Virus record (IMG/VR): IMGVR_UViG_3300031622_000002 | Location: 1 to 48,898 of that record | Length of the DNA: 48,898 nucleotides | Source: a virus | Strand: one strand, 5' to 3' | Shown here: positions 1 to 48,898 of the stretch, one piece after another | Layout of the letters: each line of letters opens with the position of its first letter | How positions within the stretch are numbered: the stretch's first letter is position 1 | Position numbers and translations under genes: made by a program | Notes under the pieces: generated by a model | What the model saw: the letters and a program-made list of their open reading frames with translations, nothing else | Databases searched by the model: none | Told to the model about the DNA's origin: nothing

Positions 1-127
1 TAATAAGATACAAAGGAGCTTTAGCCGCCCAAGTTACAGCAGAACCACCGTCATCTAGGATAGCTTCAGTAGCGATAATCTGTCCACCACCTGCGGCTGT
101 TCCTAAACTAAAGTCTACGTCATTACC
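1..127. repeat. Exact duplicate of 48772..48898 (contig circular-closure overlap)
   Basis: Read base by base: 1..127 (taataagatacaaaggagc...gtctacgtcattacc) is identical to 48772..48898. A minus-strand reading frame is continuous across the join. Confidence 0.95.
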
Positions 128-361
128 ACTTGTACCACCTGTTACGATGTTTCCGGCAGGGATAGCAATCAAGTTGCGGATAATAGTTCCTGCGGGTTGA
201 GTAAAGCTAACGTCAGTATTAGTGTCATCAGTTACTGCAATTGTTGCTGTGGTTACTGTTACTTCTGCACCTGCTCGTGCTGAAAGTCTACGAACATCTG
301 ATGCTATCGCCGCATCGTTTACGTCTTTGCGAATGTTTACTATGCCTGTTGGGGTTGACAT
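1..361 (-). CDS. 5' part of a 191-aa Gly/Ala/Thr-rich protein that wraps the contig junction (continues at 48771 down to 48557); function unknown
   Basis: ATG at 361..359 preceded by AGGAG (8-nt spacer). Manual translation MSTPTGIVNIRKDVNDAAIASDVRRLSARAGAEVTVTTATIAVTDDTNTDVSFTQPAGT... has no stop down to base 1. It is in frame with ORF 48557..48784 through the 127-bp overlap. Confidence 0.7.
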   Translation of the reverse strand, partial: MSTPTGIVNIRKDVNDAAIASDVRRLSARAGAEVTVTTATIAVTDDTNTDVSFTQPAGTIIRNLIAIPAGNIVTGGTSGNDVDFSLGTAAGGGQIIATEAILDDGGSAVTWAAKAPLYLI

Positions 362-385
362 GAGGGTATCTCCTATTAAATTTAT

Positions 386-2065
386 TTAGTATCCAAATGT
401 TGAGTCCACTGGAGCATAACTTCTTTCTCTGTGGAACTGTCTCATTTGGTTCAATGTGTCGTTTATACGTGGTCTAGACATTATCAGATAACGTAGTGCA
501 TCGTATGCGTGATCTGGTGCATGTGTATCTACGTCTTCTGGGTTGCGTTTATCCAGAGGAATACTTTGTAGTTCGCGTATCAGGTTAGGGCATGTATTAA
601 ATAGTTGTATTCTGGGCCTACCGCTTTGCATGACTTTTAAGTATTCGTGGATTTGAATCTTTCCTTGTATCCTATTCTTATCTGCTCTCCTGAGCTTGTG
701 TCCTGCTCTCTGAAGCGTTTCTCCAATTGTTGGGCCTGTAGTACCTGTTCGGCTCCAACACGCTGTATCAAGCACTCCTTGCACTGAGAAGGGGTCTGGT
801 GCTTCCATCTCAGTTATCATCTCTGCAAGCTCTGTACCTAACAAGCCTTTACGGTACAACTCACGATAGATAATTAAAGTACCATCACTAGGATCAACTG
901 CTCCCCAGATACAAGCACTCTCTGATGCATAACCGTAGTCAATTCCTTTAACCCTTTCCCAATGTACTGGTATTTCAAAAGGCGTAATAACATGTAACTG
1001 CGGAACAAACTCTGTAAAGGCCGCACCTTCTGCAACATCCCAGTTTCCTTCTAGGAGTTGCTGACGCTGTGTAGGCGGTAAAGCCTGTAGCATCTTTTCG
1101 TATCGTCCATCTTTTGCTAGGAAAGGATTATCCTGTAGCCTAGCGGGTATAAACTTCCGTGTTAAGCCATCATGTCCTATGAAAGACTCGTGAGAAGGCG
1201 CAGGATCAATGTAACGCTTCTTTACCCATGTTGCCCCAGAACCGCCGGGATTTGCAGTACAACGCATATATGGCGTTATCTCGCTATCGGTTGTACGTAG
1301 CCGCGAAGCTAGGTAGTTCCAAGCAAACTCTGTAGGCAAATGAGTAATCTCATCAAAACCTATCCAACTATATGCTTGTCCCTGATACCGATATACGTCT
1401 GCATCACGCTCCAAGAATCCAAACTCTATCTTTGCACCGCTTGGAAAGTTCCAAAGCTTCTCCACTTCCTTGTACTTACAGCCGGGAAAAGCTTTGGGGT
1501 ACAACTCTCTACTTTTGTCTATAAGCTCTCGTAATTCTGGCATCGAGCGTCTTATGATTAGACCTCTGTGAGCGGGTCTGTGGGCGTAACGTAATGGGTC
1601 TACTAGCATGGCGTAGGACTTACCGCCTCCTGCCGCACCGCCGTAGAGTACATCTGTCTCTCCTGCGGCTAAGAAGTCTTCTTGTGGGCCTTCGTTGGCC
1701 TTGAAGATAACCTCTTCTTGTGCTTCAGCGGCTAAGGCATTAGGTATGGAGGCTAGTTCTACATCTTCAATGATGGTTGAGCTTCCAGTTCCTTCTAGCT
1801 TGTTAAGAGTCTTTTTGGTTGTGCCGATAGACTTTTTGTAATTCTCAACTTTAGCCTGTGCCGCTTTTAATTTCTTTTGTTTTTCTCTGACGCTTTTCTT
1901 TGCGTCCATCTTTGCTTTAGTTTCTGAGTGGAAAGTGTAACCACGCCCCTTAGACCCTTTAGCTCTACCTGCTTTCTTACGCGGAGTACCGTCGACTTTA
2001 AGTATAAACTCACCGTCGTCATCCTTTGCATAGTTGTCAGGATTAACATCCCAATCATTCTGCAT
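386..2065 (-). CDS. terL: Terminase large subunit
   Basis: 559 aa. Walker A GGAAGGGKSYAML, Walker B-like WIGFDEITH, and a C-terminal nuclease-like region (GIDYGY..DTACW..DHAYDALRY). Carries a Lys-rich N-terminal extension of about 110 aa. Confidence 0.9.
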   Translation of the reverse strand: MQNDWDVNPDNYAKDDDGEFILKVDGTPRKKAGRAKGSKGRGYTFHSETKAKMDAKKSVREKQKKLKAAQAKVENYKKSIGTTKKTLNKLEGTGSSTIIEDVELASIPNALAAEAQEEVIFKANEGPQEDFLAAGETDVLYGGAAGGGKSYAMLVDPLRYAHRPAHRGLIIRRSMPELRELIDKSRELYPKAFPGCKYKEVEKLWNFPSGAKIEFGFLERDADVYRYQGQAYSWIGFDEITHLPTEFAWNYLASRLRTTDSEITPYMRCTANPGGSGATWVKKRYIDPAPSHESFIGHDGLTRKFIPARLQDNPFLAKDGRYEKMLQALPPTQRQQLLEGNWDVAEGAAFTEFVPQLHVITPFEIPVHWERVKGIDYGYASESACIWGAVDPSDGTLIIYRELYRKGLLGTELAEMITEMEAPDPFSVQGVLDTACWSRTGTTGPTIGETLQRAGHKLRRADKNRIQGKIQIHEYLKVMQSGRPRIQLFNTCPNLIRELQSIPLDKRNPEDVDTHAPDHAYDALRYLIMSRPRINDTLNQMRQFHRERSYAPVDSTFGY

Positions 2066-2282
2066 GTTTATCTGCTATCTTCTTTAAGCCCATGTGCGAT
2101 AACTTGCGGCCTGTCATGCTTTCGAGGTACATACTTCCTTCGCGCAAACTCAAAGCCTTGTCCTTAATCATCGGGACTATCTTTTCTAAAGCTTCTAGTT
2201 GCTCAGGTACTGGAGTCAACAACTCTGCGTTAGTCTCACTGAGGGTATAACCAAAAGGAATAGTGCTACTAGACCTCCTCAT
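2055..2282 (-). CDS. Small HTH-like protein within the terminase module
   Basis: 75-aa ORF overlapping both neighbours (14 nt and 11 nt). GAAGG lies 6 nt upstream of the ATG. The C-terminal LSLREGSMYLESMTGRKLSHMGLKKI looks like a helix-turn-helix. Confidence 0.45.
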   Translation of the reverse strand: MRRSSSTIPFGYTLSETNAELLTPVPEQLEALEKIVPMIKDKALSLREGSMYLESMTGRKLSHMGLKKIADKHAE

Positions 2283-2667
2283 AGTTACCTTCTATTACTG
2301 TTTCGTTCTTAGCGGGGAGTATAAATAAACCTCCGGCAGTATTAACGGTCACATCTAGTCTTTCTGTCTTGCCTAAGCCTACACGGTCTAGGATGGTCTG
2401 TGCGGCCTGTATACGCATGTTAGCTTGCGGTATAGGTTCTGCACTGTCCATGATGTGTACGAGCTTTAGAGCGGCTTTAGGGGCGCTCTGCGCTAAGATA
2501 TTTGTAGCTAAGTCTAGTATCTCAGTCTTTAAACTTTTAACAACACTATTAAGGCTTGTGGGTGCATAACCTGCTACTTCTCCTGCAAGCTTTGTATCAC
2601 CATTACAGGTAACTAGGCTATCAAGAAATGTCTGTTGTTTTGTTGTTAGTTCTTTATTATTACTCAT
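2269..2667 (-). CDS. Putative terminase small subunit (HTH type)
   Basis: 132 aa. The N-terminus LTTKQQTFLDSLVTCNGDTKLAGEVAGYAPTS follows the LTxKQxxF..NG..xxAAxxAGY pattern of Terminase_2-type small subunits. First gene of the late arm, upstream of terL. Confidence 0.6.
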   Translation of the reverse strand: MSNNKELTTKQQTFLDSLVTCNGDTKLAGEVAGYAPTSLNSVVKSLKTEILDLATNILAQSAPKAALKLVHIMDSAEPIPQANMRIQAAQTILDRVGLGKTERLDVTVNTAGGLFILPAKNETVIEGNYEEV

Positions 2668-2674
2668 GTACTCT

Positions 2675-2702
2675 ATTATACTGCGATCTGAGCATTTGTC
2701 AA
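2675..2702 (-). promoter_or_regulatory. Consensus sigma70 promoter for the late (terminase/structural) arm
   Basis: The minus strand reads TTGACA (2702..2697), a 16-nt spacer, then TATAAT (2680..2675). Only 7 nt (agagtac) separate the -10 from the ATG at 2667. Confidence 0.75.
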
Positions 2703-2743
2703 GCTTTATTTTGCATTTAGTTAAAATAAATGTAAGAAATAAC

Positions 2744-2772
2744 TTGACAAAATGCCAATATCGCAGTATAAT
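2744..2772 (+). promoter_or_regulatory. Perfect consensus sigma70 promoter facing the early arm
   Basis: TTGACA (2744..2749), a 17-nt spacer, then TATAAT (2767..2772). It shares ATCGCAGTATAATAGA and CTTGACAAA with the opposing promoter. Confidence 0.8.
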
Positions 2773-2846
2773 AGATATTAAGCCCTCGGGGTTATATAGC
2801 CTATATCGCCCCTACTACCTACCTTGTCTACATCCCCCTTTTTAGT

Positions 2847-2895
2847 AGAAAGAAAAAAGAAAAGAAAGAAACTTCCCTTTTGTTTCCTCCCCTCT
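2847..2895 (+). repeat. 25-nt pure purine tract followed by a pyrimidine-rich tract
   Basis: agaaagaaaaaagaaaagaaagaaa (2847..2871) is followed immediately by cttcccttttgtttcctcccctct (2872..2895). Confidence 0.85.
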
Positions 2896-3150
2896 GTAGA
2901 GTCTTTGAAGCCCCGCCGCTATCTGGTATACAACTCAATTAGCCTGTAAAATGTATAGCATTGTGTATATATAGGGGGGAGGGGCCATGGCGACCTGCCC
3001 CGCCTCTAAAGTCTCTACAGTCTCCAAAGCCCTACCACAAAAAACCTCTACAGTCTACAAAGTCTTTGAAGTCTATGCGACTATTCAGTCATAAAAGACT
3101 CTTGCTATCTAGTTGCCAATCCTGTAGAGACTTTAGAGACTGTAGAGACT
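2892..3150. repeat. Cluster of phased short repeats (CTGTAGAG/CTCTACAG, CTCTAAAG/CTTTAGAG; AGTCT/AGACT at 9-nt period) in both orientations
   Basis: CTGTAGAG at 2894, 3122 and 3140; its complement CTCTACAG at 3013 and 3046. AGTCT at 3010/3019 and 3052/3061/3070; AGACT at 3128/3137/3146, each series exactly 9 nt apart. AGTCTTTGAAG at 2900 and 3061. Inverted 17-mer ctctaaagtctctacag (3004..3020) versus ctgtagagactttagag (3122..3138). Confidence 0.9.
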
Positions 3151-3525
3151 AATAGCTTTAAACTATACAGTCCCAACAATTTCAATAGTTTAACTATATA
3201 TCAACCACCACCACAAATAAATAACCTAGAACACTTGACAAACTAAAAAATCTCTGAAACTGATCAGTTTTTAACCAATAAAACTATTGGCACAACCACT
3301 GACATATCCGATCTAAGCTATCTCTAAAGCTCTCTAATCTATTTAAGTTAAACCTATACCGTATGCTATCCAACGCGTAAACCTGTTAGGCGTTAAAATA
3401 CGCGGCTTCTCGACGGTTTCACAATCTTAAAAAACTGCCCAAAAACTACCCGAAAAAAATTGGTGTATAAAAGGTCATAAGACTTTTGATGTTTTTCAGC
3501 GTAAAAATTAATTTACTTGGAAGTG

Positions 3526-3555
3526 TTGTACTCTGTTTTAAAATAGTGTTATGAT
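3526..3555 (+). promoter_or_regulatory. Possible sigma70 promoter (extended -10) in front of the first early gene
   Basis: gtgTTGTAC (3526..3531), an 18-nt spacer, then TGtTATGAT (-10 at 3550..3555). It shares the gtgTTG prefix with the promoters at 6855 and 8791. Confidence 0.4.
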
Positions 3556-3630
3556 CCTGCCAATGGCGAGAAAACGAGAAATTAAACTGTAAATAAGAAT
3601 CATTATCATTAACCAAAAGGAATACAGACA

Positions 3631-3828
3631 ATGCAAAATTTTAAAGCCTTAATTAAATTGGAAGCGATGTTTAAAAACTTATCAGCCTTACGAGATACCC
3701 AAGATTATTATATTGAAACTACCGATGATTGCGATGATGTTATGGATGCAATTATGACAAGGGATGAATTGAACGCTTGTTTACTTGAAATTAAAGAAAT
3801 AAAAACCTTAATATTTGTGGAGAAATAG
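3631..3828 (+). CDS. Hypothetical small acidic early protein (first early gene)
   Basis: 65 aa. AAGGA upstream of the ATG. Contains an acidic patch ETTDDCDDVMDAIMTRDE. Confidence 0.55.
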   Translation: MQNFKALIKLEAMFKNLSALRDTQDYYIETTDDCDDVMDAIMTRDELNACLLEIKEIKTLIFVEK

Positions 3829-3831
3829 ACA

Positions 3832-4053
3832 ATGGAAACTATCACCGTTACAGATTGGACTGGCGAAAATATACTCACTAGAGAAGAGTTCCACGCACGT
3901 TGGGTGGATGCTAGATTCACCGATGTTAAACGCATGGCAGTCTTTGCAAAAGATTTTGATCAAGCAGTATGTGAAGAGATTGACCAGTTGGAAGCGCGCT
4001 TGAATGAGATCAAAAATAAGCTAGTGGACGATAGCTTTAATAATTCACTGTAA
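3832..4053 (+). CDS. Hypothetical early protein
   Basis: 73 aa. GGAGAA lies 8 nt upstream. Begins 4 nt after the previous stop. Confidence 0.55.
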   Translation: METITVTDWTGENILTREEFHARWVDARFTDVKRMAVFAKDFDQAVCEEIDQLEARLNEIKNKLVDDSFNNSL

Positions 4054-4064
4054 GTAAGTTTATC

Positions 4065-4093
4065 AAGCCTATCTAATTGGGTAGGCTTTATTA
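4065..4093 (+). terminator. Putative intrinsic terminator
   Basis: 9-bp stem aagcctatc (4065..4073) / ggtaggctt (4080..4088, one G-U pair), loop taattg, then tttatt. Confidence 0.45.
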
Positions 4094-4115
4094 AATTAAC
4101 TTTTAAAATAGGTAA

Positions 4116-4337
4116 ATGATTATGAAAGCTATCAAACTGAAAGACGTGAAATTGGGCGACTATGTACGCCGTAAGCCTGACTCATTAAAAACATTCACTC
4201 GCGGTGGTTACATACGCGATTTAAACTGGAACACTGGCAAGCCTTACAACCAATATGCGCTTGAAGATACGGACGACATTTGTCGCGAGATATATCTGAA
4301 AGGTTCGACCGTTGTCTATATTGATTTTGAATTTTAA
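4116..4337 (+). CDS. Hypothetical early protein
   Basis: 73 aa (MIMKAIKLKDVKLGDYVRRKP...VVYIDFEF). An alternative ATG lies at 4122. The pattern recalls a small uncharacterised phage/plasmid protein family. Confidence 0.5.
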   Translation: MIMKAIKLKDVKLGDYVRRKPDSLKTFTRGGYIRDLNWNTGKPYNQYALEDTDDICREIYLKGSTVVYIDFEF

Positions 4338-4352
4338 AAGGGGAATTGAATA

Positions 4353-5186
4353 ATGATTACATTAACAGACATACAAACAACCACGCTGATCAATTCAACG
4401 GCCAAACAATGGTGCATTGATAACCTAGAGTACTTGAACAAACCAATGCGCTTTTTTGGTAGCAGTCTTAAGGTTGAGAAAGGTGCGGATAAATACGACA
4501 CTTACGTCATGTATTTACAACCTGCGGATAAGGTAGCCACGGAAACACTATGTAGCTTTGCAGATTTGGCAGGTTGTAAATCTCCATGCCTGATTTCTAG
4601 CGGTCAATTGGGAATGAGTGTCGGACAGAACGCCGCCACGAAAAGGACTGTATTAATGCTTCTAAGGCCATTAAGCTTTAGAGCTACCCTACTAGCTGAA
4701 ATAGACAAGGCGGAGCGTAAGGCGTTAAAAACGGGCATCCCTGCACTATTTAGACTGAATGGCACTAGTGATATAGATTTTTCTGATATCATGGTACAGC
4801 GTCCCGACTCTATGTTTTATGACTATAGCAAAGTCCTAAGTAGGGTACGCAAAAACACACTGCCAAACTTTGATCTTACATTTTCGGGTAGTATGTTTAG
4901 CACTCAAAGCAAAGCGGCGTTACGCAAAGCGGTAAGCGCAAAGTATCGAATAGCGATGGCGTACAATACCAAAGGTTTAGCGGATGATGGGCTACAGATT
5001 AACCACAGTCTTAAATCATTCGACACTACAGACCTGCGCCACTTAGACGGCAACGTGGTCGGAACATTGACGCGCAAAGGTAGCAACAAAAAGGAAAGGG
5101 CTAGAGATAATTTGCAGAGTGAATCGTTTTTTGTTACACTCTCAAACGTGCTAGAATTCAATGACATAATAGCAATAGGAGGATGA
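4353..5186 (+). CDS. Hypothetical protein, possibly GP88-like family (Cys cluster, RLNGTSDI motif)
   Basis: 277 aa. AAGGGG RBS. Motifs VEKGADKYDTYVMYLQPA, CSFADLAGCKSPCLISSGQ and FRLNGTSDIDF resemble my recollection of Pfam GP88 (PF17338). Not searchable here. Confidence 0.6.
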   Translation: MITLTDIQTTTLINSTAKQWCIDNLEYLNKPMRFFGSSLKVEKGADKYDTYVMYLQPADKVATETLCSFADLAGCKSPCLISSGQLGMSVGQNAATKRTVLMLLRPLSFRATLLAEIDKAERKALKTGIPALFRLNGTSDIDFSDIMVQRPDSMFYDYSKVLSRVRKNTLPNFDLTFSGSMFSTQSKAALRKAVSAKYRIAMAYNTKGLADDGLQINHSLKSFDTTDLRHLDGNVVGTLTRKGSNKKERARDNLQSESFFVTLSNVLEFNDIIAIGG

Positions 5187-5187
5187 T

Positions 5188-5370
5188 ATGATTATTTTTG
5201 AGGGTGATTTTGTACGACTATGGCATAATTTCAACGGTTCCAACTACGCATGGTTGCGCGTAGTGAGAATAGAACCCTATGATCTGTGCGTATTGTCTAA
5301 CGGTGCTACGGTCTGCGCGTCCGACCAGTATATATCAGAAGTTAAATCAGCGTTTGAGGTGAGGGCATGA
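5188..5370 (+). CDS. Hypothetical protein
   Basis: 60 aa. AGGAGG RBS. Begins 2 nt after the previous stop. Confidence 0.5.
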   Translation: MIIFEGDFVRLWHNFNGSNYAWLRVVRIEPYDLCVLSNGATVCASDQYISEVKSAFEVRA

Positions 5371-5636
5371 AAGAATACAACGGACATAGAAGTTACAACG
5401 CTTGGAACGTAGCATTATGGTTACACAATGATGAAGATTTATATAATCTTTTTAACTGGATGCCTGAACACTTCTCTTTGAATAAGGCTGTCAGCACGTT
5501 GTTAGCCGCGTTACCTGCAAAGACACCAGACGGTGCAGTATATAACCGACTCAGCGTTAAACTAGCCATACAAGATGAATTTGAAGACAGGTTAGTCAGA
5601 TTTAATGAACTATATTGTATGGAGGTGACGGCATGA
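5367..5636 (+). CDS. Hypothetical protein (NAWNVALWLHNDEDLY motif)
   Basis: 89 aa. ATGA start/stop overlap with the upstream ORF. GAGGTGAGGG RBS. Confidence 0.55.
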   Translation: MKEYNGHRSYNAWNVALWLHNDEDLYNLFNWMPEHFSLNKAVSTLLAALPAKTPDGAVYNRLSVKLAIQDEFEDRLVRFNELYCMEVTA

Positions 5637-5887
5637 ATACATCTATGGAAAAGGCACTAGAAGCAATACACTTTTTGAACTGGGAGGGTGTAGTGGTTGA
5701 TTTAGAGAAAGGTTTAGCGATATGTCGAAGACCGCATGACCCTTTGAGAGATGTGCCGTTGGATAAATCCTACAGTACTAATAGATTATTGCTAGGAGAA
5801 GATGGCAATTACTATCTAGTATCAGGTGTTTATGATATGACACTGGCAGGGGCGCAGGAAAGTTATCTTGAAAGGTTCTTATCATAA
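5633..5887 (+). CDS. Hypothetical protein
   Basis: 84 aa from ATG 5633 (ATGA overlap, GGAGGTG RBS). The ORF-track start at 5615 is less likely. Confidence 0.5.
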   Translation: MNTSMEKALEAIHFLNWEGVVVDLEKGLAICRRPHDPLRDVPLDKSYSTNRLLLGEDGNYYLVSGVYDMTLAGAQESYLERFLS

Positions 5888-5985
5888 TGGTACAATGTAG
5901 CTGTGGCTGTAATGCTACTATAAAAGATCGGGGCGTATATGTGTGCGCTCCGTGTTGGATTAAATTAAACTGGAGATTGAAATGA
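5887..5985 (+). CDS. 32-aa Cys-rich mini-protein (zinc-ribbon-like)
   Basis: MVQCSCGCNATIKDRGVYVCAPCWIKLNWRLK. TAATG overlap upstream and ATGA overlap downstream. Below the ORF-track size cutoff. Confidence 0.45.
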   Translation: MVQCSCGCNATIKDRGVYVCAPCWIKLNWRLK

Positions 5986-6395
5986 AGACTTTGATAAACG
6001 CAGTAGAGGAATGGATTGACTTACGAATTTTTGCTAACAACAAAAACGCAATCTTTGAAGCGAAGTTTAACGAGATGGAGAAGATACATATCCGCGATGC
6101 CAACAGAATCGCAGAGTTAGAGAGGCGTGTTATGATTTTGGATGGAGATAATACTTTCGACGCGGAACGCGCCACTACTATTGAGAGTAGACTCGACGAT
6201 CTTGAATGTATCATGGAGGAAAAAACAGACAGCCATGAGGTTGAGGATATAATTCAAAATGCAGTGGGCGATTTAGACCTGCCAGATTCATATGCAATCG
6301 AAGTTATGATAGATGATGCACTTGAAACCAAGGTCATGGATGCAGTCAAGGCTGAGCTAGATGCAACAGACTTTAAAATAACAGTGGAGCGATAA
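5982..6395 (+). CDS. Hypothetical acidic coiled-coil protein
   Basis: 137 aa, strongly acidic C-terminal half (DSHEVEDIIQNAVGDLDLPDSYAIEVMIDDALE). Confidence 0.6.
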   Translation: MKTLINAVEEWIDLRIFANNKNAIFEAKFNEMEKIHIRDANRIAELERRVMILDGDNTFDAERATTIESRLDDLECIMEEKTDSHEVEDIIQNAVGDLDLPDSYAIEVMIDDALETKVMDAVKAELDATDFKITVER

Positions 6396-6398
6396 GAT

Positions 6399-6629
6399 AT
6401 GAAAGGCATCATAGATACAACCAAACCCATCAATCGTTACAAGGTTCTTATGTCTGAGTTGAATGGTTACTACATAACTATACCGGCTGAGACACCTGAA
6501 CAGGCGATGGAGTACGGTAACAACCCTGTTACTCGTAAACATTATACACCAAGTATGTCAGAGATCACGGTGGTTGAAACCGCTGTGGTATCTGCCGAAC
6601 TAATCGAAAAGGAGAAGGACAATGGATGA
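6399..6629 (+). CDS. Hypothetical protein
   Basis: 76 aa. GGAG RBS. Begins 4 nt after the previous stop. Confidence 0.5.
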   Translation: MKGIIDTTKPINRYKVLMSELNGYYITIPAETPEQAMEYGNNPVTRKHYTPSMSEITVVETAVVSAELIEKEKDNG

Positions 6630-6732
6630 AGAACTACAGTTGATTGAAACGCTGTGTAAACAGTATGGAATTGAGGACGATAAAACTATTGTTGAGGAGG
6701 GCGACTATGCCTTGGAGGTGCATGACCTATAG
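6622..6732 (+). CDS. 36-aa acidic mini-protein
   Basis: MDEELQLIETLCKQYGIEDDKTIVEEGDYALEVHDL. AAGGAGAAGG RBS. 8-nt overlap with the upstream ORF. Confidence 0.35.
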   Translation: MDEELQLIETLCKQYGIEDDKTIVEEGDYALEVHDL

Positions 6733-6854
6733 AGTCTATGTAGTTCTTTATAGTTTATTATAGAAGATGTTCTTGTTTTCTTTCTTCTTATCTTTTAAAC
6801 TATATAGTTGAGTATAGCACAGATCGCTTTGAAAGTCAAGCACTCATTGAGGTG

Positions 6855-6883
6855 TTGACAACAGAAGAGATTTGTGGTACAAT
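6855..6883 (+). promoter_or_regulatory. Sigma70 promoter with extended -10
   Basis: gtgTTGACAac (-35 at 6855..6860), a 17-nt spacer, then TGgTACAAT (-10 at 6878..6883). Sits in a 188-bp gap upstream of 6921. Confidence 0.7.
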
Positions 6884-6920
6884 CTTTTAAATAAATTATA
6901 ACAGGTATAAGGAAAAGAAA

Positions 6921-7889
6921 ATGAATACTGTTCAATCAATGTTTAACAACAACAAATCGATTCAAGCGTTAAGAGATCAAGGCTATGGGTCAGCAGACTT
7001 TGAGGTTGCTGTTGCGCCCTTAAAATATACTGTTGATGAGCAAGGCTATGAAGGCACAGCACCGCAGAGATGTTACAGTAGTTCCAAGTCTGTTATCTAT
7101 CGCACTGATACAGGCGAGGAGTTAGGTGTTGCAGGTCATGGCAGGACAGCACCGCAACCTAGAAAATTAGTTGATAACCTTCGGAATGTTTTGGAGCGTT
7201 CACCTATTGATACTACAGGTATTAAAGAAAGTATACAGACAAGTCACAACGGTTCTAGAATTGCAATTCAAACCACACTACCTGCTTATACTTTTGACAC
7301 ACCCGATGGAGATACGGCATCGCTAAGTTTACTTTGTATATCTTCTTATGATGGATCATGGTTACATATGATGAGTGCCGCCGCGACCCAGTATGCTTGT
7401 ACTAATCTTCAGGTCTTTGTTGGTGGTGAGGTAGCGGTCTATAAGTCTAAGCACACTAGGTCTTTAGACATTGAGATGGGCGGTCGTATAATTAATAAAG
7501 CGTTGGATGTTTTCCACAATGAAAGAGAGCTATGGTTGCAGTGGAATCAAACACAAGTCAGAGACATGGAAGCTTTAAAGTTCTTTGCAGATGCACTGGA
7601 TGTTAAGTTAGAGACAGGTTTTACTTTATTAGACCCTGCCACTGTACTGTCTAGCCTTCCAAGACGTAACGAAAACCTAAACTACATGTGGAATGTATAC
7701 TCCAGTGTATATAAGAAAAGGCTAGGCTCTAACTACTGGGCTGTGTACAATGCTATGACTGATTGGTCAACACACTTTGGTGCTGTTAGAAAATCAAGCG
7801 CGCAGAACATAGCGGCTATACAACACGACAGACAGCAGACTGTACGTAAAGCTGTACGATCTAATTCATTTTTAATGAAGGCGGCATAA
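6921..7889 (+). CDS. DUF932-like (phage/plasmid) protein
   Basis: 322 aa. SHNGSRIAIQ and SSYDGSWLHMMSAAATQYACTNLQV resemble the N(S)HDGS....VC(S/T)N signature recalled for DUF932. Confidence 0.6.
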   Translation: MNTVQSMFNNNKSIQALRDQGYGSADFEVAVAPLKYTVDEQGYEGTAPQRCYSSSKSVIYRTDTGEELGVAGHGRTAPQPRKLVDNLRNVLERSPIDTTGIKESIQTSHNGSRIAIQTTLPAYTFDTPDGDTASLSLLCISSYDGSWLHMMSAAATQYACTNLQVFVGGEVAVYKSKHTRSLDIEMGGRIINKALDVFHNERELWLQWNQTQVRDMEALKFFADALDVKLETGFTLLDPATVLSSLPRRNENLNYMWNVYSSVYKKRLGSNYWAVYNAMTDWSTHFGAVRKSSAQNIAAIQHDRQQTVRKAVRSNSFLMKAA

Positions 7890-7890
7890 C

Positions 7891-8100
7891 ATGACACTAC
7901 AGTTAGGAGAGTACTACTTGAGTTTGGGCTTACGCAATGGCGTAGGCTTAGACTTAGAGTTCACAGACAGTAGACCAGTGTGGGTTACTAGCTCACTAGA
8001 TGACTCACTAAATGCGGCGAGCTTTGAAGGCACAGTGTTGCTCGTACCGTTTATTGTTATTACGTTCGGTAAGATATACATGGAGGGCAGTGATGAGTAA
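7891..8100 (+). CDS. Hypothetical protein
   Basis: 69 aa. Begins 2 nt after the previous stop. Confidence 0.45.
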   Translation: MTLQLGEYYLSLGLRNGVGLDLEFTDSRPVWVTSSLDDSLNAASFEGTVLLVPFIVITFGKIYMEGSDE

Positions 8101-8272
8101 CGCAACACATGGCGGCAAAGGAGATAGACAACGCAAAGTAAATGCGGAGAAGTATAGTTCTAACTTTGATGCTATATTTAAAACTAAATTTAAGGAGTTA
8201 ATAGATGCTAAAAAGAATGACAAGCGTTCTCAGCGAGACAGCCCTATCAATACTGAACGTGATAAGGACTAG
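8093..8272 (+). CDS. Small basic protein with K-Y-x-x-N-F-D-A-I-F motif
   Basis: 59 aa from ATG 8093 (GGAGGG RBS): MSNATHGGKGDRQRKVNAEKYSSNFDAIFKTKFKE... The motif is shared with the 55-aa ORF at 42617..42784. Confidence 0.5.
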   Translation: MSNATHGGKGDRQRKVNAEKYSSNFDAIFKTKFKELIDAKKNDKRSQRDSPINTERDKD

Positions 8273-8393
8273 AGTTATTGAGCAGTACCCTGCGCCGGTG
8301 GCAGGTGTAAGAGTTATAAGGTTCATGGTGATCTGTTCAATAGTATATGTATGTATATTTTGTTTTGTTTTACTACAGAGAGGTGGTGTATGA
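8205..8393 (+). CDS. Possible small hydrophobic protein (overlaps 8093..8272 by 68 nt)
   Basis: 62 aa. AAGGAG RBS 7 nt upstream. C-terminal hydrophobic stretch FMVICSIVYVCIFCFVLL. Conflicts with the neighbouring frame, so it is uncertain which is expressed. Confidence 0.3.
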   Translation: MLKRMTSVLSETALSILNVIRTRVIEQYPAPVAGVRVIRFMVICSIVYVCIFCFVLLQRGGV

Positions 8394-8494
8394 TACACGA
8401 AATAATTTTACTGTTTGTAAGTACATTAACATTAGCAGTTGCAGTTAAGTTGCTATACATTTCAGAGCTTATGATAGACGAGGAGAAGAAGTAA
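8390..8494 (+). CDS. 34-aa single-pass membrane mini-protein
   Basis: MIHEIILLFVSTLTLAVAVKLLYISELMIDEEKK. GAGGTGG RBS. TAATG overlap with the next ORF. Confidence 0.4.
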   Translation: MIHEIILLFVSTLTLAVAVKLLYISELMIDEEKK

Positions 8495-8694
8495 TGTTTG
8501 CAGAGAGTATCTCAGGTAGCCCTAGCCCTGCCGCAATTGCAACAGCTAGAGCCGCGACAGATGTAGTCGATGGTAAGATACCTTTAAGCAGGGCGTGTGC
8601 TATGTATAATGTTAGAGAGCAGACCGTCATACAGTTTATCATTGACAGCACTGAGTACGACACATTGATGAGGAGGAAAGGAGATGAGCTTTGA
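8494..8694 (+). CDS. Hypothetical protein, possible HTH
   Basis: 66 aa. The segment LSRACAMYNVREQTVIQFI is helix-turn-helix-like. Confidence 0.45.
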   Translation: MFAESISGSPSPAAIATARAATDVVDGKIPLSRACAMYNVREQTVIQFIIDSTEYDTLMRRKGDEL

Positions 8695-8785
8695 TCCGCG
8701 TGACCCCGATGAAATTAAAGGGTTGATACTAGCCCTTATATTACTTGCTATCGCTGTTGGTTCAGTGATAAATTCTTTTAATTAA
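8684..8785 (+). CDS. 33-aa membrane mini-protein
   Basis: MSFDPRDPDEIKGLILALILLAIAVGSVINSFN. GAGGAGGAAAGGAG precedes the ATG. Confidence 0.4.
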   Translation: MSFDPRDPDEIKGLILALILLAIAVGSVINSFN

Positions 8786-8790
8786 AAGTG

Positions 8791-8819
8791 TTGACAACAA
8801 TTAACAATCGTGGTATACT
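8791..8819 (+). promoter_or_regulatory. Sigma70 promoter with extended -10 (replication module)
   Basis: gtgTTGACAac (-35 at 8791..8796), a 17-nt spacer, then TGgTATACT (-10 at 8814..8819). Same flanks as the promoter at 6855. Confidence 0.7.
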
Positions 8820-8855
8820 CCACGCTCAATTTTAAAACCACAAGAGGAAAGTAAC

Positions 8856-9290
8856 ATGGCTATACTAGAAGGCTCAGCATACTGGGCGGCAGTGACTACA
8901 CCTAACACGACCTTTGAACCTACGTACTCAGTCAACCTAGTTGTTGATGAAGCGACTGCGGCAGACTTCAAGGCTCGTGGATTTAACATCAAGCAGATGG
9001 AAGAAGGCCCATCAATCTTGATTAAGCGTAAGGTCGAAGGGCCAAACGGAATGGTGCGACAAGCTCCTAAGCTGATCGACCAGTTCAAGAAGCCCTTAGA
9101 CGCTCGTGTAGGTAACGGCTCTACCGTGAAGGTACAGTACAACGAGTGGGAAACCACTAACAAGTATGGAAGTTTTAAAGGCTTAGACTTCCAAGCTATG
9201 CAGGTTCTTAATCTCGTAGAGGTAGGGACTCCTGATGGCGAGGAGCTTGGCATGACCACCGAAGAGTACACAATGGAGGATGAATTATAA
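8856..9290 (+). CDS. Single-stranded DNA-binding protein, T7 gp2.5-like
   Basis: 144 aa. Sits immediately upstream of the primase-helicase and polymerase genes. Acidic C-terminal tail TTEEYTMEDEL. The N-terminal pattern resembles gp2.5/DUF2815-type SSBs (recollection). Confidence 0.6.
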   Translation: MAILEGSAYWAAVTTPNTTFEPTYSVNLVVDEATAADFKARGFNIKQMEEGPSILIKRKVEGPNGMVRQAPKLIDQFKKPLDARVGNGSTVKVQYNEWETTNKYGSFKGLDFQAMQVLNLVEVGTPDGEELGMTTEEYTMEDEL

Positions 9291-9517
9291 TGGCGATAGT
9301 AACAGTAGACGATGTTAAGTATGAGTCAGACCTGATCTCAGTTGAGGGACGGTCTATACTGGCTCACTTAATGGAGGCAGACAAGAGTTTGAGAGAAGCT
9401 TCAATGACTGTGGGTTTGATGCAAGCCGCGACAGTCGCACTGATGACTGATCTTAAATCAAACCACCTCACGGATGAGGCACTAGCAACAGAGGAAGTTG
9501 AAGCAACTGAGGAGTAA
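9290..9517 (+). CDS. Hypothetical acidic protein
   Basis: 75 aa. TAATG overlap with the upstream ORF. Acidic C-terminus EALATEEVEATEE. Confidence 0.5.
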   Translation: MAIVTVDDVKYESDLISVEGRSILAHLMEADKSLREASMTVGLMQAATVALMTDLKSNHLTDEALATEEVEATEE

Positions 9518-9522
9518 GGCGA

Positions 9523-11208
9523 ATGCCTTTTGTACTGCATAAGCAACCATGTACTTTATGCGGAGGGAGCGACCCAGTATCGGTTAACGATAACGGTACT
9601 GGGTGGTGCTTCACTTGCGTTAAAGCAATACCAAACTACAGCACATCGGAAGTGCAACTAACTGATACCGTAACGGACTTTGGAGTGTATCAAAGGAACA
9701 GCAAGATGGAAGACCTATCAACAGGAGCGACAGATCATGGCGCAACATTCAATGCGCTAACTGACCGCAAGATAAGCAGAGACACCGCCAAGAAGTATGG
9801 CGTTAAATCCACCACCATCAACGGCAACATCGACAAGCATTACTACCCTTACTACAACGGCCACGAGTTCTCATGCAACAAGGTACGCCTACAAAACAAA
9901 GACTTTGCGTGGACAAGTTCCCCAAAAGAAGTAGGTTTGTTTGGTGAGAATCTCTTCAAGGCAGGTGGTAAGTTTATAACCTTGACCGAAGGCGAGTGCG
10001 ATGCGATGTCCGCTTATGAACTTATGGGTAGCAAGTGGCCTGTAGTTTCTATCAGGTCTGGTGCGGCAGGAGGTGTCGGAGATGTTAAGAAAAGTCTTGA
10101 GTACTTGGAAAGCTATGAAAATATTATCATCAATATGGACAACGACAAGCACGGTAAAGAAGCGGCACTCCTAATTGCTAAGCTTCTGACTCCGGGAAAA
10201 GCTAAGATAATGACAATGCCTGTAGACTTTAAAGACGCTAACGATATGTTACGTCAAGGCAAGCATAGCACATACGTCAGTGCTTTCTGGGATGCTAAAG
10301 TCTATACACCTTCAGGGGTTTTGAATCTCTCTGATCAGTTTGAAGCGTATCAGAAACTACGTACAGAAAAGAAAACAGCTATCCCTTATCCTTGGGGCGG
10401 CCTCAATACTAAGCTAGAAGGCATGAGAGCAGGTGAACTGATAACACTTACTGGTGGCACAGGTCTAGGTAAGTCCTCTGTTACTCGTGAGATTGAACAC
10501 TGGTTGATCAACAACACGGAAGATAACGTAGGTGTCATAGCCCTTGAGGAGAACTGGGGGCGTACTGCGGAAGGCATCATGGCTGTAGAGGCTAACGCTA
10601 AGCTACACCTTGATAGTGTTAAGGCAACGTACACCGACGAGCAGATGGATGGGTTCTATAAGAAAGTCTTTATGGGTGACAACGACGGGCGTGTATGGAT
10701 ACACAGTCACCACGGTATCACTAACATCGACGAAATCTTTAGCAAGCTACGCTACATGATCATCGGCCTAGATTGTAAATGGATTGTGCTAGATCACTTA
10801 CACATGCTAGTGCTGAGTGCGCTTGAGAACGACGAGCGTAAATCAATCGACAGTATCATGCATCGGTTACGCACTATGGTAGAGGAGACAGGGTGTGGTA
10901 TGGTTCTAGTCTCTCACTTACGTAGAGTGGACGGCAACACCGGACATGAGAACGGAATTGAAACAGGACTAAATCATCTCCGTGGGTCACAAAGTATTGC
11001 TCAGTTATCAGACTGCGTGATTTCTTTAGAGCGTAATCAACAGAGTGATGATGCTATTGAAGCCTCGACCACTAAGGTCAGAGTGTTGAAGTCTCGCTAC
11101 ACTGGCAACACTGGTGTCGCTTGTAGTCTACTGTACGATGATTGTACTGGTAGGCTGAGAGAGCTAGACGCTTACGATGAGTCGCAGTTCAACGGAGATA
11201 TTATATGA
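9523..11208 (+). CDS. Bifunctional DNA primase/helicase (T7 gp4-like)
   Basis: 561 aa. Zn finger CTLCGGS..CFTC, TOPRIM motifs TEGECDAMS and NMDNDKHG, helicase Walker A GGTGLGKSS and Walker B WIVLDHL. Confidence 0.92.
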   Translation: MPFVLHKQPCTLCGGSDPVSVNDNGTGWCFTCVKAIPNYSTSEVQLTDTVTDFGVYQRNSKMEDLSTGATDHGATFNALTDRKISRDTAKKYGVKSTTINGNIDKHYYPYYNGHEFSCNKVRLQNKDFAWTSSPKEVGLFGENLFKAGGKFITLTEGECDAMSAYELMGSKWPVVSIRSGAAGGVGDVKKSLEYLESYENIIINMDNDKHGKEAALLIAKLLTPGKAKIMTMPVDFKDANDMLRQGKHSTYVSAFWDAKVYTPSGVLNLSDQFEAYQKLRTEKKTAIPYPWGGLNTKLEGMRAGELITLTGGTGLGKSSVTREIEHWLINNTEDNVGVIALEENWGRTAEGIMAVEANAKLHLDSVKATYTDEQMDGFYKKVFMGDNDGRVWIHSHHGITNIDEIFSKLRYMIIGLDCKWIVLDHLHMLVLSALENDERKSIDSIMHRLRTMVEETGCGMVLVSHLRRVDGNTGHENGIETGLNHLRGSQSIAQLSDCVISLERNQQSDDAIEASTTKVRVLKSRYTGNTGVACSLLYDDCTGRLRELDAYDESQFNGDII

Positions 11209-12977
11209 GTAGCTTAGTATTTGATATAGAAGCAGACGGCTTAGACCCCACGAAGATACACTGTATCGTGGCACAAGACGTTGATACTATGGACGTATTC
11301 ACGTTCGACAACACACAGTTAGAGCAAGGTTATGGCCTACTACGATCTGCAACTAAACTGATCGGTCACAACTTGATAGGCTATGACATCCCTGCTATTA
11401 AAAAGATTTCAGGCATTGATCTGTTCGACAAGAAGATCGTTGATACACTCGTACTGTCACGCCTCTTCAAGCCAACACGCGAAGGTAACCACGGCCTTGA
11501 GGGTTGGGGCTATCGCTTGGGTTTCAGGAAGGGTGACTTTGGAAAGCAAGATGATGCGTGGGATGAGTATACGCCTGAGATGTTAGAGTACTGCAAGAAC
11601 GATGTACTGCTGAACACTAAAGTGTACGAGGCTTTGAAGGTTGAGAGCCGTGGGTTCACTCCAGAGTCAGTACAGATAGAACATGCAGTAGCTAAGATCA
11701 TTGATCAGCAACGCACCAATGGTTTTGTGTTGGATGTTAAGAAGGTCATGGGCTTGATGGCTATGTTTGAAACTAAGCTACATGACTTAGAGCAAGAGGT
11801 TCACGAGGAGTTCCGGCCTGTAGTTACCACACAGATACTGACACCTAAGTATACAGCGTTAGGTCACGTAGCTAAGACAGCAACAGACCAACACGGCAAG
11901 GGTACTAGGCTGACAGATGACGAGTATGAAAGACTGTCTTTAGATATAGAAGGCAAGCCCATTGCACGTAAAACTGAAACACCTTTTAACTTAGGCTCAC
12001 GTAAACAAATCGGTGAGTATCTAATTCGTTTTGGTTGGAAGCCTTTGAAACATACGCCAACAGGTCAGCCGATTGTGGATGAGGGAACTTTAAATAAAGT
12101 TAGAGGGATTCCACAGGCCGCAATGATTGCTAGGTATCTTATGTTGCAGAAACGCTTGGCTCAGACTAAGAGTTGGATCAAGGAGCTTGACGATACTACA
12201 GGCAGGGTACACGGTTACGTTAATCCTAATGGCGCAGTGACATCGCGCATGACACATAGCCACCCCAACATGGCTCAGATTCCAAGTAGTTCGTCGCCAT
12301 ACGGCGAAGATTGCAGAGCTTGTTGGACAGTGCCGGAGGACTATAGGCTTGTAGGTATTGATGCTTCTGGTCTAGAACTTAGAATGCTTGCACACTATTT
12401 AAACGACGAGGGATACACTAATGAAATTCTCAACGGAGACATACACACCGCTAATCAAAACCTTGCAGGACTTGAATCAAGAGATCAGGCAAAGACTTTC
12501 ATCTATGCCCTACTCTACGGGGCAGGAGATGCTAAGCTTGGGTCTGTGGTTGGAAGAGGTAGAGCGCACGGTAAAGGACTTAGACAACGCTTCTTTGATG
12601 GTCTACCATCATTTAAGAACCTTACGGACAGAGTACAAAGAGAAGCTAAAAGCGGATTCCTTAAAGCACTAGACGGACGTAGGCTCACAGTACGCTCTGA
12701 ACACGCCGCCTTGAACACCTTGCTACAGGGTGCAGGAGCAATCGTGATGAAGAAAGCTTTAATTATCTTGAACGATAAGATAATTAAACATGGTTGGGAC
12801 GCTAAGTTTGTAGCCAATGTACACGACGAATGGCAGATAGAGTGTCACCTTGATGACGCAGTAGATGTAGGCAATGCCGGAGTCCACGCTATTAGAGAGG
12901 CGGGATGTATGCTTAACTTAAACTGTCCACTGGACGGAGACTATAAAGTCGGGGAGAACTGGAGTGAAACACATTAA
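11205..12977 (+). CDS. Family A DNA polymerase with 3'-5' exonuclease
   Basis: 590 aa. Exo motifs VFDIEADGL, HNLIGYDIP and YCKNDV. Pol motifs DASGLELRMLAHY (A), RDQAKTFIYALLYGAG (B) and NVHDEWQ (C). Confidence 0.95.
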   Translation: MSSLVFDIEADGLDPTKIHCIVAQDVDTMDVFTFDNTQLEQGYGLLRSATKLIGHNLIGYDIPAIKKISGIDLFDKKIVDTLVLSRLFKPTREGNHGLEGWGYRLGFRKGDFGKQDDAWDEYTPEMLEYCKNDVLLNTKVYEALKVESRGFTPESVQIEHAVAKIIDQQRTNGFVLDVKKVMGLMAMFETKLHDLEQEVHEEFRPVVTTQILTPKYTALGHVAKTATDQHGKGTRLTDDEYERLSLDIEGKPIARKTETPFNLGSRKQIGEYLIRFGWKPLKHTPTGQPIVDEGTLNKVRGIPQAAMIARYLMLQKRLAQTKSWIKELDDTTGRVHGYVNPNGAVTSRMTHSHPNMAQIPSSSSPYGEDCRACWTVPEDYRLVGIDASGLELRMLAHYLNDEGYTNEILNGDIHTANQNLAGLESRDQAKTFIYALLYGAGDAKLGSVVGRGRAHGKGLRQRFFDGLPSFKNLTDRVQREAKSGFLKALDGRRLTVRSEHAALNTLLQGAGAIVMKKALIILNDKIIKHGWDAKFVANVHDEWQIECHLDDAVDVGNAGVHAIREAGCMLNLNCPLDGDYKVGENWSETH

Positions 12978-13257
12978 ACCTAAAGTAGTGGAGCTTCAAA
13001 ACTATGTCCATCTTAAATATAATACTTCTAGGGGCGGCCTCTTCAGGCTCCCCAGAGGAAAATCACCCATGACTGTTATACGAGTAGTACAACACAATGA
13101 AATTGTTTTGATAGAGTGTATATACTTAGTGTCAGGTCGGGTAACAGTACACACCGGAGACAAAGAAGTAGTTCCACTAAAGCTCGAAACTTTTGAGGAC
13201 GATAATGAGTACAAAATAATTGACACTGAGGGATACTATAATGAAACTTACTACTAA
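12964..13257 (+). CDS. Hypothetical protein (start uncertain: GTG 12964 or ATG 13069)
   Basis: 97-aa ORF. The internal ATG at 13069 has an AGAGGAAAA RBS. Confidence 0.4.
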   Translation: MKHIKPKVVELQNYVHLKYNTSRGGLFRLPRGKSPMTVIRVVQHNEIVLIECIYLVSGRVTVHTGDKEVVPLKLETFEDDNEYKIIDTEGYYNETYY

Positions 13258-13720
13258 AAACTGTAATCGTTGTGAGCAGATACTAGACGAACATACTTGG
13301 TATCCTGCTAACATTAAGAAGTCTAATTATATATGTAACACTTGCGATACAATTAAACGTAGAACCAACAGGCTAAAAAGAACAGCGCGTGATATTGGTG
13401 ATGTTGCAAAGCGTAACTACAGTGGGATTAAAAAGGGCTACGTATACATTGTATCTAATCCTGCTTGGGAGGGGTGGTTTAAAGTGGGCATGGCTTTAGA
13501 TGCTTACGATAGATGTGCAAGCTATCAAACCTCTTCACCCTTTAGAGATTATAAGGTAGAATACTGTAAGTTCTTTAAGAATAGAAAAGAAGCTGAAGGC
13601 ATAGTTCATGGGATATTGAAGGCCAATGACACGCCACACTCAGGCGAGTGGTTCAACGAAGACTTAAAGATTATACAAAATGTAATTAAAAACATAGAAG
13701 GCGAACAGCATGAAGCTTGA
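13241..13720 (+). CDS. T5orf172 / GIY-YIG-superfamily domain protein with N-terminal zinc finger (homing-endonuclease-like)
   Basis: 159 aa from ATG 13241 (GAGGGA RBS). CNRC..(x20)..CNTC finger. GYVYIVSNPAWEGWFKVGMALDAYDRCASYQTSSP matches the GxVYI...KIG...R...YQT pattern recalled for T5orf172. Confidence 0.6.
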   Translation: MKLTTKNCNRCEQILDEHTWYPANIKKSNYICNTCDTIKRRTNRLKRTARDIGDVAKRNYSGIKKGYVYIVSNPAWEGWFKVGMALDAYDRCASYQTSSPFRDYKVEYCKFFKNRKEAEGIVHGILKANDTPHSGEWFNEDLKIIQNVIKNIEGEQHEA

Positions 13721-14567
13721 TACTCTAGTACCTGACATCTATAGTCACTTAGAAAAACTATCAGACGGCACACCGTTACCTCTCACAGAAGAAGAGATTG
13801 ATAAGACCTTGGTGGGCATGAGAGAAGCATTAGTATCTTGGTCAACACCTAGAGAGCGTGACACTACCTTCACTGTGCGTATGTCTAACGTAGGTAAACC
13901 CTCACGGCAGTTGTGGTATGAGAAGCGTGACCCTAAAGGTCGTGGCGGTATTGATGGCGCAACACAGATCAAGTTCTTGTACGGCCACTTGCTTGAAGAG
14001 ATTGTGTTGATGCTTGTACGCATGGCAGGACACAAAGTAACAGACGAGCAGAAAGAAGTTACAGTTGATGGCATCGTGGGTCACATGGACTGCAAGATAA
14101 ACGGTGAAGTGGTTGATGTTAAGACTGCCTCTCGCTTTGCATTCAACAAGTTCAAGGACGGACGCTTAGCAGAAGACGATCCTTTCGGATACCTTGGTCA
14201 GCTTGCAGGTTACGAAGCCGCAGAAGGTACAGACAACGGTGGCTTCTTGGTGTTGAACAAAGAGAGCGGTGAGTTGTGCATGTACGTGCCTGATGATATG
14301 GATAAGCCTAACATCAAAGCATCTATCAGTGAGCTTTTACCTGCATTAGACCTTGACACACCGCCTGAATTATGTTATACTCCCATCCCTGATGGCAAGA
14401 AAGGTAACATGAAATTGCCCAAGGGTTGTAGTTGGTGTAAGTATAAGTACGAATGCTACAAAGATTCTAATGACGGTGAAGGTCTACGTACCTTTAGATA
14501 CTCAAATGGCCTAACGCACCTGACAAATGTTGTGGTCGAACCCAAGGTAGAGGAACTTCTATTATGA
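13710..14567 (+). CDS. PD-(D/E)XK exonuclease, Cas4-like Cys cluster
   Basis: 285 aa. HMDCKINGEVVDVKT supplies the D..(E/D)xK core. C-terminal CSWCKYKYEC cluster. Sits in the replication module. Confidence 0.55.
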   Translation: MKLDTLVPDIYSHLEKLSDGTPLPLTEEEIDKTLVGMREALVSWSTPRERDTTFTVRMSNVGKPSRQLWYEKRDPKGRGGIDGATQIKFLYGHLLEEIVLMLVRMAGHKVTDEQKEVTVDGIVGHMDCKINGEVVDVKTASRFAFNKFKDGRLAEDDPFGYLGQLAGYEAAEGTDNGGFLVLNKESGELCMYVPDDMDKPNIKASISELLPALDLDTPPELCYTPIPDGKKGNMKLPKGCSWCKYKYECYKDSNDGEGLRTFRYSNGLTHLTNVVVEPKVEELLL

Positions 14568-14833
14568 ATGGCAAGAAAGCTAAGCGGATTAGGAAGCACT
14601 CAGGAGTTATCATAGTTGATTGGCTACGGTCTTTACTCAGTGACGAAGAGGGCAAAGGTGTTACGGTTGATAACTACAAAAACTTTATGCCTACGCAGAC
14701 GCACTACATGGCAAACAGAACTATGCATCTCAACGCTTACCACCCCAAGTGGATACGCAATAAGATACAGCGACTGATGAGAAACAATCCTAAGCGTGTA
14801 CTGGAAGAGATTACTTTAGAGGACATCAAATGA
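14564..14833 (+). CDS. Hypothetical basic protein
   Basis: 89 aa. ATGA overlap with the upstream ORF. Confidence 0.5.
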   Translation: MNGKKAKRIRKHSGVIIVDWLRSLLSDEEGKGVTVDNYKNFMPTQTHYMANRTMHLNAYHPKWIRNKIQRLMRNNPKRVLEEITLEDIK

Positions 14834-14976
14834 GTATCGAAGAGATGATCATAGCTACAGGCAGTTTCTTATACAACTCAGGCAACTCCATTACAGATAT
14901 TGATGATGAGTTTCTTTCTGACTTACGTCTAGTAATAGACGCAGAGCTAGAGCGCAGAGGGGCAACCGTCCATTGA
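14830..14976 (+). CDS. 48-aa acidic mini-protein
   Basis: MSIEEMIIATGSFLYNSGNSITDIDDEFLSDLRLVIDAELERRGATVH. ATGA overlap upstream; its TGA overlaps the TTG start of the next gene. Confidence 0.35.
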   Translation: MSIEEMIIATGSFLYNSGNSITDIDDEFLSDLRLVIDAELERRGATVH

Positions 14977-15440
14977 ACAAGATCAAGAAGGGCTATCGCA
15001 AAGCTAGAGTCAAGCGGCCAGTAGAAAAAGACTTGGTTAAGGGTTACGACTCCAACTGGGAATACGAGCTACACACAGGCATCTTAGACAACTGGAGTTT
15101 TCACACCGATAAAGTCCCATACACTGTTGAACACAACTACCACCCAGATTTTATACGCGAGGTTGAAGGCAAGAAGATTTTGCTTGAAGCTAAAGGTAGG
15201 TTCTGGGACTACGCAGAGTTCAGTAAATACATCTGGATTAGTAAGACACTGCCAGAAGATACGGAGCTAGTGTTTCTTTTTGCCAACCCCAGTGCGCCGA
15301 TGCCACAGGCTAAGCGTAGAAAGGACGGCACTAAAAGAAGCCACGGTGAGTGGGCAAGCGCTAACGACTTCCGTTGGTTTAGTGAAGATAGTATTCCTGA
15401 TAGTTGGATCAACCCAAAGAAGAGGGAGAGTTTTGACTGA
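14973..15440 (+). CDS. Endodeoxyribonuclease I / Holliday-junction resolvase (T7 gp3-like)
   Basis: 155 aa (TTG start). YHPDFIREVEGKKILLEAKGRFWDYAEFSKY...ELVFLF parallels T7 endo I YTPDFLLPNGIFVETKGLWESDDRKKH...IRIVFS. Confidence 0.8.
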   Translation: MNKIKKGYRKARVKRPVEKDLVKGYDSNWEYELHTGILDNWSFHTDKVPYTVEHNYHPDFIREVEGKKILLEAKGRFWDYAEFSKYIWISKTLPEDTELVFLFANPSAPMPQAKRRKDGTKRSHGEWASANDFRWFSEDSIPDSWINPKKRESFD

Positions 15441-15571
15441 CTTCAACCGCAAAGACGAGAGGCGCGATAGGTTTGAAAGGAAGAAGAAGTTCAAGAAGAT
15501 TAGTTCTTCTTCTAAATTAAAAGATACTAAGCGCAAAGAACCTAAACTTATTATACATACAGAGGTAGAAC

Positions 15572-15979
15572 ATGGGACTCAATGACGCAACACCCTCAGA
15601 TTGGGACAGAGTACGTAGAGAACACCCTGCTATTGAGAAAGACTCCATAGACTATAAGCCATACATCGACATGGCTATGCAAGAAGCACATGCATATGAA
15701 CACGAAGAAGCCATACGCAAAGCTTTACAAGACCTTGCAACTAAACAGACTGTGGCTGAAGATGTCGTCAATAGCCCAAGCCATTACAACAGCGGTGGCA
15801 TAGAGTGCATACAAGCTATTGAGGCAAGCATGGAGCCTGAAGCATTCCAAGGTTACTTAAAGGGCAACACTTTGAAATACATTTGGAGGATGTCCTATAA
15901 GAAAAAAGCTTTAGAGGACTGCAAGAAAGCGCAGTGGTACTTAAATAAATTAATCAGCACACTAGAGGACAAAACATAA
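15572..15979 (+). CDS. DUF3310-family protein (family of T7 gp1.7)
   Basis: 135 aa. SPSHYNSGGIECIQAIEA...FQGYLKGNTLKYIWRMSYKKKALEDCKKAQWYLNKL matches the DUF3310 signature as recalled. Confidence 0.7.
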   Translation: MGLNDATPSDWDRVRREHPAIEKDSIDYKPYIDMAMQEAHAYEHEEAIRKALQDLATKQTVAEDVVNSPSHYNSGGIECIQAIEASMEPEAFQGYLKGNTLKYIWRMSYKKKALEDCKKAQWYLNKLISTLEDKT

Positions 15980-17856
15980 TGGATCAGTATCAACAGTTTA
16001 TACACAAGAGCCGCTACGCACGTTGGATTCCAGAGCATACTCGCAGAGAAACATGGAGCGAAACAGTCTTTCGTTATGTTTCATTCTGGAGAGATCGTGA
16101 GCAGATTACAGTAAGAGAAGGACAGAAACTATATGATGCTATCCACAACCTAGAAGTCATGCCCTCTATGCGTTGTATGATGACAGCCGGAGTAGCCCTA
16201 GATAAAGATAACGTAGCAGGGTTCAACTGTAGCTACTTGCACATTGATTCTCCGCGATCCTTTGATGAGTTGATGTATGTTCTTATGTGCGGCACAGGTG
16301 TAGGCTTTAGTGTTGAGCGTAACTTTATCAACAAGCTACCTGAGATTGCAGAGTCCTTTCACAAAACCGACAGCGTTATTGTTGTGTCCGACAGTAAGAT
16401 TGGTTGGGCTTCTGCGTTTCGTGAGTTGATCGCCATGCTGTACGCAGGTAAGATACCTCAGTGGGATGTCAGTAGGGTACGAGGGTCAGGCGAACGCCTT
16501 AAAACCTTTGGTGGTCGTGCATCAGGCCCAGAGCCTTTGGTAGATTTGTTTAACTTCTGTATTGAAATCTTTCAGAAAGCTAAGGGCCGTAAGCTAACAA
16601 GCATTGAGTGTCACGATATTGTATGTAAGGTTGCAGACATTGTAGTTGTTGGCGGTGTCAGACGTTCAGCATTAATAAGCTTGTCTAATTTATCTGATCA
16701 GCGTATGGCTAAAGCTAAGTCAGGAGATTGGTGGAGAACTGAAGGTCAACGCGCACTGGCTAACAACAGCGTGGCGTACACAGAAAAGCCTGACTTTGAA
16801 TCGTTCCTGTCAGAGATGCAGACCATGTATGAATCTAAAGCAGGTGAGCGTGGTATCTTTAGTCGCGTAGCGGCACAGAAGATTGCAGGTCGAAACGGAC
16901 GTAGAGACGTAGAGCATGACTTTGGAACCAATCCTTGCAGTGAGATAATTCTACGCAGTAATCAATTCTGTAATCTATCTGAGGTGGTAGTACGTGCTGA
17001 CGATACTTTAAAGACTCTTAAAGCTAAGGTAGAAACAGCCGCCATCATCGGCACACTGCAAGCAACACTCACTGACTTCCGGTACTTGCGGAATGTATGG
17101 AAGCGTAACACAGAAGAAGAAGCACTGTTAGGTCTAAGCATGACAGGCATTATGGATCACCCTGTTATCGGAACAGCGTCAGATAAAACCGCAGAATGGT
17201 TGGAGGAACTAAAGAATGTGGCTGTTAAAACAAACAAGAAGTGGGCTGAGAAGCTTGGCATTAATCAGTCTGTCGCTATTACATGTGTTAAGCCAAGTGG
17301 TACAGTCTCTCAGCTTGTTGATAGTGCTTCTGGGATACACCCTCGTTTCTCTAAGCACTACATTAGGAGGGTTCGTAGCGATAAGAAAGACCCACTTGCA
17401 GTCTTTATGGAGCAAGCAGGATTCCCAGTAGAGCAGGATGTAATGTCGCCTAGTTCCTCTGTGTTTAGTTTTCCTGTACAAGCTCCCAAGGCCAGTACAA
17501 CAGTTAAACAAGTTGGAGCTATGCAACAGTTAGCTCTGTGGAAGTCTTATCAGAACCACTGGTGTGAACACAAACCAAGCATCACGGTGTACTACACAGA
17601 CGATGAGTTCCTGCAAGTTGCTCAGTGGATATGGGATAACTTTGATATCTGTAGTGGCATTAGCTTGTTGCCTGTTAGTGACCATGTATATCAGCAAGCA
17701 CCCTATGAAGATATAGATGCTACTACATATAAAGAACTACTAGCGGCCATGCCAAAGGATGTTAACTGGGAAGACTTGGGGAACTTTGAACAGGAGGACA
17801 ATACCACAGGGTCACAAGAGTTAGCGTGTGTAGGTGGTGCTTGTGAAATCGTCTAA
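15979..17856 (+). CDS. Ribonucleotide reductase, single-subunit (probably class II, B12-dependent)
   Basis: 625 aa. Active-site loop GTNPCSEIILRSNQFCNLSEV. C-terminal Cys pair CVGGACEI. No nrdB-like partner gene anywhere in the genome. Confidence 0.8.
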   Translation: MDQYQQFIHKSRYARWIPEHTRRETWSETVFRYVSFWRDREQITVREGQKLYDAIHNLEVMPSMRCMMTAGVALDKDNVAGFNCSYLHIDSPRSFDELMYVLMCGTGVGFSVERNFINKLPEIAESFHKTDSVIVVSDSKIGWASAFRELIAMLYAGKIPQWDVSRVRGSGERLKTFGGRASGPEPLVDLFNFCIEIFQKAKGRKLTSIECHDIVCKVADIVVVGGVRRSALISLSNLSDQRMAKAKSGDWWRTEGQRALANNSVAYTEKPDFESFLSEMQTMYESKAGERGIFSRVAAQKIAGRNGRRDVEHDFGTNPCSEIILRSNQFCNLSEVVVRADDTLKTLKAKVETAAIIGTLQATLTDFRYLRNVWKRNTEEEALLGLSMTGIMDHPVIGTASDKTAEWLEELKNVAVKTNKKWAEKLGINQSVAITCVKPSGTVSQLVDSASGIHPRFSKHYIRRVRSDKKDPLAVFMEQAGFPVEQDVMSPSSSVFSFPVQAPKASTTVKQVGAMQQLALWKSYQNHWCEHKPSITVYYTDDEFLQVAQWIWDNFDICSGISLLPVSDHVYQQAPYEDIDATTYKELLAAMPKDVNWEDLGNFEQEDNTTGSQELACVGGACEIV

Positions 17857-18079
17857 CGGCAAGGAAGCCAACATCATAGGCTTTAAAGTCTTAATCAACT
17901 GTGAAGGGAATGTCGTGACAGAAATGTCCGGCATACCCCTCAGTGAGTTGTCAAGTGTTTTGAAGGGGGATGAATTGGCTATTATAAGAAACATTGTACA
18001 ACTTACGAAACAAAAACTAGAGCCGATCCATTCTTTTTTAGAAGACGAACTAAACGCTTTAAACCATCAAGTTTTATAA
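17834..18079 (+). CDS. Hypothetical protein (start uncertain: GTG 17834/17843 or ATG 17924)
   Basis: 81-aa ORF overlapping the RNR stop. AGGTGG precedes GTG 17843. Confidence 0.35.
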   Translation: MVLVKSSNGKEANIIGFKVLINCEGNVVTEMSGIPLSELSSVLKGDELAIIRNIVQLTKQKLEPIHSFLEDELNALNHQVL

Positions 18080-18095
18080 TTGAACAGGTACTAAC

Positions 18096-18602
18096 ATGTT
18101 AATAAAATTAAGTAGACAAGATGTACACACTTGCTCAGTAATGGGTGCTGATACTGTTAAGCTTTGTGAAATGCAAGGCTTCAGTCCACGGTTAAATAAC
18201 AAGAATCAATCTAGAGTTGAGGCTAACATTTACGGATTTAAAGCAGAGTTTGCAGTAGCTAGACTGTTTAATCTTGAACTGCCTACAATTAATGTAGTTA
18301 GTGACGGAGGAGTTGATTTGTGGTTTGATAATTATAGCATTGATGTTAAGTTTAATAACTCAGAACACGGTAAACTTATATTTGACAACATAACAAAGTT
18401 TAAATCACAAATAGCTGTACTTGTAGGACGTACTGAAGACCCAAATATTATGCGTGTCAATGGATGGGTAAGTCGAAAAGACTTTGAAACTAAACGCTAT
18501 GAACATGATTTTGGATACGGAGATAGGTTAGTTATGAACCATGATGACTTAGCCCCTATAGAAACTTTGTGGGCTAAGCTTATGGCTATTAAATTTAAAT
18601 AA
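18096..18602 (+). CDS. Hypothetical protein with PD-(D/E)XK-like motif arrangement; last gene of the plus arm
   Basis: 168 aa. GFKAEFAV ... SDGGVDLWF ... SIDVKF gives an E / D / DxK spacing typical of restriction-endonuclease-fold nucleases. Visibly AT-rich. Confidence 0.45.
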   Translation: MLIKLSRQDVHTCSVMGADTVKLCEMQGFSPRLNNKNQSRVEANIYGFKAEFAVARLFNLELPTINVVSDGGVDLWFDNYSIDVKFNNSEHGKLIFDNITKFKSQIAVLVGRTEDPNIMRVNGWVSRKDFETKRYEHDFGYGDRLVMNHDDLAPIETLWAKLMAIKFK

Positions 18603-18632
18603 CTATTACTTAATTTTGTTAGCTTTAGTACT

Positions 18633-18887
18633 CTATTTTTTACTTTTAGCACCTGAACACTTCCAACGCTTGCGAGATAAGTTGTTAGGAGTGTTCGGGT
18701 CATTTTGTTTTTTCTTAGATAAACCCTTCTTGATTCCTAAACTTCTGGCACAGTAGCTGTCACCTTTAGATGTCCCTGCACGTACTCTAGGCCCACCACC
18801 TTTTGCCTTTCCTGCTTGACCATAGCTAACCTTCTTTCCACTAGCTGTAACTTTTACTTTTGCTTTACCTTTTCTGGGAGTAGCCAT
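18633..18887 (-). CDS. Small lysine/arginine-rich protein (84 aa), last gene of the late arm
   Basis: MATPRKGKAKVKVTASGKK...SRKRWKCSGAKSKK. About 30% K+R. Start lies 2 nt after the previous stop. Confidence 0.6.
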   Translation of the reverse strand: MATPRKGKAKVKVTASGKKVSYGQAGKAKGGGPRVRAGTSKGDSYCARSLGIKKGLSKKKQNDPNTPNNLSRKRWKCSGAKSKK

Positions 18888-18889
18888 GT

Positions 18890-19132
18890 TTAGACCCTAT
18901 ATTTTTTAGTTTTCTTTGCAATCTTCTTAGGCTGTGCGCTGTGTTGCTTACCTGCTTTTGTGTCTTTCTTTTTCTTTTTAGTTGTTGCGGCATACTGTGC
19001 AGGTGTCAAAGCGTTTATAGCCGCTTTAGGCAGATAACGCTCACCAGTTTTAGCACTAGGCTTACCTGACTTAGTAGTCCACTTTTGTTTTGTCCAATCC
19101 TTTAAAGACTTTTGAGATTTTGCAAGCGCCAT
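18890..19132 (-). CDS. Small lysine-rich protein (80 aa)
   Basis: MALAKSQKSLKDWTKQKWTTKSGKPSAKTGERYLPKAAINALTPAQY...KKKKKD... About 30% K+R. TAATG coupling to the upstream ORF. Confidence 0.6.
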   Translation of the reverse strand: MALAKSQKSLKDWTKQKWTTKSGKPSAKTGERYLPKAAINALTPAQYAATTKKKKKDTKAGKQHSAQPKKIAKKTKKYRV

Positions 19133-19305
19133 TATTTTTTCTTCCTTGCTTTTTTCTTAGCGGTATCGGACAAGTCCTTTAAATGAAATAGTTTTACACT
19201 CGTCTTAGTGTGGGACTTGTTAGTGTGCAAAGAACCATCAGGCATTTTGTGAGTGCCTCCTGTGTGTAGTGTACCGTCTTTCTTATAATGATTAACGCCT
19301 TTCAT
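19132..19305 (-). CDS. 57-aa His/Lys-rich mini-protein with duplicated H-x3-DG(T/S)LHT motif
   Basis: Manual translation: MKGVNHYKKDGTLHTGGTHKMPDGSLHTNKSHTKTSVKLFHLKDLSDTAKKKARKKK. ATGA overlap upstream and TAATG overlap downstream. Not in the ORF track (<60 aa). Confidence 0.5.
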   Translation of the reverse strand: MKGVNHYKKDGTLHTGGTHKMPDGSLHTNKSHTKTSVKLFHLKDLSDTAKKKARKKK

Positions 19306-19484
19306 TTGTAACCCCCTCCTTTTGCTTTGTATTCTTTAGCAAGCATCTGAGCCTTTCGTGCGCTCCACTGTCCTGCTTTGCCACCCTTAGTGCTTGCTTT
19401 AATTTTATTAAATAGATTCTTACGCATTGTAGGCTTAGTGTAGTTACCTGCTTTATTAACTGTTGACTTCTTCTTTGCGGCCAT
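19302..19484 (-). CDS. Small lysine-rich protein (60 aa) with GQWSARKAQ motif
   Basis: MAAKKKSTVNKAGNYTKPTMRKNLFNKIKASTKGGKAGQWSARKAQMLAKEYKAKGGGYK. 17 of 60 residues are K/R. Its start overlaps the holin stop by 1 nt. Confidence 0.6.
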   Translation of the reverse strand: MAAKKKSTVNKAGNYTKPTMRKNLFNKIKASTKGGKAGQWSARKAQMLAKEYKAKGGGYK

Positions 19485-19861
19485 TACCTGTCCCTCGCTA
19501 CTGATTTTGTTTTTTCTACTGTACGCATTGCTCCAAGACCTAACATTCCCATGAGTACACTTGTAAGAAGTGAGCTATCTACAGGAGGGACAGTAAACCA
19601 TATGCCCAGTATAGGTGCTAAGATTGTAGAGTACATTAAAGCAAATCCGCATATCCACCCAATCGCAGGTCTCCATCCAGAGACAAACAAACTCTTGTGT
19701 GCCGCCTCAACTTTGTTAACAGCTAACTGGCCCTTGGCTAATTCTTGAGCGTGTCGCTCTGCCATAGTACTGATCTCGTGGGCTAAGGCACTAGCTTGGT
19801 CTTTATCAACAATAAATTTGTTCAGTAATCCTGTTACTGGGCCTATTAGTTTATCTAACAT
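19484..19861 (-). CDS. Holin (3-TM holin family, PF11351-like)
   Basis: 125 aa. VNKVEAAHKSLFVSGWRPAIGWICGFALMY followed by further hydrophobic segments, matching my recollection of the 'holin of 3TMs' signature (EA...F..GWRP..GW). Lies in the lysis cluster. Confidence 0.7.
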   Translation of the reverse strand: MLDKLIGPVTGLLNKFIVDKDQASALAHEISTMAERHAQELAKGQLAVNKVEAAHKSLFVSGWRPAIGWICGFALMYSTILAPILGIWFTVPPVDSSLLTSVLMGMLGLGAMRTVEKTKSVARDR

Positions 19862-20106
19862 TATGGATATACCTCTGTAGTTTTAGGGTCTACGTATTTT
19901 GGCTCACAAAAAGCTGTCAGTGGGATTTTAAAAGCTTGGTTCCACTTGCTCGTACCGCTACCGCCACGGATGTTTTGAGTGCTTAGATTCCTAGAGAAAT
20001 AGATACACTGATGCATGTCAGCCCACGGCCCATACTGCTCTCTGGATTCTTCATAGCCTTCCGAATCCGTTAGAATTACAACGAGATAAAATACAAGCTG
20101 TTTCAT
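19861..20106 (-). CDS. Small protein with N-terminal hydrophobic leader, 2 Cys
   Basis: 81 aa. MKQLVFYLVVILTDSEG... with no lipobox Cys. ATGA overlap with the upstream ORF. Confidence 0.5.
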   Translation of the reverse strand: MKQLVFYLVVILTDSEGYEESREQYGPWADMHQCIYFSRNLSTQNIRGGSGTSKWNQAFKIPLTAFCEPKYVDPKTTEVYP

Positions 20107-20294
20107 TTTAGAACCTTCGCGTTGTTTTCAACCCACACTAGCTTGCAGATACACTGCGTAGGTTGATAGTTACGCTGTGCTTTAGAAAGCTGTTGGCACA
20201 TGTATCTACAGGCTTGAAGGTTTTTGTAGTACACAGTTTTACTTTCATCGACACTGCCGTTAAGAAAGAACAATAGTGCAAACGCCATCTTCAT
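20103..20294 (-). CDS. Small protein with N-terminal hydrophobic leader, 4 Cys
   Basis: 63 aa. MKMAFALLFFLNGSVDE... with Cys at CRYMC and CIC. No lipobox. Confidence 0.5.
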   Translation of the reverse strand: MKMAFALLFFLNGSVDESKTVYYKNLQACRYMCQQLSKAQRNYQPTQCICKLVWVENNAKVLK

Positions 20295-20295
20295 T

Positions 20296-20595
20296 TTACT
20301 TAGCCAACAACGCTTGGACTAAAGCTTGTATCTGTTCGTTCGTTTGCTCTTGAATTTTTTCCTGCCTAGCTAAAGATTCTACAATAGCTTCTACTTTAGT
20401 TTCAGTTACGGCTTGGTTCTGTCCGTTCTTCTGAGCGGCCTTAGCAGTTTCTTTAACGATAACTTCTATACGCTTTACGTCTGCTGTCGTAGCTTCTGCG
20501 TTAGCTTGGGCGGCTCCATAGCTTATAGCGCCTACAAAAAGACTAACTACTAGCGGCAACGCCCACGTTGGGATTGAGATTGTATTGTCTGACAT
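20296..20595 (-). CDS. Type II membrane protein with periplasmic coiled coil (i-spanin-like)
   Basis: 99 aa. N-terminal TM WALPLVVSLFVGAISYGAA, then a charged helical region. Directly downstream of the endolysin. Confidence 0.5.
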   Translation of the reverse strand: MSDNTISIPTWALPLVVSLFVGAISYGAAQANAEATTADVKRIEVIVKETAKAAQKNGQNQAVTETKVEAIVESLARQEKIQEQTNEQIQALVQALLAK

Positions 20596-20616
20596 GGATA
20601 TATCTCCTGTTTTAAA

Positions 20617-20967
20617 TTAATAACACCAACACATTGGTTCGGTTTTACGGATGTCTACGTGAACAAAAGACTTAGCTACACCCACTGACATGCCCATAGC
20701 TGACGCATGTTTAACAATTGCTAAACGCTGTGCGCCTCCAGAGACTTTGATGTCTGCGGCAATACCGGATGCATGGGTTCCTGCAATTTTTTTTGCTTTC
20801 TCTATGCTGTGGTTAGGGCTTCTGTAGCCACTTGTAATGTTAAACGGAAACCCACAGGCCGCTCTGAGTTGATCTAAAGCATGTATAAAATCAGCGTCCA
20901 TCTCGTTCTCGCCAGTTTCTTGGCAATCAAAGTCTGATAGGCTAAAGTATTTAAAATCATCTTTCAT
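20617..20967 (-). CDS. Endolysin, zinc peptidase M15 family
   Basis: 116 aa. SGYRSPNHS...GTHASGIAADI and FVHVD form the H/D/H zinc-ligand pattern of M15 peptidoglycan peptidases. Confidence 0.85.
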   Translation of the reverse strand: MKDDFKYFSLSDFDCQETGENEMDADFIHALDQLRAACGFPFNITSGYRSPNHSIEKAKKIAGTHASGIAADIKVSGGAQRLAIVKHASAMGMSVGVAKSFVHVDIRKTEPMCWCY

Positions 20968-23900
20968 TTATTTACAGTTCCTTCTTAGTTGGTTTAATAC
21001 TTTACCACCTGCGGCCATGTTCATTCTACGCATAGGATCGTCTTGATCCATGTACGCTGTCCCCGCACCCTCATTGTATGGCAACCCTGTGAGCTTGTTT
21101 ATACGCTCGTCAGGCTCAGAAGGTGCATTAGGTACAGGTGTGGATACTACGCCTCCTGTTGCTTTACCTAGCCTTTCGTATATATCGTCTTGATCATCAA
21201 AAGGGTCTTCAGTTTCTTCACCATATAACGACAGCCCTTTAAACTCTTTAAACACTGCCTCATATTCACGAGTAACTTTTTTAAGATGTTGGTAAGTAGA
21301 CTCATCCTTTTCTTTAGAAGCCTCTAAAACTTTTAAAATTCTTCCTTCCGCTTCTGGAGGCGCTGTAGGTTTAAATCTGCCCCTATATATATCTTGAATT
21401 GCAGGGCCGGACATTCCACTTTCTCTTAACATTTTTAAAGTTTTAGTACGTCCGTTAATAGAAGCATAAGCGCCTACTTTTCTAAACAGGTCTTGTTGAT
21501 ACTCATAGTTTTTACTTTGACGAGCTACATAATTGTCTAGCATTGACACAGCACTGTCTTTTCCAACTTTATAAATAGACTTTACATTAGCTCTTGTTAA
21601 TTTATTATAGTCAGAAACTGCAAACTTAATAGCTGAATCAGGGTCATGCTGAGTAATCCTAACTCCAGTTATGTTTGTTATAAACGCATTTTTATTTACT
21701 GGCCCTAGTTTTTCTAGCTCTTCTCCTGTGTAGGCATCTACATTATCCAAAAGTTTACGCAAACTTGTAACCGATCCAAGCTCAACTGAGTCATACAGCT
21801 GTTCTACAACAGCCATTAATTTTTTAGATGTATCCATGCTAGGCGGCAACAATATTTTTCCTTCGCTTGTTCTGCCTTCAGGCGAACGCATAGCCGCTAA
21901 TACATCTAGAGTCGCTTTAGTTGCAATAGACTCTGAAATAAAAGGAGTGGTAAGCGTTAGCATTGCGTCTGCTCCTGCTTTAAACATATACTCATCTAGC
22001 TGTTCACCTTTTAACTCGCCGTCTATAATTCTATCTAGTACAGCCAACACTGGTTCTTTAATAGTATTATATGAGTCTAAATACTTAGTAGATACCTTTG
22101 TAATTTCTCCGTTCTCTTTTCTATTCCAGATAAAGTTACTGTTTTTTTCGTACTTACCTTCAGCTAATTTTGTGTGATGATCTCTTTCTTCTGCTGACCA
22201 ACCCATTAAATCTGCTGACAGCTTAGATGCTTGACTTACGCCTACAGAAGCCGCTGTAAAACCCGAAAGTCTTCTAAGTCCTCTGTTCCTTAAAACAGCG
22301 TTTCCAGAATTTATTTCTTTACCCGCTTGTTTAACAATATGAAAACTTGTTCTTATTATTTCAGCAGGAAAGGAAATAAAATTACCTACAGGAAGGTAGT
22401 TTAATTTTTTTAACCCTTTAGTAACACGATCATAATTTGGAATAGTGTTTTGAATAATATCTGCGGCTTCTTTTTCTAAAACATCTATAGAGGCGTTAGG
22501 TCGTGCGTTCTTCAAAGTTTCTAGTTCATCTATAAAACCTGACATTTTAAAATAGTCATCAGTTGCCATGTAAGAATTTTCCATAAACTTCAAAACAGGA
22601 TTTTTCTCCATTAGTTTTTTGATGCTAGTAGTGCCGTAATCGCTACTAGATATTTTTATAAGCTCTCTAAATTGATTAACTTTTAAGTTAGTGTTAATAA
22701 CACCCAAGTCTACATACTTAGTATATATTTTATCTAACTCTTTATCGCCTTTGCCCTGCATGTTATTCCACAAAACTTTCATGTGGCCTCTGTTTTTAGA
22801 AAAAGGATTTAAAGCCGCAAGGTTTCCGTTAGCTATTGAAAACTGTGCGCCTCCTATTATGTTTCGCAGTCCTGTAACGTGGCTATATACAGTCTTAGAT
22901 GCCTGAGAGAATCCTTTATATTTTAAAAATACTTTGTAAGCTTCAGCGGCATTGTTATCATTTTGCAAAAATCCTAAAGTTTCTTCTTGTCTGTTTAAAA
23001 ACTTAGCTACTTCAGCCGTAGTAAACTTGCCGTCTAGAATAGAGTTAGTACCTACAATTTTAGTATCTAATCTTTTACTACGCACACCTTCACTTTTAGC
23101 ACCTTGTATATAACGTCCAGACTTTCCAAGTTGATTAGCTATTTGATAAAAGTTATTAACTTCGTGAATACGAGCGGCTTTAGTGACACTCAAAATAATA
23201 TTATCAGCAGGGTCTTTAATTTCACCTAAAAGTTTTCTAATGCTTTCTGGCATATCTTCAGTTTTTTTGTGAAACTTTCCAACCCGTCTAACTTGTGTAA
23301 GGTGATCAACAGTTTCTTTATCAGTAACTTTCTTTAAAATATCGTCTATGTCTTTTGTTGCAAGCCTCTCTGCTAACTCTGTAATTTTATCTTCGCTAAG
23401 GTTTTTACTCGTGCTACGCGCCCTGACCTCTGTTACTTTAGAGGGAAGAAGATCGTCAATAGCGTCTTGCTTTAAAACATTATCAAGTTTCCAGTTGTCT
23501 GGATCATCAAAAGCTCTATAAGACCTTCTTAAATATGTACCCATATTATTTTTAATAGCCTCTACAGTTTCTGTTTGAAACCCCTTTGTCCCTGCTATTT
23601 GCTTAGATAGTTTATCTATTAAAAAACGAGCATCTAAAATAGCGTCTGCTGTATCTACACTGATCCCTTTGTCTGTGCTTAATTTAAGTGCTTGTTTATC
23701 TAAATCAAGTTTCGTGTATTTAGATAAATCCATACCTAAGATGTCTTGCGCTTTTTCCATGTTAGCTTCTTTAGTAACCTTATCTGCAAAACTTTCAAAA
23801 GAATTATTTAAACGCCTAGCTATTTGTCCGGCTTCAACAAGAGTAGCTCGTTGTTGTGCTTGACTTTGATTAAAAAAAGCAAACATTTTAGGAGGCGCAT

Positions 23901-24939
23901 AGCCTCTTGAAGTAAAAAACTGTTGGCCGACTTGTTTTATTTTTGCTTTTGCAAGCTCCATTCCTTTTTTATTAGCTGACTGTTGCTTATAAATTTGATC
24001 AAGGTCTTCGGGAGTAGCTTCTAGAGCTTGTCTTTCAGTGGGCAGGTCGGCCCTGAAAGGAGCCTCTTCGCCTACTGCTCTTGCTTCTGCATCAACTCTG
24101 CGGCTACTTATTTTTGCAAGCTTTTCAGAGTCGCTAAATTCTTTTAAGCCTTTAACAACATCATCGGCTGTGGGGTTTTTAGCAGTCAGCATGTTTTTAA
24201 ACACAGGCGCGGCTTTAAACAAACCGTCAACAACAAGACCTAAACCCACATCGCCTATTAACATTTTAAGACGCTTAGAAGCTTGAGTGTCGTTTTCGTC
24301 TGCCTGTAAAGCTTGAATAACTGTGTTCTCTGTACCTTCTGGAAAAACGTCAGACACTACGTTAAACAGATTTTCATCTAAGTCAGTTAAAACCTGTGAA
24401 GTAGCCGCACCTGCCGCAGTGTATTGCACCATTTTAGGCACAGAACGAGACGCTAGTTTAGGAGCAAACTTCATTGCAAGCTTTGGTACGGCTTTAACTA
24501 ATGCTCCTGTTCCGGCAATGTATGGAACTATAGACGCAACTGTGCCTATTGCAGTTTCAGGAGCTTTAATTTTTCCTGTTAACGGATCAATGTCTTTAGA
24601 GCTATCAAGATATCCAAACCCTGCAAGGCGGCTAAGTTCTTTTTGCTTAGATAGGTTACCCATTTCGTCAAGTCCAAAAGCATCTCCCGGCAAGTAGTCA
24701 ATAAGACTTACAACATCTCGTTGAGTGTCAAGCAAGACGCGTTTTAAATCGGTAGCTACGCTAGGCGTTTCTTTTTCCTTATCAGCTTTAAAGTAGTTAT
24801 TAGCATCTTGAGCGGTTGCACTAATTTTAGGCTTATATTGAGACTTTGCATAATTAATAAGCTCTTCTTTAGTTGCATCTTCACCATGTTCTATAGTAAT
24901 GGTTTTTCCGTCTGGAAGTTCTATAGTTGTTTCAGCCAT
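20968..24939 (-). CDS. Large virion-associated (internal/ejection?) protein, 1323 aa
   Basis: Uninterrupted 3.97-kb ORF in the structural arm. No enzymatic motif recognised. N-terminus IELPDGKTITIEHGEDATKEELI. The C-terminus carries GG motifs (KATGGVV, MAAGGKV). Confidence 0.75.
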   Translation of the reverse strand: MAETTIELPDGKTITIEHGEDATKEELINYAKSQYKPKISATAQDANNYFKADKEKETPSVATDLKRVLLDTQRDVVSLIDYLPGDAFGLDEMGNLSKQKELSRLAGFGYLDSSKDIDPLTGKIKAPETAIGTVASIVPYIAGTGALVKAVPKLAMKFAPKLASRSVPKMVQYTAAGAATSQVLTDLDENLFNVVSDVFPEGTENTVIQALQADENDTQASKRLKMLIGDVGLGLVVDGLFKAAPVFKNMLTAKNPTADDVVKGLKEFSDSEKLAKISSRRVDAEARAVGEEAPFRADLPTERQALEATPEDLDQIYKQQSANKKGMELAKAKIKQVGQQFFTSRGYAPPKMFAFFNQSQAQQRATLVEAGQIARRLNNSFESFADKVTKEANMEKAQDILGMDLSKYTKLDLDKQALKLSTDKGISVDTADAILDARFLIDKLSKQIAGTKGFQTETVEAIKNNMGTYLRRSYRAFDDPDNWKLDNVLKQDAIDDLLPSKVTEVRARSTSKNLSEDKITELAERLATKDIDDILKKVTDKETVDHLTQVRRVGKFHKKTEDMPESIRKLLGEIKDPADNIILSVTKAARIHEVNNFYQIANQLGKSGRYIQGAKSEGVRSKRLDTKIVGTNSILDGKFTTAEVAKFLNRQEETLGFLQNDNNAAEAYKVFLKYKGFSQASKTVYSHVTGLRNIIGGAQFSIANGNLAALNPFSKNRGHMKVLWNNMQGKGDKELDKIYTKYVDLGVINTNLKVNQFRELIKISSSDYGTTSIKKLMEKNPVLKFMENSYMATDDYFKMSGFIDELETLKNARPNASIDVLEKEAADIIQNTIPNYDRVTKGLKKLNYLPVGNFISFPAEIIRTSFHIVKQAGKEINSGNAVLRNRGLRRLSGFTAASVGVSQASKLSADLMGWSAEERDHHTKLAEGKYEKNSNFIWNRKENGEITKVSTKYLDSYNTIKEPVLAVLDRIIDGELKGEQLDEYMFKAGADAMLTLTTPFISESIATKATLDVLAAMRSPEGRTSEGKILLPPSMDTSKKLMAVVEQLYDSVELGSVTSLRKLLDNVDAYTGEELEKLGPVNKNAFITNITGVRITQHDPDSAIKFAVSDYNKLTRANVKSIYKVGKDSAVSMLDNYVARQSKNYEYQQDLFRKVGAYASINGRTKTLKMLRESGMSGPAIQDIYRGRFKPTAPPEAEGRILKVLEASKEKDESTYQHLKKVTREYEAVFKEFKGLSLYGEETEDPFDDQDDIYERLGKATGGVVSTPVPNAPSEPDERINKLTGLPYNEGAGTAYMDQDDPMRRMNMAAGGKVLNQLRRNCK

Positions 24940-24941
24940 AA

Positions 24942-26840
24942 TTAAAGTAGTCCTAGCTCGTTAAGTTGGTTTTTATATTCTCTTACGATATCTGCCGGAT
25001 ATTTTTTAGTTCTATCATATATTTGTTTTTCTGATGGCGTTAATTCACGATATATTTTTGACTCTAATTCTTTTGTAGCCTTTTTCTTTAGTCGTTGCAA
25101 AGTATTGGCGGTAACGTTAGCGGCTCCGGCTTCTCTATTCTCTGTGTTTCTGCGTCGAGTGTTTGTAAAAGTCGTTAAAGCTTCAGAATCATTTAAAAGA
25201 ATTTCGTCGTTTGAAATATCTGTAAGTTTATAATAATTTTTATAATCATTAATTTCTTGTTCAGTAATTGTGTCCGTTTCAACTTCTTCGGTTACTGCTA
25301 TGCTATCACCTGTATTAGCCTCAACAGAAACAGCATCGCTAGTTGTACCGATTACTGAAAACTTACCAGTTCCTGTATTTCCTGTTGTTACTGCTCCTGT
25401 TCCTGCTTCTGTTACTGCTCCTGTTTGTTCAAAAGGACTATCGTTTACTCCGTTAGCATTGTCAGGATCAAGTTCTGGATAAGCGCCGACTACAGACTGT
25501 AATGCCGCTTCGTCATACGCAAGCAACTCTGCTTTTAAGCGAATAATGTCTGAAATTGCTTCTTTACGATCTGGGTTAATTACGTACTTTTCGTTTAACT
25601 GTTCTTCAGTTAGTCCTTCATTATTTTTTCGAACTTTGGCTTCAGCTTGTGTCCGCAGTTCTTCAGCCTCCGCTAAGTTTACTCTTGCATCAATATACGG
25701 TTTGCTTGTTGAAACGGCTAATATACTAGCAGAGAGTGCGTCATCTGCCGCCAACTGTCTTTTAGAATAAGTAGGAACAGGATGAGTTCCAAGTAGCGTT
25801 CTATAAATTTCAAGATTCTTAGTCCTTTGTAATACAGTTGTAGCTCCCGCTTTGAACCCTTCTTCTATTCCAAGTTTTCTTCCTTCATCAGTAATGTGTT
25901 TATTAAACTGCGTAGTAACATTAAATACTAAGTTAAGCTGAGTTGTTTTAGCTTCATCTGTTCGTTCGTCTATTTTTTTAATTACAGTATTTGCTATATC
26001 TAGCTCTCCAGTAAACATATCTATAGGTGTCTGCGCTATAATAACTATTCCGTCGCTAGTTACAGTCTGACTTGTTTTATATTCTTGTAAAGCGCCTCGA
26101 ACTGATTTATCTTCATCTAAACCAAAAGTATTTGCAATTTCACGAGCCTCAACAAAATCCCCACCTGTATCTTTTAAAATCTGATCAAACATCATAAGGT
26201 TAGCCGCGCTCTGAGCATACGCAGAGTTTCTATAAGCTTCAACTGCTTCAGCTTCTCTTTTTTCTGAACCAAAAAAAGCAGTAAACTGATTAGTAGATAT
26301 CTTAGATCGTCCAAGTTCAAAGGCTTTTTCTTTACTACCAGAGCCTTTAAATTTTGTTTGGGCTTCTAAACTTTTAGAATACTTTTTATATGCTTCTTCA
26401 CCTAGATTTTTAACTTCTTCAAGTTTTAAAAATTCTGATTTATAGGCTCGTTTAAACTGTTCTTGTAGCTCTGGAGTTGAGTTCCACCTTAGATTTTTTT
26501 TATTTCTAAGAGCTTGTTCTAGTTGTAAGTCTGCTTGTTCATCAATAAAATAATCTTTTCCTGAAAGTTTAGAAGCTTCTAAATTAGTTGTTACACCATC
26601 TAGTTGCTTGTCTATTTTTTCTGCTTGTCTAATCATAATGTTAGTATCTAACACTTCTTTATTTTGCTCAAAGCTATTCATCTGATTAGCCAGTTTACTG
26701 TTCCCAATGTTACCTATTAAAACTCCACCAAGCTCTAGCAGGTCAGCTTTTTTTTTCCGCTTACGTGCCGCTTTAGCTTGATCATCTTTTCTTTTACGGA
26801 CATCTTGAAGAAGCGATTCTCCATATTCTCTTATAGCCAT
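24942..26840 (-). CDS. Virion-associated protein, 632 aa, function unknown
   Basis: Long ORF tightly packed between structural genes (2-nt and 4-nt gaps). Includes a T/G/A/V-rich low-complexity central segment. Confidence 0.7.
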   Translation of the reverse strand: MAIREYGESLLQDVRKRKDDQAKAARKRKKKADLLELGGVLIGNIGNSKLANQMNSFEQNKEVLDTNIMIRQAEKIDKQLDGVTTNLEASKLSGKDYFIDEQADLQLEQALRNKKNLRWNSTPELQEQFKRAYKSEFLKLEEVKNLGEEAYKKYSKSLEAQTKFKGSGSKEKAFELGRSKISTNQFTAFFGSEKREAEAVEAYRNSAYAQSAANLMMFDQILKDTGGDFVEAREIANTFGLDEDKSVRGALQEYKTSQTVTSDGIVIIAQTPIDMFTGELDIANTVIKKIDERTDEAKTTQLNLVFNVTTQFNKHITDEGRKLGIEEGFKAGATTVLQRTKNLEIYRTLLGTHPVPTYSKRQLAADDALSASILAVSTSKPYIDARVNLAEAEELRTQAEAKVRKNNEGLTEEQLNEKYVINPDRKEAISDIIRLKAELLAYDEAALQSVVGAYPELDPDNANGVNDSPFEQTGAVTEAGTGAVTTGNTGTGKFSVIGTTSDAVSVEANTGDSIAVTEEVETDTITEQEINDYKNYYKLTDISNDEILLNDSEALTTFTNTRRRNTENREAGAANVTANTLQRLKKKATKELESKIYRELTPSEKQIYDRTKKYPADIVREYKNQLNELGLL

Positions 26841-26844
26841 AACA

Positions 26845-27456
26845 TTAAATTCCTTGTGGGGGAGACATTAAACTCTGTTGATCTGGAGCAGGTTTTTCTT
26901 CAGGGAAAGCTAATAAACTTTCTTGCTTAGTTTCTATTTTAGGAAGCTCTGCTATTTGTTGCTCCATTTCAGGCGTTATTACATTAGCCGGAACTCGTCC
27001 GGTTTGTCCTGCTTTTTGAAGCTTTTTAAGTCTATCTTCTGCAACAGTAACGCCAAGATATTGTTGCTCTATTTCTTCGTCTTCTTCTTCTCCGCGATAA
27101 ATAACCATTGGCAAGTCTAGTTTTTCAGCTAAAGCAATAATCATGTAGGCAACAGGCTCAACTAACATAAACATTAAGTCGGGATTAAATTTACCTTCTT
27201 GAAACTCTACAAAAAGTAAAGTCTGTGCTATGTCCATAATTGCAGTACCATCTCCAACAGCGTTCATAATTGAAGTATATACATCTGGCTCTATAAGCTT
27301 ACCAAACATGTATTCAGAAGCGCCATGCACCGAAACAAACTCAGGTGCTTGCTCATACAGATCAGGTTTTTCTGGATCGTTTGTTAAAGATTGGCCGGGA
27401 ATTGGTCGCTTACCGCTAAGTTGGATTTTTTTATACTCTTCTTCTGCTGTTGCCAT
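26845..27456 (-). CDS. Structural-module protein, 203 aa, function unknown
   Basis: ORF with acidic stretch RGEEEDEEIEQQ. Packed within the operon. Confidence 0.65.
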   Translation of the reverse strand: MATAEEEYKKIQLSGKRPIPGQSLTNDPEKPDLYEQAPEFVSVHGASEYMFGKLIEPDVYTSIMNAVGDGTAIMDIAQTLLFVEFQEGKFNPDLMFMLVEPVAYMIIALAEKLDLPMVIYRGEEEDEEIEQQYLGVTVAEDRLKKLQKAGQTGRVPANVITPEMEQQIAELPKIETKQESLLAFPEEKPAPDQQSLMSPPQGI

Positions 27457-27469
27457 AATTTAAAACCCT

Positions 27470-28915
27470 TTAAACTGTAGTGTTGGAATACTGATTAGTT
27501 TGATTCATATATCCGTTGTACTGAAAAGCAGTGTATCCGAAAGCCATTGGATTATTAGAAACTTGTTGTTCAAAAGAACGTGCATTCATTAGCTCTGGAG
27601 CGCCGTAAGTCCCTACATCTGCTGTTTGAAATTCAGGAATATCTGCGCCAAACGAATACTGATTATATACTGGTTTTTCTTCAAGACCCATTTCTTGAGC
27701 GAGTCTAGTAACTGCTTTGTTTTGTAGCTTACCAGTAGCTCCTTCTAAGGGATTGCTTAAAAAACTTCTTCCTTCATTGTACATATTTTTAGGCAAGTCT
27801 AAGAAGTTTTGACCTAAATCTTTTACACCTTCTGAGAATGCACTTCCTCGTATGTCACCTGTTTGAAATCTTTTAAACATATTTTTATTAGCATTGTTTA
27901 AAGTGTTAAAGTTGTCTTGAGACATATACCATTCGTTATCGCCTATTTTAAATTGAATGTCGTCTTTAATTCCTTTCGGTGAAAATTTAAAATCAATTAA
28001 TTCTTTATTTGTATATTCACCGCCTATATCAGTAATTTGTTGGTCAGTATACTTTGAAAGAGGGTCGTTTACATTTGTATTTACTCCAATGTTAACATCA
28101 GAATCTACTCGTTTAAAGTTACTATCTGTTATTTTGCTTTCTTGCACATCTTTTAAATTAACAGGTTTCTTAGCAATTTCTTTAGATGCGTCATCTGCTG
28201 TAGCTTTAAACGCACTTTCATATTGCGCATCTCTAGCCGTAAAAAAACTTTCAGACTGTGTTAAATTTCCAAATCTAGAGGCTTCTCCAACACTACGCGA
28301 AAACGCACTGTCTGTAACTGTTCCTGTAGCACTGTTACCTGCACCAAAAAAATTATCAGCCGCATTTGCAAACATATCACCTTTAAAACCTAATTTTTTA
28401 CCCGCAGTTTTTGCAAAATTTGTAAGAGTTTCAGTAACTCCTTGAGTAATATTGTTAAATACTGTTCCTGCTTTACCAACAGTACTGCTAACAAATCGCA
28501 TCATGTTTCCGGCACCGTTAATAACACCTGACATTGCTCCAGTATAACCTGCTAAACCTGAAGCTGTTTGTGTTATTCCTGCAATAGCCGCTTGACTTGC
28601 GGCAGTTCCGGCGGCTGTAGCGGCGGCGGCGGTAGCACCTGTAGCTGTTGCGGCGGCAGTAGCTCCGGCGGCGGCAGAGGCTCCTGCGGCACTAGCGGCG
28701 GCGGCACCTTGAGCGGCTGTCTGACCCGCTATGCCTGTCCACATTGACCCTAAAGCCTGTCCAATTCCCGGCAAAATAAACATCATGGCTATTTGACCAA
28801 GCACACCAATTTTATTCATAAATTTGCCAAACTTTTTAAAGGCACTTTTAATTCCTTTGCCAATACTTTTAACGCCTTTTTTAAGTCCTTTCCAAACTTT
28901 ACTAAAAAATCCCAT
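27470..28915 (-). CDS. Putative internal virion / membrane-active protein, 481 aa
   Basis: N-terminal cationic amphipathic segment MGFFSKVWKGLKKGVKSIGKGIKSAFKKFGKFMNKIG, then a hydrophobic helix and a poly-Ala/Thr/Gly tract. Confidence 0.7.
   Translation of the reverse strand: MGFFSKVWKGLKKGVKSIGKGIKSAFKKFGKFMNKIGVLGQIAMMFILPGIGQALGSMWTGIAGQTAAQGAAAASAAGASAAAGATAAATATGATAAAATAAGTAASQAAIAGITQTASGLAGYTGAMSGVINGAGNMMRFVSSTVGKAGTVFNNITQGVTETLTNFAKTAGKKLGFKGDMFANAADNFFGAGNSATGTVTDSAFSRSVGEASRFGNLTQSESFFTARDAQYESAFKATADDASKEIAKKPVNLKDVQESKITDSNFKRVDSDVNIGVNTNVNDPLSKYTDQQITDIGGEYTNKELIDFKFSPKGIKDDIQFKIGDNEWYMSQDNFNTLNNANKNMFKRFQTGDIRGSAFSEGVKDLGQNFLDLPKNMYNEGRSFLSNPLEGATGKLQNKAVTRLAQEMGLEEKPVYNQYSFGADIPEFQTADVGTYGAPELMNARSFEQQVSNNPMAFGYTAFQYNGYMNQTNQYSNTTV
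28586..28720 (-). repeat. GCN-rich low-complexity tract encoding about 45 aa of Ala/Thr/Gly
   Basis: gcggcggcggcggtagc...gcggcggcagaggctcctgcggcactagcggcggcggca, translating to AAAASAAGASAAAGATAAATATGATAAAATAAGTAASQAA. Confidence 0.85.
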
Positions 28916-28917
28916 TA

Positions 28918-31900
28918 TTAAATTCCACCCGTAATTCCACCATATGTTTTAAGTAATGCTAAAAGAGAACCTGTACTAGTTTCTGCATCTTTAGCCGCCC
29001 CTGACTCATTTCCAATAGCTGTTGCAAGTAGCTGAGCTTCTCGTTGTTCGTTGTTTTCATAAGATTGTCTTATGTACGCGGCTTCATCTCTTAATGTTTG
29101 CCACATTTGAGTTTGATCTAGTGCAGAAATGTTATACGCGTTTTGAACATTCATTTGATTAGCCGCATTAGCGGCGGCAGTGTTTGCAGTATTAGCTTGT
29201 CTACGCCACTGAATGTTAGACTGTTCAACAGCCTGTGCGTTTGATGCATTCCATTGATCACGTTGATTATCAATAGAAGCATTAAACTTGCTTATATCAA
29301 CTTCAAGCTGTGCTGTAAGGCTATCAGCTTGCAACGTATTTCCTGCTTCAATAGCCGCTGTACGATTAGCTTCAGTGACGTTAAAAGACTCCATAGCGTT
29401 TCGCGCACTGGTATTAAACTGCTTCATGTTGTTAGACTGACTAATCATAAACTGGTCTATTTGGTTTTGCGAAGTAGCGCCAAATTGTAACGCGGCATTT
29501 TTAGCGGCTTGGTCAGACAACAAAGTCTGTTGAGCCATTTGTTGATCCATAACAATACCTTGTTGCTCGTTGTTAAGGTTAGCCATGTCCATAGTTAAGA
29601 AGTTTTTAGCGTTTTCTACGGATACTCTTGTACGTGCATCAGCGTTAGCAAGATCAACCTGTGTTAGCATTGTAGCGTTCTGTATTGCTGTTTGCTGATC
29701 GGCACTGAACTTTGTAGCCGTCATAGTCTGCATAAACTTACTGTTAGCCAGTGCCATTTGTTGCTCACCGCTAAACTCGCTCATATCAAAGTTAGCGTTT
29801 ATTTGAGCGTTAAACATTGCCGCGCTTTGTTCGTTGCTAAGATTTGCAAGTCCCATTTGCTGTGCAAGCTGTGCGTTGACCTGTCCTGCCGCCATTTTCT
29901 TTTCGTAGACTTGAAGCTCTGCAATGTTCTCAGCAGACATAGAAGCCATGTCAGCTTGACTCCGTGAGCTAAGGTTAGCTAGGCTTATCTTCTCTTCCAT
30001 AGAAAGATTAGCCATGTCAGCATTCTGTTCAAGCTGTTCGTTTTGCGACATGACCTGAACATAAGTATTAAGCTCTTGTAATCGTCCTCTGTTTCCTTCA
30101 GTAAAGTTTGCATTATCTGCGGCGGCTCTTTCAGACAACTCAGCCAACTCCATCTGCTGTTCGTTACCTAAGTTTGCAAGCTCCATTTGCTGTGCAAAAC
30201 CCGCATTAGTTTTCTTAAAGTCTACAAGAGTATTAAGATTAGCAAGACGCATTTGTTGGTCAGCAGACATGTTAGCTCTTTCTGTTGTGTTCTTTTCAGA
30301 AAGTTCTGACAACTCTACTTTAAGTCTTGCATCTAAATTTACTTCTTCCATGCGCGAGTTAAGCTCAGTCTGGCGTATAGAGCGTTGAACTTTAGCGTTG
30401 TATGTAGTTAACTTAGACTGCTGTTCGTTAGTTAATGATTCAGAATCAGCACGGTTTAAAGACTCTAAGTTTGCAAGCTCTGTTTGCTGATCAGTACTAA
30501 AGGTTTGAGAGATTGCTTGCTGACGCATCTCAGCATTCTTTACGCCTGTAGTTAGCTTAGCGTTTAAGTTAGCAAGCTCTACTTGTTGTCGAGCATTTAA
30601 GTTCTCTGAAGACGCTTGGTTTTGAGCCGTAAGATTAGCAAGCTGTAAACGCTCCTCTGAACTCATGTTAGCTAACTCAGTCTGCTGACGGAACCCAGTG
30701 TTCTGCGCCATGTGCTGTGCGGCAGTCTGTAGCTGTGTAAGTTTAAAACGATTAGCTTCTGTAAAGTTAGCACTGTCAGTAGCAGATTTGTCAGCTAATA
30801 TTGCCATTTCCATTTGCTGTGCATTGCCCATACTAGCTAAGTCCATTTGCTGAGCTAGTTGAGCGTTTGTAGTTTTAAAGGTTACTAAAGTTTCTAAGTT
30901 TTTTAAACGCATTTGTTGATCTGCGCTCATGTTTGCACGAGAGGTGTTGTTCTTTTCAGACAGTTCAGATAGTTCTATTTTTAAACTGCTATCTAAGTTA
31001 GCAACTTCCATTTGCTGATCTAGTTCTGCTTGACGACTAGCTCGCGTAACAACATTATTAAGTCTTGTTAACTCAAATTGATTCTCTGCTGTAAAGTTTG
31101 CTGTGTCTGTAGCGGCTCTTTCAGATAAGTTAGCAAGTTCCATTTGTTGCTCATTGGACATATTAGCTAAGTCCATTTGCTGAGCAAACTGTGCGTCAGT
31201 TTTACGGAAGTCTATAAGAGTTTGTATGTTTGTCATACGCTTTTGATTTTCTGCGGTCATTGTATCTTTAGAGGCCGCATTCATTTCAGACACACGTTGC
31301 ATTTCAACCTGTAAAGACTGTGAAATATTAGCTTTTTCCATGTCCTGATTAAGTTCTGCCTGACGCATGGTTTTATTTATTTGAGCATTATACGTTTGTA
31401 ATCTTGCTTGTTGATCAGCAGTCATGTTTTGAGACTCTGCTTGATTTAAAGCTTGCAAGTTTGCTAAGTCCATTTGAGCATTTGTGCTTAACTGAGCTAT
31501 AGCGGCTTGTTGAGTCTGTGCGGATGTTTGTTGCGCTCGTTGCTGAGCCATTTGTGCATTAGTTAATTCTGTCTGCTGACGTTGCTCTGCTGAAGTCATA
31601 ACAGCTTGTTGATTAAATGTACCTTGTTGTACTTGAATCTGCTGAGCCATTTGAGCAGTCTGTGACGAGGCAGTCTGACGGTTAGCAAGATTCTGCATCC
31701 GTATCTGCATAACACCTTGAGCAGTCGAAAGATTAGCTTGCTGTTGATTAGACAAGTTTTGCTGTGCGCGTTGCTGTAAAGCTTGAGCATTGCTCTGAGC
31801 CATTGGCAAAGCACTTTGGATAATAGCATTAAACAAAGCATCACGGCCTACAGTAGAAACACTTAAACCTCTAGCGGCCATTTGTTGGTTCATTGCATCT

Positions 31901-33996
31901 ATAGCGGGCTTAGCCCACAATGGAGTTTTACCATCTTCCATACCTGCAAGTAAACCTTCCATCTGTGTGGAGACAAGTGCTTCAACAGGCAAAGCCGCAA
32001 TAGCCGCAATAGTCTGTGGGTCAGCATCTTCGTCTTTTTCTACACGAACTGTTGCAGGGTCTTCAGCAATAGCGGCTGTTATTTCTGGCTGTACGTTTGC
32101 AACAACCGCGTTCATATCTGCGGCGGCTACGGTTCTGTCCTTGCCTGTAACAGCTTGCATAGTTGCGGCGGCCATTGTAGGAACACCACCAATTTGTGCG
32201 GCATCTCCTTGAGGCGCGTCACCTGTAATAGCTTCACGGCCTACTAAATCTACAGATTCTGCATCGCCTAGTTCAGTAGCAATGCGCTGTGCGGCTTCTC
32301 CTACTTGTGCGGTTCTTGTAGCGGCTACTTCATAAGCGGGTATGGCATCTATGTCTGTATTGCCGCCTTCGGGTGTAAAGTCTGCGGCATAGTATTCTGC
32401 TTGTGCAGGTTTTTTATCTTCAGGAATAATCATTGGCTCATATTGTCGTTCAACGGCCACGCCTGTTTGATTTTCGCGCGATAGTTCCAATGTAAAATCT
32501 TGTAACTCGCCTGTTTGTTCAGCCGTAGCTTCAGCAGATTGATCTTCTGTAACTGCATCTCTACGGTCTTTTTGTGCTTGTACGTCACCCACAGTTGCAG
32601 AAGCCATGTCGCCTTGATCAGCGGCTTGACGGCCTTCACGATCTGCAAAACCTGCTTCGCCTACGTCAGCTATTTGTTCTTTCTGTCCTGCGGCAACATT
32701 AGCGGCTTCTAAGAAATCTGCGGAGGCAGTAGTTCCTTCAGAAGAACTCATAGAAACGGCATCGCCTTCTGCGGCTGTGCCTGTTTGGGCTTCTCTAAAC
32801 TCTCTAGAGTTTCTGTAGTCTATTAAAGCTTGATCAGGATCAACGCCACGTTTTTCAGCATCTAATTTAATTTCATCAATTTTAGATTGTGGTATTACTA
32901 CGCCTGTACGTGTGTCTACATCAGGGCCTTCAACTACAGAAGCAATCTCAGCAACGCCATCTGTAGCGGCTGTAGCATATTTTTTATCAATTAAATCGGG
33001 GTCGCGCTGTGCCGCAGTTCCTCTTGCTTCTGTTTCTTTAGCATCATCGCGTTTAGTTGGATCAGCTTTAGAAGCTTCGGCTCCCCCATCGGTTCCACCT
33101 GCTTTAGCTTGAGTAACTTGTTTATCAAATTTAGCGGCTTTAGTAGTGCCTACACTTCCGGCTGTTTCAGCATCGTAAGTTTCTCTTTTTTTAGTGTCAG
33201 GATTTTCTACTTGTCTACGCGCACCAGTTTCTTTGTTATAAACAAATATATTTCCTTCGCTAGGCATGTCTTGAGGGTAGCCTTTGTTTTTTGCAGGAGT
33301 CCTAGAAAACCCTTCTGGTACTCCTGATTCAGCGGCTTGGCTTGCAGAACCTTGTTCGACTGTCAGGGCTTCCGCAGTCACAGTACTTGATGTAGCGTCT
33401 GTAGCGTCGGTAAGCTGTTGAACAGCAGAACGGTCAGTAATGCCTTCTTGTGAATCAATACTTACAGAGTCTGCTTGACGAATGTTAGCTTGTGGGCCTG
33501 TAACTTTTATATCTGTAGGAGCAGTAGCAAAAGACGCACTGCCGCCACCCGTAGTTGCGCTAAAACCATTAGCCGCGTTCCATCGACCTAGCTCTCTTGT
33601 TTCTGCGTCTGTTGGAAAAGCCGGATTTGCAGGAATAGGACGCGGAGTACCATATAAAGGACTATCTGGATTTCCCTCTCCTTGAACCTCGCTAGTCGCT
33701 GTTGTTGGGCCTGTTCTAGTTACACTTCCACTGCTCATAGGGTTTTGTTGCGCTAAGGATGAAGCGGTTGGTTGTGTTATGTTAGGAGCTACGAAAACAT
33801 CTGAAACATCGGGCTTAACTACATTTGAACTGTTACCCGCCGCACCTTTAGGTGGATTGCCGCTGTCATCATAAGGAGCAGGAGACTTTGGCATAGGCTT
33901 AGGTATAAAAGCAGGGCTACCACCCCTAGCGTATTTTTTACGTTTCAGAGACTTCAAAGTCTTGTTAGCGTTTTTCTTGTTTTCTTTTTTACTCAT
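28918..33996 (-). CDS. Giant repeat-rich virion protein, 1692 aa (Q/N/A-rich coiled-coil)
   Basis: Basic N-terminus (MSKKENKKNANKTLKSLKRKKYARGG), a P/T/G/A-rich region, then about 900 aa of Q/N/A/L/M repeats built around (M/L)(E/D)LANL..EQQ. Confidence 0.8.
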   Translation of the reverse strand: MSKKENKKNANKTLKSLKRKKYARGGSPAFIPKPMPKSPAPYDDSGNPPKGAAGNSSNVVKPDVSDVFVAPNITQPTASSLAQQNPMSSGSVTRTGPTTATSEVQGEGNPDSPLYGTPRPIPANPAFPTDAETRELGRWNAANGFSATTGGGSASFATAPTDIKVTGPQANIRQADSVSIDSQEGITDRSAVQQLTDATDATSSTVTAEALTVEQGSASQAAESGVPEGFSRTPAKNKGYPQDMPSEGNIFVYNKETGARRQVENPDTKKRETYDAETAGSVGTTKAAKFDKQVTQAKAGGTDGGAEASKADPTKRDDAKETEARGTAAQRDPDLIDKKYATAATDGVAEIASVVEGPDVDTRTGVVIPQSKIDEIKLDAEKRGVDPDQALIDYRNSREFREAQTGTAAEGDAVSMSSSEGTTASADFLEAANVAAGQKEQIADVGEAGFADREGRQAADQGDMASATVGDVQAQKDRRDAVTEDQSAEATAEQTGELQDFTLELSRENQTGVAVERQYEPMIIPEDKKPAQAEYYAADFTPEGGNTDIDAIPAYEVAATRTAQVGEAAQRIATELGDAESVDLVGREAITGDAPQGDAAQIGGVPTMAAATMQAVTGKDRTVAAADMNAVVANVQPEITAAIAEDPATVRVEKDEDADPQTIAAIAALPVEALVSTQMEGLLAGMEDGKTPLWAKPAIDAMNQQMAARGLSVSTVGRDALFNAIIQSALPMAQSNAQALQQRAQQNLSNQQQANLSTAQGVMQIRMQNLANRQTASSQTAQMAQQIQVQQGTFNQQAVMTSAEQRQQTELTNAQMAQQRAQQTSAQTQQAAIAQLSTNAQMDLANLQALNQAESQNMTADQQARLQTYNAQINKTMRQAELNQDMEKANISQSLQVEMQRVSEMNAASKDTMTAENQKRMTNIQTLIDFRKTDAQFAQQMDLANMSNEQQMELANLSERAATDTANFTAENQFELTRLNNVVTRASRQAELDQQMEVANLDSSLKIELSELSEKNNTSRANMSADQQMRLKNLETLVTFKTTNAQLAQQMDLASMGNAQQMEMAILADKSATDSANFTEANRFKLTQLQTAAQHMAQNTGFRQQTELANMSSEERLQLANLTAQNQASSENLNARQQVELANLNAKLTTGVKNAEMRQQAISQTFSTDQQTELANLESLNRADSESLTNEQQSKLTTYNAKVQRSIRQTELNSRMEEVNLDARLKVELSELSEKNTTERANMSADQQMRLANLNTLVDFKKTNAGFAQQMELANLGNEQQMELAELSERAAADNANFTEGNRGRLQELNTYVQVMSQNEQLEQNADMANLSMEEKISLANLSSRSQADMASMSAENIAELQVYEKKMAAGQVNAQLAQQMGLANLSNEQSAAMFNAQINANFDMSEFSGEQQMALANSKFMQTMTATKFSADQQTAIQNATMLTQVDLANADARTRVSVENAKNFLTMDMANLNNEQQGIVMDQQMAQQTLLSDQAAKNAALQFGATSQNQIDQFMISQSNNMKQFNTSARNAMESFNVTEANRTAAIEAGNTLQADSLTAQLEVDISKFNASIDNQRDQWNASNAQAVEQSNIQWRRQANTANTAAANAANQMNVQNAYNISALDQTQMWQTLRDEAAYIRQSYENNEQREAQLLATAIGNESGAAKDAETSTGSLLALLKTYGGITGGI
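30050..31370 (-). repeat. Three copies of a ~330-bp (~110-aa) intragenic repeat
   Basis: Units start RQAELNQDMEKANIS (~31370), RQAELDQQMEVANLD (~31040) and RQTELNSRMEEVNLD (~30380). DNA similarity is visible, e.g. 30251..30350 versus 30911..31010 versus 31235..31340. Confidence 0.8.
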
Positions 33997-34165
33997 CGTT
34001 ATCTACCTTTCTATTAACAAGTTTTTGAATTGTTTCTGATTCATAAATCCTAATGCCTAGCCATATAATTGTAAACAAAGAAGCAGTAGGTGGTAGCCAA
34101 CTAATCATAGTTAGTACTCCTGTGCTTGCGGCGGCTATATCTATTACTTCTTTGGTTTCGTTCAT
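33989..34165 (-). CDS. 58-aa membrane mini-protein
   Basis: MNETKEVIDIAAASTGVLTMISWLPPTASLFTIIWLGIRIYESETIQKLVNRKVDNDE. 8-nt overlap with the start of the 1692-aa gene. Below the ORF-track cutoff. Confidence 0.45.
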   Translation of the reverse strand: MNETKEVIDIAAASTGVLTMISWLPPTASLFTIIWLGIRIYESETIQKLVNRKVDNDE

Positions 34166-34170
34166 AAGGT

Positions 34171-34332
34171 TTAATCCTTTGCTTTGTTGCCAAGAAAAGC
34201 GAATTGCTCTAAAACCTTATAAGCTTTAGCAACCCATACGTCATCCTTTGGGGTTTCTGTGTAATTGCAAACAACACTAGCAATAGTTACTAGTGAAGTC
34301 GCAAGTACATATAGGTCTAATAAATATGCCAT
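34171..34332 (-). CDS. 53-aa membrane mini-protein
   Basis: MAYLLDLYVLATSLVTIASVVCNYTETPKDDVWVAKAYKVLEQFAFLGNKAKD. TAATG overlap with the upstream ORF. Confidence 0.45.
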   Translation of the reverse strand: MAYLLDLYVLATSLVTIASVVCNYTETPKDDVWVAKAYKVLEQFAFLGNKAKD

Positions 34333-34640
34333 TAAAACGGTACTCCCCAAGCTGTAGGAGGTGTCTTAGACTTTGTAATCTGCGCGGCTACTTTGTCTTC
34401 AACGCGGGTAACTTCGTCTGAGCCTAGTGTTTCTTTTACCCAACCGACTACATTAGCTTCCGTAAGGCTATCGTAGGCTGTGTAGCCTTCTGCGCTTGCG
34501 TCAGGCGTATAGGACTCCATGCCCGATACTGTGCCTGTGTGATCGCCATCGGTTTCTGATGCGCTCCAAGCGGCATGTACTACGCCCTTGTCAGAGTCTG
34601 TGTTGTATTCTATGTTTGTGATGTTCCAAGTGACTGCCAT
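34332..34640 (-). CDS. Hypothetical fibre-adjacent protein, 102 aa
   Basis: Start taken at ATG 34640 (AAAGGAGAAACAAAATG) rather than the ORF-track start at 34718. MAVTWNITNIEYNTDSDKGVVHAAWSASE... Confidence 0.55.
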   Translation of the reverse strand: MAVTWNITNIEYNTDSDKGVVHAAWSASETDGDHTGTVSGMESYTPDASAEGYTAYDSLTEANVVGWVKETLGSDEVTRVEDKVAAQITKSKTPPTAWGVPF

Positions 34641-34653
34641 TTTGTTTCTCCTT

Positions 34654-34905
34654 TTACGCGGCTTCTGCGGCTGTAATAGCGGCATTGATGGTGGACATAT
34701 CTTCACTGCCCCAATCATCCATTGCTACGCCACCTGATAAGTATCCTGAACTTCTCATAACACGCTCTTTAACTTCATCGTCTGTCATGTCAGAACAAAA
34801 ATCGTTGTCTGAATCTAGGGCGTTTGTAATAACGCTTACGCTACCTAACATTGCAGAATACATCTGCGCTTTTTCTTCATCGGTTCTTGTTACTTCTTCA
34901 CTCAT
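34654..34905 (-). CDS. Hypothetical acidic protein, 83 aa
   Basis: ORF directly downstream of the tail-fibre gene. D/E-rich. Confidence 0.5.
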   Translation of the reverse strand: MSEEVTRTDEEKAQMYSAMLGSVSVITNALDSDNDFCSDMTDDEVKERVMRSSGYLSGGVAMDDWGSEDMSTINAAITAAEAA

Positions 34906-34911
34906 AATTAT

Positions 34912-37900
34912 TTATCCTTCTAGGGTTTCTATTCGTGCGGTTAATGCTTCAATCAAGGCTTGTTGCTCTTGTATAGCTTTGACTAGGATTGGTACGAACT
35001 TGCTGTACTGTAGACCCATCTGCTTGCCGTCTTCTGTGTGGCTAGAGACTAGGTTGGTTTTGTTGTCTTTGTCGTATCCTGCCGCTATTTCTAGGGCTTC
35101 TACTTCTTGGGCTTTAAAGCCTATGTCCAACCAATCTTCTTTGTGAGTACCATCTGGAGTCTGTGCGTTAAGGTCATAGTCTTCAGCGTACTTGTCGCCA
35201 TAATTGGCTCTTTTATCCCACTTGTAGGTAACAGGTGCTAGGGCTTTTACAAAGTCTAAGCCTAAGTCTAAAGCGGTAAAGTCTGCCTTATCTCGCGCAT
35301 CAGACGCTACTGACCAATCTACTTGGATGTTTGCATGGGTAATGTTTCCATCGCCAAGAACTATCCTATTGTCTGCGGTTACATGGTTACCGCCAGGACT
35401 TCCTGTGCGTCCTGAATCTTTACCTAAAAATAAATTATTACCGCCGCTTGTTAATGCTAAACCTGCGGCATTGCCCATAAGAGTGTTATTTTGACCTGTA
35501 ACAAGAACTCCCGCACTTGACCCTACTGCGGTATTAGAAGAGCCACAGTTAGCTGATAATGCTGAGTACCCAACAGCTACGCATCCTGCACCATCATCAG
35601 TTGCATCACCTGCAAGAGCGCCCACGAATGTGTTAGCTGTGCCTGTGGTTATTGAGTATCCTGCATCGTGACCTACTGCGGTGTTGTACATATCTGTAGC
35701 TGAAGAAGGGTTTTGTGATGCTAAAGCCTCCATACCAACTGCTACTGACTTGCTACCTATTGTATTTGAACCTAGCGAACCAAAACCTACAGCTACGTTA
35801 GCGTCTGCATCAGTAATGGCATCTCCTGCGTTACCACCGATGAGGGTGTTTTGAACGCCTGTTGTAACTGCGGTTCCTGCATTTGACCCTACTGCGGTAT
35901 TGTAAATATTGCCAGACGAATTAACCTGAGCCTTTAAAGCGCGTGTTCCAATTGCTACGTTATTTTGACCGCCTGTTTCAGTGCTTAATGCTTCAAAACC
36001 TACTGCAACATTGTCTGCCGCGGCTTGAAGAGCATCTCCTGCTAATCCACCTATGAGGGTGTTTTGGATGCCTGTGGATACTGAGCCACCTGCAAACATA
36101 CCAACAGCGGTATTATAGGCATCTGTAGCAGATGTAAAGTTTTGAGCAACTAAGGCTTGATAGCCAATAGCTACGCTTCTACTACCTAGAGTATCACCGC
36201 CTAAAGCACCAGAACCAACAGCTACATTGTAATCAGCATCTGTTAGCGCATCACCCGCAAGACTACCAATAAGGGTGTTGTTAACGCCTGTGGTTACTGC
36301 TTTTCCTGCGGAATGACCAAGAGCAGTATTATATCCATTTGCACCTGAACCTAAAGTATGTGTGGCAAGTGCGTCTGTTCCTACTGCTGTATTTTTATCT
36401 GAAACTGTATTTGTTGCGAGTGACCCATGACCAACTGCTACGTTTTGTCCTCCGATTGTTATAGCACCTGCGGCATTATATCCTACTGCTACGTTGTTAT
36501 TGGCTCCTTGCATTGCATCACCTGCTAAACCGCCAATGAGGGTGTTTTGTACGCCTGTGGTTACTGCGTATCCTGCAAAATGACCCACCGCAGTGTTGTA
36601 CATAGTAACGGCTGATGCAGGGTTTTGTGTTCGTAACGCAGATGCTCCAACAGCAACTGACGCGCCTCCTAGAATGTTTGTCCCTAAAGAGTCATAACCA
36701 ATAGCAACATTTTCATCAGCGTCAGTAGTAGCATCACCTGCAAGACCACCAAGGAAAGTATTTTTAACGCCTGTGGTTACTGCGGCTCCTGCTGACATTC
36801 CCACCGCAACATTGTATGCGTCCGTAGAAGATGTAAAGTTTTGCGCTAATAACGCATTCATTCCTACAGCTACCGACCTATTTCCTTTAGTCTCTGCACT
36901 TAAAGCGTTTGCACCAACAACAGTATTATAATCTGCTGTATTTATAGCGTCACCTGCTCCATAGCCTACAAACGTAGAGTAATCACCCGTAGTAATCGCA
37001 GTACCTGCTTCATCGCCTACGACAACATTATAATTACCACCGCTTGTAATGCTGTTACCTGCGTTGACACCAAATCGGACGTTAGAGGTTCCTGCGGTTG
37101 GGGTGGATAGAGAGCCGTCTCCTGCTATTTGAAAACGAGGAGAGTTGTTAGTAGAAAAAATCATTGACCCATTAAAATGATTGTTTAGATGAGCAGTATC
37201 AGAAGAACTGTCGTTATATATGTTAAAACCATTAGAAGATGATTCTTGACTTTTTAATCTTATGCCTGAAGTTGTTGTTCCAATAACGTCTAAAGCTACG
37301 TCAGGTGAGCCAGTTCCTATTCCTACAGCATTATTTTCACCATCAACAAACAGCATATTGGCGTTGCCGTCTGACTCAACGCGGAAGTCTAGGTCTTTGG
37401 AGTTGTCATTAATAACAGTTTCAGTAGCGTTCATTAATATGCGAGATATGCCTTCTTCAGTAGCAAGACTCGTCATTAACTCAAGCCTACCGTCTTCTGT
37501 TGCATTACTTGCATCTACGATTCTAGCTTCTATCTTGGCGTAACCATGTGCTTCTGCCGCATCATTTTTACCATTAAAAGAAATTGTACCTATTGAATCT
37601 CCATCAGCAGGGTTTGCTGATTGCCTATCTAGTACAAGCAAAGGCCCTGCATTTGCATCTGCATCTGTAGAAATAAGGGTTAGCTGTGGGAGGTTGTCGG
37701 CTGTGGTAAATGTTGCAGATGTTGCCGCTATTGTAGAACTAAACGTAGCCGCACCTGCCGCTGTAATTGTAAGTCTGTCGTTATTGCCGCCTGTACCAAT
37801 TACAAAATCATCACTTGTACCTGTGTGCATGACAAACTGGTTAGCTGTGTCGTTTCTAAATGTAATTGAGCCAGAGTTAGCACCGCCAAACCTAATAATA

Positions 37901-40230
37901 TCGTTAGCAGAACTAACATAATCACCGAAGCCGTCTCCGGCTATGCGGAAGCGTTCGCCTCCTGCCGTAGAAAAGCCAAGAATATTTGGATTAATGTTGA
38001 ACATCCCAGTATCAGAATCATCGTGAAAACTATGTGCAGGAGTGGACGCACTTTCACGACCTGTCAAAACTGCTGAGTTTTCAACTCGCATATCTCCGTT
38101 TACTTGTAGAACAGTTGAACCTCCAGATATTGTAGCCCCCCCTATTCCTACCGCATTATTACCACCATCAACAAACAACATATTAGCGTTGCCGTTTGAT
38201 TCGACTCTAAAATCAGAATCAAGGCTATTTTCGTTAAAAACAATATTACCGTTTTGACTAATGTTTATAGCGGGATTTGAAAAAGTTGTACCTTCTGATG
38301 CGGTAGAAGGAACAATTGAGAATGTATTTGATACATGTGTAGCCGCTCCAATCTGCCAATTATATTGACCACTAGCTAATATAAATTGTTGTTTTAGACC
38401 ATTACCACTTTCCCCACCAACTCTTAAAGCGACTCCAGAACCATTTGATGAGTTAACATATGTAAGCCCTGATACATTCAAAGACCCATCAATGTCAGTA
38501 TTATCAAGGTTAGTTGTACCACCTACGTCTAAATCGCCATTGAAGTCTACGTTGCCCGCAACAGTTAAAGTAGAGGCAAGATCAACAGCGCCGTCGATAT
38601 CAACAACATCAAGGTTAGTTACGCCATCTACGTCTATGTCCCCAGAGATGTCTAGGCTTGCCGCAATGATCTCACCGCTTGCGTTGATAGCTCCGTTGAT
38701 ATCAATCGTTGTAGCCGCTATCTGAATCTCTGTGTCAGCGACTATATCTAACTGTCCATCAGTGCTTGAGTTGATGTAGATTGCAGAGTCTCTGAACTGA
38801 ACCTTGTCGGTTGTAGTCAACTCTACGTTAGTTCCACTGGATGTATTGCTTAGTGCAAGTATTTCGGCAAGTGTATCAACCGTGTCTTGTTGTGCGTCTA
38901 CATAGGCTTTAATGCTCTGCTGAGTCGCTAGAGCCGTTGCGCTGTTACCCGACATATCATCTTGGTCTAGGATGTCTGTGACGGTTACAGAGCCTGTGCC
39001 TGATATAGCATCAAATTCTATTGTGCCGTCTACATCTAGATCGCCGTTAAAGTCTACGTTGCCGCCTACTGTAAGAGTTGTAGCAATATCTACAGCACCA
39101 TCAATGTCAACAACGTCAAGGTTGGTTGTTCCATCTACATCTAGGTCGCCATTAAAGTCTACATTGCCTGTAACAAGCAAAGTAGTCGCCATGTTTACTG
39201 CACCATCAATGTCTACAACATCAAGGTTTGTTGTTCCATCTACATCTAAGTCGCCGTTAAAGTCTACGTTACCCGCTACTGCAAGCGTTGTAGCCATATC
39301 TACAGCGCCATCAATGTCAACAACGTCAAGGTTAGTTGTTCCTGCTACATCTAAAGCGCCATCAATATCTACTGCGCCTGAGAAGTCACCTGTAGCCGCA
39401 TCAAGCTCACCGCTCAATGTAATGTTGGTAGCTCCAGTAACTGCACCATTAAGTGCTACAGCACCATTAATATCTACAGTTGTGGCGGCTATTTGAATCT
39501 CAGTGTCTGCAACAATGTCTAGTTGTCCGTCAGCACTAGAGTTAATATAAATAGCTGAATCACGGAACTGTACTTTATCGTCAGTCGATACAGAAATGTC
39601 TGTACCCGCAGTAGTGTTGCTGAGTGCTAAGACTTCGCCGAATGTGTCTACAGTATCTTGCTGTGCATCTACGTAGGCTTTAATAGACTGTTGAGTTGCA
39701 AGGGCTGTAGCACTGTCGCCTGACATATTATCTTGATCTAAAATGTCCGTAACTGTAACTGATCCTGTACCGGATAGACCGTCAAACTCTATAATGCCAT
39801 CTACATCTACGTTGCCTGTTACAGTTATGTTGCCACCGACTGTAAGGTTTCCTGTAGCTGTAAGGCTATCAATGTAAGCGTTCTTGAAACGCAAAGCATT
39901 TGTACCAAGGTCTACATCGCTATCAGTAACCGGATATACTACACCGTCTTCAATGCGTACTTGCTCAACGGCACTACTGCCTACTTGTACAAAAACGCTC
40001 CAACGGTTGTTAGTGCTGTCAACAACTATCTTGTTTAAGAAGTCTTGATCGCCAATTGTATGAATATTACCGCCTTCTCCTGCGCCTCCATCGTGTTGGT
40101 GTCCTGTTGTACCGCTACTAGCATACGCAAAAGATGCGACTAGTTGATTATATTCGGTATTAAAAAGTGAGGCTGTGATTGTATCGCCATCAGCAAAAGT
40201 GCTTTGTCTTGTATAGCTAGTGCCTGACAT
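34912..40230 (-). CDS. Tail fibre/spike, 1772 aa, with C-terminal intramolecular chaperone (peptidase S74) domain
   Basis: N-terminal FADGDTITASLFN...GHQHDG. D(S/L)DFRVES(N/D)GNANMLFVDG(G/E)NNAVGIG occurs twice. About 7 YNTAVG..AG.AVTTG..NTLIGGLAGDA repeats (YadA-head-like). C-terminal SDARDKAD...GLQYSKFVPILVKAIQEQQ chaperone signature. Confidence 0.9.
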   Translation of the reverse strand: MSGTSYTRQSTFADGDTITASLFNTEYNQLVASFAYASSGTTGHQHDGGAGEGGNIHTIGDQDFLNKIVVDSTNNRWSVFVQVGSSAVEQVRIEDGVVYPVTDSDVDLGTNALRFKNAYIDSLTATGNLTVGGNITVTGNVDVDGIIEFDGLSGTGSVTVTDILDQDNMSGDSATALATQQSIKAYVDAQQDTVDTFGEVLALSNTTAGTDISVSTDDKVQFRDSAIYINSSADGQLDIVADTEIQIAATTVDINGAVALNGAVTGATNITLSGELDAATGDFSGAVDIDGALDVAGTTNLDVVDIDGAVDMATTLAVAGNVDFNGDLDVDGTTNLDVVDIDGAVNMATTLLVTGNVDFNGDLDVDGTTNLDVVDIDGAVDIATTLTVGGNVDFNGDLDVDGTIEFDAISGTGSVTVTDILDQDDMSGNSATALATQQSIKAYVDAQQDTVDTLAEILALSNTSSGTNVELTTTDKVQFRDSAIYINSSTDGQLDIVADTEIQIAATTIDINGAINASGEIIAASLDISGDIDVDGVTNLDVVDIDGAVDLASTLTVAGNVDFNGDLDVGGTTNLDNTDIDGSLNVSGLTYVNSSNGSGVALRVGGESGNGLKQQFILASGQYNWQIGAATHVSNTFSIVPSTASEGTTFSNPAINISQNGNIVFNENSLDSDFRVESNGNANMLFVDGGNNAVGIGGATISGGSTVLQVNGDMRVENSAVLTGRESASTPAHSFHDDSDTGMFNINPNILGFSTAGGERFRIAGDGFGDYVSSANDIIRFGGANSGSITFRNDTANQFVMHTGTSDDFVIGTGGNNDRLTITAAGAATFSSTIAATSATFTTADNLPQLTLISTDADANAGPLLVLDRQSANPADGDSIGTISFNGKNDAAEAHGYAKIEARIVDASNATEDGRLELMTSLATEEGISRILMNATETVINDNSKDLDFRVESDGNANMLFVDGENNAVGIGTGSPDVALDVIGTTTSGIRLKSQESSSNGFNIYNDSSSDTAHLNNHFNGSMIFSTNNSPRFQIAGDGSLSTPTAGTSNVRFGVNAGNSITSGGNYNVVVGDEAGTAITTGDYSTFVGYGAGDAINTADYNTVVGANALSAETKGNRSVAVGMNALLAQNFTSSTDAYNVAVGMSAGAAVTTGVKNTFLGGLAGDATTDADENVAIGYDSLGTNILGGASVAVGASALRTQNPASAVTMYNTAVGHFAGYAVTTGVQNTLIGGLAGDAMQGANNNVAVGYNAAGAITIGGQNVAVGHGSLATNTVSDKNTAVGTDALATHTLGSGANGYNTALGHSAGKAVTTGVNNTLIGSLAGDALTDADYNVAVGSGALGGDTLGSRSVAIGYQALVAQNFTSATDAYNTAVGMFAGGSVSTGIQNTLIGGLAGDALQAAADNVAVGFEALSTETGGQNNVAIGTRALKAQVNSSGNIYNTAVGSNAGTAVTTGVQNTLIGGNAGDAITDADANVAVGFGSLGSNTIGSKSVAVGMEALASQNPSSATDMYNTAVGHDAGYSITTGTANTFVGALAGDATDDGAGCVAVGYSALSANCGSSNTAVGSSAGVLVTGQNNTLMGNAAGLALTSGGNNLFLGKDSGRTGSPGGNHVTADNRIVLGDGNITHANIQVDWSVASDARDKADFTALDLGLDFVKALAPVTYKWDKRANYGDKYAEDYDLNAQTPDGTHKEDWLDIGFKAQEVEALEIAAGYDKDNKTNLVSSHTEDGKQMGLQYSKFVPILVKAIQEQQALIEALTARIETLEG
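35430..37040 (-). repeat. About 66-aa degenerate tandem repeats (YNTAVG...NVAVG) within the fibre
   Basis: Roughly seven successive units are visible in the translation. Coordinates are approximate. Confidence 0.7.
38518..39339 (-). repeat. 35-aa repeat TTNLDVVDIDGAVDMATTLAVAGNVDFNGDLDVDG: three tandem copies (39025..39339) plus one dispersed copy (38518..38622)
   Basis: Counted in the translation at aa 298-402 and 537-571. Confidence 0.85.
38689..39792 (-). repeat. About 333-bp segmental duplication inside the fibre gene (39460..39792 and 38689..39021)
   Basis: aa 147-257 and aa 404-514 are near-identical (IEFD(G/A)(L/I)SGTGSVTVTDILDQD..MSG.SATALATQQSIKAYVDAQQDTVDT...QIAATT(V/I)DINGA), offset by 771 bp. 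Confidence 0.85.
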
Positions 40231-40233
40231 TAG

Positions 40234-41841
40234 TTATCTCCGTGTTGATGGCATATAATCTATATACATACCGTTTACTGAAAAAGGTGGGTTCTTATCA
40301 TCTGTTCTTATTCTAAAGCTTACTGAGTATCCACCACCCTGTACTGCTTGGCGAACTAAAGGATCATTAGATGCCCCAAAAATAGTATTGCTAAACAGTG
40401 AAGTGCCAAAAATAGCGGGGGTAGGCACTGCTGTCATCGTATAGTCTAGTGGTTGAGGAACATCATCGTCCTCATAATCATATCGTACTCTTAGTACAGG
40501 CTCTGCAATACCTTCGGGACTAAACGAAAGCTTAACATAGCGCATGTTTTTTCGTGTTCCAAAGTCTCCAAAGTCATAGTTAGGTGTTTTATAAGTTGCA
40601 CGTATATTAGATTCAACGCCTAAATGTACAAAAGAGTTTCCAACATCATGAGTATAAACATATCCTTCGCTATCTCCGTGGAATGTTTTTTCAGTGCCGT
40701 CTGCGCTAAAGCCAGAAGTAATTGCTCTTGCTTGGATACCAAATGTTTCTGACCATGCAAAGCCGCTAGAAGTTAAGGAACCTATAATGCCTTTAGATTC
40801 ATTAGCGGCTTGAGTTGATGTTGTGTAAAAAATTCTGTATTGTGATTTTTGACGCAATACAACACTATCTACAATTAAAGTTGCAATGCTACTTGCTATT
40901 GTTTCAACAACACTTTGTATTTGTCTGCTTACTGAGCCTAACTCAACGTCACCAATACGTGCTGTACCTGCAATTGTTCTTACACCATCAGGACTTAAAA
41001 ATACTAAGTCACCTGCAACTTCTTGAATTGTGTGTTTATCTAAACAACCTACGTTTTTAGTTACTGGTTGGACTGCAATAGACGCAGAATTATTAATATT
41101 TATAAGTTTATAAATACTGTTTTTACAAAATATTACAAGGTCAGAACGGAAGCCACGAACCCCTATTACTTTGTCATCTAGCTTAATGCTTCCTGCACCA
41201 CTTCCTGAAAAACTAGTAATGTCGTCAGTAGCACTATAGTAAATTGTGTTAGGGTTATTAATATCTCCTGCAACTACTAAGTGTCTGTCGTGTACTGTGC
41301 AGGTTGTAGGAAACACAGAACCTGATACTGTTATTTCTTCGGCAAAATATGTTCTATTATTTAATGCTCCAGTGCCTGTCATTTTAAAATAGAAAGGTTT
41401 TGTAGCTGAAGACTCGTCAACTATAACAAGCTCGCCGTAAGTTGTATCGCCTTCGTATACTGCGAAACTACACTGCGATTGATTGGTTCTAGTTAGCGTT
41501 GAGCGGCCTGTAAAGGCTGTATAGTTATCACCGCCACCGGCAACGCTTGCTCTGTTAATCTGTAGCCATGTAGAACCCTCTAGCGTGAAAAAAATGTTTG
41601 TTCCTGAACAAGCTATTAAGCCATCAGCATAAACAAACAATCCTAAAATTGGGTTGTCGCCATTAGGGTTGCTGTTTCCAAATCTTTGAAAGCCGTTAAC
41701 TCTACGATAACCGCCGTCTGTATCGACTTCAAAGTTTTCAAGGTCTGTTGCAAGCCCCGGCTGTGCTAACATTTCAAATTGGTTCAGGTTAGTATTTAAA
41801 CCACCTTTGCACGATAAACCAAAAGGTTGTGAACCGGCCAT
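40234..41841 (-). CDS. Tail structural protein, 535 aa (possible nozzle / tail tubular B analogue)
   Basis: Lies between the adaptor-like gene and the fibre. The N-terminus KGGLNTNLNQFEMLAQPG...GGYRRVNG loosely recalls T7 gp12 N-terminus KGGISQQPD... Confidence 0.45.
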   Translation of the reverse strand: MAGSQPFGLSCKGGLNTNLNQFEMLAQPGLATDLENFEVDTDGGYRRVNGFQRFGNSNPNGDNPILGLFVYADGLIACSGTNIFFTLEGSTWLQINRASVAGGGDNYTAFTGRSTLTRTNQSQCSFAVYEGDTTYGELVIVDESSATKPFYFKMTGTGALNNRTYFAEEITVSGSVFPTTCTVHDRHLVVAGDINNPNTIYYSATDDITSFSGSGAGSIKLDDKVIGVRGFRSDLVIFCKNSIYKLININNSASIAVQPVTKNVGCLDKHTIQEVAGDLVFLSPDGVRTIAGTARIGDVELGSVSRQIQSVVETIASSIATLIVDSVVLRQKSQYRIFYTTSTQAANESKGIIGSLTSSGFAWSETFGIQARAITSGFSADGTEKTFHGDSEGYVYTHDVGNSFVHLGVESNIRATYKTPNYDFGDFGTRKNMRYVKLSFSPEGIAEPVLRVRYDYEDDDVPQPLDYTMTAVPTPAIFGTSLFSNTIFGASNDPLVRQAVQGGGYSVSFRIRTDDKNPPFSVNGMYIDYMPSTRR

Positions 41842-41842
41842 A

Positions 41843-42613
41843 CTATACGAATCTCATTCGGTCATCTTTCATATAAATAGGCGTTGGCCCCATAAGAATA
41901 AGTTTCATATTCTTTAAACCTTTTTTATAATCTTCGTTTGAAAATGCCGCCGCTTGAGCGTTGTCTTTAAATTGATGTACATAATATCGCGCTCTGTTTA
42001 ATAGTACAGCAGAAAACGAATCAGGGAATACTAATACATCAGAGTATGCTGAAAGGGCTGTAGGCTGAACATAAGCAAAGAACCAAATTCTATATACTTT
42101 ATCAGGGATAGCACTAAGCCCAAACTTTCTATTGTCAGGGCTTTTAATTACACGGCTAGGCGTACCATACTGTTGTGTGTCAGCATCGTCTAAGTTTTCA
42201 CTAACTCTAAAAAAATCTTTCCATTCTTCAATTGTTGTAAATTTTAAATTGCGGCTTTCATACGGAGCAGTTTCTCCGGAAACACCGACTGTAGTTAAAT
42301 AGAAATTGTCCCAATCTATATAATTATAATCTGTAGTGAGTGACGAGCTTGCAGGTTTTAGCTCATACCAACGAGTACCTGCTACTGTTTCAACAAATGT
42401 ATTGCCGTACATAGGATCAGTTTCGCCACTTTCTTCTAAAGACAGAAAAGGCCATTGAGGTTCCTCGTTAACAATATCAAAATAAGCTCTATTAATAACG
42501 TCTTTTACGTGCGTCTGTATTCCTACGGAAGAAGAAAAAGAACTAGATGTAAGCTCTACTTCGTTTATTTCGCGTAAGATTTCATTCGCTAAAGTTAAAA
42601 AGGTTGTTGCCAT
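41843..42613 (-). CDS. Tail structural protein, 256 aa (possible adaptor / tail tubular A analogue)
   Basis: Position equivalent to T7 gene 11. Assignment is by synteny only. Confidence 0.4.
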   Translation of the reverse strand: MATTFLTLANEILREINEVELTSSSFSSSVGIQTHVKDVINRAYFDIVNEEPQWPFLSLEESGETDPMYGNTFVETVAGTRWYELKPASSSLTTDYNYIDWDNFYLTTVGVSGETAPYESRNLKFTTIEEWKDFFRVSENLDDADTQQYGTPSRVIKSPDNRKFGLSAIPDKVYRIWFFAYVQPTALSAYSDVLVFPDSFSAVLLNRARYYVHQFKDNAQAAAFSNEDYKKGLKNMKLILMGPTPIYMKDDRMRFV

Positions 42614-42616
42614 GAG

Positions 42617-42784
42617 TTATTTCGCCTTTGTAGTTTTAGTAGGCTTGCCGAATATAGCATCCCAGTTATCATCAAATTTCTTTTTGTTTTCAGGCTTATA
42701 CCAACTTCCTGTATCGCCTAATATCTTTCCTCTCTTCTTGCCTCTCATCATTACAGGCTTTGCATCGCTTCCTACTATAGCCAT
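42617..42784 (-). CDS. 55-aa basic mini-protein with K-F-x-x-N-W-D-A-I-F motif
   Basis: MAIVGSDAKPVMMRGKKRGKILGDTGSWYKPENKKKFDDNWDAIFGKPTKTTKAK. The stop lies 3 nt before the next ATG. The motif is shared with 8093..8272. Confidence 0.5.
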   Translation of the reverse strand: MAIVGSDAKPVMMRGKKRGKILGDTGSWYKPENKKKFDDNWDAIFGKPTKTTKAK

Positions 42785-42803
42785 ATTGTCCTCTCAAAGA
42801 TCA

Positions 42804-42821
42804 GGGGGTTTTTACACCCCC
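42804..42821 (-). terminator. GC-rich hairpin just downstream of the capsid gene (possible partial terminator)
   Basis: The minus strand reads GGGGGTgtaaaaACCCCC followed by TGATCTTTG. The stem is 6 bp and the U-tract is weak. Confidence 0.4.
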
Positions 42822-42837
42822 ATCTCTAATTACTTAC

Positions 42838-43827
42838 TTAGTCAATACCGTAGAACGCAGATACTAATGCGTCTGGGCGTAGAACCTTAGCGCCGTATAC
42901 GTGCAGTCCACGACAGATATCACCAAAGCTATCTGGGTCGCGTAGGACTTCAGTGCTTGTGATGGTCTGTGCAGTTGCAGTAGAGCTAATGTGTCCACAT
43001 ACTACTTGACCTGCCGCGTTGCTTGGAGCGGCGATGTTGTTAGACTTGTACATGTCAAATCCACGTAGCTTGCCAGAAGATACTAATCCGTTGCGGATTC
43101 CACCTTGACCGGCGTTGAAGTCAACAGACATCAACTTAGAGCTAGACTGAGATAGTTGCTCGTAAAAACTAGGTGGAGCTAAGAACCAACGACCTTCTTC
43201 TGGGATGCTTTGCTCGTCAAGTAGACGCGCCATGTGAGCCATCAAGTCAAGAGGGTCATGCTCGTTAGTACCGAAACCCAAATCCAAGTTACCAGTGCCG
43301 TCAAAAGTTCCTGCGGCTATGTCAGTAGCGTTGTCGCTACCAAGGATGTGGTTAGGGCTTGAAGCTGAAACGCCCGCAATAATCTTAGCAATTACGCCTT
43401 CGTCAAATGCGTCACGCAATGCGTAAGCGGCAGATGAAGATGCAACTTCTTTGAAATTTACGTGAGACATAGCAGTTTCGATATCATCAACTTTGAATTT
43501 AAATGCGTTAGCCACATCTACAATCAAAGTAGTTTCAACGTCAGTCAGCTTAGTCTGAGTTACGTCAGCACCACGCTCATATGAATATACAGTGATTTCT
43601 GGCTCTTTGATGATCTTTACAGAGTCACCAAAACCTGCGATTTCACCTGCATAGTCAGTGTTAGTAATTGCTTCTGCTACCGATGCTTTCCGGAAGAAGT
43701 TAAGAACCTTCTTAGAAAAGATTGAGGGCATAAAGAAGCTGTTAGTTTGACCGGAAACTGAGTTACCAAAGTTACCGTTAGTGTCTGTACTTTGCTCAAA
43801 TAGAGCGTCTGAGGCGTTATAAGCCAT
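42838..43827 (-). CDS. Major capsid protein (T7 gp10-like, HK97 fold)
   Basis: 329 aa. TLIVDVANAFKFKVDDIETAMSHVNFKEVASSSAAYALRDAFDEGVIAKIIAG parallels T7 gp10 ITIDGLLTADVLIYDIEDAMNHYDVRSEYTSQLGESLAMAADGAVLAEIAG. Follows the scaffold gene. Confidence 0.9.
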   Translation of the reverse strand: MAYNASDALFEQSTDTNGNFGNSVSGQTNSFFMPSIFSKKVLNFFRKASVAEAITNTDYAGEIAGFGDSVKIIKEPEITVYSYERGADVTQTKLTDVETTLIVDVANAFKFKVDDIETAMSHVNFKEVASSSAAYALRDAFDEGVIAKIIAGVSASSPNHILGSDNATDIAAGTFDGTGNLDLGFGTNEHDPLDLMAHMARLLDEQSIPEEGRWFLAPPSFYEQLSQSSSKLMSVDFNAGQGGIRNGLVSSGKLRGFDMYKSNNIAAPSNAAGQVVCGHISSTATAQTITSTEVLRDPDSFGDICRGLHVYGAKVLRPDALVSAFYGID

Positions 43828-43859
43828 TGTGTGTTACTCCTAAAAAAAGACAATAATAT

Positions 43860-44711
43860 TTAATCTACTATTCTGCCTTCTATTATGGCTTGGTCAATAT
43901 CACTTTCGTATTTATCAAATTGGGCCATAGACAGTTTAGCGATTTCCCGTTGTGACCAAATCTTTGGTTCTTTAGCATCTATTTGTGTTGTCCGTGTGGA
44001 CACCATATCTGCCGCTGAAGATTTGGGGGCTTGTGATTTCTTTGCCTTCTGCTTACTTCCAATCTTAATACCATTTTCCATCTTATAAAGATCAATAGCT
44101 TTGATAGCTAATGAAACATTATTTGGGTTTTCGTAAATCCAACCTTGAATTGCTTCAGGTTGTTCCTTAGCCCATTCGTGAAACTTATCATCTCCGCGTA
44201 TATCCTCAAAATCAGGATGTCTAGAACGCAATGTAGACTCTGCTTCTTTACGTTGGATGTTCAGTTCTCGTTCTTCAAGAACAGTCATCTTAGTTTTTAA
44301 AGCTTGTAGCTGTTGTTCGCTTTGTAAGTGTGCAACAGTTTCTACAGTTTCATATAGATCAGGGTACTGCTCTCTAAAGTTTTCAAGTTCTTCAGTGGTC
44401 TTAGGCGGGGCATACGCATGTTGCGTCTCTTGTGCCATCGCGGTAAGCTCTAATTCTTTTTGCTTAAAAGATGCTATCTTCTGATCGTAGTGTTTCTTTA
44501 GATCGTCGTATCGTTTTTTATAATTAGTTCTTCCTTTAGAAGTTGGCTCTTCTTGTTCAGGGGCCGCTTCGCGGGTAGCCTGTGGAGAGTCTTCTTCAAA
44601 GAAAAGCGCATCTGCTTTACCTCTACTTGGGGCATCTGGTGTGTGCCAAGCCTTCTTAGAGTTATACGGATTCGCAGTTGGTTCTTCAATTTGTTCATTA
44701 GCAGTTGACAT
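43860..44711 (-). CDS. Scaffolding protein
   Basis: 283 aa from ATG 44711 (AGGAG 10 nt upstream; the track's GTG at 44720 is too close to the SD). Highly charged and helical. Lies upstream of the capsid gene, as in T7 gene 9. Confidence 0.55.
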   Translation of the reverse strand: MSTANEQIEEPTANPYNSKKAWHTPDAPSRGKADALFFEEDSPQATREAAPEQEEPTSKGRTNYKKRYDDLKKHYDQKIASFKQKELELTAMAQETQHAYAPPKTTEELENFREQYPDLYETVETVAHLQSEQQLQALKTKMTVLEERELNIQRKEAESTLRSRHPDFEDIRGDDKFHEWAKEQPEAIQGWIYENPNNVSLAIKAIDLYKMENGIKIGSKQKAKKSQAPKSSAADMVSTRTTQIDAKEPKIWSQREIAKLSMAQFDKYESDIDQAIIEGRIVD

Positions 44712-44744
44712 ATTAATCACACTCCTGTTGGGGCTTGCTAGTCT

Positions 44745-44801
44745 TTCAAGGTGGCTGTGCTGTTCGCGTTTACAGTACAGGGTCTTGATACTTCAAGGTG
44801 G
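44745..44801 (-). promoter_or_regulatory. Duplicated ~25-nt element containing CCACCTTGAA (two copies 47 bp apart) in the 124-bp gap upstream of scaffold/capsid
   Basis: The plus strand has ttcaaggtgg at 44745..44754 and 44792..44801. Flanks also align (GCTTGcTAgtcTTTCAAGGTGGC versus tCTTGaTAcTTCAAGGTGGC). Confidence 0.5.
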
Positions 44802-44844
44802 CCTCTAGGTAAAATTTGATAAGGGGTCTAGTTAAAGAGTAGCC

Positions 44845-46260
44845 TTATCCCTTGTTAGTGCTTGGCATTCTATCTGCGTTTACCATCCTTGATCGAACAA
44901 GAGAAGCTTCTTCTTCTTCTTCAATTTCGGGTGCGTCATCGCTAGTTAGTCCTCCAAACGCTTTCTTCATTAAACCACCGTCATAGGCTTTTTCAGCTTC
45001 GTCCATCATAGTTTGTAGCTGATCAGCGCCCATTTGATCGGTAGCCTTCTTGGTGAAAACAAATTCACCATCCGATAACCTTGCGGGAATCGAATCTGAT
45101 ACTCCAGTGCCAAGGCCAGATACTTCGCCTTCACCGGAAAACTCTCCTGCAACATCCATAACCTTATCAAAGATGCCGCTTAGACGTTCGTCAGTTTCTA
45201 GAACGCCCATTAAATATTCTTGTTCTTCCATGTCTAAAGACTCTTCTAGTACATAACTAGTATAGTCCTCTTCCATCTCATCGTCTGGAAGCTGTGAAGC
45301 TTCTGCCGCTTCTTTCTCATCTTCAGGGATGTTGTCGTATGTGTCCACTGGCATCTCGTCTTCCATTTCCATTTCAGGTGGAACGAGCATAGAGCCTCCT
45401 TCAGCCTTTTTAGTTTTTGTATATGTTACATCAGAGTTATTCTCAGCGGCTAAAGCAACTTTAACAGGGTATGTTTTTCCCTCGTCATCTGTAAACTCAA
45501 AAACATCTAAGCCTTCTTTTTGTGCAGACGCAAATTCTTTTTGAAATCTATTTTGCGTGGGCTTAGTAAGCTTATCGTAAGCTTCCTTCCCGCCAAACGC
45601 AGTTATGGCCCCTGCTATCCCTGCTTTCATTTGTCCTTTTTTATAGGTTTTAGTAGCTTTCATAGGTGCTGAAGTCATAGCTATGCTTTCAGTATCACCA
45701 CGTAAAAGACTTGTAAACATTGAATCTATATCACGAGGGCCGCCACCGCCAACACCATAATTTTCCACGTATCTTAAATCTTTTACTTCTTGTATATCGT
45801 CAGCTATTTCTTTTTCAAGGTTGGGATTTTCTTTTTTAACATCGTCTACAGCTTTTTGTATTTTAGCCCTAGTTGGTTTTTTACCAGACTTGGTTGTTTT
45901 ACCAAGAGCTTTTGCAACTAAAGAAAATACTCTACCACCTACACTATACTCTTCACGCTCAGGAGAACTTAACATAGAGCCGCCAGACATTTTTCCTTGT
46001 CTTTGATTTTCTTTAAATCTTTTGTCAGCTTCATCTAAATCACGATCCATTTTGTCTTGATCTAACTTTCGCTGATGGTCTTCGGCTTCTTCATCTGACA
46101 TAAACATATCAGGATCAAGTTCTTCTTCAAGCTCATCAACTGTCGTATTTTTAGCTTTAACTAGCTTACCGTCAGAATACTTCGCTCTGCCGCCATACAT
46201 CTTGCCTTGTCTTTCTTCCATTTGCATTCTGTAGCGTTTGTCATCCATAGATTCTTTCAT
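44845..46260 (-). CDS. Acidic 471-aa protein between portal and scaffold, function unknown
   Basis: GAGGA RBS. Recurring GKMYGG / GKMSGG / AEGGSM / AFGG motifs. IPARLSDGEFVFTKKAT motif near the C-terminus. Confidence 0.7.
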   Translation of the reverse strand: MKESMDDKRYRMQMEERQGKMYGGRAKYSDGKLVKAKNTTVDELEEELDPDMFMSDEEAEDHQRKLDQDKMDRDLDEADKRFKENQRQGKMSGGSMLSSPEREEYSVGGRVFSLVAKALGKTTKSGKKPTRAKIQKAVDDVKKENPNLEKEIADDIQEVKDLRYVENYGVGGGGPRDIDSMFTSLLRGDTESIAMTSAPMKATKTYKKGQMKAGIAGAITAFGGKEAYDKLTKPTQNRFQKEFASAQKEGLDVFEFTDDEGKTYPVKVALAAENNSDVTYTKTKKAEGGSMLVPPEMEMEDEMPVDTYDNIPEDEKEAAEASQLPDDEMEEDYTSYVLEESLDMEEQEYLMGVLETDERLSGIFDKVMDVAGEFSGEGEVSGLGTGVSDSIPARLSDGEFVFTKKATDQMGADQLQTMMDEAEKAYDGGLMKKAFGGLTSDDAPEIEEEEEASLVRSRMVNADRMPSTNKG

Positions 46261-46263
46261 TTC

Positions 46264-46494
46264 TCAATCCTCAATTCTTTGTTTAGCTTCGCGTATTTGA
46301 TCTTTTAGTTGTAACAAATTAACCAGAGAACTCACTCTCCCCTGCTTGCGGTACATTTCCAGTTCCGATGTTGCCACCGCCAGTGCCTGTAGCTCCAAGT
46401 TCTTGAGGCTGTTGAGATGCTCCTTGAGGGCCTCCCATAGCTCCTTGTTGCTCGTTAGGGGCGACAGCTTCGCCGCCAGTTGCTTGTCCAACAT
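46264..46494 (-). CDS. 76-aa coiled-coil ORF overlapping the portal 3' end in the +1 frame
   Basis: AGGAG lies 6 nt upstream of ATG 46494. MLDKQLAAKLSPLTSNKELWEALKEHLNSLKNLELQALAVATSELEMYRKQG... The stop is 3 nt before the next gene's ATG. Confidence 0.45.
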   Translation of the reverse strand: MLDKQLAAKLSPLTSNKELWEALKEHLNSLKNLELQALAVATSELEMYRKQGRVSSLVNLLQLKDQIREAKQRIED

Positions 46495-48493
46495 TTTGCG
46501 CTCCTATTATTTGTGCCATCATCGCGGCTTCTTCAGGATCATTGAGGATTTCATCTGGGTCTAAGTCTAGGCTGTAGGCCAACTCACTTACAATTTTAGA
46601 AATCTTAACAAACGGTGCGATAGCAGGGTTCTGTGCAGTCTGTAAGAACATTGTCAACCGCTGACTACGTACTTCTTTTTGCATAAGGCTGTTAGTACCC
46701 ATTGCATTTATTTCTAGGTCGCCTTCAATGTTTAGGTCGCCTTCAAAGAATTGCATGTTCCATTGATAGTATGATCTTCCTAGTGGTCTAAGAAGAAAAT
46801 CATCAATGTTTTTTACTACTGTTTTGATATTGAGGCTTGCCGCACCTAGAAGCATAGACATACCAGAAGCAGTACGAGTCATGCTCTGTACGCCTGTCTG
46901 TCCATGCGAGTAACTAGGTATTCCTGTCTGCTCATCTGCAAGCTGACGGAACTTGTCAAACATCATCATGTTTTCTTGAGAGGTGTTAGGAAATTTAAGC
47001 CCATGAATCGCTTGACCTTGCATTCCCGCTTGTCTGCGGAACACTTTTCCCGGATATATTTCCATTGATTGTCCACCAACCAACGCAGACTCGTCAACGT
47101 CAAAGACTAATGAACCACTCAATGCTAAGTTGTCGATTGCCATACGTGCATGACCATTCATTATTTGCTGAGAGTCGTCCATATTTTCAGCAACGCCAAT
47201 ACCAAAGAAAGAGTAAGGATTACGCTCGTAAGGAAAGGCATTGTATGGTAGTCTGTAAGGTGTAAATGGGTTAACAACCCCACGTAGCAACTTACCATTA
47301 CTAATCCAAGCATTAACTTGTACTTCATCTAAATCATCGACCTCATCTGGAAGTTCCATTCCCGCTTCACGAGCATATTGTGCGTCCATTACGCCCCAAT
47401 ACTCTAGAACCTCAAAAAGACCATCGCCATACTCTTCGGTGCGATGATCGTCTTTTAATTCAGCCTCATAATCTTTTTCGACGTAGTTTGAACCCATGCC
47501 TAAGCATTCACGAATCTGATCTTTGTTGAAGTGAGGCAGTTTTGCTAGACCTCTAAGCTGTGAGCGGTTCATTTTGTGGCGGTGAAAAGTATACTCGCAA
47601 TCTTCCATCGTTGTTGCGTTAGGGTCTGGGAAAAAGTCCCAAATACTTACAAACTCAATGCGCGGTACGCGTACAGATAACGGATTATAACTTCTTTCGC
47701 CTGTCTCTTCGTCTTTTTCCCACCGACTAAGCGTTTTATTGTAGTTAAATGGGCCTTTGACTACTCCAGTTCCAAACAATGCAGACTCAAACAACGCATT
47801 ACGCAGTTCAGAAGAGCCATTAGACTCCTCAATCTGATCATGTATTAATCTTTGCATCATTCTTGCCGCATCTTTAGCGGGTGCAAGCTGTAAAGCCTGT
47901 GGGTCAGGGTTAGGGCCGTTTTTAAATTTAACATCTGCGTCTTCTAAAGCATTTTCAAGGGCTGTTTCGCCTGATGAAAAGGTAGCTCCCGCTTTTAAAA
48001 CCTTACCATCGCCTTCATAGCCTACGTCAAAAGGATTTACAGCTTCTTCCGGCTCTTCTGGTTTTTCTTTAGCAGGAGAGCTTTCAATACTGGGAGCATT
48101 ATCTAAATGCTTGTAAGTCGGAACGCCTTCAGGAACGCCTGTTTCTTTAACACCTATTGGAAATTGTCCTGTGCCAAACATAACATCTACAAGTTGACCA
48201 AAAGCCGCAATAACTTTAGTCTTAGTTACTTTGATAAAGACTCTGGACTTTTCTGATTCGCGGAAGCGTACATTCTTAGGATATAATCCACGGAAATTGT
48301 GATACGCTTGGAGCCATCGAGCTTCATCATGCTCTCTAGCTCTTTCTGCTTGTTCAAAACGATCTTCGACCAAGCCTACAAATTTAAGACGTACAGATTC
48401 TTCAAGCGTCAAGTCAAGACCACTCTCACCTTCTACTGGTGCAAAGTAAATTTCACCTGCGTTTCCGAATAAACCGTTCTCTTCTTCACTCAT
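46319..48493 (-). CDS. Portal protein
   Basis: 724 aa. Lies between terminase and scaffold/capsid. AAGGAAG RBS. N-terminal ...ARWLQAYHNFRGLY... is portal-like. The G/Q-rich tail is disordered-looking. Confidence 0.75.
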   Translation of the reverse strand: MSEEENGLFGNAGEIYFAPVEGESGLDLTLEESVRLKFVGLVEDRFEQAERAREHDEARWLQAYHNFRGLYPKNVRFRESEKSRVFIKVTKTKVIAAFGQLVDVMFGTGQFPIGVKETGVPEGVPTYKHLDNAPSIESSPAKEKPEEPEEAVNPFDVGYEGDGKVLKAGATFSSGETALENALEDADVKFKNGPNPDPQALQLAPAKDAARMMQRLIHDQIEESNGSSELRNALFESALFGTGVVKGPFNYNKTLSRWEKDEETGERSYNPLSVRVPRIEFVSIWDFFPDPNATTMEDCEYTFHRHKMNRSQLRGLAKLPHFNKDQIRECLGMGSNYVEKDYEAELKDDHRTEEYGDGLFEVLEYWGVMDAQYAREAGMELPDEVDDLDEVQVNAWISNGKLLRGVVNPFTPYRLPYNAFPYERNPYSFFGIGVAENMDDSQQIMNGHARMAIDNLALSGSLVFDVDESALVGGQSMEIYPGKVFRRQAGMQGQAIHGLKFPNTSQENMMMFDKFRQLADEQTGIPSYSHGQTGVQSMTRTASGMSMLLGAASLNIKTVVKNIDDFLLRPLGRSYYQWNMQFFEGDLNIEGDLEINAMGTNSLMQKEVRSQRLTMFLQTAQNPAIAPFVKISKIVSELAYSLDLDPDEILNDPEEAAMMAQIIGAQNVGQATGGEAVAPNEQQGAMGGPQGASQQPQELGATGTGGGNIGTGNVPQAGESEFSG

Positions 48494-48504
48494 GTATTCT
48501 TCCT

Positions 48505-48541
48505 TTAAAAACCTGCCGTCATCGTTAGAATTAGGCAGGTG
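48505..48541 (-). terminator. Possible intrinsic terminator between the 191-aa gene and the portal gene
   Basis: The minus strand reads ACCTGCC, a 16-nt loop, GGCAGGT, then TTTTTAAAGG. The stem is 7 bp and the loop is large. Confidence 0.35.
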
Positions 48542-48556
48542 TTAAACTTAAATTGC

Positions 48557-48898
48557 TTATAGAGCTTGGAACTGAACGATGTACTTAACAGTTGTAGCCG
48601 CTGTAGCTAGGTCTGCTCCGATTGGAGTTAGTCGAGCGTGTAGAGTACGGTCAGCGGCACTGTATAAAGTGCTTGCAATTACAATAGCCTCTGAAGTAGC
48701 GGGGCCGCCTACAACACCTGCGGTTACTGAAGTGCTTACAAAAGCGTTAGCTCCGTGGCCGTGAGAATCTTTAATAAGATACAAAGGAGCTTTAGCCGCC
48801 CAAGTTACAGCAGAACCACCGTCATCTAGGATAGCTTCAGTAGCGATAATCTGTCCACCACCTGCGGCTGTTCCTAAACTAAAGTCTACGTCATTACC
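48557..48898 (-). CDS. 3' part of the wrap-around 191-aa protein (48772..48898 duplicates 1..127)
   Basis: The frame is open to the window end. ...AKAPLYLIKDSHGHGANAFVSTSVTAGVVGGPATSEAIVIASTLYSAADRTLHARLTPIGADLATAATTVKYIVQFQAL, with the stop at 48557. Confidence 0.7.
   Translation of the reverse strand, partial: GNDVDFSLGTAAGGGQIIATEAILDDGGSAVTWAAKAPLYLIKDSHGHGANAFVSTSVTAGVVGGPATSEAIVIASTLYSAADRTLHARLTPIGADLATAATTVKYIVQFQAL
48772..48898. repeat. Exact duplicate of 1..127
   Basis: See the first feature. Confidence 0.95.

Follow-up and report, generated by a model that had tools for sequence, protein, structure and literature searches.

A conserved non-coding hub beside the small terminase gene of a marine podophage, a candidate region of packaging recognition

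The non-coding hub at positions 2668–3630 of the window (the whole 48,898-nt stretch of viral DNA analysed here, IMG/VR record IMGVR_UViG_3300031622_000002) is, on comparative evidence, a genuine control region, conserved in evolution, of an abundant marine phage. The hub lies directly upstream of the small terminase gene terS and contains a block of ∼115 nt (2894–3008) whose conservation extends to more than 50 distinct relatives from metagenomes and to the pelagiphages HTVC103P and HTVC115P. The hub most likely marks a place of packaging recognition and cutting, because the DNA ends of related phages sit in an equivalent hub; we place about even confidence in the reading that it is a cis-acting chromosome junction at which replicated DNA would be recognized and cut for packaging. 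Phages of the HTVC103P and HMO-2011 types rank among the most abundant viruses of the surface ocean (PMC9038755; bioRxiv 10.1101/2019.12.14.876532), and a term search of these two reports returned no mention of promoters, intergenic regions or genome-end determination.

Genome layout and terminases

The source is a marine podophage of the HTVC103P/HMO-2011 type, assembled as a circle of 48.8 kb (k = 127), with a T7-like replication module and a portal and capsid of podovirus type. Its large and small terminases (TerL and TerS) are 66% and 57% identical, respectively, to their counterparts in Pelagibacter phage HTVC115P. The early/replication and structural arms are convergent, as in LUZ24. The hub is the single long gene-free stretch, as the preliminary description held, since the gaps at 8.1–8.9 and 18.6–19.5 kb hold small same-strand ORFs. 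Its statement that the hub contains no convincing ORF also stands: reading frames are not conserved among relatives, in which the hub ORFs carry indels that are not multiples of three and ACG, CTG or GTG stands in place of the ATG of a 35-aa ORF, and the relatives' alignment contains no conserved protein-coding frame in either the hub or the block. No tRNA genes were found in the hub, and its DNA has no match among 50,697 phage records. Hub sequence flanking the block is not alignable among relatives, and in HMO-2011 extra genes lie upstream of terS, so that no equivalent hub is present there. Outside the block and its repeat arrays, the main features are as follows.

2269–2667, − strand: terS, small terminase with an N-terminal helix-turn-helix (phrog_2538), candidate binder of hub elements
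2675–2702, − strand: P(−), perfect σ70 consensus promoter (TTGACA, 16 nt, TATAAT; 12 of 12 matches)
2744–2772, + strand: P(+), perfect σ70 consensus promoter (TTGACA, 17 nt, TATAAT; promoter scan), kept in relatives
2781–2793, + strand: conserved small hairpin AGCCC-loop-GGGTT where the P(+) transcript is predicted to begin (alignments)
2800–2893, no strand assigned: variable spacer including the 25-nt purine tract 2847–2871, replaced by unrelated inserts in many relatives
3170–3630, no strand assigned: poorly conserved part of the hub (alignments, promoter scan, Tandem Repeats Finder)

The first gene beside the hub encodes a small terminase of the PaP3/NV1/LUZ24 family, with weak homology: phmmer relates it to the TerS proteins of NV1 (7joq, E = 4.5e-5) and PaP3 (6w7t, E = 0.0084), and BLASTP to LUZ24 gp68 (3e-7) and phiM6 gene 1 (3e-17). 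TerL belongs to the Pfam family Terminase_6N and is 46% identical to the TerL of MQM1 and, in the nuclease half, 22% identical to that of LUZ24; no relative of solved structure was found for it. Because the TerL clade includes PhageTerm calls of both 'pac' (phiM6) and 'DTR' (MQM1) and its wider relatives are mixed, TerL does not predict the type of genome end.

Promoters and leader

P(−) and P(+) stand back-to-back at 2675–2772, an arrangement that is absent from the preliminary description. The spacing of P(−) is identical in 23 of 33 aligned relatives. The terS ATG (2667) lies 7 nt past its −10 hexamer and the terS mRNA is therefore predicted to be leaderless. P(+) is aimed into the repeats, toward the early genes, and is the sole strong promoter that faces them. 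The stem of the hairpin that follows it is kept by two-sided changes in relatives (ACCG/CGGT in L054, GCC/GGC in L061 and L064). From 3170 onward, where conservation is poor, the hub has an 11-nt A-tract repeat at 3430–3456 and a weak promoter-like site at 3517–3544 (TTGGAA, 16 nt, TAAAAT) ahead of the first early gene (3631).

The conserved block

The block runs from a unit pair through a GC box, an AT-rich segment, a G-run and a core to a second GC box, with arrays of further units on both flanks.

2894–2910, + strand: left unit pair CTGTAGAG-T-CTTTGAAG (family CTTTAAAG-T-CTTTAAAG), the best conserved pair (relatives' consensus)
2910–2921, + strand: left GC box GCCCCGCCGCTA (direct-repeat analysis)
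2921–2973, no strand assigned: AT-rich segment ATCTGGTATACA, 13–15 variable nt, AAAATGTATA..ATTGTGTATATATA (consensus of 53 distinct sequences)
2974–2986, no strand assigned: G-run GGGGGGAGGGGCC (relatives' alignment)
2987–2999, no strand assigned: near-invariant core ATGGCGACCTGCC, with TGG...CCTGCC kept in essentially all relatives
2997–3008, + strand: right GC box GCCCCGCCTCTA, which repeats the left box directly at a distance of 87 nt

Each of 73 IMG/VR loci (53 distinct sequences) contains the block once. It also occurs in additional divergent viral contigs, among which a loose pattern scan gave 26 true matches and mostly false ones, and in at least 120 marine metagenome contigs, which were scanned with a specific block pattern. 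An nhmmer profile places it at the same position and in the same orientation in HTVC103P (E = 2.8e-5) and HTVC115P (E = 0.0098). Judged from these alignments, the block is under strong purifying selection. The profile gave no match in the phiM6, LUZ24, PaP3, MQM1 or RHph_N3_13 loci searched, and a by-eye resemblance of the block to sequence beside the phiM6 pac site is consequently unsupported.

In 40 of 47 relatives a pentamer marks the left unit pair at −87 relative to the core. The AT-rich segment carries the motif TGTATA three times, and a C-run replaces the G-run in about eight of 53 relatives. The genome has just two copies of GCCCCGCC[G/T]CTA, 87 nt apart at 2910 and 2997, a pairing that resembles the boundary sequences of the LUZ24 and T7 terminal repeats. 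The purine tract (2847–2871) and the G/C island (2974–3006) recorded in the preliminary description are seen directly in the sequence. CcrM (GANTC) and CtrA sites and a σ70 promoter within the block were weighed from the sequence and did not fit.

Repeat units and their phasing

The units are tandem, degenerate 8-bp palindromes of consensus CTTTAAAG with a one-base separator, and the logo derived from 323 sites in 45 relatives reads CTttaaAG-T-CTttaaAG. Beyond the left unit pair they are arranged as follows.

3004–3029, + strand: array A, CTCTAAAG-T-CTCTACAG-T-CTCCAAAG, period 9
3046–3072, + strand: array B, CTCTACAG-T-CTACAAAG-T-CTTTGAAG-T-CT, period 9
3096–3150, − strand: lone AGACT (3096), CTATCTAGTTGCCA (second CTATCTGGTATACA copy) and array C
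within 3096–3150, − strand: array C, CTGTAGAG-A-CTTTAGAG-A-CTGTAGAG-A-CT, period 9, spacer base A

The 9-nt phasing of the repeats far exceeds chance. Five of the six same-orientation pentamer pairs in the genome that are exactly 9 nt apart are located at 3010–3146, compared with a mean of 0.18 and a maximum of two in first-order Markov simulations, and ten pentamers fall in 260 nt (simulated mean 4.3, maximum 8). Tandem Repeats Finder reports period-9 arrays at 3004–3029 and 3122–3150. The phasing extends to relatives, in which spacings of 9 nt (65 cases) and 10 nt (28 cases) dominate. The hub contains 19.8 units per kb and the coding flank 4.3, and tandem unit pairs with 9-nt spacing are nearly exclusive to the hub within the window (seven of nine).

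Several repeats had been listed in the preliminary description. The 8-mer said to occur five times is present as CTGTAGAG at 2894, 3122 and 3140 and as CTCTACAG at 3013 and 3046, which make up five of the seven copies in the whole window; CTCTAAAG is found at 3004 and, one base from the 3323 given earlier, at 3322, and CTTTAGAG at 3131. The 9-nt 'trios' of AGTCT (3052/3061/3070) and AGACT (3128/3137/3146) are also real, and are unit-to-unit junctions, since the units are tandem palindromes one base apart; their opposite orientation is not a conserved feature, unit orientation varying among relatives. Additional AGTCT copies are located at 2900, 3010 and 3019 and an additional AGACT at 3096. 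The 17-nt perfect inverted repeat (3004–3020/3122–3138) is likewise present here and not conserved in relatives. Selection on an inverted repeat of 17–20 nt was considered and rejected, as across 54 relatives the best inverted repeat matches the best direct one in length (14.9 versus 14.9 nt).

Genome ends in related phages

LUZ24 and PaP3 resemble the window in having a homologous TerS, convergent arms with terS first in the structural arm, and a long non-coding hub with host-type σ70 promoters facing both ways, G/C-rich runs and tandem arrays of short palindromes (in their case CTTAAG, period 11). They differ in that TerL is only remotely related, the block profile has no match in the loci searched, and their hubs carry tRNA genes and have the arrays beside promoters, 0.4–1.4 kb from the ends. 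In LUZ24 the terminal repeats of 184 bp (repeat_regions 1–184 and 45442–45625) lie 0.86 kb upstream of terS (44122–44580), with σ70 promoters on both sides, and the GC-rich 12-mer GGGGAATATCCC occurs only twice in the genome, at both inner boundaries of the direct terminal repeats (DTRs). The layout proposed in the preliminary description, with a linear genome transcribed inward from both ends, is exactly that of LUZ24. The PaP3 record opens with the 20-nt cos sequence, 1.98 kb from terS (at 1979), and PaP3 TerS binds cos in vitro (PMC7672466). PhageTerm assigns a pac site to position 1 of phiM6, 600 nt upstream of the terS homologue at 601 (PMC6256558), and a 327-bp DTR to MQM1 (PMC10410586); the MQM1 record is not ordered by this DTR, which makes its end position unusable for comparison.

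The likeness to the repeat blocks of T7 termini suggested earlier is apt. T7 has 11 copies of CTAAAG in its first 340 nt, with CTAAAG arrays in and beside the terminal repeat, mostly in 13-nt steps, and CCTAAAG arrays that flank the repeat; short-repeat arrays similarly flank the putative repeat between the GC boxes of the block. The T7 terminal-repeat boundaries share TATCTnnnACAGT, a G/C palindrome lies inside the repeat and the outward promoter phiOR precedes the right repeat. The window has T7-like replication genes, but unlike T7 its terminase genes are at the start rather than the end of the late arm and its units are 8-bp palindromes with a strict period of 9–10 nt. The proteins scanned, a set that excluded the 1692-aa and 1772-aa ORFs, yielded no phage RNA polymerase. 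The short-repeat arrays of T7 are not known to have an established function.

Short repeats on either side of a conserved core adjoining the terminase genes are also a feature of pac and cos sites with repeated terminase-binding elements, such as the R sites of λ cosB, the hexamers of P1 pac and pacL/pacR of SPP1. The window is not known to have sequence or protein homology to these systems, and its units are far shorter than the λ R sites. A λ-type cos, with a Nu1 small terminase and 16-bp R sites, was rejected, as TerS matches those of PaP3 and NV1 rather than Nu1 and the units are 8 bp. The 8-mer GGCGACCT, common to the window and the λ cos end, is presumably a coincidence.

Packaging recognition and the genome terminus

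In the reading that we favor, the helix-turn-helix-bearing TerS of PaP3/LUZ24 type would bind the units, the block or both, and would place the large terminase for cleavage at the G/C core or close to it. The ends of virion DNA would then lie in the hub and, as in LUZ24, transcription of the linear genome would run inward from either end. Two types of end may be envisaged: short direct terminal repeats, for example of ∼87 bp between the GC boxes, by analogy with the 184-bp LUZ24 repeat bracketed by GGGGAATATCCC, or a pac site from which headful packaging starts toward terS, as PhageTerm suggests for phiM6. P(+), reading across the junction, may serve early transcription, replication priming or both, as phiOR does in T7. 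We regard as improbable a more specific version in which the 115-nt block would be a compact, portable packaging signal common to HTVC103P/HMO-2011-like podophages, combining a DTR of ∼87 bp with cut sites at the GC boxes, arrays that serve as a wrapping track for a nonameric TerS (9-bp period) and a P(+) that couples early transcription or replication priming to concatemer processing.

The preliminary description had left the choice between an origin, a pac site and a terminus; the comparative evidence partly bears out the packaging or terminus option, with no terminus located. Contig ends are scattered, with no pile-up, in 80 TerS-anchored IMG/VR loci and 120 metagenome loci, the viral contigs of the loose pattern scan gave no pile-up either, and most assemblies, including the circular one of the window, run through the hub. 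Contigs that stop inside the hub do so at many different places, which speaks against a terminus, as does the direct repeat of the GC boxes, which are less alike in divergent relatives and form a weaker repeat in the most divergent ones. Fixed ends between P(+) and the early genes would uncouple the two on infecting DNA, unless the site at 3517–3544 serves instead.

Alternative roles of the hub

The palindromic units could instead be operators for a phage or host protein that controls or roadblocks P(+) transcription into the early arm and perhaps times P(−), a role that we consider unlikely but that accounts for several observations. Palindromes suit dimeric regulators, the arrays are 120–370 nt downstream of the sole consensus promoter facing the early genes, and the hub motif CTAGTTnACA recurs within the P(−) spacer of HTVC115P and HTVC103P. 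In LUZ24, CTTAAG is found just downstream of four annotated σ70 promoters (4834, 30312, 44882 and 45080), including an 11-nt-phased trio that PaP3 shares; that these palindromic arrays stand beside promoters rather than ends favors a transcriptional role for arrays. The units of the window, however, do not overlap P(+) or P(−) and show no association with its other promoters (6855, 8791 and 14353). No helix-turn-helix regulator was found among the neighboring early genes, which vary between relatives while the arrays persist, and operators would leave the strongly conserved AT-rich segment, G-run and core unexplained.

An origin of the T7 primary type, in which host RNA polymerase starting from P(+) would open the AT-rich block and the primase-helicase would load on the displaced strand and prime at the units, appears somewhat less probable still. 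It agrees with the succession of a consensus promoter and a conserved AT-rich segment, and with the presence of a T7-like DNA polymerase, a gp2.5-like single-stranded DNA-binding protein and a gp4-like primase-helicase with a Cys4 zinc-binding domain (Cys10, Cys13, Cys29 and Cys32). Each unit contains 5′-GTC-3′ (in AGTCT), the recognition triplet of T7 primase, and units on the + strand, which P(+) transcription would displace, prevail from 2900 to 3070, with − strand units prevailing beyond 3096. The T7 promoters phiOL and phiOR, which are annotated near the genome ends, are also secondary origins. By eye, TGTGTATAT resembles a DnaA box (8 of 9 positions of TGTGNAWAA). Orientation should matter for priming, yet it varies among relatives, and GTC or GAC is contained in about 9% of random pentamers. 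The residue equivalent to His33 of T7 gp4, which is linked to recognition of the cryptic C, is threonine in the window primase, making GTC specificity only putative. The change in sign of GC skew at the hub is confounded by gene orientation. The iterons proposed in the preliminary description were not borne out: iteron origins share with the hub clustered short direct repeats adjoining an AT-rich segment, but iterons are usually 17–22 bp and in or beside an initiator gene, whereas the units are 8–9-bp palindromes and no initiator family was found in the neighboring genes scanned.

Finally, a functional non-coding RNA, a long structured P(+) leader or a small protein (e.g. from ORF 2987–3094) is very improbable. 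In its favor, P(+) must transcribe the region, compensatory changes preserve the small hairpin at the 5′ end, and base pairing between the arrays of the window can form a long hairpin. Against it, RNAalifold gives no conserved secondary structure for the block in either orientation (−4.9 and 0 kcal on the two strands), relatives favor inverted repeats no more than direct ones, Rfam gives nothing at the gathering threshold (permissive searches give sub-threshold miRNA-like matches on the promoter palindrome), no intrinsic terminator was found in the hub and the ORFs are broken in relatives by frame-shifting indels and start-codon loss. With no conserved RNA fold, Rfam match or ORF, the block is therefore taken to be a DNA-level element. 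An attP site was also rejected, because no integrase family was found among the proteins scanned (all but some small ORFs and the two largest proteins).

Implications

The block beside terS offers a concrete spot at which to seek ends or a pac site in virome reads, and 2890–3150 is a defined substrate for terminase-binding work. How a nonameric TerS reads a repeated site is an open question in terminase biology (PMC7672466); if the block is a packaging signal, it would show how a TerS of the PaP3 type does so. The block also provides a marker for orienting metagenomic genomes of the HTVC103P/HMO-2011 group.

Genome organization

Positions 1-127 of the window are identical to 48772-48898 (k = 127 overlap), which marks the assembly as circular, with a length of about 48,771 bp; as its break lies away from the hub, the hub itself is bridged by reads. 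The hub (2668-3630) had been described as the only long gene-free stretch, which is borne out across the window. It is the point at which two arms diverge, to converge again near 18.6 kb, the same two-arm layout as in Pseudomonas phage LUZ24. On the (+) arm, which begins at 3631, small early genes are accompanied by replication genes of T7-like type (gp2.5-like SSB, primase-helicase, DNA polymerase, Cas4-type exonuclease, endonuclease and ribonucleotide reductase). The (-) arm encodes the lysis, tail, internal-virion, capsid and portal proteins together with the terminase subunits:

386-2065, - strand: TerL, 66% identity to Pelagibacter phage HTVC115P
2269-2667, - strand: TerS, 57% identity to Pelagibacter phage HTVC115P

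Relationship is more remote to HMO-2011-type roseophages, Sinorhizobium phage phiM6 and Aeromonas phage MQM1. No integrase and no phage RNA polymerase were found among the window proteins scanned.

Repeat units

The repeat observation is real and significant. All of the repeats listed in the preliminary description were found, with one coordinate off by one (3322, not 3323), and Tandem Repeats Finder gives period-9 arrays at 3004-3029 and 3122-3150. Five of the six AGTCT/AGACT pairs spaced exactly 9 nt apart genome-wide lie within 3010-3146 (simulated mean 0.18), and the pentamers number 10 in 260 nt (simulated mean 4.3, maximum 8). The logo of 323 sites in 45 non-redundant relatives, CTttaaAG-T-CTttaaAG, identifies the unit as a degenerate 8-bp palindrome, CTTTAAAG, with a one-base spacer, which accounts for the 9-nt period; window versions include CTCTACAG, CTCTAAAG and CTTTGAAG. 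The AGTCT/AGACT trios, described as oppositely oriented, are present and phased at 9 nt but are merely unit junctions, their 'orientation' being set by the spacer base and the asymmetric inner positions of the units. In the relatives, units mostly stand 9 nt (65 cases) or 10 nt (28 cases) apart, at a density of 19.8 per kb for the hub versus 4.3 per kb for the coding flank; in the window, seven of nine tandem unit pairs fall in the hub. The reported inverted repeat (17-20 nt in the window) exists but is not a selected feature, the best inverted and best direct repeats having equal mean lengths of 14.9 nt in 54 relatives. An 11-nt A-tract repeat (AAAAACTGCCC AAAAACTACCC GAAAAAAA, 3430-3456) that the variable portion of the hub shares with relative L049 may represent bent DNA.

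A conserved block within the hub

Among 80 IMG/VR loci retrieved via TerS (80-100% identity), DNA similarity to the window is kept from terS through the promoters, is absent at 2800-2890, reappears over about 2891-3030, in many cases reaching about 3170, and is gone at 3170-3630. A block of ~115 nt is common to 53 distinct sequences, with the following elements in order.

Elements of the block (consensus of 53 sequences)
1: unit pair, CTTTAAAG-T-CTTTAAAG
2: GC box, CCCCGCCGCT or CTGCCGCGCT
3: A(T/A)CTGGTATACA
4: 13-15 variable nt
5: CAAAATGTATAACATTGTGTATATATAG
6: G-run (C-run in about 8 of 53 sequences)
7: near-invariant core ATGGCGACCTGCC, continuing into the second GC box

The unit arrays keep constant distances from the core, at -87 (40 of 47 relatives) and then at +20 to +40, +60 to +110 and +130 to +190. 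The GC-box pair, GCCCCGCC[G/T]CTA, occurs in the window only at 2910 and 2997, and the outer side of each box abuts unit arrays. Where the G-run GGGGGGAGGGG (window 2974-2984) is replaced by the C-run CCCACACCCCCC at the same position (L018, L019, L057, L063, L068, L075 and L078), the run has swapped strands and the neighbouring core is unaltered.

The block is found in at least 120 marine metagenome contigs, and its profile also hits HTVC115P (E = 0.0098) and HTVC103P (E = 2.8e-5), each time within the hub and with unchanged position and orientation. It is also present in more divergent viral contigs, where the arrays have drifted, e.g. to CTCCAAAGAT or GGGTCTAAAG units. No conserved RNA fold was found on either strand of the block, nor an Rfam match, nor a conserved reading frame in the 53 distinct sequences; it is thus a strongly constrained element at the DNA level.

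Several variants were observed. Metagenome contig Ga0209502_10002178 (L212, 12526-12740) carries two diverged tandem copies of the block 163 nt apart. The HTVC103P hub has a 'unit plus GC box' motif, ATCTTTGnAGCTGGGnCGA, at 667-687 and 1009-1029 in direct orientation, 342 nt apart, and three copies of CTAGTTnACA, one within the terS promoter spacer; HTVC115P likewise has three copies of CTAGTTnACA, at 4249, 4426 and 4633, again with one in the spacer of the terS promoter. In the divergent relative L305, a metagenome contig, GGGTCTAAAG / GGGTCTATAG units with a 10-11-nt period form an extended array left of the block that strongly resembles the T7 CCTAAAG arrays.

Promoters

The region contains only two perfect sigma-70 consensus promoters, arranged back to back:

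2680-2675, - strand: -10 hexamer of P(-), with the terS ATG (2667) 7 nt beyond
2744-2772, + strand: P(+), directed into the block and arrays

No Shine-Dalgarno sequence precedes the terS start (2667-2680, - strand), and with the ATG so close to the hexamer a leaderless terS mRNA is predicted. This spacing is identical in 23 of 33 relatives, the remainder having a 20-45-nt insert. The P(+) transcript would start with a small hairpin (2781-2793, AGCCC-UCG-GGGUU), maintained by compensatory changes in L054 (ACCG/CGGT) and in L061 and L064 (GCC/GGC). No intrinsic terminator was found in the hub, and only a weak promoter-like site (3517-3544) lies ahead of the first early gene. Further into the (+) arm, strong promoter-like sites before the DUF932 gene (6855-6883) and the SSB gene (8791-8819) have a common -35 context, GTGTTGACAAC, each carry an extended -10 (TGGTACAAT, TGGTATACT), and are probably middle promoters.

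Function of the hub

The preliminary description proposed an origin, a pac site or a genome terminus. That range was reasonable; of the three, the terminus/pac option has the best support, through synteny with characterised relatives, and the hub is a candidate packaging or terminus region. The window TerS, with a typical N-terminal helix-turn-helix, is remotely homologous to the nonameric TerS proteins of PaP3, NV1 and LUZ24, and is 35% identical to phiM6 gene 1, also a TerS. PaP3 TerS binds its own cos sequence (PMC7672466). In LUZ24, PaP3 and phiM6 alike, the ends lie upstream of terS in the counterpart of this hub: the annotated terminal repeats of LUZ24 are 184 bp long and have inward-facing sigma-70 promoters on both sides, the cos 20-mer of PaP3 is the record start, 1.98 kb ahead of terS, and position 1 of phiM6 is its authors' PhageTerm pac site (PMC6256558), 600 nt ahead of terS inside a 2.5-kb non-coding hub. 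MQM1, in one TerL clade with the window, has a PhageTerm DTR of 327 bp (PMC10410586), and TerL was not predictive of end type.

The LUZ24 12-mer GGGGAATATCCC, absent elsewhere in that genome, brackets the terminal repeat, and the GC-box pair of the window is analogous. The two copies of the 12-mer (LUZ24 178 and 45432) span both inner boundaries of the 184-bp repeats, and terminase may cut at this motif. G/C-rich ends with short-repeat arrays are a known style of such packaging junctions; T7 has 11 CTAAAG in its first 340 nt, around a 160-bp repeat.

Some observations speak against this reading. No physical end was seen among the contig ends in the hubs of the IMG/VR and metagenome loci: stops occur at many places, often within arrays, a pattern that breaks of the assembly at repeats and in variable DNA would produce, and most contigs cross the hub. 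Fixed ends between P(+) and the early genes would leave these genes reliant on weak promoters on infecting DNA.

A transcriptional role of the units is a serious rival to the packaging reading, since the comparable palindromic arrays of LUZ24 and PaP3 (CTTAAG, period 11) adjoin sigma-70 promoters and not ends. TCTTAAG(A) motifs stand immediately downstream of four annotated LUZ24 promoters, and an 11-nt-phased trio between its two right-end promoters recurs in PaP3:

LUZ24, 44859-45068, 4866/4933 and 30240/30300: TCTTAAG(A) motifs
PaP3, 1394-1605: TCTTAAG(A) motifs

The hub may also be a T7-type origin, in which units containing GTC would act as primase sites alongside a promoter and AT-rich DNA. 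The phage encodes a gp4-like primase-helicase (9523-11208) with a Cys4 zinc-binding domain (C10, C13, C29, C32), but unit orientation is not conserved and a Thr replaces T7 His33, so that the template specificity may differ from GTC.

Other hubs vary in content. LUZ24 and PaP3 hubs contain tRNA clusters (3082-3400 in locus L087 and 1628-1954 in PaP3) and relative L285 has a tRNA-like sequence, whereas no tRNA genes are present in the window. Rhizobiophages phiM6 and RHph_N3_13 have non-coding hubs of about 2.5-2.7 kb from terS to the early arm, with many short CTTCAAGT-type repeats in phiM6.

Notable and new are the nature of the units as 8-bp palindromes, the conservation throughout a very abundant group of marine phages of a ~115-nt block, its bracketing by two genome-unique GC boxes, the pair of back-to-back consensus promoters next to it, and the predicted leaderless mRNA of terS.

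Follow-up and report, generated by a model that had tools for sequence, protein, structure and literature searches.

Basic proteins that condense DNA in the virion include adenovirus VII and mu, the internal proteins of T4, and the protamine-like proteins of baculoviruses and ascoviruses (in part from PMC6163548). The four proteins considered here, designated A60, B57, C80, and D84, share with them a small size, a strongly basic composition, late production, and genes located next to those for the head and packaging. However, the virion DNA-condensing proteins are Arg-rich, low-complexity polycations, whereas the four proteins are Lys-rich, conserved folded modules that have cellular homologues. 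Other small, basic proteins encoded by phages are the ribosome-binding ArfA and bS21. Some metagenomic proteins combine an ArfA module with an A60-type domain, but the four proteins had no Pfam match to ArfA (PF03889), and the KGKGSY.RK motif was absent from a six-frame scan of the window. They also lack similarity to ribosomal proteins, as no ribosomal protein family or structure was detected in Pfam, NCBIfam, and PDB sequence searches or by Foldseek. Annotations of DUF5872 (PF19197) include one in a giant virus of algae (PMC12085832), and an Azospirillum homologue is named “DUF5872 domain-containing protein” at NCBI. In PHROGs, the phage relatives of A60 and C80 make up two families that are not connected with each other and have no assigned function, phrog_17747 (full-length match to A60, E 1e-36) and phrog_14910 (full-length match to C80, E 1e-37), and the link between them is new here. 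Searches of the literature on HMO-2011-type phages, DUF5872 and DUF6321, and small basic virion proteins yielded no functional data, including data on presence in virions or on DNA binding or compaction, and no paper discussing these proteins.

Organization of the Gene Cassette

The window, i.e., the whole stretch of 48,898 nucleotides that was analyzed, represents a complete 48.8-kb HMO-2011-type marine podovirus. The original prediction had measured it against a T7-like gene set, to which the cassette would be foreign; this framing does not apply, as these genes belong to the standard set of HMO-2011-type phages. The late operon closes with four minus-strand ORFs of 60, 57, 80, and 84 aa after the holin gene, which itself follows an M15 endolysin gene (Table 1). 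The junctions are TAATG between the holin gene and A60, ATGA between A60 and B57, TAATG between B57 and C80, and TAA-ac-ATG between C80 and D84, and they are compatible with translational coupling. A Shine-Dalgarno-like site for B57 was read as aggagggggttacaaATG, with a spacing of 9 nt from AGGAGG to ATG. No promoter- or terminator-like sites were seen inside the cassette. Only 30 bp separate the end of D84 from a plus-strand gene that converges on it, so that the late operon terminates with the cassette.

Table 1. Positions of the cassette genes and related features in the window.
Feature	Position	Strand	Description
471-aa gene	44845..46260	-	Directly downstream of the portal gene; homologue in locus L036 carries an N-terminal C80 fusion
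Holin	19484..19861	-	PF11351 GTA_holin_3TM, E 3e-15; phrog_3427, E 2e-33; stop codon overlaps the A60 start
A60	19302..19484	-	60 aa; counterpart of the DUF5872 N-terminal half; phrog_17747
Shine-Dalgarno-like AGGAGGG for B57	19314..19320	-	Lies in the Gly codons of the conserved C-terminal GGGY motif of A60
B57	19132..19305	-	57 aa, His-rich; optional insert between the DUF5872 halves
C80	18890..19132	-	80 aa; counterpart of the DUF5872 C-terminal half; phrog_14910
D84	18633..18887	-	84 aa; C-terminal SYCARS...RKRWKC module, DUF6321-related

Lys and Arg together make up 28.3% of A60, 26.3% of B57, 30.0% of C80, and 29.8% of D84, with one, four, three, and two acidic residues (Asp or Glu), respectively, and the isoelectric points range from 10.3 to 11.1. 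The four coupled, tiny, basic ORFs following the holin were thus as originally described (26-30% Lys and Arg), and the motifs quoted from them were all present verbatim. The extreme basic composition agrees with that of protamine-like proteins; on the other hand, the proteins are not low-complexity polycations devoid of conserved non-basic positions.

The cassette consists of genuine, conserved genes in a late position. Each of the four ORFs had many homologues, and comparison with relatives gave pN/pS values of 0.13 (A60), 0.21 (B57), 0.33 (C80), and 0.16 (D84), with pS saturated at 0.72-0.77. The combination of saturated pS and low pN/pS rules out spurious ORFs or a chance run, and the saturation of synonymous sites likewise rules out an embedded RNA element, as well as recent horizontal spread as the cause of high identity.

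Relationship of A60 and C80 to DUF5872

The interpretation that A60 and C80 would represent one ancestral DUF5872 gene divided into two adjacent genes is well supported by pairwise alignments. A60 matched residues 27-83 of a Terriglobus DUF5872 protein (P0444) with 61% identity over 57 aa (E 1e-21), and C80 matched residues 88-135 of the same protein with 44% identity over 48 aa (E 2e-10). P0444 is a single chain of 168 aa whose halves are matched by A60 and C80 in order, and in alignment A2, C80 begins just beyond the end of A60, after a short linker. The motifs GQWSARKAQ...GGGY and W..E.W...G...RYLP are common to the phage halves and the bacterial proteins; in contrast, the domain of the window is divided over two genes with B57 at the break, rather than carried on one polypeptide, and the phage halves bear Lys-rich tails.

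Neither A60 nor C80 alone matched the PF19197 model in Pfam at E<=1, and an artificial concatenation of the two gave no match to it at E<=10. Membership in DUF5872 therefore rests on pairwise and transitive homology, namely the ordered similarity of A60 and C80 to both halves of P0444, on close relatives of which PF19197 is precomputed. Two natural fusions of A60 and C80 were also found. The first (P0288, whose A60 domain is 76% identical) scored 29.3 bits on DUF5872, above the cut-off of 27.5, and the second (P0341) scored 24.3 bits against the same cut-off; both are singletons on short contigs, rare forms recovered by a search with representatives. Bacteria and the cyanophages S-CRES1 and S-EIVl have unsplit forms, and A60 and C80 were separate ORFs in all 84 viral loci examined.

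Cys-containing proteins related to either half were also identified. CRP-7 gp63 matched the C-terminal half of DUF5872 and CRP-902 gp70 matched the N-terminal half, and CRP-7 gp64 resembles CRP-902 gp70 by eye. This implies a second, putative split pair with two Cys per half (CRP-7 gp64/gp63). A60 showed no direct BLAST similarity to CRP-902 gp70, and the two are linked by the Pfam profile alone (19.3 bits).

Searches of Pfam, NCBIfam, and PDB sequences with the four cassette proteins returned nothing useful, a profile search of the PDB was empty, and a search of BFVD returned uncharacterized homologues only. Matches to avidin, designed proteins, and MBF1 were rejected as compositional or repeat noise. 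An AlphaFold model of the Terriglobus protein, built with an alignment, had a moderate mean pLDDT of 66, with values of 80-92 in the A60 core, and Foldseek found no fold match for it in the PDB (best E-value 6). The model of the natural fusion P0341, predicted without an alignment, was poor (pLDDT 56).

D84 and B57

D84 is, on well-supported sequence grounds, a divergent relative of DUF6321 (PF19846). Residues 44-77 were 53% identical over 34 aa (BLASTP, E 1e-8) to a protein whose Pfam score of 51.7 bits marks it as a genuine DUF6321 member. The C-terminal module of DUF6321, [SF/SY]CAR...(K/R)xWxC, was present in D84 with both Cys aligned, and genes of both kinds lie beside DUF5872 genes; in contrast, the N-terminal half of D84 (KVKVTASGKKVSYGQAGKAKGG) is unlike that of DUF6321. 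A profile of the D84 family aligned the module in other DUF6321 proteins weakly (4-8 bits), and neither D84 nor its homologues CRP-7 gp65 and that of a Vibrio phage matched the DUF6321 Pfam model. Weak PHROG matches were to the C-termini of phrog_11180, 4689, 10346, and 727. D84 homologues formed about 1900 metagenomic clusters and occurred in CRP-7, CRP-212, Vibrio podoviruses, and S-TIM5-like cyanomyoviruses; the D84-like gp065 of S-TIM5 is without a virion-protein label, which three of its neighbors carry. DUF6321 is fused to A60-type domains in two proteins (P0329 and P0381), is encoded close to the pair in HTVC033P and CRP-7, and adjoins DUF5872 in three of the 25 bacterial loci surveyed, in which no other conserved partner was found.

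B57 contains six His and a DG[TS]LHT repeat. It had no match in Pfam or NCBIfam and no significant match in PHROGs, and it was 53% identical (E 6e-14) to CRP-902 gp69, whose gene adjoins the DUF5872-N-like gene. B57 occurred in 13 of the 84 viral loci, several of which (e.g., L007, L011, and L020) have it between A60 and C80, and is an optional His-rich insert at the DUF5872 split point.

Distribution and Conservation

A60 homologues formed at least 8000 metagenomic clusters at 90% identity and 1055 at 50% identity. The same cultured phages carry A60 and C80, and these phages infect SAR11, SAR116, OM43, and pelagic Roseobacter. C80 lay downstream of A60 in each of the 84 viral loci, always in this order and on one strand, and 77 of the 80 loci from the genome collection had A60 with a C80 homologue, split, fused, or permuted. 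The expected co-occurrence of the four genes thus held for this pair, but B57 and D84 (the latter in 11 of the 84 viral loci) do not form a fixed cassette with it. In the viral loci the pair was always located in late modules on the strand of the structural genes, either between TerS and TerL (13 loci), upstream of the terminase genes (14), between the portal and capsid genes (7), or at the operon end (12). Linkage to the lysis cassette was not constant, as the pair adjoined lysis genes in only about 11 of the 84 loci.

The A60 domain was usually C-terminal, behind variable N-terminal extensions and connected via hydrophobic-x-x-G-G linkers, and was also found inside a 1022-aa ParB/Srx phage protein. 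C80 was fused to a homologue of the 471-aa post-portal protein of the window (L036_5761_7125, 454 aa) and, in the same portal-capsid slot, to an acidic protein (L066_8847_10094, 415 aa). Such fusions weigh little, because adjacent tiny phage genes can fuse by accident.

A60 was more conserved than TerL, the portal protein, and the capsid protein in every locus having them. Its identity was 82-98% where the portal and capsid proteins were only about 22-26% identical, a range that is biased upward because the 80 IMG/VR loci were chosen as the best A60 matches; in the less biased comparison with cultured phages, A60 was 69-77% identical and the DNA polymerase 45-46%. Among 150 representatives of the A60 family, Y15, T16, P18, R21, W40, S41, R43, K44, and A49 were nearly invariant.

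Unsplit DUF5872 proteins occurred in many bacterial phyla, and their genes are stand-alone and monocistronic, with variable neighbors. The suggested resemblance of the cassette proteins to small uncharacterized proteins of bacteria and large DNA viruses was correct, with A60 and C80 corresponding to DUF5872, which is also annotated in the algal giant virus, and D84 being related to DUF6321. Histone-H1-like AKP tails (PF07382) were present on about 30 of the 120 bacterial homologues listed, and others, including alphaproteobacterial forms, carried Rho_N helix-extended-helix modules. By eye, the alphaproteobacterial homologues were not basic but abounded in Asp and Glu, indicating that positive charge is not a family trait. 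The description “protamine-like” is accordingly misleading for A60 and C80, each of which is one half of a folded domain whose conservation includes invariant residues that are not basic. Single-cell genomes of SAR11 contained a permuted C80-A60 form among cellular genes, with neighbors encoding CMAS, DUF1365, TspO, and short-chain-dehydrogenase domains. SAR11 bacteria, which are hosts of related phages, thus have a chromosomal copy of their own.

Possible Functions

The best explanation as a whole, which is offered tentatively and falls short of probable, is a split DUF5872 pair that would bind nucleic acid late in infection, and the mechanistic part of it is proposed with low confidence. All four proteins would be translated late, coupled to the holin, and A60 and C80 would associate to form one DUF5872 unit with Lys-rich tails. 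The rebuilt unit, perhaps together with D84, would bind nucleic acid, for which phage DNA that is being packaged or has been packaged is the likeliest candidate, and would do so via a specific conserved surface and not by bulk charge in the manner of protamines. The placement in late modules and the fusion of C80 at the post-portal position in two loci point to a late or virion-proximal role, and the H1-like tails, the Rho_N modules, and the A60 domain in the ParB/Srx protein suggest nucleic acid binding. A further reading, which we regard as doubtful, is that an A60/C80 heterodimer copies a small, near-universal bacterial protein (a nucleoid or ribosome binder, of which SAR11 has a copy), and that the most abundant marine podoviruses depend on it late in infection, as a DNA-organizing or virion-core protein of a new kind or as a translation-hijacking factor, with DUF6321 as its partner.

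The main rival explanation is that the basic proteins have ribosomes or rRNA of the host as their target in the late phase and thereby favor or rescue late translation, in the manner of phage-encoded bS21 and ArfA. Four of the 150 A60-family representatives (P0301, P0366, P0265, and P0352; three of them above the Pfam cut-off) carried an ArfA module at the N-terminus, which would indicate ribosomes rather than DNA, although so few fusions may reflect the adjacency of small genes. Phage ArfA is known, gp30 of the pelagiphage HTVC027P being reported to be highly expressed both early and late (PMC12753301), and further examples come from phages of Alphaproteobacteria. The extreme, host-independent conservation of A60 would suit a partner as invariant as the ribosome, and the hosts are streamlined oligotrophs, among which SAR11 retains its copy. 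However, searches of Pfam, NCBIfam, and the PDB gave no similarity to ribosomal proteins or factors, and the accessory modules of the bacterial homologues, H1-like tails and Rho_N helix-extended-helix modules, are more typical of DNA binders. The presence of DUF5872 in a giant virus of eukaryotes (PMC12085832) also counts against a ribosomal role, which is on the whole unlikely.

It is still less likely that the proteins travel in the capsid, are ejected, and target the nucleoid or the defense systems of the host at the onset of the next infection. Their genes are late and lie beside packaging and head genes, the fusion of C80 to the post-portal protein would agree with such a route, and a C-terminal A60 domain behind variable extensions would be a fitting layout for a shared module that targets or anchors. 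Yet the protein is also encoded by an ordinary gene in the chromosomes of bacteria, including the SAR11 hosts, which would be odd for an anti-host weapon, and the conservation is far above that usual for counter-defense proteins.

Rho_N modules are common in small stress proteins, and the bacterial DUF5872 protein might be a general protective protein of this kind, whose hydrophilic phage copies would stabilize macromolecules without a specific target. The monocistronic bacterial genes with variable neighbors, the Rho_N modules of the alphaproteobacterial forms, and the location of the SAR11 copy beside CMAS, DUF1365, TspO, and short-chain-dehydrogenase genes are consistent with this explanation, but the near-invariant residues of A60 argue for a specific partner and make it very improbable. 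A role as cationic lysis peptides directed at the outer membrane once the holin and endolysin have done their part, modeled on that of phage phiKT, is the least credible of all despite the holin-coupled genes of the window downstream of the M15 endolysin and the unsplit S-CRES1 gene two genes after the lysozyme gene, because lysis genes rarely adjoin the pair, the proteins have no hydrophobic face (GRAVY -1.1 to -1.3), and the bacterial homologues are stand-alone chromosomal genes.

The recognition of the two genes as a split DUF5872 links two phage protein families listed as unknown to a family of bacteria and a giant virus, including a copy in the SAR11 hosts. If the A60/C80 pair organizes phage DNA or steers ribosomes, it would explain a part of the core biology of some of the most abundant viruses in the ocean.

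Organization of the Cassette and of the Phage Genome

The four tiny, highly basic ORFs of the original prediction, A60, B57, C80, and D84 (named by length in residues), were all present on the minus strand exactly as it had described them, and the sequence motifs quoted for them were found in the ORFs. Their pI values range from 10.3 to 11.1. They are joined by the junctions holin-TAATG-A60, A60-ATGA-B57, B57-TAATG-C80, and C80-TAAacATG-D84, an AGGAGG sequence for B57 lies within the Gly codons of the A60 GGGY motif, and no promoter- or terminator-like sites were found inside the cassette. The holin gene (PF11351; phrog_3427) is located directly upstream, preceded by an M15 endolysin gene, and a convergent plus-strand gene lies 30 bp from the end of D84. 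This convergent gene, which matched DUF5843 (E 0.003) and phrog_18407 (E 1e-6) weakly, is again found next to the cassette in locus L061. Three further small ORFs between the endolysin and holin genes may be the missing lysis partners; the 99-aa ORF has a hydrophobic N-terminal stretch and weak matches to spanin- and holin-like PHROGs (E about 0.1).

Coordinates of the cassette ORFs and of other features of the window
Feature	Coordinates	Strand	Length	K+R (%)	D+E (residues)
A60	19302-19484	-	60 aa	28.3	1
B57	19132-19305	-	57 aa	26.3	4
C80	18890-19132	-	80 aa	30.0	3
D84	18633-18887	-	84 aa	29.8	2
Convergent gene	18096-18602	+	168 aa		
Three ORFs, endolysin-holin interval	19861-20595	-	99, 63, 81 aa		
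Post-portal gene	44845-46260	-	471 aa		
Giant late ORF	34912-40230	-	1772 aa		
Its repeats, five copies	35735-36816		about 170 nt each		
Its repeats, four copies	38497-39380		167 nt each		
Giant late ORF	28918-33996	-	1692 aa		
Its repeats, seven copies	29830-31199		50-nt unit		
Small terminase gene	2667-2269				
Exact direct repeat	1-127 and 48772-48898		127 nt		

Because its ends carry an exact direct repeat, the window represents a complete genome, about 48.8 kb long, with the repeat reflecting either terminal redundancy or circular assembly. The late operon extends from the genes of the small (TerS) and large (TerL) terminase over the genome ends as far as the portal gene, and from there down to D84. 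No close relative was found in the phage collection; the DNA polymerase shares 45-46% identity with those of pelagiphages HTVC115P, 103P, and 104P, and in the region 18000-21000 only the small cassette genes had DNA-level matches to known phages. Since the largest ORFs on the early strand are 625, 590, and 561 aa, the phage appears to lack a T7-type RNA polymerase and to be HMO-2011-like rather than T7-like. Two giant late ORFs contain internal repeats.

A60 and C80 as a Split DUF5872 Protein

None of the four proteins matched Pfam, NCBIfam, or PDB, and in PHROGs A60 and C80 matched phrog_17747 and phrog_14910, neither of which has an assigned function. Together, the evidence strongly indicates that A60 and C80 are a split DUF5872 (PF19197) pair, with D84 as a DUF6321-related partner and B57 as an optional insert. 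A C80 homolog was located downstream of A60 on the same strand in all 84 A60-containing viral loci, about half of the pairs directly abutting and the rest having other genes, 60-1760 bp in all, between them, and both occurred together in 77 of 80 loci of the genome set. Cultured phages with both include HMO-2011, CRP-1, 9, 13, 345, and 603, HTVC033P, 103P, 104P, 115P, 034P, and 035P, Lederberg, and MEP401 and 402.

When bacterial and archaeal genomes were scanned, the A60 domain turned up across many phyla. Acidobacteriaceae, Chthoniobacterales, Myxococcus, Corallococcus, Fibrella, Actinomycetota, and Acetobacteraceae encode a single protein of 160-205 aa in which the A60 region is directly followed by the C80 region. 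In the Terriglobus protein P0444, residues 27-83 are 61% identical to A60 (E 1e-21) and residues 88-135 are 44% identical to C80 (E 2e-10); GGGYK closes the aligned A60 part, and C80 starts just past a short linker. PF19197 is precomputed on close relatives of P0444, and the Azospirillum homolog is named a DUF5872 protein by NCBI. The DUF5872 model did not match A60 and C80 of the window, singly or artificially joined. Rare natural A60-C80 fusions, both singletons on short contigs, did match it (P0288, 29.3 bits against a cut-off of 27.5; P0341, 24.3 bits), and cyanophages S-CRES1 and S-EIVl have unsplit forms.

The A60/C80 type is absent from CRP-7, which carries gp65 (D84 family), gp64, and gp63 immediately upstream of its terminase gene. 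Its gp63 matched the C-terminal half of DUF5872 (27.3 bits), CRP-902 gp70 matched the N-terminal half (19.3 bits), and CRP-7 gp64 resembles gp70 by eye. With two Cys in each half, the gp64/gp63 type appears to be another split pair, of a Cys-containing kind, and we infer that the halves assemble. The late regions of HTVC033P (L004, gp36-gp42), CRP-7 (L085, gp63-gp66), and CRP-902 (L087, gp67-gp70) hold entire rows of tiny and very basic genes, five to eight in number, among them DUF6321, two subtypes of split DUF5872, a GLYANIHAKRKR-type protein, and an "HVA1 family" protein; all are annotated as hypothetical or by a bare family name.

D84 and B57

D84 shares 53% identity over its last 34 residues (E 1e-8) with a clear DUF6321 (PF19846) member, whereas its N-terminal half differs from that of the family; D84 itself scores under the Pfam threshold. 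DUF6321 precedes the A60-type domain in the fusion proteins P0329 and P0381, lies directly upstream of a DUF5872 gene in 3 of 25 bacterial loci, and is encoded near the A60/C80 pair by HTVC033P gp36. D84 has homologs in CRP-7, CRP-212, Vibrio podoviruses, and S-TIM5-like cyanomyoviruses. The His-rich B57 was found in 13 of the 84 loci, in several of them between A60 and C80, and its only cultured relative, CRP-902 gp69 (53% identity), adjoins the DUF5872-N-like gp70. In HMO-2011 (L002), a methanesulfonate monooxygenase auxiliary gene is located between gp63, which is of the A60 type and has an additional module at its N-terminus, and the C80-type gp59; the split point therefore appears to be a place where extra genes land.

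Conservation and Genome Slots of the Pair

Compared with relatives, the cassette ORFs had pS values of 0.72-0.77, that is, saturated synonymous differences, and pN/pS ratios of 0.13 (A60), 0.21 (B57), 0.33 (C80), and 0.16 (D84). The similarity is therefore old and at the protein level, which rules out recent transfer or an RNA element as its source. A reading as spurious ORFs was also rejected. Metagenomes contained at least 8000 A60 clusters at 90% identity (1055 at 50%) and about 1900 D84 clusters. Across 80 IMG/VR loci, A60 was 82-98% identical (median 89.5%), and TerL (median 63.5%), the portal protein (median 56.6%), and the capsid protein (median 74.3%) were lower without exception; these figures are biased upward because the loci were picked as best A60 matches. 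In L010, L014, L016, and L022, among others, portal and capsid proteins were 22-28% identical versus 92-98% for A60, and cultured phages showed the same direction.

The position of the pair varies, and its strand is always that of the structural genes: it lies between TerS and TerL in 13 loci, ahead of the terminase genes in 14, in the portal-capsid gap in 7, and, as in the window, at the end of the operon, where it faces the RNR gene, in 12. In two loci the product of the gene directly after the portal gene has the C80 domain fused to it, a clue toward the capsid interior: in L036 (5761-7125) it forms the N-terminus of a homolog of the window's post-portal gene product, and in L066 (8847-10094) it is joined to an acidic protein. 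The C-terminal motif of the window's post-portal protein is shared with annotated tape-measure proteins.

Possible Functions

Literature searches found no functional statement on the cassette genes, and a paper on HMO-2011-type phages says no more than that several core genes have no known function (PMC9038755). Our first-ranked guess is that A60 and C80, made late, would form a complex that binds phage DNA. Histone-H1-like tails (PF07382) occur in about 30 of the 120 bacterial homologs listed, Rho_N helix-extended-helix modules at the C-terminal end of the Phaeobacter and Azospirillum homologs, and an A60 domain inside a 1022-aa ParB/Srx phage protein; this domain context points to nucleic acid, probably DNA. 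A caution is that alphaproteobacterial homologs are visibly rich in Asp/Glu. In the AlphaFold model of P0444, the helical A60 core is confident (pLDDT 80-92); the overall score is only moderate, and the model matched nothing in PDB.

A ribosome-directed role is our second guess. Four of 150 A60-family representatives (P0301, P0366, P0265, and P0352) carry an N-terminal ArfA ribosome-rescue module, above the Pfam cut-off in three, which is a clue toward ribosomes. As a general caution, tiny adjacent phage genes can fuse by accident. ArfA is documented in phage HTVC027P (PMC12753301), and ArfA-like genes were observed in this pelagiphage and in Caulobacter, Brevundimonas, Citromicrobium, and Sinorhizobium phages. 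The A60 domain mostly stands C-terminal behind variable N-terminal modules (representatives P0241-P0388), including DUF6321, DUF6496, a B57-like HxMPDG motif, an HMMYxGK...GYxH motif, and a KASKSHAKQAK motif; the junction, nearly always hydrophobic-x-x-G-G-(1-4 residues)-S[TR]VN, may be a simple linker or may be processed. Packaged, early-acting factors rank third. As a further caution, the D84-like S-TIM5 gp065 carries no virion-protein annotation, which three of its neighbors have. A lysis-peptide reading was rejected.

A cellular form of the protein was found in single-cell genomes of Pelagibacteraceae (SAR11), as a protein of 138-155 aa in which the C80 part precedes the A60 part, a circular permutation (L119, L125, L136, L140-L142, L144, L147, L153, L160, and L165). 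The chromosomal context was ordinary in the four loci scanned (L125, L140, L147, and L160), and the surrounding cellular genes encode domains such as short-chain dehydrogenase, FAD oxidoreductase, CMAS, DUF1365, TspO, and TsaD. Because this permuted protein lies among ordinary cellular genes, SAR11, the hosts of related phages, have a DUF5872 copy of their own.
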